A DNA stretch of 63,977 bases, the filler included, from Dimargaris cristalligena (taxonomy: Eukaryota), in NCBI GenBank assembly GCA_003614675.1. It is 3 parts of 3 records of this genome, joined end to end, with 100 filler letters (N's around TTAATTAATTAA, not from the genome) between each part and the next. Parts side by side here need not be neighbours in the genome. Positions count along the whole stretch, not along the records: positions 1 to 22,371 come from ML002634.1; 2 more parts are not named here. One strand, written 5' to 3'. Shown here piece by piece: positions 1 through 63,977 of the stretch; position 1 is the first letter of the stretch; the number at the start of each line of letters is the position of its first letter. The position numbers and the translations under genes are program-made. Under the pieces are notes generated by a model that was given only the letters and a program-made list of their open reading frames with translations, was not told the origin of the DNA and did not search any database.

Positions 1-3000
1 CAGGGGCAGGGGCAGGGGCTCATTCACTCGTCAGGGGCGTACTTCCGATAAGTGCAAAAAATGGATTAAAAATAAAAGTAGGTAAAAAATGTGGTAAGTT
101 CACCACACCCTACTTGTATACTGGCATGATTATCCCACATTTTCACTGCCCTACCAATATATTTATCTTTGCTGACTATCTTTTTCCCCAGCTTCATAGG
201 TTTTGAATTGCAAATGGTATGCAAATTTTAATTAGGAAGAGAAACCAGTGGTAAGAACCTTAATGATAGGGATGTGAGTGCTAGTAAACTAAAGGTTCAG
301 GGAGCATCACCCATACACTTTTGTACGACCCATAACTGACATCTAAAGGCATTGAGAGGGCCAGAAGAATTACATAAAACCTCAAAGAATAATGTATACA
401 TGAGCCAGTCATCAACTGGATATAGTGATAAGGAGGGGTTTTTAGCAAGGAGTCCCTGGTCGGGTCAAGGGAGGCTGTAAGATACTCTGGTTATCTGGCA
501 TATTGTCTGGGGCTATAGTCACAGCAGTGTTGGTGGACTCCAATGGGGCTGGGTCACTTTGGTGACTGGAGTTAAGCCCTGCCATGACTGTGGATGCAGC
601 AGTGGAATATGTGGAATAGGACCATTAACCATGAATGGAAGGCCATATTGAAAATGGACAAATAGGATAATGTTGGTGTACCTGGTTTTTAGCTAGCAGG
701 GAAAAGCATTATTATTCATGGAATGAATGTATCACCAAATGGATGAGAAGTACTATTGTTGATAAAAGAGCCACCCCATCTTCAAGGAAAAGGCTGGGGT
801 CTGTTAATAGGATATGTAAAACCACAATACCAGTGGTACTTGTAATTGAATTGGATTGAATTAGAAGGGGGGATACTATACAAGGGAAACCCAATGAGGA
901 AATACTGTTATACTGGACAATGTTAAAAATTAGCTTCACCAATGCCCTCATTAATTTTTTTTTTTCTTGTAAGGGAAGCCCCTACTCCCCATCTAATACA
1001 CCTGTTTTTTCTGGGTGAGGTGATATACCCATGGAAATATATAAATACACATGCCCCCCCCCCAGAATGTTCAAATATAAGTTTAAAGCCATATATCTGC
1101 TAAATATGATGCTAAAAATGATTTTCTATATTAAGGGCAAGGATTGGCCCAGTAGGGATTACCCTACAGCCGATCCTAAGGCACCCATCATAAAACCCAT
1201 CCATTGGGTTTTACAAAAAGTAAGTTCACATTTTTATATATATATACATATTCCGAATATATTTACCACAGTACAACCACCCACCCCTTATATACCACAC
1301 CATTGGTACCACTTACACTGCTGTTTTGCAGTTGTAATAATTAGTGCCTATATTGCAGCTGGTAAAAGAGTGGATGAAAGGAAGGCTGTGGCAGTGGCGC
1401 TTTGCTTCCTTGCTGTTATGCCAGTTCTTTTTTTCACTGCCACTACAACCAAGTGCGAGTTCCCAAGGTGGTTTAGGATTTAAGTGTATAATGGCTTCTA
1501 GCTAATGATGTTTTATTTTTTCTGTATATTGAATATCCCTCCCTGTTTAGATCAAGAATGTATTTAGGTCTCGGAAATAATTGACCCTACAGTGTGCCAG
1601 CAACAGGGCCTCACCACCTTCCCACCTGGCCCAGGCTGCGTCAATTATAAAAGCAAGCCCCAGAGTATGACTTACAAGTCACTCTTTCCCCATCACTTTC
1701 CCTCCTGGACCCAGCACGCCATCACTTAATATTCTCAGGGGATGTTTCTTGGGCTTACCTATTTGCCATCCATTTGACTTCGCTAGCTGCTGCTTTACCC
1801 ATATCCTCTCCCGGGGGCATAGCTTCCCTTTCCATGCAATACCCCCAACCTCCAACTGTCACCTGCTATTTCCATCAAGTAATTGGAAATCGCCACCCCC
1901 CGTGCCACTACTCTGGGTAATATCTCCTACATTCCCCAACATTGTTCCCCATCCACTACCCTTTTTGCGATTTGTATAGCTATTTTTGATACTATATCAC
2001 CGGGGGTCCCCAATGCTGACCCATCGGCCCATGTAATGGAGGAAAAATTGGTCTACTCCAGGTACTGGCCCCTTTAATGACTACTTTAAACCCCGATGAC
2101 ACTACAGAAGTGTAAGTTAAGGCCAACTGTGTTGAAACAACAACTGGGACTGTACCGTCGGGGTTGTCCAATATCGGACCAGATAGCCGACCAAGCTACT
2201 ACGGACCCCTATCACACCCTGACCCCCGGTACATCTTGAGGGCACACCAGGGGTACAAATGTGGATAGCCACGGCATAATGGCACCACATTCATCACCGG
2301 CAAGCCCTGCTCGAACATACCGGTACATAATTTCTAGGGCCCCCAATAGGGCGTAGCACATCCTCGGACCAGTAAACCAGTGAGACCAGCCAATTAATAC
2401 AATTCCTCTTAGCCGGAAATCAAAAGGGACTCCAGTATAAAAAGAACCAGCTAAGTTGCTCGAAGGTGGTTTCATATATGCTTATTTTCCTACTCAATAA
2501 ATTACTATTTGACGCTCACCAGTTAGTTCATTCCTTTCTAGTTTATTAATAAACTGCTTATTACACTATATATTATATTCCTATACTCAAATACACTCGA
2601 TATTAATACCCACTCTCATAAGGACGCAATGCCTATGTCACCACCCGACATGTGCTGAACTCATGGGGCAACACCTTGCCGCTCTTGGCCAATACTCTAT
2701 ATATATACTGCCGGGGGTCCTTAAGTCCCTAGCAAAAAAAGGTATGGGTAGCTTGCCCCGATATGGTCCCATAGATGACTATTTCTCTCATCTGGTTGCA
2801 TATTTCCATATACTCATTAATCCTACCCAGTTCTCTTACTATATTGAATAAATATAAACTCGCTACCATTAATGTTTGCCTATAGTCGCTACTAACTCTA
2901 TTATTCATCCCACTGATTGGGCTCTCGATAATAGGGTGGTGTCTTTATGGTGAGCCTGTAAGAAAGGCATTGGCTAATAGACATAGTGCTGTGATACTTC

Positions 3001-3544
3001 GTGTTCTTTTAGTGTCTAGACCAAGGTAGCTATTAAATCAATTTTCATACTTTTTATTTGAAATATAAAATTGGACTTTACTTGGCGAATGTCAGAATAT
3101 TTTAATAGCACTTTCAAACAGAAATGTCATATTACAATATAAACACCCCATTTGTAAGTATACAGGGAGGGGAAAATGTTAATCCAAGCTGAATTCAAAA
3201 GTTAGTTGTAAAAATACTATGGTGGTGATGTAAGAGAAGTTGGACAATTTCTAATACCTGATGTTTGTTTATTTATGGAATAATGTATCAACTACAAGAG
3301 CAAACCAGAATATAATTTGGTGTACAATTACAAGCCTGAAAGACTACAATCAAATGTGATGACTTTATACATACTTTCAACAACAGATAAGATTTTTTTT
3401 AGTTTATAGTTGAATGGGTGGCCTCATATCCAATTTCCTTAAAATATTAACACTTTCTACATCTTATTTACAGTATTGCCTGTTGCAGTGGATTCATGAC
3501 TATGATACACCCCTATATTTACCTACTGACAATATTTTTGAATG

Positions 3545-4880
3545 TTGGCCCACCTAATCCTCCCTAAATATGGGAATACTGATTGTCCTGTCCAATCTTG
3601 CCTTATTGCACCATATTCCTCTTCTCTTGCTATATAACCCACTATGACTGGGCCCCAATGCTTCTCATGCAATACTCCACCAGCTGATCCAATATTCCCC
3701 TGTTCTTAGTGGAGTCTTCCAGACGCAAGCCCCCCAGTTGAGGCCCTGACCCTTGACTCTTCTTTAGTCATCCCATTGCTCTTAAGGACCTCTCATTATA
3801 AGTAGTCCCCATATATAAATAACTGGGCCCCTCTGGGACTGGTTCAGTTCCTTAGCTTATTTCTTACCCCCATAGTTTACCCCAATAAACTCATTATACA
3901 CTCACCCATTGTATTAGCCAGTAAGTATACCTGCTGCAAGTCCCTTGCATTAGCCAACACTCCTCCTTTATTGGTTAGTACCAACCCCTCCCTAATGCTA
4001 GTAGCCCACTTAGCTGAGCCTAAGCCCCACCTACCATTAGAAGCCTATCCCCGGGACTCTTGACAGACTAAGAGTAGTTAACCCAGGTGATATTGAATTT
4101 TTTAGCTTTAATCCCTGCCCTAGAAATTAATACTGATATTTACCTTTGGATATAGTGTTGTCTCTATAGTCCTGGGAATGCTAATATTCTTAATAAAATA
4201 CATAGATATAAGTAATGTAATGATATTGACATAGATATATGAAGTTGTGAATTGATTAAGTAAATATAGCCAGAAAACTCCCTATTACTTGGGCTAACTA
4301 CTCTTAGTCCATCAAGATTCCCAAGGATAGGCTTCTAATGGTAGACAGGGCTCAGGCTTAGCTAATTGGGTTATGGTATTAGGTTGGGGGCACAATACTA
4401 ACTAATAAAGGCTACTAGATACAGGTATAAGCAAGGGACATGCAGCAAGTACACTTATGAGTTAATATGAGGGAGGTGAGCATATATATAGTTTATTGGG
4501 ATAAATTAGGGGGTATGCATAGGCTGAAGAATCAAACCAGTTCCAGTAGGGCCTAGTTATATATATGCAGGGATGACTCTAGAGGGAGGTCCCCAGAGAA
4601 GGTACTACTAAGACTTGGTAAGATAAATGGGCCAACTGGACAGCCATAAGGACTTGGAAGACTCTGATAGTAGCCGGAAGAGTCCTCAGATTAGCACTGG
4701 AGTGATTAGTGTAAATGCAGCAAGGAATCTGGAAGGGGAATGGTTATTTGATATAGGGTATTCCCATAGTACCAGGGGTGACCATAGGATGGTTAATATG
4801 ATGCTATAAGGCCTAATGGAGACAGATGGTAGTGTGTCAGGATTAAGTTAGATTAGAAGGTCTGACACAGAGGTTACTAG
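3545..4880. repeat. Long degenerate inverted repeat (arms ~3545-4110 and ~4265-4880, AT-rich spacer); probable decayed transposon copies
   Basis: CCATTAGAAGCCTATCCCCGGGACTCTTGACAGACTAAGAGTAGTTAACCCAGG (~4034-4087) is the near reverse complement of CTTGGGCTAACTACTCTTAGTCCATCAAGATTCCCAAGGATAGGCTTCTAATGG (~4288-4341). Further blocks match outward, e.g. TGCTGCAAGTCCCTTGC / GCAAGGGACATGCAGCA and CCCAATAAAC / GTTTATTGGG. Outer boundaries are approximate. Confidence 0.85.
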
Positions 4881-6834
4881 GGAAAGATGTAATATTTGTA
4901 ATGTAAAATAGGCTTGATAGAGTGTATTGACTAATTATACAACATCATTATTTCTTAGTCAGATTTCATTGTTACTGTGATATACTATCTTGAATCTGCT
5001 AAGAGGCAATGCAGATTGGCTTCTATTGGGTATAACACCAGGAGTACTCACAGCTAACAAACCCCACTAAATAGGTAGGGGGGGAGATTGTGGTGATAAG
5101 GCCTCACTACATTACCTCCTTGGTAACTGTCCAGGTTAAGGATCTCAGGTCAGGGACCATCAAGTGGATATTTTTGGCTGTCAGGTTTGACTTAAGCCCA
5201 GTCTTATCAATATCTAACTTTTGGGTATTTGTTTATTTTTAATATTTATGCCTCATTTTTAGTGCCAATTTAAGTGAAATGTATGTACTGAACCCTTGTA
5301 TTAGTCCAACCTGTACACTGGTGCTAGGCTCTGAGGAAATTTTGCATTGACTGGTGTCTCCAATACTGCTCCAACCCCAGTCTAACAAATAAACTAATTA
5401 CAATGTATATGTGGTGCCGTGAGAATCAATGGTGATGGCACACACAGATGATCCGGCTGATAACGAATGAAATGGTTGTCTAATTCCCGATTTGTGTCGA
5501 TATTAATCTAATGACGATGAATTTATCGAAGTCGGTGCTCTAAAATCATGTACTCATTCATTATAATATATGTTTATTATTTTGTTTTATTTGAATAAGG
5601 CATTGCATTTTTGTTTGATGAAAGCCATCACTGATCCCAAGACAAAAGGAATTGACCTTTGTCAAAGGAAAAGTCTTTTAGCGGTCAGATAAATTGAGAA
5701 AATAATACGTCATTGGTTTGTTCGATGGGCGGATAGAGAGACTGGGGAGGATACATAAACCCGGTGATATCCTACCGTTTCGAGAAGGAGTTCAGCATTA
5801 TCATTTTTCCAAGAAAAACACCACCATTACTACTCTCGTATTTCTATCTTTAATAAAAAAAACCACTTCTTTATGATGTCTTCAGATGACGGGGCGAAAG
5901 CACGGGCCGGTGCCGCAATCGAAGAACCTTCTAACACCACGTGCGGTGATAAGGGGAGTGGGATCCCTACAGTCACCAAACACAACATATATCCCCATTT
6001 CACGTGGGACCAGTCCCACAAGCCGATGCATGCACCGGTTTGATGTAGGGCATTTATATAGGATTTCTTACTGTGGGTATCCAACTGATCTTTACCGTCC
6101 TTATCTAGGGGAGGAGTTAGTCTCTCAATGAAGGTTTACCTGAGAAGAGGCTCGCTGACAATCCCGCCTGGATGTTCATCTGCTGAACATTAGTGAACCC
6201 GACTTGGGTTCCAATTTTTGACAGGCCTATGTTAATAGGCCTTCCAATATCCCCTACACACTCTCTTTACGATGGTTATGTTGCCATGACTCTATCCATA
6301 TATTTTATTCGACGCACTATATTAATTTTAAACAAAAAAGCACTTTTATATTCATGTAATAATTAATAAGGGAATAGTTACCACAGTAATGTAATTGGGA
6401 ATTGAGACTTTATGCATCAAAGGGTATTCAGTGGTAAGTTCAATAATACAACAATCCGATTGACTAGAACTACAGAACCATAATAGCCGATTTAGGTAAT
6501 ATTCCTTGAATTATCTTATCAGGTGATATCGCGTAGTAAAACATGATGCAATTTTCTAGTTTACACTGTTTGGGGTACCCCGTCTATGCGCGAAACCATT
6601 TGGAGAAGATATTCGTCACCTAAAAACAACATCATATTATTATACCGAAGAAAAAATTGATTAGTGGTCGATAAACTGACATGTATATAAGTTGGTGCAG
6701 TTTCAAATCTACTTACTGATCACAAATTGAGGGACTAGCGCCAATACCACTTTAAACCAAGAATTATCCGATATTGTTCAGTGCGTCAAAGAAGTACCAA
6801 GACTTCCAAAAAAACGCAGTTCTTGATTAGCAAA

Positions 6835-9800
6835 TCAATTGGACTTACGGTGCGAATGCGTTGGGCCCAAGTCGCCTAATGCCGAACTCGAATCAAGATC
6901 ACGTTCTTCATCCGTGTCCCTCCGCATGGCCAATAGTCGGTGTAAACTATCCCGGGCGTTTTCCGCAACCGCGGCCACAGTAAGCGGGCCATCTCGGAAA
7001 GGACCGTCCCAGCCGCAATAGAGCACCAGCCGGGCGTACAGGATATTCCGAGCTTCACTGTCCACCAACATCGCCCGGCGATAATGCTGTTCTTCCCAGG
7101 TGAGGTGATGGAAAGCCAGGGACGCCATGACTTGGCACATTTCAAGAAAATGAAAAGTGGCGAGATGGGGAAGTAGCTCCCGCTGCGATTTGATGGATGA
7201 CGAACAGGTGGCGGCGGCAGCAGGGATCGCGGGTGCCTCAGGAAGGTAGGCGAATGGACTCGCTGGCCACTCGGATTGATAGCTTAGGGGATCAGGCCAA
7301 ACGGTGACCACATTACTGAGAATGGTGATGACGGCCTCGGGGGATGTAGTGCAGCGGAACAAATCATAGACCAACACCCGAACACGCTCAGTACTGTTGA
7401 TAAGACGGCAAAGTGCGGCAAATACTCGAGTCAAGGAACTGGTATTTAAAGAGGCGATAAGCGTATTTATAGATACATAGTTTCATGAGTAAATGGATAG
7501 TACACATACACGGGGATGCATTTCTTTGGGTGCTTAGAAGCTGTTCACCCCTGGCGATATTTAGACTGGTTCTCATTAATCATAACAAACATGGAAGAAC
7601 AGGCGAGAGGTAAAGTAGATCTACCCACCCTCACTTCCACTATAGTACAGTACATGTAAAGTTCCTCGTCGGGAGAAGACATTGTAATAAACATGGTTCG
7701 CTATAGCCGGGACTTACCATATATACCCCAAACTGGATTCATCCACTGGGGTAAGTAGAGTTTCTTGACTAGTCCAATTGAGAAAGTCGTCCACCACTTG
7801 GTGTTGTTGGTGTCGCCAGGCCAATATCCACATCAGAACAACCACATGGCGCTCAGCGGCGGTTAGACTAGTACTGATTTCCACTGGGTAAACCGATTTC
7901 ATAAATTCCTGCAAATAAGGAATGGGCTCAATCGGCGGAGTCGGCCGCGGGGTCCAACGGTTACTGCCGTGGGGGGAAGTGACAGTACTCGTAGTGAGCC
8001 GCGTAGTCCACTTGAGAGCTGCGGCTGTATGACTCTGAACGCAATTGATTTCGCCCAGACAGGCCCCCACAAAAGTTCCAGTTGGCAAATTGGAGTAGAT
8101 GTAGTCTTTGATGCGATCATTAAGTTTTCGACCGAGGATACGTTGGTTAGGTCGGATATCGGCCGCAAGCAGGCCGAGATGGAGAACGGGGCCAGATAAC
8201 TTAAGGCAGCATGCTAGTTTGTGGGTGACTGGAAAGTAAAGAAGCAATCAAAGAAGGAGATACATAAATAAATGAGTAGATAGAATACACGCCAGAGTAG
8301 TTATATAGAAAAAATATATTTTGTTTAGTAAAAAAAAACGTACGTAGGTCCCGGGCTTCTCGGGTAATACCATTATAGTCGACCAAAAGAAGTCCACCAA
8401 ACACAAATTTTATTGAACTAAAAATATCAATGTATTTCAGGATGCCATGGTCAGCTAGTGGTGGAAAAATGTAAATGACCGATCGGTTATCAAATTGAGA
8501 GGACTTACATAAAGATGCCGTGGTGGGTTCCTGCAATAGGTTAGCAAGATTCTCGACCCCAGGGTTCTCCGCACCGGAGCGAGCCTCCCAAGTGATTGGG
8601 CTCGGCGATGATGGTACGGGGCTGGGTTCTGGACTTTGGCGCGACGCGAGGGATGAGGAAAGAGATACAAGGGGTACCAGTGTCGATTCCGTAATTGCAA
8701 TTGGGATGGTCAGGGTAACTGGCGGTGCCGTAAGAGGTGTTGACAACGGCAAGGGTACTGTAGTGGTTGATATCCCTCCGTTGGGTGACCATGATTCGGG
8801 AGCAGTCGGGTGTTGGCGGTTATCAAACCATTCCAGATCGATTAAGTCATCGCTAGGTGGAGCAGGCGAAACAATATTTATGGACATCTGGGATGATAGT
8901 GGACGATGGGGGCCGTATTCCCTGCCACCCTCTAACATCAAAATCTCCGCTGTCTCTTCGACATATTGCTTATTCACTTCCACGCCGGCGTACGCCCCCA
9001 CGTTGGTAGCGATGGATACGATTTTCGCTTTCTTATTTATATTTTCCTTGGGGGCTGAAGCTACCTCGTCGATGGGGGAAGTAGTAAGGGAGGGTGGTAA
9101 AAGAGGCAACAGCCCTGGTGGTGCTGAGTGTCCAATATCTACAGTCATAACCGGGGCTACACTTTGGGTAACCGATAGACGACGCTTTCGAGAAGGCTGG
9201 ACGGCGGATTTAGAGTCAGAGATGGAAGTGGACAGAGCGTTTGCGATGCTTGATGGCTGTACTTGAGTGGTTTGGGATAGTGTGGATATGGGGTGAGCAG
9301 GCGGTTGGTTGAATGGAGCCGATAAGGATTGAGGGGTCTTTAGGGGGTACGTATATAGTGTGTAAATCGAATCAAATCGCGTTCAAGCCAAGTATAACCA
9401 AACTTTAAAGGCATGGAATCTAGACAACGAAATAGGGAAACAGGGCATGATAGCATCTAGGAATAAAACATGTTTGGGACCCAGGCATGTATAGACAGCC
9501 CGCGGGTGGGGAATATCGCTTACCTTTACCGAAGTGGTAGCCGACCTTTTGAAATCAAAAATCTGGACCTGTTGATATTTGATAAGATCTAGCAATGCAG
9601 CGTTTTCTTTTTGTAGTCGGTCAAGGTCCCGCTGTATTTCCGTCTGAACACCCATGGATTGGGCTGATAAGGATGGGCCTTCGACCACAAGGACTGAACC
9701 CCGCCGATTCTCCAGGGATTGTTCATTGAGTGGGTGTCGAAGGTAGTCAACCTCCCACTGCAAGTCGGCGATCTGGTCATTTAATTGATGAATGGTTTGG

Positions 9801-10954
9801 TCCTTTTGGTCCAGCTGGGTTTGGATCTTGGGCAGCTCGTCATCGCAATGGCACGACTGGGTCGTCGGTATTTGAACCACTTCATTGGAAACGGATTTTG
9901 AACCCTCGAGGGGTTCCGTTGGCTCGAGCATCGCAAGCGTAACTGTCGCTGAGGCCTCCTGAATCTGGGACAATTGGCGAATCTGTTCATCCAATTGAGC
10001 ACGTTGGTCAGTCCAAAGTAGTTGGGATTGAGTTAGCTCGTCCTGCACCTGCTGCCGCTGCTGTTGGGTAGCTTGCAGCTCAGCTGTGAGTACGTCAAAC
10101 CGACCCTGCAATTCAGTCTGTGCCGCTGACCGTTGCTGATGAGCGGCCTGGAGTTGGGTCGTGAGGCTGTTCACTAGGCCCTGTAGGTCGAGTTGGTAGG
10201 TCTGTAGTGCAAGAGAGGCTTCCTGCTGGGATTTCAGTTGGGCCTGCACGTGGGCCAACTCCCGTTCCTTGGATAGTCCACGGGTCACGATGCTCTGATA
10301 GTCCGCCTGCTTGTCTTTGAGGGCCCGCCGGACTCCGGTGAGTTGGGCCTCCAGTTGTGCCAATTGGTCAGCCAGTTGATCGGCGCGTCGTTGCTCCTGC
10401 TGCCACTCCGTTTTGTAATTTACGGCAGCGCGGCTCCTTATGAGAGCCAAATCCATTTCCTCATTGGCGAGGAACTGTTCAAACTTGGCGACTTTCTGCT
10501 CTAGACGGCGTTTCTCGGTCCGGGATTTCTCTAGTTCCATCAATTCGGGGGGCTTAAAACCGGATATGGCAAGGTAACCACCTCTTGCTTCTTCTCCGAC
10601 ATTTGAGCCGTACCTGGAGGAGCCCTGCATCCGCCCCAGGGCCTCACGCCGCTTCACTTCGTCGGCATGGGCGACCCGGAGGGTGGTAACGGCAAGTCGG
10701 TGCTGAGCGGTTTCGGCCTGGATTTGGCCGAACTTAATCTGCAGAGCCTGCAGTTCGGACTGGCATTGATTGTATTTGCCCTGCAAAGTATGGTATTCCT
10801 TGACCTGACCTTCGAATAAGGCAATGACTTTGTGGCTGTTGATGATACGCTCCTTAACCCGGCGGACATTCCTGGTGGCCTTTGTGGTCACGGAGGCGCA
10901 GGGGGTACTGCTTCCACTGGGCTGTGCTGAGAGCGCTTTGGATGGGTCGGCCAT
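6835..10954 (-). CDS. Large 5-exon protein (~1161 aa): N-terminal coiled coil, Ser/Pro/Thr-rich middle, helical C-terminal domain resembling ICE1 (little elongation complex subunit 1)
   Basis: Four ORF-track ORFs join in frame through GT-AG introns. Exons 10954-9524, 9337-8509, 8454-8344, 8228-7718 and 7438-6835 sum to 3486 nt with compatible phases. The C-terminal motif is RVFAALCRLINSTERVRVLVYDLF...VWPD. The family call rests on recalled similarity only. Confidence 0.7.
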
Positions 10955-11980
10955 GGTTTACAAGTAAAGGCCGGGGGAGTGAGAGCACTCGCTAGTTACA
11001 GGAGCCGGCCACGCCGACTGCTGGTCTATAGGTATGTGAGTGAATAGCAAGGGGCTGGGTCCGGGAAATGGCGTGACAGTTTAATTAGGCCGAGCAGCGG
11101 ATTCTTTTTACAGTTGCACAGAACGGTACAAGAAGAGGAAAACAGCACTTAGGGGTGCGGAGGATAACCAAAGGCGAACAGTATAAACTATGCTCTACGG
11201 CGAAGGCACTACACGCCTTAGACTGACGAACTAAATGCCGAATAAAACAAAAGGGATAGTTGCAAGAGATAAAGGACCCTAGGTGCTGTATGGAAGGAGA
11301 TACTGACTCAAGCAGTCCAAGCCGCCCTGAGGGGGACTATTGCCAGTGAGTGTGAAGGCCTCAACCACACCCTGTCATGCCCCACTCCCATCGTTCGGCT
11401 GTGTTGTTTTGGGGGGGAACCAGGTCACAAATAATAAGAACCCTTAATAAGGAAATCGTGGAGACGATAAACGGACTGGGAAACTGATTGTAGTTTCTGC
11501 GGCAAAGCCTTTCCCACCAACATTCCTTTCCGGGAACATTCCCAACTACGTGAGTGTGAGTGCAGGTCTTCTGATCCTAACCCTGCCGACACCTCACATC
11601 AGAGACCTCTATCCACTGTTGCTTTCCACTCCCCTATTTTATCCACAATGTAATCTATCGAGTCAACCGCCAATATCCTTGCTGCCGGCATCGCCCTTGG
11701 CCACCTACCCCTCTATGGCATTTCCCCACTCTATAATTCTAGTAATCCAACCCATGCCCATATACTCCGCCGTATGTTTAGCAGAACGCCTCTGGGCCAG
11801 ATAATTCTACATACTAGCCCTAGAGGTAAATCAAAAGGCCGTGTGTTGTACTCCAGTTATGGATTGGCATTTAAATATATGTCGTGTATAGCAATCTGGT
11901 TGAAGCACAGTAAATAAAAATCAGTTTATATTGAATCCCGTACACCAAATTAATCACGATTTTAGTAAGCACATCGAGGG

Positions 11981-14900
11981 CTAGGCGGACGTTGGCTTTT
12001 CAACGGCCAGTGGCAGCCCCAGGGAATCATGTATGTACGAATACACGTCAGCAAGAATCACGGTCGATTTCTCTGAAAGTCCAGAATAGTAAAACACGCA
12101 CAATTATTAGGACGGTTAGTTAAGTTGAATAAGTAGGTATGGAGGTATTCTTAAATCCAGGAATCAGTTTAAACATGATCAAAATTGCCCAGTAGGGGGA
12201 TTGGATTTTACCAGGCACATACCTTTTAAGCAGACGTTCAGGGCGGCAAGGGTTCGGGGTTCCAAATCAGGGCAATAATGCAGAAGGTCAACAACCGCGC
12301 GTTGCAGTTCGCCTGACAGGGAAACAAATGGTCCAAACATAGCGCCCCGGTTGGGCATCTCGATATAGAAAAATGGGACCAGGGTCAGCTGAAGTTGGCT
12401 AGAAAAACCGGGACTTAGATGAGGAGTGTACCGTTTGAGGGCCAATGTAAGCACCCGTACTATGGTGGACGAACTGGTCGAGTGGCCGGTCTTCAATTCC
12501 CAGAGTAGTTTAGGTAACGACAGGAGCCATTTTTCAAGACTGGCCAGAGGAAGGACATTGAATTCCCCCAGGGAGGAACCCGATGCCAAAGCTGAGGTTG
12601 GGGAGGCAGCCGTATACGTTTGAATTTCGAAGAGGCGCGCTAGGTAACCGAGGGCGACATGTTTCGCCGGGGATCGGGCATTATGCGCGTGGTAGTAGGT
12701 TAGCAAACCTTCCCACAGCGCTTTGGATTCGGCGGGACCCAGGCTTTTCTGTAGGCGCCAAATCGCCGGCAGGACAGCCAGGAAATTCTTGGGTTCAAAC
12801 AGCGGGCTGGCGGGCCGGTTCTCTGAACTATCATCTGGGTAAGCCGAGGCCCGGCGCTTTTGTGGAGTGGTGCTTCGGGGAGGCCCTAAGGGCCCCGCAC
12901 CCAGTTGGGTCAAGATATAATCCAAATTGAACTGGGCCCATAATTGGACATCTTTACGAAGTTTGCTGAGTTTACCGGAAACTTGGGAGGGCGCTGGGGG
13001 TGCATTGGCTGGAGACTGGGCAGCTATAAATAAAGCAATCAGTTCACAGACGGCCGAGTTCATATCCTGGTAGATGGAAGAGGTCTGTCAAATAACAATA
13101 ATAATACCGTGTGTATGGTAGCATAATAGAACGTGTAACAGGTTAGAAATCAATATATCGAATGACTGGCTACATTAGGCGAGAATGTATTCAACGACAT
13201 CCATTAGTTAATTAAATAGGCCTGGGATATCCGTATCTTCGGGCATATATTAAAGCTGGTCAAATCTATACTCTCTTCACCACAAATTACCTTAGGGTTG
13301 GGGGTCTTCACCAAATCACGTCCAAAGGGGAAATACACCATCATATGTTTGAGTAGTTGGCATAACTCGCTTTGGGGGTTGTTCTGTATGGAGATTATCA
13401 AGGGTACAATAATAGGCACACATGGTAAGTTTGCAATATTCAAAAAAAAAAAAAAAAGGCACCGGAGACTATGATCTAAGGTTAATCCCATTAAACACTT
13501 TGGGGGTATTATATATTATAAGATGCTGACTGAGTATCGCCGAAAATTACCAATTAAAAATATATCTCGACTGAATAAATGGCGAAAATAAAAGGCAATT
13601 TAGCCATTACTTACAGTGAACTCATGGATACGAGAATCGCTGCGCCACAAGACCCGTAGAATCTGTAGGACGAGATGTAACACTGATAGCTCGGGTTTCG
13701 AGGGATCAATGCTCGAACCAGTGAAGATAGACGGACACGCCTCTAGCCATACCGCCTGAAGGAACGGATAAAGCTGAGTCATAATCTAGTATCATTGATA
13801 GAGGAAAAGGGTTCCAAAAGAGTTCATAATAAACAGCGGTTAGTAGGAAATAACACAAAAAAGGACATTCTATCACCAAGCAATGCCATATATTATTCAC
13901 AGGATACACACACACGCATAATTTTCGGGTTGAATTGGCTTACAGTGTGGCTGTCGATTAACGCTGGGGCGGACGACGAATGGGCTTCCTTGCGTGACTG
14001 CGCACTGGGGGTGGACTGGAGGCTCTGGGCCAAATCTTCCCCAAAGAGGCCCAGGGCCGCAAACGGATTGCTCAACGAGTGGGACTGGGACCAGATCGCT
14101 CCCGGGTGGCCCAAAGGGGCCCCTCCGACTCTTTGGTCAGCGGAATTGATCGCCCCCGCTGATGATTTATGGCTATACTGAACCCCCGATCCCCGGGTCG
14201 TATCGCTGGTGAATACGCTCCGCCTCTGCCAGGCGGGTTCGAAAAACCAATAGTAGGTCTCAGCAATCGTTAGTTCGAGGGGGGCCGAGTCCAATCCCGC
14301 CCCTGCCGTTCCGGAGGGGGCCAAAGTGCGTAGGAAATTGAGTAGGCTGGCCATAATCTGGACCCGTACGCCCTGGGACCAGGCCTGGGCTTGGAAATTC
14401 ATATGGCTTTTACCCGGGCCACGCTGAGACGCACCAGCGGGAGTTTCTCCGGCAGGGGTCTCGATCCGCAACATATCCAGGTAAATGGGAAGGAGCTGAG
14501 CCATTGAGGGAATCCAGTGGTAAATTTTGGTATCAAATGAGAATAATATAATATAAATATAAATAGTAAATAAAACCAGCCTAGAAATTAATTTGAAAAG
14601 GTGACAATGGGTCCAAACGTGATAATCAAATTAGTTCTCGGGAATTATCTAAAAGGTTATAGATGTGTTGGGGAGGCCTACCTTTTGTTTATACTGGCCC
14701 ATATACCGAGGCAGTATTTCAATCCAGGTATTCAGTAATTTCAGTCCGTCAATACGAATCTCCTCGTCAATATGGGTCATTGCCGAGTTGGTATAGGCCA
14801 GGATGATGGGGTAAAAGGCGGCCAATTTGGATTCAGGAAGGGCCCGGAAATGGTCGACGCAAAACCCCCGCACCAACTTCCGGATCACCGGTTCCTAGAT

Positions 14901-16002
14901 ATAATAATAAAGAGCCGGATAAAATAGAATCAGGGACATTGTGAATAAAGCGGGCAGTCGAAGAGAGTTACAATTTTAGACTAGTTAATAAACAATGTTA
15001 TAAGTCTATGGCATATGCCCCAGTGAGCTGACTTACATCATCAACAAAAAGCCGGACCAGGCTGTTGACTAATACCCCCAATTGTTCACCAATGACTGCG
15101 GGGTGTTGTTTTACAAGGTCATTAAGGCCGTGTAGAGCATCTACGATTTGGAAACAAATAATGTAAAGGAAATAGCTGCCATAGCAGAGTCAGTACAATT
15201 ACTGCCAGTAGGTATGGTGATGTTACTTATAGGGCGATACTCTTTCATCTAAAGCGAACCCGCATAAGCCAGTATTGCTTGTCCGAGGACGGTGGAGTGC
15301 TGTGTCGTAATATAGCTGTTCCTGGTTGAACTTACCTCGTTTCACCACTCCATTGTAGTGTTTAAGTTGAGGTACAAGGTCAGTAAGAGTAAGGTTGCGG
15401 GCATTAGTCTGCTGATTCGCCCGGTCTGCGTGGAGGTTCTGGCCCGTTAGGACAATAGCTAAGTAAATAAATCCAGAGCGCATAAAATAGTTTAAGCAGC
15501 GTTACCAGTGCATACGGTAAAAGAAAGAGGGATTAGCATCAGTGTAATGATTTCGATATTCAGATTTCTGCTGGTCAATTCGAACCAAGCAACATATTTC
15601 AACTATTGACTTGGTATTGGGGGGTGAATAGAATCGAAAAGGAACCTTACCTTGAGAGCGAAACGATGTGTCCGTATGGTTGGCGGCCGCCTGTTTCTTC
15701 TGACCGACCTTTAGCTTGACTTTCTGTATATGTATTCGGGATCAGATAGTGACGCAAGTAACCATAATTTTTAAAAAACAATCCTAAATTCGGTTATCTT
15801 TCTGGGTAAAAAGTTGTAGAATGGGTGTGTTGGACCTCTAGGGCCCACCGATTGAGAGAGGTCCCCACAGGACCATGTCCCAGGGAGAGCGCACGAATGG
15901 AGCAGGTTCAAGGTAAGCCAGGATGCTTCTACCTAAGCTCGCATGTAGGTTTACCTGAAAGTCTTTGGTTTTCTGTTTCTTATGGCGGGTACTGTTGGTC
16001 AT
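11981..16002 (-). CDS. IPI1: Rix1-complex pre-rRNA processing protein Ipi1/TEX10 homolog (multi-exon)
   Basis: The spliced N-terminus MTNSTRHKKQKTKDFQ|KVKLKVGQKKQAAANHTDTSFRSQ, then LTDLVPQLKHYN and AMTHIDEEIRIDGLKLL, are typical Ipi1_N/TEX10 motifs. Later exons contain WLLSLPKLLWEL and FGPF..L. The last exon ends at TAG 11983-11981. Confidence 0.9.
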
Positions 16003-16709
16003 GGTGAATTATGGTCTCGAAGAGGGGGGGCTACTCGGCTGAAAACCGGTAAAGGCTACTGAAAAGGGAAATGTGGTAGATAAGCAAGGATAGAGCTGGT
16101 GGAGAGGCCTCATTCAGAGGAATGCATTGGCTTGACTTTCTTCAGTAACAACCTTCCAATGTTGAATCCAACAATACTACTTAGGGTCGAAAAAAAAAAC
16201 TATCCCGATAATTAGTGTTCTCTCACCACCCCGCTCAAAGTAATAGGTATAATGGGCCAGTTCAGCTATATTATATCCCACCAGCGCAGATGGGATAAAT
16301 TTCACCCAATTATACAGGATTAAAGGCAATTCCCCTCTATGAGTTAGATGGCCTATTCAAGTCACATGATCTTAGAAAGACGGGCATGCCCATCTCCCCG
16401 TATACTAATGTTACATGTTAATAGGGGATCAATTGTGGTAGAGTATAATCGTATTTTATTCAACGACACAGACATAATCTCATAGTTGGCCATTTGGGCG
16501 GTTTGCTATAATACTCTGGGATAAAGTGTAGGGCTCTTGTGTCGACTGAGGGAGGGCTAAGTAGGCACTACTGCACCCTAATGAGCCGCCCACCCAGGGG
16601 GAGAGTACTGCGCGGGGGGCGGGGGTAAAATTTCACCGTCTTGCTGGTTGTTATTGTAGCCCTGCTATTGGCCGAGTGGGCCATTCCAATAGTATATGCC
16701 TAAGCATAT

Positions 16710-16845
16710 GGGTGAAATTCGGCCCAGCTGTATAATGGTTTAAATGATATGTGTATGGGATAATATATGGGGTATTTATTTTTAACCAGTAATAGTTGCT
16801 TCATCCAACCGATTTTTCGGTATACAGCTTGGCTGAACCTCTCCC
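16710..16845 (+). mobile_element. 136-bp MITE, copy A
   Basis: Imperfect TIRs GGGTGAAATTCGGCCCAGCTGTATA ... TATACAGCTTGGCTGAACCTCTCCC, flanked by ATAT at 16706-16709 and 16846-16849. Confidence 0.9.
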
Positions 16846-19470
16846 ATATTATACACCTGTGACACCACCACCCACTGCCAATATCATTACCACAATTAAT
16901 GTAATAGCCGCCTAAGCTATTTGACATTCGCAATTTCCTGATGAAGTGTGCAAATTGGGGCTGATTTTGTTTCCATATTTGAGGGAGGGGCTATGTGGCA
17001 CTCTAGCACCAAGCTATTTTTACTACCCACCCGCTGTTGAAGAGTCATGCATGAATGAGTTCCTCAACCAGATAGATGGTGGATATGGGCGGTCCATATA
17101 TAGAAATCCTCGTTTACGGTTTAGCATTCCATATAAATTTAGGTTATATGTAATAATCCCAGTAAATGTTAGTAATATATAATGAGTTGATGAGCGCTTA
17201 CGATTGACACTAAGTATTATGTGAGATATGGCAGAGCTTTATTTACAACACAAAATGATAGGAAATGAGAAGAACAGGGAGAATGGAAAGTAATGGTAAG
17301 CTTTAGGGACCATGGTCATTAGGGACTAGTATTGTGCTCGGTCGGTCCTTCCTTTTATATTGGAGAACTATAGGTCCAAGCGGAGTAGGGGCGCGAGAGA
17401 CTGTTGCTGTTACCCATATTGGGGGCCTTCATCTCAGTCCGACCTGGAAGTAGAGTTAAGCACTTCGTTGGGATGGTCCGGGCAGCCAGCGCTGGACATC
17501 GGGGATGGCACAGTTAAAAAAATAAAGTCGGCCCTGCCAGAATAATTGGGTTCTCCATCATCGGGTTGCTGTCCGTCTGCGGGGAGCTCTCTCATTCGTG
17601 GGCCTGGCCCTCTGTACCGTTTGATCGATGTTGGATACTCCGGTTGGTCCAGTATTTACAGGAATATACCCGCGTATAATTAGTTTTCCGGGGTTGCCTG
17701 ATTTATTCCATAATATATATATGCCTCTATTTTACCTAATCATCCCTTATTCGCTATCCCTTAGTTATTACATATACCCTAGGCAATTATTTATTGATAT
17801 TACTCTTTGCCAGTTCCCATTGAGTAAGTAGCAAACAAGATATGTCAGTGCTACATTCCTAGGAGGCTTACCTGCGTTAACTCTGATTATATATTAGGAT
17901 AGTAACCAAAACAAATACTTTACAGTACAGAAGTAATGGCGAAATTAGTGGTGAATAACTAAACGAGGCCCGGCCCCTCATACATGAAGTGTGTAACCAA
18001 ACCAAAGAAGAATTGCTGAGTCGATGAGCGAGGGAAGAAACCCTAATTTTAGAACTACACAGTGTATATAATTAGAATGCAGGGAATAGTTTATGTTATA
18101 ATTGGACCCACAGAAGTGGGCTGTTCGAGGTTTAGGTTGAAATGCTTTGTAGGTCTGAGATTGGATTCCTCCCTGTTCTCAAGGGTCATTACAGACCACT
18201 GCGAAACTCACACGATACGTATGGGGTGTAGCAGCCCTGTTCAGGTATAGCTTATTCACTTTATATGTACATGGTTGTTGAAACCCCACAATTACAACCA
18301 ATAATTTTGTTGATTCAGAGGGTTTAAATGGTCGGCCTGCACAACAAAAGGTTCAGGTCAAGTCCTCCACTCTATTCAAAACACCTCGATACTACCCACT
18401 AACAATATACTCCCACCACCCAGCCGGGCACAGACGCATAAAGTAGGACATGCATTAGTGGCATTACTTCGGATGGGCCAGTGGACATCGAGGTCCGTGA
18501 ATTTGTGCAGGGAGGCGGTGGTACAGAGAAAACATCCGAAGTGGCCATTGTTCAAATGGTCCAACCGTGGTTCTGTGTGGTGTGGAAGAGGTAGAGGTAG
18601 ATAATACTGGCGGCCACCCACCGGTTATTACAACTGCATGGCTTGGTTGTTATTGTTTCACTATTATTGAACCGGAACATTTTTGCCCATTAGTTCAAAA
18701 GCAGCCGTCGGCAATTTATCACCGACAGTGGTCCCTCAGATTAAAGTCCCATGCAATATGGATTCACATACACCCTTACTTTCTACAGATTCAACGGGAT
18801 TGGCCGATAAAAATAGGAATTGTCCGACACTAAATTAAGCCATACGCCCTGTTCTATACCTGTCTCGGCGAATAAAGGAGTGCTGGACAGTTGGGTTGGC
18901 AGTGAAGAACAAATCCAAATCCCACCACGGATCCCACGAACAGCATCATAAAACTCCGATGAAATCCCATCGCCAACTGACCTAAAAGAGTGTTTATCAC
19001 TAATACGTAACTAATCTTGACAGTGAAACCTTATGATCCAATAAAAATCGTCATATCCACGGGTCTATCCAACGGGCTGTATATGCCGGGACCTGCCATT
19101 GTTCCCCCATACACTCGCTACACAGATATAAATAATCTCGTGGAAAGTGCTAAACAATTACCTATATTCTAGAGGCACTTGGACACAAGGGAAAACATCT
19201 ACTCGTAATGATACCCGAAGGTCCATGACCTAATTGGCCTGTCCCTAAGCACCTGGATCACGGGCAGGGGTTGGCATATAAAAGCCAGTGGTCGCGCCCT
19301 TGTAATAACATTATCATTCCCACCAACACCATTACTTCTTTTTACAGTTGCATTCATCTCTTGCTCAACCCAGTTAGCTTCGCCCGGAGTTTTGACTTCC
19401 CAATTCTTTATAGGTCACTTCGATCTCTTCCCCTTCCCTCTTCCCCCTTCACATATCATCAACTATCACA

Positions 19471-20599
19471 ATGGTTCGGTTTGTTACTGCCCTGACTATC
19501 ATGGCCCTCGCAGCCCCCCTTCTTGTGTCGGCCCAAGGCTCGCTTCCTGGCGGTGGTAAGTGATATAGATCCGTTTATATATCTATCCAGTTGTATCATA
19601 TGTTATACGATCTCCCCTTCAATCCAAGTCGATTGTTGCTTGAAATTAAACCAGCAATGTGTCATGAACTGTATTCGGAAACTAATTGAAATATCAAGAT
19701 GCATTCTCCACGGATACTTGAATATTGTTACGATTATAGGATGCGATGCCACTCACGCTTGTGTGGCTGACCAATGCTGTAGCCAGTGGGGCTGGTGCGG
19801 CATCGGGGACACCTTTTGCGGCACCGGCTGCCTGAATGGCCCCTGCTCAGGGAACGGTGGCGGCAACCCCCAACCCACTGACACCTCGGCTCCCCCTACT
19901 AATCCCACAGACGTCTCCACCGATGGCACCTGTGGTTCTGACAAGACCTGCCCCGACAGTCAATGCTGTAGCCAGTGGGGCTACTGTGGTGTAGGCGACA
20001 GCTTCTGTGGTACTGGCTGCCAAAACGGTCCTTGCTCAGGGAATGGTGGTGGCAACCCCCAACCCACCAACACTGATGTTTCGGTTCCTCCCACCAGTCC
20101 TACCGACGTCTCCACCGATGGCACTTGCGGTTCTAATAAGACCTGTCCCAACAGCCAATGCTGCAGTCAGTGGGGTTATTGCGGTGTGGGCGACGGCTTC
20201 TGCGGTACCGGTTGCCAAAACGGACCCTGCTCGGGTAATGGTGGCGGTATCCCTCAGCCCACCAATACCGAAGTGTCGGTTCCTCCCACCAGCCCCACCG
20301 ACGTTTCAACCGACGGCACATGCAGTCCCAGCAAAATGTGTCCCGATAGCCAATGCTGCAGTCAGTGGGGTTATTGCGGTGTGGGCGATGGCTTCTGCGG
20401 TACTGGTTGCCAAAACGGACCCTGCTCGGGTAACGGTGGTGGCAACCCCCAGCCCACCAACACCGAAGTGTCAGCTCCTCCCACCAGCCCCACCGATGTC
20501 TCTACTGATGGTTCTTGCAGTGCCACCAAAGTGTGCCCGTCCGGCCAATGCTGTAGCCAATGGGGCTATTGTGGTACCGGCCCTTCGTTCTGCTCTTAA
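19471..20599 (+). CDS. Secreted chitin-binding protein with five tandem hevein-like (CBM18) domains, ~314 aa, no catalytic domain
   Basis: Exon 1 (19471-19555) encodes the signal peptide MVRFVTALTIMALAAPLLVSA. The intron 19556-19739 is GTAAGT...TAG. Exon 2 has five repeats of C-x5-C-x4-CCSQWG[WY]CG-x4-FC separated by Gly/Pro/Thr linkers; the last repeat is truncated. Confidence 0.95.
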
Positions 20600-21979
20600 A
20601 TAGACAATACTCTGTTCGGTCTACTAAGAAAATAACCCTCGTGTCCCCCTTACCAACCAGACCAGTGACCGGTACTCCATCTAGTTGCCCTCCAACTAAA
20701 CTACATCTACAGTTTTTTTAGGAAGAAATAAGCACACGGCCTCAATACCGACCTTTCCGGTCTTGGCTGTATTTTAAATATGATATATGTGCATGAGCAC
20801 TGCATAAGCAATTTGGGCCTGGCCATGTTTATATCCACCTACCCGTCTGTTCATATGTGACTGATATCCCTACCATGTCTATTTATTACAATTTGTCCTG
20901 AAAGCCTATCGTTGATACTTAGTTTTACTTTTGAATCTTTATATATATAAATACTTTGATTACCAGTTCATTTTTCCCACCATGTGTCGTCTATTGACAA
21001 TGTAACATGCCATGTATAGACTACTTAGTTAAACCTACTTAAGCATACTGAAAACTCTCAAACAGAGACAAATGGTTGGAATGGGATTTCCAACTCTCTT
21101 AGTGTAATAGAAAGAAACAATTGCATAAATGACATGGTTGGTGAGCGGAATACAAGTGCAGCACTAACCAAAAACTAACATTATCGTGAATAGGTGTAAA
21201 CAATGCTTTGGCATTAATTGGCATTTTTAATTCAGCCAATGGGAACTTGTTGGTCTTGTTGTGGCCGGCCTACTTAATCTTTAGTAGTATATCCGAGCCA
21301 AACTATTTTTAGTTTAGGAAAGATGAAGAGCATTACTGTAGGCCAGTAATCATCTTTTCTTATCCATTTATAGGACATTTGGTGGCTTAGGCCACCTTTC
21401 CATTATTCAATATTCAATATTTATAGTATTATTCGCAGTTCAAGGATGTTCTAGTTATAGAAGTCTGGGGTGTATCCCCAACCTTTGCACCTCCAAAGTT
21501 GCCAACATTGGCGGCCTTCATTATTCCATTATCTAGTACTATCATAGCACCAGTAAGTTATTATGTTCCATTTTATATAAATACCTGTTGGGTATTCTCT
21601 TAAATAAAGACAAGTAGTTTTACATGAGTATAGTTTACTATTCAGTTTTATTTTGATCCCCAGTCTTGTTCTATCCACATTGTCCTTTGGCCCAAGCCCA
21701 TTCATTGTACCTTATCTGTTGTGCACTAGAAGGATCCTTAAGTGATCCCCAGTTTCCTAGTTATCCCTATCTGAAGAACAGATAAGAAGTGTTCCCACTG
21801 AGTGTGTGTTTTCCTATAGTTAGCTAGTTTTACCACTGGACTACTATTGTTCCAGCTGGCCCTGATAAGATTATCAGGCTATATTATCTTATGGTATTAA
21901 GTACAACCACAATAGTCTATAATAACCAAATATACTATTTTACTGATGTGTAAATAGCATGATAGATAATTAAAATTAT

Positions 21980-22310
21980 CTGTGTATATCAGCCCTCTTA
22001 ATCCACCTTAATCTGGACACCAGGCTGACCACCCTTATTAGGCCTTATAGCACCATATTAACTATCACATAGTCACCCCCAGTACTATGGGATTATCATC
22101 TATTATATAACCCTTCTCCTTCCAGCCCCAACTCTTCACACAAAACACTCCAACCAGCTGATTTAAATGACTCTTCTGGTTCCCATGAGAGTCTTCCAGG
22201 TATGAAGCCATCTGATCAGACTCCTTATCTACCTATACCTAATCTTAATAGTATCCTCCTTCAGGGACCTCCCTTTGGAGTCATCCCCCATGTATATATA
22301 ACCAGCCCCC
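21980..22310. repeat. Third copy of the decayed repeat family that forms the 3.5-4.9 kb inverted repeat
   Basis: ATTAGGCCTTATAGCACCATATTAACTATCACATAGTCACCCCCAGTACTATGGGA matches the reverse complement of ~4762-4817. GGGACCTCCCTTTGGAGTCATCCC matches the reverse complement of ~4570-4594. Confidence 0.8.
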
Positions 22311-22371
22311 TGTAAAGAACTGAAATCAAATCCTTGAAAACTGAACTTTATTTGAAAAGATAGATAATAAA
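22311..22371 (-). mobile_element. Terminal fragment of a TG...CA element (probable LTR 3' end) truncated at the contig end
   Basis: 61 nt almost identical, in reverse complement, to 22520-22580. On the minus strand it carries AATAAA and ends ...TTTACA. Confidence 0.55.
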
Positions 22372-22471
22372 NNNNNNNNNNNNNNNNNNNNNNNNNNNNN
22401 NNNNNNNNNNNNNNNTTAATTAATTAANNNNNNNNNNNNNNNNNNNNNNNNNNNNNNNNNNNNNNNNNNNN
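22372..22471. other. Artificial contig linker/gap
   Basis: 44 N + TTAATTAATTAA (stops in all six frames) + 44 N. Confidence 0.97.
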
Positions 22472-22580
22472 CCCTTGCTGCCACCTCTTGGAACAGCAAG
22501 TCTATCATCACCTTTCCCTTTTATTATCTATCTTTTTAAATAAAGTTCAGTTTTCAAGGATTTGAGTTCAGTTCTTTACA
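22472..22580 (+). mobile_element. Terminal fragment of the same TG...CA element (probable LTR 3' end) at the start of the next contig
   Basis: ...TTTATTATCTATCTTTTTAAATAAAGTTCAGTTTTCAAGGATTTGAGTTCAGTTCTTTACA has 2 mismatches to the reverse complement of 22311-22371. Confidence 0.55.
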
Positions 22581-22607
22581 ACTGGATCCCTCAGTGTTAT
22601 ACTATAT

Positions 22608-22883
22608 GGGTGAAGTTCAGCTTGGTTGTATAAAGTTTTAACCAATATGTGTATGGGAAAATTGGTGGGATATTTATTTTCAGCCAGTAGTATTTGCCTT
22701 ATCAAATGGGTGAAGTTCAGCTCAGTTGTATAAGGGTTTAACTGATATGTATATGGGAAAATTGGTGGAATGTTTATTTTCAACCAGTAGTATTTGCCTC
22801 ATCAAATGGATTTTTCATTATACAGCCTGGTTGAACTACTCCCAAATGGATTTTTTGTTGTACAGCCTTATTGAACTACTCCC
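22608..22883 (+). mobile_element. Nested MITE pair: outer copy B1 (22608-22707 + 22848-22883) with inner copy B2 (22708-22843)
   Basis: The outer copy is flanked by ATAT/ATAT and the inner copy by AAAT/AAAT. Each reconstructs to 136 bp with GGG...CCC ends. Confidence 0.9.
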
Positions 22884-23219
22884 ATATATTTTCCATGTCA
22901 TACAGTAAGTCTAACAGGGAAGTAAATAATGTGAGATGGTTTTTTTATTAGCCACAAGCTATGATTCTGTATAACGCCTCAGCACTGCCAAATATATAAT
23001 CATATGTATTGGTGGACTATGTTATTAAGCAGGCCTTGTTTTGTTTTGTGGGTTGTGGACAGGGGTAGGCTATACCACCAAGCATGGTTAGGTGACCTGT
23101 GATTGGATATTGGAGGCAGGCTTGTGGCGGTAATGTTGGGAGAACAGAAAAGTATCAAACCAAGGCATTTTGTGCCAAGTGGCCAAGCAATATCTATTGA
23201 TGTTTTAATTTGACCATTT

Positions 23220-23355
23220 GGATGAAATTCAAACCAGCTGTATAAGGTTTTACATAATACATGTATAGGTTAATATATGTGAGAATGGTTTTTAACCAGT
23301 AATATTGGCCTCATCTAATGGATTTTTGGTTATACAGCCTGAATGGACTTCTCCC
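23220..23355 (+). mobile_element. 136-bp MITE, copy C
   Basis: GGATGAAATTCAAACCAGCTGTATA...TATACAGCCTGAATGGACTTCTCCC, flanked by ATTT/ATTT. Confidence 0.9.
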
Positions 23356-23530
23356 ATTTGTAGAGTTACCCCTGGTTATATTACCTGTTGCCAGTATCCT
23401 AGGTAAGCCCGCCACTACCCTTCACCCCAACCACACCATTCTACAGACACCTTGGCTACCTATAGCATTTGCCTTTTTTCCACCAGGCTGCTGTTCCTCT
23501 AGTATCGCCAAGATACCTACACCCCCCACT

Positions 23531-25584
23531 ATGCAACCTCTGCTGATCAACCGACTTGCCTTGGTTGCATTTGGCCTATTGCTCTACCTCAATGACCAAG
23601 TCCACACAAGCACAGGTGGTCTGCTCTGGACCAAAGGGGAAGCCATACTTCAGGAAAAGGCGATTAGTCAGTTGAACTCCTTGGGTCTCTTTACCCTGAA
23701 TGAAAATCCACATGGTTGCATCCAGAGTAGTAAAGAGGCTGACAATACGGAGCACTTAAACCCAAGGGATGGATTAACCACTCTACCCCCTGAAATCTTG
23801 GGCCAAATTAGAGACCTGGCCCTGGAATCGGGGCCTATCCAGAATATTTATACCAGGCTCATGCGGGCCTCCAAAGCCATGGCCGCCCACACTTCTCATT
23901 GACCCATGGCCTCTGTTCAGGTAAGTTCTAGGTACATTCCACCTATGCCACCACAGCCGAATTAACCCCTGTTGCCAATGAATGGCATTATAATACCCGT
24001 TAGTGAACTACAGGGAATAATATTGGCAATTCTTGGTTGGTTGACCCACTGTAGCACCGATAGTCTTTCTGTTGTTATATATATCATTTCTATCCATGCT
24101 TTGGCCCTATCTACATAGCAAGCAATGTCTCCATTACAGACCCCTTAAAACATAATGTGTTTCATTTATACAAAAATTTACTAGTCCATTAACAATACCT
24201 ATCCCAAATATATCCCTACCTAGATGTCCTACATAAAACTACAAGCCGGCCTTATGAAGTATTGGGCCAGTGGCTTGCTAAACATTCCGAAGGAGTGGGC
24301 AATGATATCTTCGACTGACCATGTACCTTCGGCCATGTCTAGAAATTGCCATTTCAAACAGGGGGTCCGGGAAACCTTCGATCCTTGGCAAGAGCTACTC
24401 TACCACCAATTGGCCATCAGGCACTGGCGGCATTCGAGTTGCCTTGTGAAACTGGTATACTCTGTTGAGAATACCAATGTAGAGGCAAACTTAGTACTCA
24501 GAGTCAGTCCCAACCCGGAAACCTATCTAAAAGAACTCTTGGAGGTTACCCGTGACGGCCCCGTCTTCCAAAAAAGTGCCCAGCAATTTATCAATCTGAG
24601 CCAACTACCGAAACTGATTCTGGCAAGCCAACTGCACCTTATAGCCCTGGCAGATAATTCCAAACATATTGATGATATGGGAGAAGTTCATTCAGGCTGT
24701 ATAATGAAAAATCCATTGGATGAGGTCAATATTACTGGTTAAAAACCATTCTCACATATATTAACCTATACATGTATTATGTAAAACCTTATACAGCTGT
24801 TTTGAATTTCACCCATATCTTCAAAGTCTTCCGCACTTCGACTAACCTATCCTTTGTTTATCTCATGAAACGGGGCTTGGAGATAAAATCCAAAAGGAAC
24901 CCTAACTATGTGGAAGGACCCTTGTGGAATATGGTCAAACTGTGGCGGATTAAAACCTGTAAACCTTTTGTGGGGCTTACCTATTTAGACTTATTCGACA
25001 TTCTGGCCGCTATTATCATGGTATGCTTGGCCCTCACAGGGAAGTTCGACCATGTCCGTAAATTTGTGGCCAGGCTTGGATATATTCAAAATCATCTCCA
25101 AAAATATGGTTTAAGCATTCTCCGGAGGAATTGCTTCGGGAAATTGGCCGTTATACTGGGTGCCATGACTCGCCAAGGGCACCTGGTTCATATCTTGTCA
25201 CACGAATTTCTAGGTACCGAGTCTGATTATAGGCACAAGGACGAGCGTACTTTGTCCAATTCCTATTTAGCCGATGAAATGCGCAAACTTGATTTGGTCA
25301 AGAGTGCGGAGTTTCTTGAGGTGACCTTCAAATGTCCGAATTCCGGGTTTGATCAACTGCCTGAAGCCGAAAAATAGGTCAAAGAATTCGGCTATAGACA
25401 CCTCATACAATTACGGCTGTTAAATAGTGGTGACACCCCCCAAATGGGTGTGCCCGTTATCATTTCAGAGCTCGACGCTGACACCAGAAGCAAGCTTACG
25501 GACCTGGGGTTCTGGAAACACGACGATATCTGGGAATATGGTCAACTATTTGCCGACCGGTTTCCTGATGTGAACTTGAGTTAA
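23531..25584 (+). pseudogene. Disrupted gene for a putative secreted protein with an F-box-like motif (~536 aa when restored)
   Basis: It has a hydrophobic N-terminus (MQPLLINRLALVAFGLLLYL) and the motif LTTLPPEILGQI. Lesions are an in-frame TGA at 23900-23902, a MITE at 24679-24814 and an in-frame TAG at 25375-25377. A phase-0 intron lies at 23921-24223. Removing the MITE plus one TSD restores KHIDD-IFKVFRTS in frame, and the frame stays open after the TAG to TAA 25584. Confidence 0.8.
24679..24814 (-). mobile_element. 136-bp MITE, copy D, inserted in coding sequence
   Basis: Reverse complement of copy C with 7 differences counted by eye; flanked by ATAT/ATAT. Confidence 0.93.
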
Positions 25585-25716
25585 GCCCAGTATGTGGGTT
25601 TACAAATCATAGTTTACTTTATGGTTCTTGAAATCGAACTTACCATGATTCTGCTCATTGGGTAGAACAGTTCCACACCCCGTGCCGATATTACAATAAT
25701 GGCAATTAGGCCATGG

Positions 25717-26020
25717 TGTAACCAGATTAGGCCGAGGAGGGCAGGGAAATAGTAGCGCGCCGAGTAGGGCAAGAGTTGAAGATAGATAATAAATGTATAA
25801 GTATTTATTTCGAAGACAAGGTGTAAATAGTCGGCCGCTCCAGACAGTCTGTTTTATCCCTCCGAGATGAGGTGTTGTTCTAGTGCTGTTGGGGTAGAGG
25901 CGCCTTCTTCCAGCGGGTAGTCCATGTCCTCATCCAGGGGTTCTTCCTCACTCGGGTGAGGGGTACTGTGGGGAGGATCAGTCTCCTGCCGGTGGGTGAT
26001 GGTGACCTCCCTAGGTTGCA
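25717..26020. mobile_element. 304-bp solo-LTR-like element
   Basis: Ends TGTAACC ... GGTTGCA with a 4-bp direct repeat ATGG on both sides (25713-25716, 26021-26024). AATAAA-like signals lie near 25788-25809. Confidence 0.6.
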
Positions 26021-26233
26021 ATGGGTGAGTCGATATCTCTTTACTATCTACTTATTTCTGGATACCTCATCTTCGACTTTATTGGCCATAAGTTCTTCTT
26101 TACCAATGGGCCAAAGTATCTATAAACGTAATAATTTGCCTACGAGTAAAGTGCTATGCTAATTGAGTATGGGGATGGGTCATAATTTTAAATGAATACA
26201 ATGATGCCCTAGAATGCAGAGATGAATTCATAT

Positions 26234-26368
26234 AGGAGTGGCTCAGCCAAGGTGTGTAATGCAATTCTGTCGGGTGAGGCAAAAGCGGTAGCTTAAAAGC
26301 AAATCTCGCCTATTTTCCCGTACACACAGATCACTTAAAACCGTATACAGCTGGTCCGAATTTCACCC
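26234..26368 (-). mobile_element. 135-bp diverged MITE, copy E
   Basis: AGGAGTGGCTCAGCCAAGGTGTGTA ... TATACAGCTGGTCCGAATTTCACCC, flanked by ATAT/ATAT. Confidence 0.85.
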
Positions 26369-26892
26369 ATATTCATGCAATCCGAAGAAATGTAGTTGTG
26401 TCCACCTGGATCATATAGAGAGTCGTCTGAAAATAAATTGCGACCATTATAGTACCGCGCTTGGTGCTTGGCTCTCTTTTGGAGACAATATAACTAATGC
26501 GTAGGCTATCGTCCATAATCACGTGATCTCTAGTCGGTTGGCAATTAATTATACACCTCTTGGTTAACTGAAAACTCAAACTCTTCGAGGTATATAATAT
26601 TGGTCTATAGGTTTGAATACATGAAAAATCCTGGAAAAAAACAAAGAAGAAAAGAAAAGGAGAGGCCTGGTTGCAAGAATCACGGCGCTCATTCACCCGT
26701 CAAGAATTCCATTTCCAAGGAACTTACCCAGCCCCCTCTCCATTTCGAGAGTTTATGTGCCTTATTTCCTCATTTGCCTGTCACCATTTTTCTATAGGGA
26801 TATAAGAAATACCATACACCCTACTATACTTTGCTGCATTCCCGCCCGCCCCGGCATCCCTCTTATTCCGTAGCCAGCGCCGTGGTTTTACC

Positions 26893-29800
26893 ATGGTCCC
26901 CAAGTCAACGCCCAATACCGCCACTATGGCCACCCCAAATTCCAAGACAAAGACCCGAAAGCTTAGTAAGGCCCTGCGCAAGCTGAAACAGAAGGGCCGC
27001 TTGACTACTCCTTCTTCGCTGGACCAGGAACAGGAAGGGGGAGACGGTGTTGACGAGGCACCTCTCACCTCTAATCTCGACGACTGGGAATGGTCCGAGG
27101 TCGCCTGTCCCGATAATGCTATGATCACCGACGAAATCGGAGGCTTCCTGTGCCTCGAAGAGCTGGACGGAGTCGACTGTGTCTGGCAGGGCGACGACCA
27201 GATTGGACGCATTGTGCAATTCCGGGTAAGTGGAAATATCATTCGCCTCTATTGGCATTTCTACATATTTATGTTCGCATATGGAAATACGCACTGTGAG
27301 TCGCCAGGAAGTGGGCTGTAGTAATCTATGAGCGGCTGACTACCATCTCCCCTTTACCCTGGAATGAATCTAGTGCTCATTCATTGGAGATTCACCTCCC
27401 TGACTAGCCCTCCTCTCCTAGCGATTAGTCGCACGCACCTCCTACATTCCTTGGCAACTAATCTATAAAGTATCATTGATTTCTGTTTATAACCTCCACC
27501 CTATCAGAAATCGGGCAGTTCCACATCCAAGAAAAGCAAGCGCGCTCGGCCCGACACCCCACTATCTCTGGAAGAAACCTCAAATTATATATCCATTGAT
27601 GACTTCGAGGAAGGGGCGCAGTATGTCCGTCAAGCTACAGATGCCGATGAGGAAAATACTCCGGCCGAGGTGAATACGACGCCTGTAGTCAAAGCCGACT
27701 CTACCAATCTACCAACATCCAAAAAAGCGACCAAGCAAGCTAAGAAAGCCAAGGGGGAGTCTGCCGAACCATCGCCAGCTGGGGCACCCCTAGTGCCTGG
27801 AACCCCTGACAAATCTGATGAGAGTACGTTTATCAAGGCAATCATTTATTATTTATTCGTTTTGTCCCGCTGCACCACTGGTGGATAACACATGAATTTA
27901 GTGGCTACTCTAAGCTTAAATTGCAATGGGCCTCTGCCTAGTCTCTCGTCTTCGAAGAGGCATGGCATTTCCGCCAATGGTGAGCTTATTGTTGCATAGC
28001 CATTTAACCAGCGCCAACCTTTTATTTTTATTGTTTGCTACCTTAATTTCTAGGCGATTCCCCGCCCGAAGCCGACATAGAAGCCTGGAAGTCCCTTGGT
28101 CTTCACAAATCCCTATTGAACAACCTCGCCAGCCTAAAATTCAGTACCCCCACTCCCATTCAGGCCCAAACCCTCCCGCTGACCCTCGCCGGCCGCGACG
28201 TTGTGGGTGCCGCCGAAACCGGTTCGGGTAAAACGCTGGCCTTCGGTCTACCTATGCTGGACTATTATCTGCAGCAATCCACGGCCGCTGATGACCGTCT
28301 GATCGGGCTGGTTCTCACTCCGACCCGTGAATTGGCTATCCAAGTCCGGCAGCACTTGAGCCAAATCGCCACCGACACCCGGGCCCGGGTAGTCACGGTG
28401 GTGGGGGGTATGTCCGTCCAGAAGCAACGCCGAGTCTTGGCCCAAAATCCGGCCATCATTGTGGCGACCCCCGGTCGACTTTGGGATATATTATCCGAAG
28501 ATCGGAAACTGGGTAACCGGTTACAGACGGTGCGTTTCCTGGCGATTGACGAGGCGGATCGACTCCTCGAGCGGGGTCATTTCGCCGAAGTAGCCAATAT
28601 CCTGAAACTCATCAACCAAACTCCGTCCACCGGGAGCGAGTTCGAATCCGAGTCGAGTGAGGCGGTGGAAATGGCCCCCGGGTCTACCACTCCCCCCGCA
28701 GCGGAAGATTCCCTGCGGCAAACGCTCATCTTCTCGGCTACCCTAACCGAGGACCTGCAGGCCGCCCGCGGCGGTCCCAAAAAGTTAAAGGGCGTTGCCA
28801 AAAACAAGGTTCCGCGATCGGCCAACTCGGTGCTCAAGGACCTGATGGATCGGGTCCAGTTCCAGGATCCCTCACCTGTCCTGGTGGACGTGACCCAGGC
28901 CCACGGTATGGCCGGTCGTCTCGTTGAAAGTCGCATCGACTGTCTCCTCGAGGACAAGGACATCCACCTCTACTACCTCCTCACGCGCTACCCCGCCCGG
29001 ACCCTGGTGTTCGTCAATTCGATTGACGCCATTCGCCGTCTGGTACCCATTCTGCAATTACTCAAAATCCCCGCATTTGGGCTGCACTCCCAAATGGAAC
29101 AGCGGGCCCGACTTAAAAATGTCGACCGGTTTAAGTCACATGAACAGGCGGTGCTCGTTGCTAGTGATGTGGCGGCCCGTGGTTTGGATATTCCCCTGGT
29201 CGAACACGTCATTCACTACCAAATTCCCCGTGCGGCGGATGTAAGTAATAATTATCTACATTCATCCCAGCCCGAGATGAAGTGGCCCAGATGCCTTCTA
29301 CTAACCAATATCTGCATATTTCGGTGGGGCTTGAGTACCTCTTTGTAACGTAACGCCCATTAAAGAATACATCGAAAGGGACATAGAGAGAGGACCCCTC
29401 GACCACATGCGCCCCCCTGGGTATTCAGATTCTAGGACTTACCCGTTATATATTCATCTACCCCATACATTACCCAATATCTAGATCTACGTCCACCGAA
29501 GTGGCCGTACCGCCCGTGCCCAGAAGGATGGTATTAGTATCATGCTGTGCTGTCCCGAAGAGGCTAAGCTATTCCGCAAACTTTGTCACCAGTTATCCAA
29601 GGGTAAGTAGTGTTTTAGGTATACTTGACTATTTAAAGTCGTAGATGTGAGGACAATGCCAGCTCCTAGTTGGGTATGATAAAGAATTGATTGCTAAATG
29701 ACCTCCGTTTAATTACCCCCTCCCTCCCTCTCCTGTACTCCGACGCTCTATTCCAACCCGGTACTAGACGAGTTACCTCGATTCCCGGTTGATCACCATA

Positions 29801-30189
29801 TCCTGAAAGAAATGAAAAAACGCGTGAAACTGGCCCGCAGTATCAACGGATCGGAGCACCAGGTCCAGAAGAAGCGGTTTGATGCCGACTGGATGCGCAA
29901 GAGTGCCGCGGAAATGGACGTGGAACTCGACGAGGGAATTCTCTCCGACGACGAAAGCACCGAAGCCAAACTGGCCCTGAGTCAGACCCGCACCAAAGTA
30001 ACGAATTGGAAACGCGAACTCACGCTGTTGCTCAATCAGCCCATCATGCCCCGTGGTACGTCCAGCGGCTTCCTCACGTCGGCGACTATTCATGACCTCG
30101 CCACCCGACTCTTGGACACCGAGTCCCATATTACGCAGCTCCCGGCCACCAAGAAGACTCGGGCTATTTCAGATGCCTTGGGTCTCTGA
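26893..30189 (+). CDS. MAK5: ATP-dependent DEAD-box RNA helicase Mak5/DDX24 (multi-exon)
   Basis: Motifs [36 protein letters not shown] and HRSGRTARA are present. The N-terminal [13 protein letters not shown] and C-terminal RVKLAR...[12 protein letters not shown] segments are characteristic of Mak5/DDX24. The first exon is 26893-27225 and the last 29768-30189. Confidence 0.93.
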
Positions 30190-30594
30190 GCAGCTTAGGT
30201 GGGAAGGAGACATGGTGTGGTATAATAGAGGGACCCCTGCTACTTGCCCTCCACCCCTCCTACCCTTCTCCGCCCATCCTATATGTTTACTCGGCTATGT
30301 ACGCATGGTTCAATGATGTAGGTTATAATAAATATATAATTATTGGGTAATCACTGGGGAAGGAGGAAGGGGCGATGCATTTTTATTAATTTATATTAAA
30401 GTACTGATTGTAACCACCAAAGTCTGGATTTTTGAGCAGTAGCCAGTGGAAAGAACTTCCCCAAATAGCAAAAATAGGATAGGGGGACGATGCAGGCGTA
30501 AACCCTCTCCACACATATGCATACTTATGTACGTCCATTCACACATCCTCAGTGTGGTATTTTCCTTTATGGGATCAACTGCGAATCGACCAAA

Positions 30595-32272
30595 CTACCT
30601 CTTTTTACCAGCCGGGTGGATCCCGCTCTCGGAAGGCTGCTTGGCTTGGATTTTAAGTTTCCGTTGCTTTTTGTCTTCCTTGTCTTGTTGCGTTCGACTG
30701 ACGGTGGCGGCCTTTTGGGCCGTGAAGAATTCCTCCACGCTGGCATCGTCCAAGGGATCGAGGGTAATCCGACCAAACTTACCCTTTTGGTAGCGTTTGA
30801 TGAAGTTGCGGGCCGCCTCATTAAAGCGGGGTTCCCCGCCCCGTCCGATAGCCCCGATGGTTTGGGCCACTTGGGGTAATAGCTCAGTGATGTCGTCGGT
30901 GCATTGATCCAGGCGGTATTCGTCCTTGTAGCTAATAGATGGGATAGGCAAGTGGGCAATAATCATCAAGGGGGAGAAGGGGGGCGTTGGAAAGGGGGGT
31001 GAATTGGGGGGTAGGATTAGGGGGGAGGAGGTCGGTGAACACACCAGACAGGTGATAAAGATGCAAGGTAATGTGTGATAAATATAGATCGGCTGACCAG
31101 ATGGGAGGCATAGTAAGTCCTAAACCCAGATGGGCGCACATGGGAAGGCGAAGGTGGTGGTGATGGAGAAGGTGGGAGCACCGGGAAAATCACGCATCAT
31201 GGTTGGGGACGGGATGGGATAGTATAGAGAAGAGTGATGCCGATCAACATAAGACAGGTTTTTTATTGACGAGTCTAAGGATCAACACTTACGATGTATT
31301 GTTGGTGCGGTTGAGTATAAACAAGAGGTAGTCGGCCATAATCTCCGGATCGACGACATCCTCGTTGATACCTCCCGTCAGAGCCACTCGGAGGGCATGG
31401 AGGGGGTCGGCAATGTAGGGCATCATGACCCCGGGAGTATCACTCAGATACACCACGGGGTCGCGGTGGACCGTAATGATGTTCGACACGCGTCGGGTGA
31501 CCCCCGCGCGGGCCCCGGTGGAAGCCGCCTTGGTCCCACGGCCCCCTCGAAGCCCCACCCGGCGGAGGGCATTGATAAGGTAGGATTTGCCGACGTTAGG
31601 CATGCCAATGACCATGGCCGTAATCGGTGGGCTGTGGGCGGGTCTTTGGCGTGCTTTTTCTGGGGAAAAGATATGCGGATGCCATTGGAAATGGAAGGGG
31701 TGTAATGCAGGAATACCGAAGTAGATGAATCAGTTTGGGAAGGGAGCATTGTGTGAAAGGGATAACGGTAGTAGGATCGGAGAGTGGACTAACAAACTAA
31801 TCTATTGGTAAATTCCCTATACGCCGGCTAAGGATAATATAGGGATGTCTTTGAAATACGACTCACTGTACCCAATAGGAGGGATACGACACGGGTATCT
31901 TACCAGGGTAATCCAGAAATCGGACTTACCAACAATATGCTTAAGGATCCGTTTGGGATCGGAGTTGGTCAATAGACTGGTGAACTCTACATTCTGCCCT
32001 GGCATGCGACGTAAGGCGGCCAGGGTCTCGGCAGGGGTCTGCGGAGCGGCCAAATCGACTTTATTGTAGACGATCAACCGATCCTTGCTCTGGACCAGTT
32101 GCTCCAGGTGGGGGTTAATGGAGGACAGGGGAATGCGGGCATCGCGGGTTTCGATGATGAGGTCGATCTTCTGGAGACGTTCGGCGATCTCTCGCATGGC
32201 CCGGGCCATGTGGCCAGGGAACCAGCTAATGGTGCGACTGACCTCGAAGGTCGACCGGACGAGGTGGGCCAT
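30595..32272 (-). CDS. MTG1: Mitochondrial ribosome-associated GTPase 1 (RbgA/YlqF family)
   Basis: Motifs WFPGHM, ETRDARIPLSSIN, NKVDL, GMPNVGKS, DTPG and GKFGRITLD. Exons 32272-31930, 31659-31293 and 30931-30595. Confidence 0.95.
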
Positions 32273-33518
32273 TGTCTGGGTGCGGAAAGTAATACTCAGG
32301 AGCCGTTCAGGGGAGGGGTGTCCAAGGTACGAGAAAGAGAAACTACGGTTCCTAAGGGTCAAGTGTATATAGTGTAGTGCACACTGGTTAGGGTATTAGA
32401 ATAGAGAAAGCGACAGGGAGGGAGAGAGAGAGATATTGAGGTTGAGAGAGAAAGTGAGGTAGGGTCCAGAAAAGCGACCGAAAGACTGAGAACTGGCTTC
32501 CATTACGCTTGCTTGATCCTTGATCGTACATTTTTTTCCACAGATATACGGAAGCCAGGAACAGAAACCCTAATGCGTAGCGACTATTCAAGGGCACACT
32601 GCCTCACTCATTAGCCGCGCGCGCTCAACTGGGAAGTGAACGGGCCCAGAGTGACGGCGGAATAGGCCCCTGCATACGGCTGGCCCGCCAGCAAACGAAC
32701 CGACAGTGGGTGTGGATGGTGCCTACGTGACGAACCCTGAAGGGTCTCTCTCCTCTTTTGCTCGTTTGTCGGGCAACAATGCTAATGTTATGATGGCCAG
32801 ACCAATAATCACCCTTTTACCCACGGCAGCCGCTCCGTGACTGCACGCAGAGAGCCCAATAAAGCGAAAGGAAAATAAGTTACGAGGGACGCATAGAGTC
32901 CGCACGCTCCGTTTAGAAGAGAAGTGAAGTGATGATGATGATGACCCTGGCCGCGAGTAGCGGCGACTCCCCAAAAAACTAGTCAGTATGTATGCGCCTA
33001 TTTTTTTATATTGAAAGGGCCCACCGTGATGCCCTGGGCCTGAAATCACAACTCTCTCTCACTTTCTTTCCCTTTAATTTTATTATTAAATACCAGCGGG
33101 GTTTGGTTGTTGTTTTGGGCGTAGTTTAATAACATTGTGTTTATGTTTCCACTGGTGGTCAACTTTAGTTCCCTTTTGTTCTATATTTATATATATATAT
33201 ATACGCCATACACCACCAGTCCTGCATGCCACTCCTTTCACCCCCCTCCCTTCTCGTTAAACCCTCCGTCGTCCTTATCCACTTCGTTGTCTATTCCTCC
33301 CCTTGTGCTTCTCACTCGTTTCCTCCCCATTGCTGGTTTCCCTTCGCCATACTTACACACTGTTCTTCCGTTTACCCCTCTCCTGATTTCCTGCCCGTTC
33401 GGTGATTGTTTGACTCATACTGGCGTTTATCCCTTCTCCCCAGAGTGGCCCTTGGCTCCGCTTCGCATTCAGCCCTCCCCCACCACTGCCACAGCCGTCG
33501 TTGTCGCCGTCACCGGCC

Positions 33519-36125
33519 ATGGAGTCCCAGGCAGCCCTACCGGCGCCCAGCCTCAAATCGACCTCGTCCACCACTCGGGAACGGGCCGCCTCGGTACTCT
33601 GTTCGCCCCGCAGCCTTATCCCCAAGCGGCTCCCCGTTCCCTCCATTTCTGTCGACCTCAATCCCGCCGAAGGCACCATCCACATGCTTTCCAATCCTAC
33701 GTCTCCCGTTCTATCCACCAGTGCTATTGATTCCTTCCGGTGCGCCTCTCGGCTAACCTTTGACTATAATTCCGATTCCTCCTCGGAGCTCGATCTGGCC
33801 GAATATGACCCCGGCCACCGTCGGCCGCCCATACCGGATACGCTTCTCTCGGGCCAGCCCACAATGGGCGACGGTAGTGGGGATTCAATATCCCCGACCG
33901 ATGCCGGCCCTCCGTCCATATTCGCCACCGACTCCGTCACTTTCGAGAGTGACCTGGAGAGTGAGAGCAGTTACGACCCCTTGGATTCATCGTCTATCCG
34001 GCGCGGTGGTCACGCGTTTGGTTTCATCCGGCCCACATCGTCGTACCCCATCCATAAGATTGATAAATTGCGCGCCGAAATGGCCCGCCGCGCCGCCGAG
34101 GGGTTTCTACCGGACAATGAGCGGTCCATCGGTCACCAATCCTCCGCCCTGGACACCAGCAGCATGAGTATAGCCAGTACCAAATCCAGCCTACGTAACA
34201 AAACCCCCCTCGGGGCACGGGCATCATCCAAGGCCTCCCCCGCCACCACGATGGGGGTCCGCGAAATGGACGCCCGCATGAAGGGACTTCAGCACGAGAA
34301 CTCCGACCTGCGTATTCAACTCTTCAGCCTCCGGGAAAAGCTCGCCAAATACAATTCCACCAGTCTCGAAGACATGGAGGAAACCGTCCGCAAGTACCAC
34401 GGTCAGCTGGAGCGGTTCTACAACGAAAACGCACAGCTGACTGATGACCGCCAAAGGCTGCAGGCCCAGGTGGATAAACTCCTTTATGAAGTGGAACACC
34501 CGGCACCGTGCACCTTGGAACACGGCATATCCGCCGAACAGGAAACGATGCTCAACCGGGCACTGGCGGACTCCCAGACCATGCGCCAGCAGATTGAACA
34601 ACTCCGGGAGGAAAACGAGACCCTCCAGCAGAACAACCGGGAGCTCATCGAAAGTCGGGCCACGCTACTGAACCAGACCTCGGAACTGTCATCCGACCAC
34701 TCCATTTTGAAAAGCCAGCTGGACCTGGCCAAGGGCGAAAATGAAGTTCTGGTCAACCGGCTTCACCAGGCGGCAGTGGAAATCACGGAAGTTAAGGAAA
34801 ACATTCTCTGCTACGAGGGGCAGGTCCACGCCCTCCAGAAGGAGGTATCTTATTACCGCGCCCAGTGCAATCCCGTCGAATCCCCCTATCCGGCCGCATC
34901 ACCAGTGGGAGCCCACCACAAGACCTCCCGCCTCACCACCCCACCCCATAGTGCGTGCGGCGTCCCCTTTCCCCGTATCAACCGGCGGGCGAGTAATCTC
35001 AGCAGTGTAAGCAGTACGTATTACCTGCCCCAACCTCCCTACGGTTTACCCGGCCCATCCTCCGACGCCGCCCATATTACCGCCGAAGTAGGTCCCCTCG
35101 ATGACACCGCCACCCACCATTCCCACCCCTATGGGTCGCCGCGACCCGCCCTCTCCCACGATGTCCTCTCGGTGGGCAGTGGGAGTGGGATGGGAGGGCA
35201 GGGGACCAGAGCTCGGGGGGCCTCCGTCTTGGCTTCCCCCACCCCTGACTTGGCCGGTCGGGCCCTGTACAGTCGGCTATCCCACCATGCCAGCCCCCGT
35301 CCCCGCGGATTTACCGAAGCTAGCTTTAATGCCCTTGCGACTGCCGCCCACGGCATGGGCGGGGACGAGTGGATGGCTACCAAAGTGGCCCTTGATAGCA
35401 CCATCGAAAAATTACAATTCGAACTCCGCGACGCACGCCAACTCAACCTCGACAAATCCAAGAAAATCACCGACCTGGAGGCCCAGCTCAATATGACCGT
35501 CCGGTCGCTAAAAGCGGAGGACTTGGGCCACCGCCAGCGGTTGGACTACCTCCAGGAAAAGGTGGCCAAATATAACCACGAACGCACCGTTTTGGCCGAG
35601 GAGAATGAGTCACTGCGGCAGCGGTACGATGACTATCAGCGTCGGGTGGAGGAATTGGACGAGGCGTACAAGGAAGCCCAGATTACGACCAGTCGACTGC
35701 AGCAAGAGCTCCGGCTCAAGGACGGTATGCTCCAGGAGTTCCAGTTAACGCGGGGGGACGGCTCCACCACCACTACCACCGTGACAATGACCGCCGTTGC
35801 CGGGGGCGGAGGGGGAACGATAAGTCAAATCGCCTCACCTTCCCAATCCGACCAGGACGGTATGGCTCGTCTCAACGTCCAACTCCAACACTCGCTCCAT
35901 TTTAAGGAAGCCGAGCTCAAGTACGAACAAGACCGTTGCGCTTTGCTCCACGATATCATTGCCGGCCACAAGGGTGAACTCACCCACTTGCGTGACCAGA
36001 ACCGACAGTACACCCGGGCCATCAACACCCTGGTTAAGCAAATCGAACTAGTCGAAAGTCTGAGGCCATCGCTGGATAATGCCTTGGGGTATCTAACTCC
36101 CCCGCGGTCGAGCCGAAAGCCTTAA
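33519..36125 (+). CDS. Coiled-coil protein with centrosomin motif 1 (CM1), Mto1/Pcp1/CDK5RAP2-like gamma-tubulin complex receptor
   Basis: Intronless ORF from ATG 33519. MGVREMDARMKGLQHENSDLRIQLFSLREKL fits the CM1 consensus and is followed by long heptad-repeat regions. Confidence 0.75.
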   Translation: MESQAALPAPSLKSTSSTTRERAASVLCSPRSLIPKRLPVPSISVDLNPAEGTIHMLSNPTSPVLSTSAIDSFRCASRLTFDYNSDSSSELDLAEYDPGHRRPPIPDTLLSGQPTMGDGSGDSISPTDAGPPSIFATDSVTFESDLESESSYDPLDSSSIRRGGHAFGFIRPTSSYPIHKIDKLRAEMARRAAEGFLPDNERSIGHQSSALDTSSMSIASTKSSLRNKTPLGARASSKASPATTMGVREMDARMKGLQHENSDLRIQLFSLREKLAKYNSTSLEDMEETVRKYHGQLERFYNENAQLTDDRQRLQAQVDKLLYEVEHPAPCTLEHGISAEQETMLNRALADSQTMRQQIEQLREENETLQQNNRELIESRATLLNQTSELSSDHSILKSQLDLAKGENEVLVNRLHQAAVEITEVKENILCYEGQVHALQKEVSYYRAQCNPVESPYPAASPVGAHHKTSRLTTPPHSACGVPFPRINRRASNLSSVSSTYYLPQPPYGLPGPSSDAAHITAEVGPLDDTATHHSHPYGSPRPALSHDVLSVGSGSGMGGQGTRARGASVLASPTPDLAGRALYSRLSHHASPRPRGFTEASFNALATAAHGMGGDEWMATKVALDSTIEKLQFELRDARQLNLDKSKKITDLEAQLNMTVRSLKAEDLGHRQRLDYLQEKVAKYNHERTVLAEENESLRQRYDDYQRRVEELDEAYKEAQITTSRLQQELRLKDGMLQEFQLTRGDGSTTTTTVTMTAVAGGGGGTISQIASPSQSDQDGMARLNVQLQHSLHFKEAELKYEQDRCALLHDIIAGHKGELTHLRDQNRQYTRAINTLVKQIELVESLRPSLDNALGYLTPPRSSRKP

Positions 36126-37438
36126 TTTGTTATCGATGTTTAAATATTGCACGAACATTGGTTCGCGGCCTCTGTGAGCGGAGGGAGTAGTATTGCCAAC
36201 CTCCCCTCTCCTTTCACCTTTATCGACCCACATACGGTCCGGGTCTTTTTACTCTAAATAATTGCTTAGATATTTATATATATATATATATAGATACAAT
36301 TCCGTATACTTCCCGAATTTGATACCCCAATGACTTCGGGGGGTTGCCTTCGTCAGTCACGGCCCATCGTCTTACCCACACTTACAATTGCCCTTCCCAC
36401 CTCATTTTATTCACTAATTTTCATCGCTCATTCACCACCACACCTACCTCGCACCCGTGCTGACGCTGTAATTTACTATTATTATATATCTATTTTTTAC
36501 TTCACATTTCAGTTCCATCAATTCGCCGATATACCCCCTTTCCATGGATGTGTTAGACCTGTATGCCAACCTCTCCTTACTTTATTCCTTATTGGAGAAC
36601 CTATTATATAGCTTTAGTTTATTTAATTTTATAAATACTTAGGGAATAATTTTACCACAACTTAGTAAGACTTCGGATGAAATATAAATATGAAATGGAC
36701 TCAGGGACGTCTTTTTATTTTGGACTCGGATTATGCTGCTAAGTAAGGGGCTTGGTACTTAACGGTAACCGGCAGCTCGACCAATACAGCGGGGCTGGTA
36801 TAACAAACCGGAGCCATGCGGGATGGATTTGCACTCATCGGTGGAAATCTAAACCAAAACCGCTCTCATTGCCGCTTCGTCCTTTGGCAGGTTTCGTATC
36901 AACAAACCATACATATGCCGTTCCCATTTCCCCCTACTGGCCCTAAATACAATCATAGGAGGTGGGGCCCAGCCATGTAGGCGACATCAGCGTGGGCAGC
37001 CTTTTAAATGCAGGGCTGATTATCCCGGATGATCAGGCAACGAGGTTGCGAGTAGCTTGAATACAACACCTGATTTTTACAGGCACGATAACCCCATTCT
37101 TTATTTTCGGCCTAGTTGGCGAGGTGTAATGTAGCCCCGTCTCACTCTTTTGCCATTGATGTAGGACCATCATCACTGGTCCTGACTGTTGCAGGGTCTG
37201 TGGACAGGCCCCAAAAAGAAGAACCTGACAGCGACTCCAGCGGCTATTTCCCACCCCTACGGCGTTTTCTTCCCAGATGCTTTGGTTCAGTTCGCCCTCG
37301 TCGACCATTAAAAAAACCTCGCTGCCCTCCCTACATTGCACATTGCCCAGCGGTTTTATTCTATTTCAGTTTTACATAACTATCTATCTATCTATTTATC
37401 CATATAAATTTTGTCCACCCGTACAAGTAGCATTCGTC

Positions 37439-40400
37439 ATGGCTTCCCCCGCGGCCGGTTCTGAGGCAGAATGGTCTAATTTCATCCAGGCCCTCAGCGT
37501 CCCAACTGCCGAGGCAGTAAAGCATCTCCATCAGCTACAAAAGGACCCCGAAGGCTGGTCATTGGCCGCCCGGTTGTTGCAAACCGCAAGTCCGGCCTGC
37601 CAATTCTACGGCGCCCACACGCTCCAGGTCAAGCTGTCCCGCGATTGGGCCAGTCTACCCGAGTCGGAGCGACTGCCCTTACGCGACCAACTCCTGCGCT
37701 GGTTGTTGGCCTTCGCCCACGGTCCCCATAACGTAGTAACCAAACTGTGCCAAGCTCTCACCACACTCTCCCAGCGACTAATAACGGCCGGTGTTGGATC
37801 GGGGTTTATTACCTATACCCTCGACTGGCTGCGGCGGGAGGGTCGGGACGAGTCGGTGAATCGAATCATCATCGATTTCCTCACAATTCTGCCCGAAGAG
37901 GCCCTGCACCAGTTGGATACGAGTCAGGCGTCCATTTACCACCATGAAATCCAAACCGCCCTGCCGTTGATTCTGGACACCTGTTTCGGCTATCTGGCTT
38001 GCACCGGCCGGCCCGAAGCCGGACTGCAATCCTCGGCCTACGCCCGGGGCGGAGCACTAGAACCCAATGTAGGACATCCGCTGCAGGAGGCCACACTCCG
38101 TTGCCTGACTAAATGGGTGGCCCACCACATGCCCCTGGAAAATCTCCCCGCCGTTTTGGACCGGGCCTTTTACTTTTTGCCTTACGAAACCACCCGGGAT
38201 GCGGCCAGTGAACTCCTCCAGGCCGTACTGGATCACCCGAAAGTGTCACAGATTCAGGCCACGGTAACCCAACGGTTCCTAGTTTGGCTGGACACGCCGT
38301 GGCTCCGGGATGCGGTACAAACGACCATCGTGGATACTGACGAGGATGCCGCCCGTGTTATGTGTAACCTGTTGCTAGCGTTTGCCGAGGGCTTCACTGA
38401 CTTTATCCTAACCCAATTGCAGCACCCGGCCATTAGCAACCTGCTGGAATACCTACTGCGCTACACCGACTACCCGGGGTACTTTAGCCATGACCAGGAA
38501 ATCAGCGAATTGCCCCTTAATTTCTGGTACTTATTCCAGGAGGGGATCGCTGATTTTGATATGGACATTCATGACCCAGACCCATTCACCCCCATTCCTT
38601 CGACGGGCGACCTGGCGGGATCCTACCGGGAGGCCAATCCAGCAGTAGGTGCACCCCTACCCCCGTCCGGTTCGACCACCGGTCAACTACCCATGGTCGC
38701 CATCCGAGCCTTCTTCCGTAACCTGGTCCATACGCTAACTGGGAAACTAGTCTACCCTCCCCTGGCCGAATGGGCATCGTGGCCCAAAGACATCCGGGAA
38801 CGCTTCCGGGCCTACCGCCGGGACCTCGGCGATATCCAGCTCGCCTGCTACTACGTGCTGCGGGAGGAGATGCTGGGCGTGATCTTCAATATCCTGGATA
38901 CCCTAACGGGCGGCTGCCCTACCGCGGAATCATTGGGTCCCACGGGGCCCCACGGCCGACCCACCGAAGCCGTGTTATTCACCCTCCGCTGCGTCCAGGA
39001 AGCCGTGCCCGTCCACGAATCCACTTACTTGCGCCGGCTGTTCGCCGGTCCCTTCCAGACGCTGGTGGGGGAGTCGAACTATACCCCCCTCCAGGTCGCC
39101 CTCCTGCATTTCATCGGGGCCTATGCCGAGTGGTTGAACCACCATCCGGATCTAATTATACCCGCCCTGCGTACCGTGACCCAGGCCTTTACCACCCCGA
39201 CACTGGCCAGTGCTGCCGCGTTGGCCTTCCGTTCCCTGTGCGACACTTGTAAAGAACATCTCAAATCAGTCGCACCAGATGTCATTGAAAGCGTTATTAA
39301 TATTTCCTCACATATTCCGGTAAGTCCTACATTCATAATTATTTTTTGAAAGGCATACCCTTATCCAATTATCCGGTAAGAATGGCTATACCCAATTGAA
39401 CCATCTTTGATGCCAAACCGGTCCTGTATTTATATATGCTCCGAGACTCAACTAAGCTGACTGCCTACTAACCGGAAGTCCCTTTTCCCTTCAACCATCG
39501 GTGGTTACCATTATTCCGGATGGAAATTGACCCACCGTTTATAGAGTACCGAAAAGGCGAAGGCCTTTGAATCCATGTGTGACCTACTCCTACCTTTGCC
39601 CCCGGAGCATTTCGAGAAACCCTTTTTCTATCTAGTAGGAAACTTGCTGTCAACCACTTTAGCCCTGGTTCAGAATCACCAGGGGTTGAATTCCGATGAC
39701 CAGCGGAGTGAGTTACTCACTCATATTGGCTACCTCACCGCCTGTGGCCGGGGTCTCCAGCCCCCGGACCACGAATCAACAGGGTCGCGCTACGGCCGGG
39801 CAGGCGGGGGTGATTCCACCGAAATTGTCGATCTCACCGAATCCCCCGGCTCCGCCGGGACCCCCGCTAGCGCCACCGTGCGGGTGGAACAACTCATGGC
39901 GGCCAATTGCTGGTCGCAATTACTATCCAGCGAAACGCTAGCCAATTTCCGCCAGCTGACCATGACTGTCCTAACGGAACTGGGCGACCGGTTCGGTCAG
40001 GACGAAGAGGTTGTCGAAGAGGTTACTCAGTGGCTGAAAACCACGCTCCGGCAGTTACCCGGGGACCCCTGGGAACTGAAATCGAACGCGGAGGCGTCGG
40101 AAATCGTGGCGGTGTTTGAACTCTTCGTGACACCCCCACATTTCTTCAACATGTTCCAACCCGATCCCCAATTCTTGGCCCGGTTCCTGGTCGACCGCTA
40201 CGAGAAGTTACTGGCCGCGGTTCACCAGATTAGCGGCGGAGGTACCGCCATCGTCTCGGTTGCGCCCCGACTGGACCCGGCCCGGGCCATCTCGCTCATG
40301 ACCGCGTACCTCGACACAGCGGCCCACTTTGCCGCGGTCTACGGTAACCTGAAGCGCTACACTATATGGTACCGCAATGCGACCGCCTTGTCTGCCGGTC

Positions 40401-41370
40401 AATCCGATGCATTGGATCGGGTATTATTAACCGCTGTGGGTCACCCGGGTTCCCAAGTCGACTTGGCGACCCTCCGATCGCTCATGGCGGCCAGCTTACG
40501 GGGAATGCAACCACTTCTCGCCCCCGAACAGGCCCGCGAACTCATTGGCTCGCTGCTGGTGAAGTACACTCAACTATCCCTGCCAGCCCTCGAGGACCCC
40601 ACCGCTTTGAGTCAGTACCCCCACTTGGTGATCAGCTTCTTCGGCTTTTTGACAAAATACTTGCCCCAGGGGGCCGGTCTATTCAGTCGGTTTTCTGGGG
40701 ACAGTCTCGGTCGATTATCTCGAGTTACCATCCAGGCCCTCGGTCTGACCGATCGGCTATCATTGAAAACGGTGCTTAATTTCCTGGTAAGTTAGACCTT
40801 TTATTTTATTTTTACATCTTCACTGTGGATGCAATTAGAAAAGTGTAGGGTGGTGGTGGATTATTGGGCCCAAATCAAGCTTCTACATAACGGATAGTCT
40901 TACTCTTTCTCCACCCTTCGTGCTATTGTTTTATTTATTTATTCTGACCCGCCCCCTCCATTTGCAATTGATCGTACGTCTTTTATATATAGATTGAGCT
41001 GGTTAGCGTCAGCCCAGGGGGAGACCCCGATTTTGACCAGTTTTTGGGGACATTTTTAGACCACTACGGCCAGGACATTATGGGGGAGACGCTGGTGGGT
41101 ATCGGGGGGAAACTGCCGCGGTCCATTGTAAACCTGCCGATTGAGCTGCTCTACAAATTCATTTCGAAGCACCCCCAGTTGGCCCGCCACTGGTTGACCC
41201 AATTATTGCGCCAAGACGGATTCCCTTCGGCCCATGTGGGGCCGGACACTAAACATAAATTCCTGACCGAAGTGCTCGGCACTCGCTCGTACCGCAAGTT
41301 CCGCGAAAGCGTCCATAAGTTTTCGATGGCCTGTCGTAATATGACGGACCTGACCTATGGTATGTATTAG
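37439..41370 (+). CDS. Importin-beta family karyopherin, importin-13/Kap122-like (~1166 aa)
   Basis: QFYGAHTLQVKLSRDW (IBN_N-like) plus an Xpo1-like HEAT region, ISELPLNFWY and FRAYRRDLGD. Exons 37439-39319, 39545-40786 and 40993-41370 are in frame. Confidence 0.85.
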
Positions 41371-41732
41371 GTGGTGTACTAGATGGGTAGATTGGGTCTA
41401 CGTACCGTGGCCTGAAAGACACGCCCATTACCAAACTACTGGAATTATTGTAGACCGGATATTTCTCGAAATACCCGGTCCCTTAAATAAATACATTTTT
41501 TTAAAATAAAAACCCCCTAAAGGATACAATGGTAGCTGTGGTTTGGCGGCTGTCCCTGTCAGTGTACGTAAGAAATTAATGGAGGTGGGGAAACTCACTA
41601 AACCGGTGTAGGAAGGTGCGTGAGTAGGAGGTGAATTGCCCCACCTCCTTGCGTTATAGTAGTTCTATTTCGCCCATTAAACCGTACCTTTTACTTTCCA
41701 TTTCCTGTACACTGCATTACTCTTAGCGCGAC

Positions 41733-42920
41733 ATGACCGACAATAGCTCCCAGTCGTCGAGTGCCGCCGCGGCTACCTTTTGGACCGAACTTAGTTCGGA
41801 GAAGGAGAGCCTGTGGGCGGAGTTGAATGCTATTGACGCCGCGCTAGGCAGTTCCAAACCCGCCTCTTCGTCGTCTAAGGAGCGCAGCGAATTAGGGACC
41901 CGCCAGGCCCGGGTACAGCTGGCTATTCTGGATTTGGAAGGCAAGGTCACCCAGGCCTTGGTGTTCCTACCGGCCTACGATGAGCGGCTCTATAAGCAAC
42001 AGATTCAAGAACTCAAGGCCGCTGCGAAACGCCAAAAGGACGCTCTGGCTCCCAAGGCCCGCTTTTCGTTTCGCACTAAGACGGCCCCGACCAAGAAGGC
42101 CCCGGTCCCAGTCCCGGCCCCGGAATCCGACTTGGGTCCGGCCTCGACTGGACCAGCGTCCTTAGGCGCCCTTATCGCCAAACCACCGACCGAGCTGAAC
42201 GAACCGACTCATACTACCGCCGACCCGGCGGCTACCTTGGCGGACTTTGCCGACTCCTATCACACCATTGGCGCACTGCCCTCCTCCGATGCCACATCCG
42301 ACCAGACCAGCACCTTATCCAGTAGCTATAAGGTACGAAACGGCCGGAACTCCATCATCAACTGCCTGCCCACCGGTGGCCAACTCCGCTCCCTATTTCT
42401 GTATGAACTTCGCCACTGCCTGGTCCTCGTCGGACCCGTAGCTGGCTCCGTTTTCCTGGAAGCTTGCCACGACTGTGTCATAGTAGTCGCCTGCCGTCAG
42501 CTCCGCATCCATACGTCCCACCATTTAACCTTTTACCTCCACGCAGCATCTCACCCCATTATCGAGGACTGCGACAAAATCGTCGTGATGGATTATCCCC
42601 CTCCCCTAAAGCCCGCGGCCTCACTATCTACAGGGATGAAGTCGAATAGGACGGCGGCGTCCGAAACCACTCGGACCATTTGGGAACGGGCGGCATTATT
42701 GGAAACGGCTAATTTGTATGACCAGGTCAACGATTTTAAATGGCTCCGGCGTCAGGCCTCACCGCATTGGCGGGTTGGGACAGGTAGTACGTCTACTGCC
42801 ATCCCCAGTGAACTCTGGGATCAAATGGCTGCCCCTCCCTCATCTTCAGACCAAAGTGCCACGCTAAGTCCTTCCCAGGCCCAATTATTACAGACATTTT
42901 TGGCCCATAGCCAACCCTAG
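41733..42920 (+). CDS. TBCC: Tubulin-binding cofactor C
   Basis: N-terminal FLPAYDER...PKARFSF; beta-helix domain GPVAGSVFL...ACRQLRIH...HPIIEDC; C-terminal VNDFKWLRRQASPHW. Confidence 0.93.
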   Translation: MTDNSSQSSSAAAATFWTELSSEKESLWAELNAIDAALGSSKPASSSSKERSELGTRQARVQLAILDLEGKVTQALVFLPAYDERLYKQQIQELKAAAKRQKDALAPKARFSFRTKTAPTKKAPVPVPAPESDLGPASTGPASLGALIAKPPTELNEPTHTTADPAATLADFADSYHTIGALPSSDATSDQTSTLSSSYKVRNGRNSIINCLPTGGQLRSLFLYELRHCLVLVGPVAGSVFLEACHDCVIVVACRQLRIHTSHHLTFYLHAASHPIIEDCDKIVVMDYPPPLKPAASLSTGMKSNRTAASETTRTIWERAALLETANLYDQVNDFKWLRRQASPHWRVGTGSTSTAIPSELWDQMAAPPSSSDQSATLSPSQAQLLQTFLAHSQP

Positions 42921-44721
42921 TTTCCTGATGTTACGTTTATAAACCACTGGCTAACGGAGTTACAATATCACCCCATGCCGCGGTGTCCCCGGCACCTCTA
43001 AGTAAGTTTCGAGTGGCGGTAGTTGATATGTACAAGTTTCTGGCTAAATAGACTGATGTTACAAGGTGAAGAGGGGGTATACAGTTCCAAGTAGTAGTAA
43101 ATGCGGTAAAACCATTGCTGACTTTAGTTTGAATATGAATGGGTAGATAAGGTGTAAACATATTTTTATCACGTAGTATCAGTGGTATTTCATAGGGTTT
43201 TTTGGACATAGCCGCTATCAAAACATTTGAGAAGCTCAACCCAGCTATGTCATCTTAACTAATTTTGAAATAACATTTTCTTTTCAAGCGATAATTTCCA
43301 ACGTAGACTTTACCGCGCATTTATAACCACTTGGGCCGGGTACAGCAGCCATTGGTGACACACGTAGAGAGTGCCCACCCTAGCCCCTGCTGTTGGATAG
43401 GGCAAAGGCAACGCGGGTAACCTGCTGATGCGGAGCCGTGGGGCCCACCGGCCCAAAAAGGGCACTACAGGGTCTAAGACATAATTAAATACCCCCTCCC
43501 CCCAACTTTAGCGAGACCACTCGGGCTAAAGGCCCCGCTCCAGTCAGCGAATGCTCGATTGGAGAGAGGGTGAAAAGGTCCCCCACTTTGGGCTTAGGCT
43601 TGGAGTCCACGATGAACTATAGTACACGGGGATATAGCGCGGTGATAACACTGTATTTTCGATGGATATAATGATATAAAAGACCTCGAAAGGGTCAAAG
43701 TGCGCGTTAAGGGCCAGGGTAATAAAAATGGAGATGTACATCTTAAAGAAGGGCCGGTAATGTTCGGTTTTTATATCCAATGCTCATAGTTATTCACACG
43801 AGAGCACCAATACTTGTGGCAAAATAGGCGAATATTGCCTTCCGGTCTGGGAAGTCACATATGTAAAAGCCGGTGCGTAGACAACATATATTCGACATAA
43901 TCCATACAGCTCCATTTCGGGCAATCAATTATGGTTGATAACTAATAACCACACATGCAAAGTTGGTGAACTCTATACTGACTATTAGACAGCAGCTAGG
44001 CCTGCGTGCTGCATTAAGTATAGGCAATCGCTAAGCTACATTTAGGAATAAAAGGACTCAAGGGTGGCCGATATTGGCCATTTTATAGAGCCCAAATTTT
44101 AACCGGCGATGTTGGTAGTACGGCGAAGTTGGCAAGACTGGCACTACTAAAACTATTAAGATTAATAAATTATCCTTTGAGCCCTTCTATTCCAAGCCTT
44201 CATTTTCGGATTCTAAAAATTGGTAGAGCTCCATTAAATAGGTTGAATAGGAAAATGCCAAGGGCGCCGGCAGGCAACGAGGGGAGGGGGATGATGCTAC
44301 AACGAACATGTGGTAGAAATGATTTGTAGTTGGAGTGTTGGGCGTTGAACAAGGGAAACCAATTATCCACAAAGTTCTTTGAACTATTATGGGTTTTATG
44401 AACAAGGTGTGAAACTAGGACACCGTCTGTAATAAGATAGCTGATAATGATCCTATAAGGGATGTTGCTATGCTCTAGTGTTGTCTGAGAGTGGATAAAT
44501 TTAGCTCATAAAAGGGGAAACAGTGCCGTTGGTAGGACACCCTAGTGGGACCCCAATCGGTGGCTGCAATGCTGATTTTGTAGTGCTGCAGAGTGCAGGT
44601 AACTGGAAGTATATTTAATTACCTGATTCCTTTACTAATTAGAACCCATTTATCAACGTAAAGCACAGCTCCTTGAATCATACTCTATCAATTCATCCTG
44701 TAAAACCAATTATTCATCAAA

Positions 44722-44821
44722 NNNNNNNNNNNNNNNNNNNNNNNNNNNNNNNNNNNNNNNNNNNNTTAATTAATTAANNNNNNNNNNNNNNNNNNNNNNN
44801 NNNNNNNNNNNNNNNNNNNNN
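44722..44821. other. Artificial contig linker/gap
   Basis: 44 N + TTAATTAATTAA + 44 N. Confidence 0.97.
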
Positions 44822-46297
44822 CCTCCCCCCCTCGAGAAGTATGGGCAATCCCGTTTCCGCAGACCCGGTACAGCCCCCTATGCATCAGCACTGTGACTTG
44901 TTTTTCCGCCACCTATTCAAACTACCGGAAAGAGGTAGATAATTGGCCGACTGCGCCAAAAGGAAGTACACAGCGGCTGTAGTTTGTAAACTAATTCATC
45001 TGAAAATACGAATTAGGTAGTGGAGAATGATAATAATGGGCTGCAAGTTAAAGTTACTAGCTATCCAGAGGTGATTTGCATTGCACCGGGTCAGTTCCAC
45101 CAGGGGGGGGGGGAGACCATTGGAGGCTGGGATTACCATGCAGTTTTCCGACCACCATTGGATTTAGTTGTCCTTCAGGAGTTGGAATACAAATGGCGGG
45201 TTGCCGAGCGACCATGCCACCTTGCACATTTGGTGTTTCGTAAAGAACAACAGTTATTCACTTGGAAAGTTACTAACCCTGGCCTGTAGTTCCACATCAC
45301 ACCCGTCCCCTAGTAAATTTCATGAATGTCAATACCACGAGACCTGCCTTTCAACTTCATAACCAATCCGGTTGATAGCTCGTACCTGGCTCGTAAACCG
45401 AACTATTATGGTTTCTTGTTATTTTTAGACCAACTAGTACATAATCATGTACGAGATGGTAAATCTGTGTTTTGTATATTCCGATTAGTCATAATGTAAA
45501 GAGTGTACTTATGAGGTATAGTTTTAAATCAACGGTCGGACTTTTACACCAGACTAGCCACCATTACACGCAATTGGCCATAGTTCCGCCCATGTTTACA
45601 CTTTTCGGCCCAAGCTCCTTCATTCATGATCCAGTATTGTGTACAAGATAGTCCAGCACCAGGTCTAAAACACCAAATGGCTGAATGGCCCCGCGACTTT
45701 CACAGAACCGAGTGACTCGGTCTGATGGATCATCAATTTACGGGTAGGTCTTATGCCGATTAAGAGTAGCAGGTAGGCACATTTTAGTGAGTTAATGGAT
45801 TCGACATCCATCCTGGCTAGACATGGGGTCAGTAAGTCACTCTCGGCTGCAAAGAACATAGCATGTTGTGTATCGAGAATCAGGACAGCGTACTTCGGGC
45901 AACAATAAGACCAGGTCGTCGATTGAGGGGGTAATACAGGACTATAGCCAGGGGGAATGGCAGGTGCGTTACTTAAAACATGGCTGTATAAGCAGCGGAA
46001 CAGGTGTGGCGTGGAGGCGAGGATTTCGAGGAATTGTAGTAACCCCGTCAACCCGAAGACGGGGCTGGTTGGTATTGGGGGGGGGGGGGGGGCAATGCCC
46101 GCGATTCAATGCCTGCTGGTACAGAAAGGGGTAATTTCATGGTAAGGTACTCGACAGTGTGTCTATTAAACTCCTGTCCGAGAATGTCCGTGCATCTAAA
46201 TATAGCCGAGCCAGCTCTAGCTAAGTGGTGGAAAATCGACTATTATGGTCCCCCCTACAATGGGTTAATTATAGCAGTACCTTTAGTCGGGTGTAAA

Positions 46298-46320
46298 GGA
46301 GGAGGAGGAGGAGGAGGAGG
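46298..46320. repeat. (GGA)n microsatellite
   Basis: About 7-8 GGA units; a poly-G run also lies nearby at ~46077-46092. Confidence 0.85.
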
Positions 46321-46862
46321 GGAGGGCACTAGAAGCAAAGCAGGTGTAGATAGAGGGATGGTACATTGGTTATTTCTAATATTAGGCCAATCGTGTCTTC
46401 CGGGATTTAGGGTGTAGAATATTCCGCCCTTTCCCCCTCCGAGCCGATTGGTTAGTTAATGGGTTTTTGGCTTCAAGGGGAGCAGCCACACAGCTCCCCC
46501 CTCCTTCTTCTCTTGGGCACAAAGGCAGCCTAGTCTGGGCCCCTTCTTTGTAGTAGTGGGGTATGTAATCAACCTGAGCGCTTACGAGGTATCCCCCCCA
46601 CACTAACTCGTTAGTCCTCACCGCCTTTTACACTCCGCCAACAAAGGCTGGCTTGGCTGCTGTTATCATGGCCAAGGTAGAGAGAGAGGGGAGGAGAAAA
46701 CACTATGTATGGGCTCTATTGTTCACCCAGTTGTCCAGCCATAGCTTACATCTGTCGCCCCTTCCTTCCACCCATGAATTTACCCTTCCTCCTCTCTTGG
46801 CGCATTTCTAAATTACATTGTAGCCTGGCCGGTCACCTTTAATTTCACAACAACCCCCAACC

Positions 46863-48519
46863 ATGGAACCCTCGTACCAGCGTCTCACGGATAACCCGAT
46901 AAGGTACGAACCAAGAGACCCCAGGAGCTCATTCCCAGCTCTCTGCTCATTCTCGAATGAAGCCCAGCGGTGCAACACTAAACGCCAGCTCCAACCCATG
47001 CCATAGAGCACACGCATAGTGCTAAGGCCCATTCTCTAAGGGTGCTTACTTTCTAAATGTTACCCCTTCTTCTATGTATATTTGCCATGACCGACCGCCA
47101 ATTTTTTGGCTGAATCACAACACATGCTCTAGAACGCCCTACCACCTATCCGCCCGCGATGTCTTCAACGCCGCTGCCAACCAGCTCCTGTACTCGCGCT
47201 TCTACACCTACTTCTACATACTCCTGGGCGTCCTTTCGCTAATCTCGCTAATCGTTGCCCTCTCCGAAAAATGGTAAGTTACGCGCATCCCTGCGCTGAA
47301 TTGGAAGCTGTGCTCTATAAGTTTTGCCAGGTTCCGCTAAATCAGCCACTGGCGTTTGTAGCAAAAATGCAGCCCGATAATGAGCTAACCCCAATACTAC
47401 CCTATGGGGTTCCGAATGATGCCTACTGCAATCCCTTCTCCAATCCATTGATTCAGTCCATCGACGGGCTTCATCATTCTAGAATCCATCATCTGTTTCG
47501 CCATGGTGGTGGAGGTAACCACTCGGATAGTAGCACTCGGCAAGGTAAGCCATGCCTGTACATCACTGTTATCCTTAATCCTACGGGGTTGATTTGGGTA
47601 TACGGATTGTGTTCTATTAGAGACTTTTATAATTAAATGGCGCGTGTCATTGCATTTTAAGCCCTACTCTATGACTGACCTATTTATCCACCTCCGCTTT
47701 ATACCGCCACCCGATTCCCTATTAAACTTCAGATTTACTGGAACTCGGCCCTGAATATCATTGATCTTGTTCTGGTCTTTCTTTGCATCATTCTACTGGT
47801 GCTCCTCTCCACCGGCTGCTCCGCCGCGTCATCCAGCGAAGAGCTGTTCAACACCGTGATCCTTCTGCTCCGTAACTGCGTGCAAATCTCACGAGTTGGC
47901 ATGATGATTCGCCAGTAAGTCGCCGGCTTAATCCGCAGCTGCCCATCTCCCGCTAATAATACCCTCTTCACTGTCCACCCATCCCCATCGTTGAATCGTG
48001 GCGTTTATAGTGTATTAAATACACGGACAAGTTCGTACTTGACCATGGTTCTAGTCCAATCAATATTTACACCTTCATTGTACCGCACTGTAACATGAAT
48101 TGCCCAATTTTGTATTTTCTAGAAACCAACGTCATATGGACGCCCGGGACGTCACCGTCCAATTCTCCACCACCGCCGACCGCCACAGCGGTGAAGACCG
48201 GGATTTTGAAGCCGATGAACTCGACTACCGTTACGGATCGCACACCACCGGCGGATCCCCCGGCCTCCAGGAAATCATTGCCATTGACGATGGCTATGAT
48301 TCCCCCCCGCCCCAGTATGCCCCCAACGGAAATGACCCGCCGGCCCACTTTGATAACACCCGCTTCGGGGCCGCCCGCGGCTTTACAACGGTATCCCGCT
48401 TTAGTCCATCCATCCAGGCTTCGCCCGGCACGGGGGCACCGGTGCCTAGCCTAGCCGCTAACAACAAATCATCCAAGAATGGTGGTAACCATGGCGCTGG
48501 CGGCATTTTGCCCATGTAA
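46863..48519 (+). CDS. Four-transmembrane ion-transport / voltage-sensor-like domain protein (~282 aa, 5 exons)
   Basis: Exons 46863-46903, 47133-47273, 47457-47544, 47733-47914 and 48123-48519 total 849 nt in frame. Segments are S2-like LESIICFAMVVEVTTRI, S3-like WNSALNIIDLVL and S4-like LLLRNCVQISRVGMMIR. Confidence 0.8.
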
Positions 48520-49182
48520 CGAACCCGGTCCTGCACTGGCCTTATAATATAAATATAGTGTAATTGATGTACAATGGCGTAGCCTGATTAGTCTAGTTGC
48601 TCATTTCATTGGTAGTAGTTTAGCAGGAGAGTGGGTTAGTAAGGGAAGTTAGCGGGTTTTTAAGGACTAACTGGGGATAATATCCGGGTTCCTTATTGGA
48701 AGGAGGGATATATCCCATTAGTGGATTAGTCTCCTCAATTCCACTTAATTATTCGTACTTTACAATTACATCTGCACCTACAGATTGGCCCGCACAAACC
48801 CAAACCCAAATCTGATTATAAATATTATTTCTATGGTAACAGCTCCTGGAGACGATATTCTTGTTTTGAATTTGGATAGTGACAAATAGTATACCATAAT
48901 TATTGAATAGGGGATAGATTTGGAAGCGAATGTTTATTGTTCTCAAGCCACGTTATTCCTGAGTGGAACTAAGGGTAAGTATGAAATAGTGAAAACAACA
49001 TGCAGTAATTAACAAGAATCGGACCCGAAACAATAAGAAGGTAATTATAAAAGAGACAGCCAACCCATAGGCTTTTTTTTTTGGAACCACCATCGCCACC
49101 TGCCAGCAAAGCAGAATAGCGGGAAAGCGCGGGACATGTTGGGCCGAAGGAAGGGTAGAAAGGGGGAGAAAAAGAAGCACAA

Positions 49183-50490
49183 TTAGGCAAGGGAGTTGAA
49201 CACGCGGTTGTGGCGGGCAATACTGGGACCGTATTCCTCGTACTCGGCCTTGGTGTGACTAATGGTATAGAATTGATCCGTGCAGGCCATCAAGCTACCG
49301 CCGAACCAGACGGCGTGGCGCTGTTTCTTGTGGGCAATGACATTGACTTCAATGGGCTTCGCCTTCAAATGACCACCGCTCTGGTCCTCGGAAAGCTGCA
49401 CCCGGCCATCGACCACGTGTTTAATGTCCCGCTGGAGGCGTTTACCGAAATCCTTGAACATCGTCGATCCGCCGGACAGGACGATATTTTTATAGAGCCC
49501 CCGACGGGTATCGATGGGGCTGGTTTGAATGACCTGGTCGACCACTTGGGGAAGAGGGGTCAAAAAGTCGGAACTGACGATTTCGGGGTTGAAGAAAATT
49601 TCCGGAGCCAGGAAACGTTCGTAACCGACATCGACGGTATACGGGCGCTGGGTACCACTATGGACCGCTTCGAATTGTTTAAAGTATTTGTGGGGTTCCT
49701 GGTCGAAGCGCTTGAATTCCTTGACGATATCGGGACACACGTAGGAGTACTGTTCCTTGATCCGACGGGCCACATCCAGGGAGTCTTCCGGGGGGATGGC
49801 AATTTCCTGGTGTTCACGGAGCAGCTGCTGCACAAAGGCGGTGATGTCCCGTCCGGCAATGGGGATATGCCGAATGGAACTGCCAATCACGTACCCTTCG
49901 GCAACGGGAATAACGTGGGTCACACCGTCGCCGGAGTCAATCACGGTACCGGTCAGGGTCTGGTCAGTGACTTTATCCGAGGTCCAACTGGCGGCCAGGG
50001 CCAGCACCGCCTGAACGGCAATGTAGAGGCCCTGGATATTGAAGGATTCGAAGAAGATTTCGGCCGTGTTTTCCCGGTTTTCGGGGGCGTTGAGGGGCGG
50101 TTCGGTGAGCAAGAAATAGTGGTCTTCGGGTTCGCAGCGCAGGTATTTGAAAATACACTGTTCCCAGTAACGTTCCATATGGTCCCAGTTGTCGATTTGG
50201 CCGTGGCGGATGGGGTAGTTGAGGTTGTAGGTCTTGGAGTTGCTGAGGGCCTTGTCGCCAATGTAAAAGTCCAGGTCTTCGATACCGCGCTTGGAGGCCA
50301 AATGGGACGAGGCGGAGGCGGACGACGATAGGAAGGCGGGCTTTTTAGGGACATTGGGGGCCCCGCCGGCACCGGCTTCGCGGGTACCGATAACGGTGGG
50401 AATCACAAACTGGGGACCGCTGTTGCCGGCGAAACCCATCTTGGTGTAGCCCGTGCCATTGTCGATCACAACAGGGGCGAGGCGGGACAT
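49183..50490 (-). CDS. ARP3: Actin-related protein 3 (Arp2/3 complex)
   Basis: Intronless 435 aa: [66 protein letters not shown]. Confidence 0.98.
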
Positions 50491-51653
50491 GGCGGCGGAA
50501 CGGATGTGTGGTGGGTAGTGGTGGTGGTGGTGGTGATGGGTAGAGGGGGAGGGAGGAGTAACACGACAAACGAGATGGGATAACGAGATAGACAATAGGT
50601 AAAGAACCCACGCACTTTCTAATAGTATAGGTAATAGAGAGTCAGACCACAAGGCTTAAGGATAGGGATAGGTATGGATGACAACAAGGGGGGTGTAAGT
50701 CACCCTACCCACCCATTCCATCCCCTCATGGGCCTGAATTAGCCCTAATCCAGAGGAGGGGGTTGCTTGGCAAAACGGCGTCAGCACCTTGGCCCCTACA
50801 ATTAGGCTAAGAGACTCCGACTGGACTGGCCACCGAAATTCCCATGGGTCCATTTTTCTTAGCGGGGGCCTATGGGGAGAGCCCCCCTATCCGTAGTCGG
50901 ATTCAGAATCAAGCCGCAACCACACAGTCTCCTTTTATTAAAGACAACTCTCGCTCGCTTTTAGCCAGTTGGCTATATTGTTAACCCAAATGTAAGGTAC
51001 CTTTAATTACCCATTTACCTGCAATGGATTATACATTTCTTTATGCAGTAATCATTGATATGGAATAGATCAGGACCATTCCCCAGTATATAGACTAAAT
51101 CCATTAAAATTGAATACGGCGGACTTTGACTGCGTAATATCCTCTCAACTCCTGTCAAGTAGCAGTTAACAAATAAATCGTAGGAGAGGGGAAAATAATA
51201 ATCACCTACTAATATGCTATTAATACCCCCAATGCACTGAAGCACCGGATTTAAAAAACGGTCGTAACTACTGGCGTCACAATAGTTTGCCAATCGAGGC
51301 CGCTCCCCTTCCTCTTTGACCATTCTAGCCCAATCCTTGATGGGCGAAACCACCCAATGTCCCATATATGCCTGTACATAAGGTGATGGTTTAATAGAAA
51401 GTTGGTATCAAAATTAAGCGATTCGAAGCAAATGGATGCGAGTAAGCTATAGATATGTGGTGCAAAACACGGCAATACAATAATAAGCCAGACAGAGTAA
51501 TTCAGATCGTGGATTACATGTAGCTAATCTGACCATCCCTGGTTAATAAGTTAATAGGGTATTGTATATATATATATATAAATGGAGGTATATGGAATGT
51601 GATTTGGATGAAAGAAATAAGGAGTATACGTAGGCGAGGTGACTTCACCAAGA

Positions 51654-54600
51654 CTATTCTTCATCTTCGGAGTCCTCGAGCATATCTTCAATCTCCTGTT
51701 GAATATCCTCCACCTTGACAATCACTTTCATAGGCTGACTTGATGAAGGTGTAGCCGCCGCCGCTGCTGCTGATGTTGACAATGATGCGGACATTAGCGA
51801 ACCTTTGCCACTCGGGCGAAAGTCGGGATTGATAACACCCTTGGACGGATGAGGGCTTGGGGGTGGTGGTTGTTTGCGACGTGGAACCACTTTGAGAAGG
51901 GCATGGTCATGGCTCACCTGGTCGATGAATTGGTATACTTCTTCAAGCTCAGGGAATGCCCGTAGGTCTTCTTCCTGCCACTCGGTTTGGGCATCGAGTA
52001 CTTCGATTGCTCTCAGGATTTCAACGACGGTTCCTTCAAATTTATCCAGAGCGTTACGCGTGGGTGCGTCGCCAATAACGCCCGCCTAGACAAATTCGTA
52101 AAAAATAAGGAAGCAGCACAGGCAATATCATTGGAGTAAGGGTATAATTTAGTATCATGTAGAAAGCTATATAGGATAAGCAAAATCAGTGGGTGGTTCA
52201 CAAAATGGCCTTCCAAAAAACTGCATCTCGGTATCGTTCGACTTACCTGTTTAATGGTGAGAATAAGCGCCATGATCGACTTGAGCCGTGTTTCACCTGC
52301 CGCCTCATCAATGTGTAATTTCCGGATCAGTGGAATGAGGGTCCGCCGGGCACTCTTGGAGTCGGTCAAGACGGACTTTAGGGCGTCGATAGCGATTGTG
52401 GCGTGCAGACCCTCATCGATACCAGCAGTGGCCCGTTCCACCTTCTGGTAAGCCGCAACTGTCGCCCGGGGATCAGTCCAGTCAGCTAACTGCTGGCCAA
52501 TCCGGATGAGCGTGCTTTTACCCGAATCAGAGGGACCCCACTGCACCTTGGCGAGTTTGTTCAGGGTAGGAATCACTGCCTGGTCGAATGGGGTTGATCG
52601 TAATGGTATACAGTAGCAGATTAAACAAATTAAGACGAGTCAAAGTGATTACAGTATAGCCATCCAGCCAACCAAAAGTCCTCAAAAAACAATACATACT
52701 AAATAACTAGAACACTGCTCAGTCTAGCAAACAAGGTATATCATACAAAACTTACCTGCTGGAGTAGTTTTTGGTTGTCGTGTGCCGAATAACAATACAC
52801 CTGTAAGAAATAGGTGAGGCACTGCCGGAACCGGTTATTATCTTCGGTCACCGGGTGGAAGTACAGGAAGAGTAACGTTTCTAGAGTTTGAATCGGTTCG
52901 GATAGTTTTTGGCAGTAAAGTAGCCGGACAATCCCTTCGGTAGCGATGGCTTGGATGGTGGCCACGGGGCTTTCCACGCATTCCAGGAGCGTGGCTTCAA
53001 TGGCCAGGGGTTGGTCCAGTTTTTGGGAGATGCTGGGGATATCATACATGAGTGACAAATCCGATAGGGCCATGAGCGCCTTTTCCCGGATATCTCCCTC
53101 ACCCCGCCGGATGGCCTGCACAAAAGCGTGGGTGTTGTCCTCGGCCAGCGATTTGTCCAAGTAGCAACAATGGGCCAGGCACATCAAACCCAACTCCTGA
53201 ATAATGGCCTCTGATTCATTAATGGCGGGAATGAAGAGGTCGTTGAGAAGACCAAAGACGGCGTGGTTGTCCCGTAGGCGCTCTTGACAGCGCTCCAGCA
53301 GAAGTTTAGAGATGATGAGACACTTGACCCGCATTAGGAGGAGCTCGAGTTGACGTTCTTCGGGGTCCATTTGCGAATTGGCTTCCTCGTCGTCGTCCTC
53401 GATCGACGTGCGAATATCGACAATCGCCTCCACAATAATTTGGGTGAAATCACGCTCATTAATGGAAATTTTAAGGATAATATCAATGATGGTTTCAATA
53501 TGGGCTTCGGGGAACTCGGGGATTAGGAGCATTTCGCGTAACAAGCTGAGGAACCGGCGGCGACCCATCTCATCGGCGAAGTCGCACCGGGTGGCAATGG
53601 TCAGCAGCTGACCGACGATAAAGGAACAATTGACCTCCTGCTCGTCTTCCTCAGCATTCTGGAACAGTTGAGTAAAGTGCTGAATGTACATGGCCAGCTT
53701 CACCACTTCGGGGAGGGCAGCTTCTAGCAGGTCCTCAAGGTGTTCCTTCTCGAAGAAGGCGAGGGTCACCTGGATCAGGAACACCGTTTCGGGGGTTAAG
53801 TTCTGCCAAACCTCCTCGGTGAATTCAAAAGTACGGGGAATATCGGGGTGGGCCGTGAAGAGAGCGATTAGAGTGGGCTCCGCAATAGTACTGTTCACCA
53901 CGTCGAGCCGCTCCAGAAGCTCAATAAGGTTGTTATTGGCGTACTCCATCCAATTTTCGGACAGTAGTTTAATGCAAGCCTGGCGAACCGCCGGTTCACG
54001 GTCGTTGATGCCGTGCGACAGGAGTTTTTCACGGGCCTCGATGGACAGGATTCGGAAATCCCCGATTTCTTTCAAGGCCTTGAGATAGACGAAGCGCCGG
54101 TTGTTGGTGTCCAGATCACGCGAGCGTTCCAAAATTCGCGGTAACGAGGAGGGACTCTTGGTAATGTGAATCAAAACGGCCCGGCGAACTTCGGCACTGG
54201 GGTCGTACCGAATAATGTTAAGCAGGGTTTTGGTCACATTAGGACCATCGCTGGGATCCTGCATATCTTCGTCTTCGTCTTCGCCATTTTGGAGGCGACA
54301 GAGAGCAATCACGGCCTGGACGCGGATAGCCGATTCTTTGTCGTGGATCCGCTCGTAAAGTTTTGTTTTAAGGGTGACGTAGAGTTCTTCGTCAATTTCA
54401 CCGAAGGAATTGACGCATAGGGCCACCAGCTGGCAGACGCGGAGGCGAACGAGCTTATCCTTGGCGTTAAACCCCTTGAGGAGGTGGTGCATCAGGAACT
54501 CGATGAAGCGGGAGGACAAACTGTCGGTAATGGTCTCCGCCGGATCGATCGATGCCCGACTTGTAAAGACGTCGCCGTCATCATTGGTGGGGCTGGTAAG

Positions 54601-55068
54601 GGCCGTAGCTTCATCCACCTCCATACCGGCATCGGAAGGGGGAGCTGGTTTGGACTCCGCTGCTGCCTGAACCAGCGCGGCTTTAGCGTCCTTCTCGTGC
54701 CCTAACTGGACGAACATCGCCACAAATTTGACCACCAGCTCCACGGACGCCTCCCGTTTCTTCACGGGCAGGATTTTATTGAGGTTGCGTACGAACTCGT
54801 TATTGAAGATGGACTCGCCGGGCCGGTCGGACGTTGTGCATTTCAAAGGGGGAGTGCCATCGCTGGGCGGGGAATGCATATATTTGACAATGGTCTCGGC
54901 GGGTAGTTGAGAACAGCGCTCCTGCAGTTTACGGAGGGCTGCCGCGTTGCGACGGTGCTGAGTGACGGAGACTTGAGCACCTTGGAAGAGTTCCGGGGCC
55001 GCAGTGGTGAGGGTGCGCAGGAGGTCACCGTCGTTGGTGCTGGATTGGGTGGCAGTGGCTTTGCCCAT
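51654..55068 (-). CDS. YCG1: Condensin complex subunit G (Ycg1/Cnd3/NCAPG), ~1025 aa
   Basis: HEAT-repeat protein with AKDKLVRLRVCQL, DPSAEVRRAVL, DFADEMGRRR and RQCLTYF. Exons 55068-52756, 52579-52247 and 52085-51654. Confidence 0.93.
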
Positions 55069-56635
55069 TCTGTATTCTTGCCGGATAATCGGCTTAACAA
55101 TGCGGAGATTGAAATGAAATGATTGTGCCGGAAATGAGTGTAGTGGACGGGGACAGTTCGGAGAGACGACTGACAAGCCGCTAAATACGCAGTCCGGAAA
55201 GTAAAGGCAAAACGATGTATGAAAAATGGGCTAGGAAGAGGTTGACAATGCCGAAGGGTTCGCATACAGTGCAGCCCTTTTTGCATCTATAAAATAGACG
55301 CGGGCGCAGTCGGAATTTTGATTTGGATTTGCTAGTGTGGTACAATTTACAGGAGGTCTTGTTTACATTTTAAATCCCGCTCACAGTCTGGTTGAAGGGA
55401 AAGGGGTTTTAGTAGGCTCTTTTAGTCACGTGCCTCGCTTCCATGCTCAGCAGAGGGGGATTAGCCATTAATAATGTGAGGGACTTAAAATAAAATGGGA
55501 TGGGTGAAGCCAAAGATGACTAATACAGCAGATATCACCGTTGGCCTAATTCCCCTCTACGCTCCCAATTGAACACTAAAGGATCAGTTAAGTTGGGTGG
55601 CTCTTTTAATAATTACAATGCCATTAGGCACTGAACTATATAAGCCAGGGCTTATTTCTACCACATCAATTGAGTTTGGTAAAGTATTTGACCGAATAGT
55701 CTACACCTTATCTACTATGTAACGTTTCCCCCACCCGCCTCCTAATGTAGGCAGAATCCTCTGCAATAAACACCCGCGAGTGTGGCTGGCATCTCAGCGC
55801 TCCTAAAAAGCCACACAGTAAATGGGCGTACATGGTGAATGTATTCCACTGCATCCATGTTATTTAGCGAAAGTGAATAGCCGCTGGACCACGTGATATT
55901 TAGTTTGGCTCCTATTGACTTGCCTTTAGCAGCGTTGATAAATGAAATGACAAATTCAGGGATTTCCTCCAAAAGAAATGACGGCCACCCTTACTATCTC
56001 TAACTCTCTCACCAAAGGAGTGGGGATGGTGTATACATGGCCCAAATTACTCACACTTAATAGTCTGGGTCGGTTGTTTGTGTGTGGGGGGAGGTATTTT
56101 GAGCTTTGCCCACTTGCATAAGTTTATCTGGTATCACGCTCCTGTCACTTGTCCAGCTCCATTGTATTAATAGGGAAGCCTTCAGTTGGATGAACAAGCA
56201 CACCTGCTTAGTTGACCGATCTGTTGCGGTCCAACCCTCCATAGCAACCGCGCCTTTCTCATTCGCCGCACAACAATACCTTCTATAGTTTACTATCTGG
56301 CCAAGTATCGACTGCAGTGTCCATGCGTGCGCATTGGACTTGCTGATTTATATATTCCACCTACCGTGACTCTTGGTGCTGCTGTTATTTTATTGACGCC
56401 CTTCCATTGGTATTCCGACCAAAATACCAGAGACTCACCAGTTCCTTCCAACCCTGTGCCAGCCCCAGCCTACCGCTATTCCTCTCTTCCTAATACTGCT
56501 AGAAAACCCCCCGCTTACTATTTTCAACTGGCTGATCACTACTCACCTCCATAGCTGCTACTCTTTTTATTCCATTGCTAGCAAGAACATTTCGCCTCTT
56601 GGTTTTCCTCTGTATTTCTTATATTGTATCCCACC

Positions 56636-58015
56636 ATGGCCAGTGGTACTAAAACGACTGCCAAGGTGCCCGCCCATTCCAGCTCCACCGGCTCCTCACA
56701 CCCAGGCGTATCAGTTAACCAACTCTCATCGGCTTTACAGGGCTCCCATATTTCAAAGGCCGACGCCGAGGCCAAGGCCGCCTTGAAAAAGGCTACTGAA
56801 TCTGGTCGCATCTCTCCTCTGGGCGAAGCAATCGAGCAGGGCAAATCCGCTCGTTCATCCCAGCTGCAAACCTCCTCCTCCGCCCCCTCTTCGTCGTCCT
56901 CCACTGCGAGGGAACCCGATGGCCAGGCCGAGCCCGAAAAACAATGGTCTCTCCAGGACTTTGATATCGGCAAGCCCCTCGGACGTGGTAAATTCGGCCG
57001 GGTTTACTTGGCCCGCGAGAAGTCCAGCGGTTTTATGGTAGCCCTGAAAGTCCTCTTCAAATCCGAAATTAAACAGCCCAACCTAGCCCGGCAATTGCGC
57101 CGCGAAGTGGAAATCCAGTCCCATCTGCGTCATGAGCACATTCTGCGCCTCTTCGGGTATTTCCACGATGAAAAGCGGGTTTACCTTATCCTGGAGTACG
57201 CCTGTCGCGGCGAACTCTACAAGATTCTACGGAAATATGGCCGCTTTTCCGAACGTCGGGCCGCCAAGGTAAGTTATTGTTTTCTAATCCCTATCATCCC
57301 CTCCCCTGCCGTAAACAGGGACCATGGCCTCGTGCCCTCTTCCGTTGATAAATCAAGTCACGGGTGACTTTTCTGATTAATCGATGTCTAATTGGGCTTC
57401 CCTTTGTTTAGATTTTCTTAAACAACAATTCGTTCAGTGCGCTCACATTTCCATGGACACTTATGCGATTCTCTATTTGATTATCCTTTGGCCAATATCT
57501 ACCTTGTTTTATTTCCCCCGCCCGTATAGTATATCATGCAAATGTCCAAGGCCTTACTGTACCTGCACCAGAAGCATGTTATCCATCGCGACATCAAGCC
57601 CGAAAATCTGCTCGTTGGGGTCCACGGCGAACTTAAAATCGCCGATTTCGGCTGGTCGGTACATGCCCCCAACAGCCGGCGCAAAACCACCTGTGGTACC
57701 CTGGATTACTTGCCCCCGGAGATTGTCGAGGGCCGGGACCATGACGAGAATGTCGACCTATGGAGCCTCGGGGTACTTTGTTACGAATTCTTGGTGGGCG
57801 TCCCGCCCTTTGAAGACTTGAGCAGTCAGCAGGCCACTTTCCGGCGCATTTCCCGAGTGGATTTGAAGATCCCTGAACATATTTCGCCACAGGCCGCTGA
57901 TCTAATCCGCCGGCTTCTAAAGCATAATCCGACCGATCGATTGCCTCTCGACCAGGTCCTCAAACATCCTTGGATTATCGAACACACTGCTGGGGCTACC
58001 GTGTCGGAAAACTAA
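56636..58015 (+). CDS. IPL1: Aurora kinase (Ipl1/Ark1), ~372 aa
   Basis: [39 protein letters not shown] and [24 protein letters not shown]. Exons 56636-57268 and 57530-58015. Confidence 0.97.
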
Positions 58016-58038
58016 TATATATATATATATATATATAT
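58015..58038. repeat. (AT)n microsatellite immediately after the Aurora kinase stop codon
   Basis: About 12 AT units; similar tracts occur at ~33187, ~36274 and ~51565. Confidence 0.85.
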
Positions 58039-61000
58039 CAAAATTAGCGGTGGTTGGCCGACAGGAGTGGCCTCTGCTTATCTAGCCATAGTTGTTTTTC
58101 GGTTTCATGGCAGCCTGGGTTTGCCAGGTGACCGGATTTTACGGGATCCCTATACTGAATAGATTCATATTTGTTTCATTAATCAGAGACTGGTAATTCC
58201 TTGCCCGGCCAGTTAGTTACCCCCCCTTCTGCCCCGGCCTCTTTATAAGTCCACTTAGTCGCTTTTATTTTAGTCGCTCAAGGTGTAAAAGAGAACTACC
58301 ACTACTACAGGCTATTCTAAAGTATTTACCACCTTTTTATTTTTCGATCCCCAACATTAAGTATATACTTTGACATGGTTTCATTTTTTCAATAGTTAGT
58401 TTAGTCCTACCACTTCTCCCCATCCTTTTCTCCCTTCCACCGCCCCCTCTATACTCTATACGTTCTTATTACTCACTAATTCGATCCCATCCCCTTGTTT
58501 TATCTTCAAAACCAGAGCGCCTTACTTCATGAACCTGAATATCCCATCGGCTCACGGGTGTACTATAAATCTGGCCTGGCTTTTATTCCCTTAGTTGGGT
58601 TTTAGCATACCCACTAACTAAAACCAATATTATCTAATTGTCTCTATCACGACTTGCAACCGATTGGCTTTTTTGAATTGCTTTACTCATTCTCAATAAA
58701 CTCGTATTACAACCGGTCTGATCCGCCCAGCCCTCATAAGGGGCTTCTCTATCACCGGTTGAAATTGGTGGATATCAAGATGGGTGTATATAATTTCTGA
58801 ATGCAATATAGATATGGTATGCCTAGAGCTGGGGAATTGTGAGCATGGTAATCTCAGCGGTGCTCGATAGTCAGCCCTATCATAGCCAGGTCCATTACCT
58901 TGGTTACCATCTATTTTGACACTATTATACTATATAGCACATTTTCCATAGTACTGCGCGGCGTTATGATAGTTATTTATATAACCCCAGTCGGCACTCG
59001 AAACTCTCCTTTGATAAAGCTTTGCCGATGAACCGAAGACTCTCCTGGATATCAGCGAATATTTTCTGGTGTTGCCTTTACTATTCTGCGGTGATGACCT
59101 TCTTCTGTGGTTCCCATGTATAAATAACTCCCCCCCTCCCCTGCCCCATAGGGATATATCGCAGTCAGGACGACTCGCACGGTTGGATTAGTTAGGATAC
59201 TTACAATGCAGGTCGCAGCATATTGTTAAGGTGGCGAACCACGTCGGTTACTATTGGATAAAGCCCTCGATTGATCAATGATATCTTAATAAATCGGAGT
59301 GTGGGGGTTTATTCTTCCATCTTGTTATGGTATAATCGAGAGAACATGAGATGTCCAATTTCAACATAAAATTACCTTCCATAATATATGTCTTATCCCC
59401 AAAAGCCCCATTCAATTGACATACTATTGCAGCTCGCTGACTCCAGTACTTAAAAAACAACTCAACCAATCACCTTAGGGGCTGAATACTACATTATACC
59501 GGGGAAATCTTAATGCAACTAAAAGTTGCCAGTACTTCCCGTGGGCGAAAGGCCAATTTGCACCACGGTACCCCCTCCCTGAGTGAATAATACTCGGTAG
59601 AGCATGGTTGCGTCCATTACGTTCCCCCACAGGAGTTGGTCAACCCTCCTGCACCGGCCCAATAACAACATTTTATCAAAGAGGAGAAAAAAACACCGCT
59701 ATAATTGGTAAAGTACTTAGAGTTCGATTTTGATTATAACTATACTACCTGCCCGGCCCGGCACTGCAGCCTATTTCCATAGCTCATCCAACTCTACACA
59801 GCCCACACAGTCACACTATTAGGTTAGTTGGATTGCCAGGTCCATTGCTGCATTAGATATGCAACGGGAGAATATTTCCGCCTCCTTTAACCTCCTGCTT
59901 CTTCGTCGTATAAAAAACCCCGATACCAGTCAGCCTTCCCCCTGTTGTGACGAATCACTTAAATGGTGTCACATAAGGCTGAATTATTACTTGGTGACGT
60001 CATAAAAATTGTTACGTCACTGGTGGCCGAGGCCTAGTACTTTTCCGTTCAAGTCCCCCATATTAAATTAGCTGTTCATTTAACGCCAACTATAGATGCG
60101 GACTCCCTAGACTACTTTTTATCAAACTAAAAATATATGTTAGAGGTGGTGAAATTAACGAATGTGCCTATTCCAATGGCAGACTACGAATTGGCTCAAC
60201 AGTTAAACGGAAGTTGAGTGTGAAACACAGTAGTGTAACCAGATGGGGCTGACTGAACAGGGTTTACAGCCATTTTATAGTTTTATTTTCCCAGTGCGAG
60301 AGATCTAATGCCTACTTGTAGTGGAGTGCTAAGCTGCAGTAGACCAATGGCAAAAGGGGTCCGTCAGTTCGGGAGTAAACTAGTTACATTTGAATTAACC
60401 TACCATCGCCAAAAGTGGGACTGGCTTGTTAATTCCGATAACCCTGCTGTCAAACAAAGTCAGCCCTATTTTAAAACTAGCGACCTCCTAACCCACTGGA
60501 AAGTGCTGGTAATCATTCCTGTATATTATAAATACATGTCCCAATAAGAATGTAGTTTTCTATAAACCACGGACAGGGGCGGAAAGGGCCCGATTGGCCG
60601 TTAGGCGAAACATGCTAGTTTTTTGGCTCTTTCAATTATAATCAATAGCTGAAAACATAAATCGGAATATTATAGCTAAGACGTACGGTAAGTCGAAAAA
60701 AAGGGACAAGCGAATGCGAGGGGATTAGGTTGAATTGACGATCCAAGCGGTTGTTGGGGGAATATTTTGAACTTGATCAGTAATAGGTGTTGTCAAGGTA
60801 TCCGGTGGTAACAGAGGCGCTATGCAATAACAGGTGTCATTCTTTTCAAGCGGGTTTCATTCGCCACAAGTGCAAATGGTAACTTAAGACTGTTGCGGTT
60901 ACTCCCCCCTGGGGTTCATGGGCCAAATTCATGCCGACTTACACTGAGTATGAACCACAAAGGCATGATACCCATACCTACGCCAGCTTTAAAGCACGCT

Positions 61001-61465
61001 TCCTTGGTAGGCGGGTATTTCAACCGACTAGATAGTCAACTGTATAGGTTTTTAGTGTTCCATAGGGGGTCTATGATGCAGAATTGCACGTATGACGAGT
61101 TATTATGTCTAATCGGCTTGAATTAAAGGCTACATGAAAAATTTACCTGTTTAATATTTGCATTGGTATGGGCATGTCTGTAAGCGATGACGAACATATA
61201 CTACTCCCGCCAACAACACGCCATCTGGTGAAACTTTAGCACCATGTCTCTCAGCTGAGTAGTGGGTAGTTTTTTGGTGTGGATATAGTAATGGAACGGG
61301 TATATAAAGTGCAGAGCATCACCAACGACTTCAATTGAAGTATAACCCAATACGCCTATTCTAGTATTGATCAGCCTCCTAATTCATTAGCCGTCCAGTT
61401 GAACCCGTAATTATTCTGTCATTTATTTTGTATTTCCCTACCAACCCAATTTACACCGTTCTATC

Positions 61466-63977
61466 ATGTATTCTCCAGTAGACCCCGCCAAAGACTCCCA
61501 TGTTGGTATACCTGCGGTTCCGATTGATTATCAGCCTGCGACTGATTTGCCTCTTGGCAAACCCCGCCAATGTGTGGAAGGCTATGCCAGTTGGTTGCAC
61601 CCCTTTCCTCTTCCGACCTCGGCAGAAAGTGGACAGCCTGACCCCACTCCACCCTGCCAAATGGCCCTAGCACTTCTCCTGAGTCGCTACCACCGCCAAC
61701 CCGCCGTCGCTTTCGCTCACTGGACTGGTCCAATCGGGATAGGCGAAACAGCTGGGCAGCAACTCAGCCTGGTTCTCGCCCAAGTGAAGTCGGATGTTCC
61801 ACTTGACTCTTCTATCCTGCAGGAGACTGGGTCCGACTCTTTTCCCAGCTTCACCGGCCCGGTGGCTGAAGTCATTCTTCACGTCGACCACATTGGGCTA
61901 AGTAAAAATCACCCAACGTCACCCCTAACCGATCATATCGGGCAACTCAGCGAATCTGACGCTGACCCGTCCTCTGCTGCGATTTTGCTTGAGACGACCG
62001 CCCGACTCATGGTTAGCTGCGAGTGGTGGCATGATCAGGCCCGAATCACAGTCACTTATCCCCGAGCTCAATACCGTGGATTGGCCGTGGCCGAGTTTGC
62101 CCTCCAACTGGGTACCGTTCTATTAGCTGTAGTGGAGACCATAGGCCGAGACCAACCTGTCCTAGTGCGTGATATTCCCTGGGTCAGTGCCAATGAACGA
62201 TCCCGCCTGATGGAGTTCTCTCGCATGAATGAGCCCGTCCAAACAGTCGAGCAACCAGTCCACTGTCTATTCAGTCAGTGTGCCCAGCGTTACCCCCACC
62301 ACCTTGCCTTGACTTATGGCCCCGACAAATGGACCTACTCCCAACTGGACCAGGTTACTTCCAATCTTGCCCGAGTGTTGATGGAAGAATATAGGGCCCG
62401 GCCGGAGGTGCGATTTGCCATCTTCATACCCAAATCCGCTGCATTCAACATCACCATGCTGGCGATTTTCAAGTCCGGCGCCGCCTATGTTCCCATTGAC
62501 CCCGACTATCCTATCGAACGTATTCAGTACATTCTCGAGGACAGTGGCGCCCTATTGACTATTGCCACCAATGCCACCCGTGACCGCCTGCCGACCGACT
62601 TGACTGCAACTGCTCTTATTGTGGACTCATTTCTTGACCACTCTCAAAACCCCGATGCCCCACCATTTACCCCATATCCGTCAAAATCAAATGCCCTAGC
62701 CTATATGATCTACACATCAGGTACGACGGGTCGGCCCAAAGGAGTATTGGTGGAGCACGGTGGGGTAGCGAGTCTGATTACCGACCCATATCTAGCGAAA
62801 CACTTCGGTCCGGGTAAACGGACTATCCAGGGTATGTCCGTGGTCTTCGACGCCTTCTTGGTCGATACCTTGCGCACCCTATGTCATGGAGGCACGCTGG
62901 TGGTCCCCGGCGATAATATCCTGGAAGACATGCGCACCATCACTAGCGGTACATTTGTTCCCTCATTTGTGGCCCGCCTCGATCCTAATGACTACCCTAA
63001 TCTGGAGCTAATTGGGCTGGCTGGCGAGCCCATCACTCCCGAAATTCAGTCAAATTGGGCTCATCGGTGCCGCATGATTAACTATTACGGGCCCTCGGAA
63101 GCGACAATCTATAGCCATTCGATTGAAATCGGTTCTGACGACGATATTACCATTGGACAGCCCATACACAACACTTTTTGTTTCATTGTGGATGACCAGC
63201 TTCAATTAGTACCTGTCGGAGTCCCCGGCGAGCTTCTCATTGGCGGGATTGGTCTAGCCCGAGGTTACCAAAACCTCCCGGAACTTACTCAAACCAAGTT
63301 TATTCCCAATCCCCATGGACCGGGCCGGGTGTACCGGACCGGTGACCAGGCCCGTTGGTTAGCTAATGGCTCCATCGACTTCTTGGGTCGTATTGACAAC
63401 CAGGTCAAGCTGCGTGGGTATCGCATCGAGCTGGAAGAAGTCGAGTCGGTGAGCGGCCACTTTCCAGGTCTCAAGCAATGCGTGGCATCAGTAAAGCATG
63501 ATACCCTGGTGCTTTACGCTAGCCCCACGGATTTGGACCAGTTGGCCCTGCTGAATTATCTAAAGGAGCGGCTGCCCAAGCAGATGGTACCCGGCCTAGT
63601 GGTGCTTGTTGCGGAGTTTAAAACGACGGTCAGTGGTAAATTAGACCGTAAGTCTTTACCCCTAATCAACCACTTACTGGGTGGCCTATCTAATACTGAA
63701 CCCACCAGTCCCGATATTGTTGTTCCCCAGACCGACTGCGAACGTGACCTTTGCCAGGTCTGGGGTCAGGTCCTACACTTGGATCCCAGCTGTATTAGCA
63801 CCAAAGATCACTTTTTCTGTCGGGGTGGTGATTCCATTTCAGCCATTATACTGGTCTCCAAGAGTCGGCAGTTGGGGTACGAAATGACAGTACCCCTGGT
63901 TTACAAGTATCCCGAGCTTCACCATATGGCCCAGAACGTACAAAAACTGAATTCATCCATTGTGGATACAAGACCGG
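61466..63977 (+). CDS. Nonribosomal peptide synthetase, 5' part (degenerate N-terminal region, adenylation domain, PCP); runs off the window end
   Basis: Reading frame from ATG 61466; the translated upstream part and the core motifs are in one frame. Motifs: A1 WTYSQL, A3 YMIYTSGTTGRPKGV, A4 FDA, A5 NYYGPSE, A6 GELLIGGIGLARGY, A7 YRTGD, A8 GRIDNQVKLRGYRIELEEVE, A10 SGKLDR, PCP FFCRGGDSI. Probably absent from the ORF track because no stop falls inside the window. Confidence 0.96.
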   Translation, partial: MYSPVDPAKDSHVGIPAVPIDYQPATDLPLGKPRQCVEGYASWLHPFPLPTSAESGQPDPTPPCQMALALLLSRYHRQPAVAFAHWTGPIGIGETAGQQLSLVLAQVKSDVPLDSSILQETGSDSFPSFTGPVAEVILHVDHIGLSKNHPTSPLTDHIGQLSESDADPSSAAILLETTARLMVSCEWWHDQARITVTYPRAQYRGLAVAEFALQLGTVLLAVVETIGRDQPVLVRDIPWVSANERSRLMEFSRMNEPVQTVEQPVHCLFSQCAQRYPHHLALTYGPDKWTYSQLDQVTSNLARVLMEEYRARPEVRFAIFIPKSAAFNITMLAIFKSGAAYVPIDPDYPIERIQYILEDSGALLTIATNATRDRLPTDLTATALIVDSFLDHSQNPDAPPFTPYPSKSNALAYMIYTSGTTGRPKGVLVEHGGVASLITDPYLAKHFGPGKRTIQGMSVVFDAFLVDTLRTLCHGGTLVVPGDNILEDMRTITSGTFVPSFVARLDPNDYPNLELIGLAGEPITPEIQSNWAHRCRMINYYGPSEATIYSHSIEIGSDDDITIGQPIHNTFCFIVDDQLQLVPVGVPGELLIGGIGLARGYQNLPELTQTKFIPNPHGPGRVYRTGDQARWLANGSIDFLGRIDNQVKLRGYRIELEEVESVSGHFPGLKQCVASVKHDTLVLYASPTDLDQLALLNYLKERLPKQMVPGLVVLVAEFKTTVSGKLDRKSLPLINHLLGGLSNTEPTSPDIVVPQTDCERDLCQVWGQVLHLDPSCISTKDHFFCRGGDSISAIILVSKSRQLGYEMTVPLVYKYPELHHMAQNVQKLNSSIVDTRP

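Follow-up and report, generated by a model that had tools for sequence, protein, structure and literature searches.

A spliced gene of Dimargaris cristalligena encodes a member of a small fungal protein family that may be related to the ICE1 scaffold

Four minus-strand open reading frames (ORFs) of Dimargaris cristalligena, lying in a window of 63,977 nucleotides (the whole stretch of DNA analysed, filler included), form one spliced multi-exon gene. Its product is, as judged by sequence comparison, a member of a small fungal family known from the Dimargaritales and the Glomeromycota. The reading of this family that is slightly favoured here is that it belongs by descent to the ICE1 family, the Dimargaris copy being a shortened variant. 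ICE1 is described as the scaffold which unites ELL/EAF, ICE2 and ZC3H8 and is required at snRNA genes (PMC5493778), and the complex that it organizes, the little elongation complex, is investigated for animals only in the papers cited here.

Gene structure

The stop-to-stop ORFs (ORFs 1 to 4) span 9383-10957, 8201-9382, 7714-8247 and 6835-7482, all of them on the minus strand. Joined in frame from the ATG at 10954 to the TGA at 6837-6835, they give a coding sequence of 3375 nt, or 1124 aa, in which a script check of the joining detected no internal stop. The ORFs are connected through three in-frame GT-AG introns. The earlier note, which had proposed such a splicing, was right about the coordinates, and its length of ~1161 aa has to be corrected to 1124 aa. 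Exon 4 leads to one database protein with 100% identity (one match among 2019 candidates in a word-index search), namely P0001, a protein of 1116 aa from Dimargaris cristalligena (H4R33_005289) annotated as “hypothetical protein”. All three intron junctions of the 1124-aa reading are identical in P0001.

Exon 1 (9524..10954, minus strand) opens at the start codon at 10954 and comprises 477 codons when an in-frame segment of 102 nt is retained. It is followed by intron 1 (9338..9523, minus strand; GTAAGC...AG, 186 nt), whose junction falls between SVK and TPQ. Exon 2 (8509..9337, minus strand) is separated by intron 2 (8229..8508, minus strand; GTAAGT...AG, 280 nt, GC 0.34) from exon 3 (7718..8228, minus strand), to which residues 56-183 of the relative P0003 and 729-765 of the relative P0002 map by tblastn. 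Intron 3 (7439..7717, minus strand; GTAAGT...AG, 279 nt) then interrupts the conserved core of the protein, and exon 4, in the reading to the TGA at 6835, occupies 6835..7438 on the minus strand. The GC content is 0.34-0.44 in the introns versus 0.51-0.55 in the exons.

Architecture of the product

The succession of a coiled-coil N-terminus, a disordered middle and a helical C-terminus, as claimed previously, is borne out by the composition of the exons, by weak coiled-coil Pfam matches and by helical prediction. Exon 1 forms a long coiled-coil-type region, with 46% of Q/E/K/R/L and only 2% of proline, and its Pfam matches are limited to weak ones with coiled-coil families (RsiG, SlyX and Fez1). 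This region is headed by a conserved motif, NVRRVKERIINSHKVIALFE (10811..10870, minus strand), which aligns with the proteins of Geosiphon, Acaulospora and D. xerosporica. Exon 2 is proline/serine-rich (46% of S/T/P/G/N, 14% of proline) and is probably a disordered linker. It carries an RKRR patch at 9179-9190 which may be a nuclear localisation signal, as its sequence suggests; a similar patch (K/R-R-R-L/I-S) is also present in the relatives P0004 (the Geosiphon protein) and P0007.

The C-terminal helical domain starts with exon 3, which encodes its first half, and the C-terminal 397 aa are all-helical by prediction. The model obtained for these 397 aa has a mean pLDDT of 48.9, and confidence is reached for no more than five helices, which surround the conserved block (pLDDT 70-87 over residues 120-220 of this C-terminal part). 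Exon 4 opens with this most conserved block, SLTRVFAALCRL...VWPDPLSY, which contains the motif ending in VWPD quoted in the earlier note. The C-terminal domain conserved across the family covers 6982..7884 on the minus strand, intron 3 included, or residues 835-1042 of P0001, and corresponds to the C-terminal part of a MIF4G-like region in the Geosiphon model.

A small family in Dimargaritales and Glomeromycota

Relatives were sought by an exhaustive single-sequence phmmer search with exon 4 as the query and 1.84 billion representative proteins as the database, at E ≤ 1e-3. Five matches were retrieved, including the protein of the query itself; the other four are a protein of 984 aa from Dimargaris xerosporica (E = 5.7e-8), a partial protein of 367 aa from Dispira parvispora, a protein of 1100 aa from Geosiphon pyriformis (E = 8.2e-5) and a fragment of 99 aa. 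All these matches are confined to residues 1-61 or 1-145 of exon 4, and no animal protein was among them at this threshold. A word-index search with residues 688-1100 of the Geosiphon protein gave two matches among 8000 scored candidates, the sole addition being a protein of 964 aa from Acaulospora morrowiae (37% identity, 95% query coverage, E = 2.1e-82). The same kind of search with alignment A2 also yielded two matches among 8000 scored candidates and missed P0002, a protein present in the query alignment itself, which indicates that the word index is crowded. Two metagenome scans matched 596 and 489 pattern stretches, respectively, none of which was confirmed. Relatives of the same layout were thus found by the phmmer and word-index searches only in the Dimargaritales and in two Glomeromycota.

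The relationship between the two groups is well marked at both ends of the protein. In the core, P0001 and P0004 share 34% identity over 99 ungapped residues (BLASTP, E = 3e-19), and at the N-terminus residues 18-119 of P0001 match residues 24-145 of P0004 (BLASTP, E = 6e-5). The comparison of the Dimargaritales and Glomeromycota alignments by hhalign gives a probability of 99.5% (E = 2.5e-22), P0001 835-1042 being paired with P0004 763-933. The full-length relatives all possess the N-terminal motif and the C-terminal core, in conserved order.

Relation to ICE1

The C-terminal domain of ICE1 is represented in Pfam by ICE1_C (PF25817.1), a model of 193 positions with a curated cut-off of 27 bits, which was scanned along with the other models of a set of 24,736. 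It is the only Pfam match of the full-length Acaulospora protein, at 16.3 bits (E = 0.0087), where residues 787-862 align with model positions 8-82; the C-terminal part of this protein taken separately scores 18.0 bits (E = 0.0026). The C-terminal part of the Geosiphon protein gives 11.9 bits (E = 0.19), residues 931-998 being aligned with model positions 15-82; ICE1_C is there close to the best of the Pfam matches. All three scores lie below the cut-off, and such sub-threshold matches were seen in two of the six C-terminal family members scanned. The Acaulospora and Geosiphon matches fall at aligned positions. They also appear at the right distance from the C-terminus, since 184-185 residues remain to the end of the protein from the extrapolated model position 1, as compared with the 193 positions of the model. 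Because the two proteins are mutually related, these two matches count as a single piece of evidence. This evidence carries weight because ICE1 had been predicted in advance by the earlier note, from another species.

The Dimargaris protein itself had no ICE1_C match at E ≤ 10, be it at full length, in its C-terminal 397 aa or in any of its exons scanned singly, so that the expected profile match between its C-terminus and the ICE1 C-terminal domain was not obtained in the Pfam scan. The alignment shows where this segment would lie: in the Glomeromycota proteins the ICE1_C-matching stretch is found about 100 residues downstream of the LCR...VWP block, and the three Dimargaritales proteins show mostly gaps in its place. 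Likewise, the homology detected by hhalign stops at residue 933 of P0004 and the Geosiphon match to ICE1_C starts at residue 931. A tblastn search of the whole window disclosed no further pieces of the Glomeromycota proteins. If the family is indeed ICE1, the Dimargaris copy would have lost most of the Pfam-defined ICE1_C domain and would retain the helical core upstream of it. The proposal of a fungal ICE1 homolog therefore stands in part: it is sustained by the sub-threshold matches of the relatives and by the shared layout, and weakened by the lack of any ICE1_C match at E ≤ 10 in the Dimargaris protein.

The likeness to ICE1 (KIAA0947) also concerns the general organization, since both proteins run in the same order from a coiled-coil N-terminus through a long disordered middle to a helical C-terminus, and the sub-threshold ICE1_C matches of the Glomeromycota members occupy the terminal position. 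A MIF4G fold has been predicted for the C-terminus of human ICE1 (Baird et al. 2018, PMC5896957), itself a prediction as is the MIF4G-like C-terminal region of the Geosiphon model. There are differences as well: the fungal protein, with 1116-1124 aa, is about half the size of human ICE1 (2266 aa, PMC6351623), and the Dimargaris protein is devoid of an ICE1_C match and of most of the corresponding segment.

A language-model comparison provides another lead. Among the neighbours listed for the Geosiphon C-terminus in the ESM Atlas is a vertebrate “KIAA0947 (Fragment)” cluster, 100% ICE1_C, at a score of 0.88, scores below 0.9 being taken as leads only; this cluster shares 162 of 256 features with the Geosiphon C-terminus, the highest count among the neighbours listed. 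For the Dimargaris C-terminus, no ICE1 cluster was present among the matches listed, the best score being 0.83. The top neighbour of the Geosiphon C-terminus, INTS2 (0.92), was set aside as an identity in view of the lack of an INTS2 Pfam match.

The main competing explanation, to which a sizeable minority of the probability is given, is that of a scaffold restricted to fungal lineages, combining a coiled coil with a MIF4G-like repeat and unrelated to ICE1, the ICE1_C matches and the common layout being due to chance or convergence. It would account for the fact that no ICE1_C match reaches the Pfam cut-off and that the Dimargaris protein has none, for the lack of animal proteins in the exhaustive phmmer search and for the helical-repeat similarity, which is widespread. 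It would also agree with the published survey of Saccharomycotina and Basidiomycota in which ICE1 was reportedly not detected (PMC6351623). It is less at ease with the observation that, out of 24,736 Pfam models, the sole match of the Acaulospora protein is to the very family named beforehand, that Geosiphon shows this match again in the corresponding place of the alignment and at the right C-terminal distance, and that an ICE1_C cluster also emerges from the independent language-model neighbour list. Membership of the ICE1 family by descent is thus slightly preferred. Searches in a collection of open-access papers brought no description of a fungal ICE1 to light.

A predicted structural resemblance to MIF4G-type proteins

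The model of the Geosiphon C-terminus suggests a MIF4G-like helical repeat in the core, a likeness of a kind that is common among helical-repeat proteins. The search of the PDB with Foldseek returned only generic ARM/HEAT rows (best E 3.1e-3, TM at most 0.33), the search of the PDB by sequence gave only chance-level rows, and the model of the Dimargaris protein itself yielded nothing above background in the VIA search. The resemblance to MIF4G domains may reflect just a common arrangement of helical hairpins.

These features could also be those of a divergent member of another MIF4G-type family, such as Gle1, which has an N-terminal coiled coil too, CWC22, UPF2 or the Sgd1/NOM1-type proteins. 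Such an assignment looks improbable. Gle1, CWC22, UPF2 and the Sgd1/NOM1-type proteins have their own Pfam models, and neither these nor the Pfam MIF4G model match any of the seven family proteins at E ≤ 10. The length of the protein and its long disordered middle also fit poorly. More generally, the MIF4G-domain proteins UPF2, eIF4G, CWC22, CBP80, DAP5, Paip1 and Not1 show no sequence-level match and differ in overall architecture. In the structure comparison, the Z score of Gle1 falls below the UPF2, eIF4G and CWC22 rows; the Dimargaris protein, which has no Pfam Gle1 match, is moreover much longer and includes the disordered middle.

Possible function and evolutionary implications

By analogy, the product would be a nuclear scaffold, in which a motif-headed N-terminal coiled coil is followed by a disordered linker, rich in proline and bearing a basic patch, and then by an all-helical C-terminal domain. 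Self-association or partner binding would be the role of the coiled coil and flexibility that of the linker, whose basic patch is a possible nuclear localisation signal, while the MIF4G-like domain would offer a docking site for a partner such as, perhaps, a DEAD-box helicase. Together, the N-terminal coiled coil and the C-terminal helical domain could hold ELL/EAF-type elongation factors, or a helicase, at the snRNA genes transcribed by RNA polymerase II. In the animal protein, the binding sites have been attributed to the N- and C-terminal regions of ICE1 (PMC5493778), ICE2 and ELL being located on residues 1191-2266 (PMC7044329), and a connection between the little elongation complex and Integrator has been described (PMC7044329; bioRxiv 10.1101/2024.01.24.576984). 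The Pfam families of the partners (ELL, EAF, ICE2 and ZC3H8) have no match among the window's other 21 large ORFs.

A broader evolutionary scenario, rated at even chances, is that ICE1 and a machinery for snRNA transcription and 3'-end handling resembling the little elongation complex predate animals, and have been kept in early-diverging fungi (the Glomeromycota and Dimargaritales) and lost in the Dikarya. The Dimargaritales version would then have been trimmed to the coiled coil and the MIF4G-like core, most of ICE1_C having been dropped. A true fungal ICE1 would make this scaffold at least as old as the ancestor that animals and fungi have in common, and would suggest that the well-studied yeasts lost it and not that animals invented it. 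A naturally shortened version could also reveal which of its parts the scaffold cannot do without.

The single-gene reading and the annotated protein

Two arguments place the single-gene reading beyond chance splicing of neighbouring ORFs. In the independently annotated Geosiphon and Acaulospora proteins, the two conserved blocks, N- and C-terminal, are both present and follow each other as in the Dimargaris protein, and the conserved core split by intron 3 becomes continuous only once this intron is removed. That the four ORFs are separate transcripts, or the result of a mis-joined prediction, is thus very improbable: all the gene models compared are computational predictions, which leaves this explanation some room, but the splice sites are canonical, the introns are AT-rich and the two conserved blocks lie in this order within single proteins of four other species.

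P0001 differs from the 1124-aa reading by one substitution and at two further places. The first is the 102-nt segment in exon 1 (10499..10600, minus strand), where 34 residues (10600-10499) are spliced out in the NCBI model; this intron has a weak donor, GTCGGA, and an AG acceptor, and the frame is preserved whether the segment is kept or removed. The second is the 3' end, where P0001 uses a GTAAGT donor at 6848, after HSH, and is spliced on into two small optional exons on the minus strand (6749-6717 and 6619-6561) that follow GT-AG introns of 99 and 97 nt. As the P0001 model continues from this donor, the end of the gene at 6835 is uncertain. The 30 aa encoded by the optional exons show no significant similarity to the tails of the relatives, the scores being reached by 98, 320, 645 and 1223 of 2000 shuffles. 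A precomputed Pfam label of P0001, PF24161 (CCDC39, a coiled-coil family), was not reproduced by hmmscan. As for the surroundings of the gene, ordinary housekeeping proteins are the products of the window's other 21 large ORFs.

Gene model of the ICE1-like protein

The gene as read in the window departs from P0001, the corresponding NCBI protein, in several ways, two of which follow. The first is a 102-nt in-frame segment (10499-10600, minus strand), which is spliced out as an intron in the NCBI model, through a weak donor (GTCGGA). Since its 34 residues fall within the coiled-coil exon of the ICE1-like gene, this segment may well be coding. The second is the single amino-acid difference, a leucine in the window at 10109-10111 (minus strand) versus a phenylalanine in P0001, which suggests another strain or assembly version.

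A 255-aa open frame also lies antisense to exon 2, at 8499-9266 (plus strand); in all likelihood, it is a shadow frame of this GC-rich coding exon. In Dimargaris xerosporica, the family member P0002 is accompanied by a near-identical protein, P0006 (984 and 988 aa, respectively). Both belong to the same 90% cluster and are encoded on different contigs, and they may represent either a recent duplicate or two haplotypes.

Other open frames of the window

A 903-aa open frame without Pfam family is found at 33414-36125 (plus strand). In tblastn, the coiled-coil N-termini of the relatives from Geosiphon and Acaulospora match weakly inside it, best at 34314-34844 (E=1.7e-4), and this similarity is probably generic coiled-coil likeness.

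A DEAD-box helicase ORF (Pfam DEAD 4e-40, Helicase_C 1.2e-19) is present at 28047-29348 (plus strand), about 17 kb from the ICE1-like gene in window coordinates; any connection with the MIF4G-like domain of the ICE1-like protein would be pure speculation.

Eight neighbouring ORFs fall, by family match, in ordinary eukaryotic families. On the minus strand, these are a TEX10-like TPR protein (12179-13087), an actin family member (49183-50655) and the condensin Cnd3 (52013-55230). The plus strand carries five chitin-binding repeats (19496-20599), an importin-13/transportin-3-like protein (37229-39349), tubulin cofactor C (41727-42920), a protein kinase (56582-57367) and an AMP-binding and carrier-protein enzyme (61403-63976), which continues past the window end.
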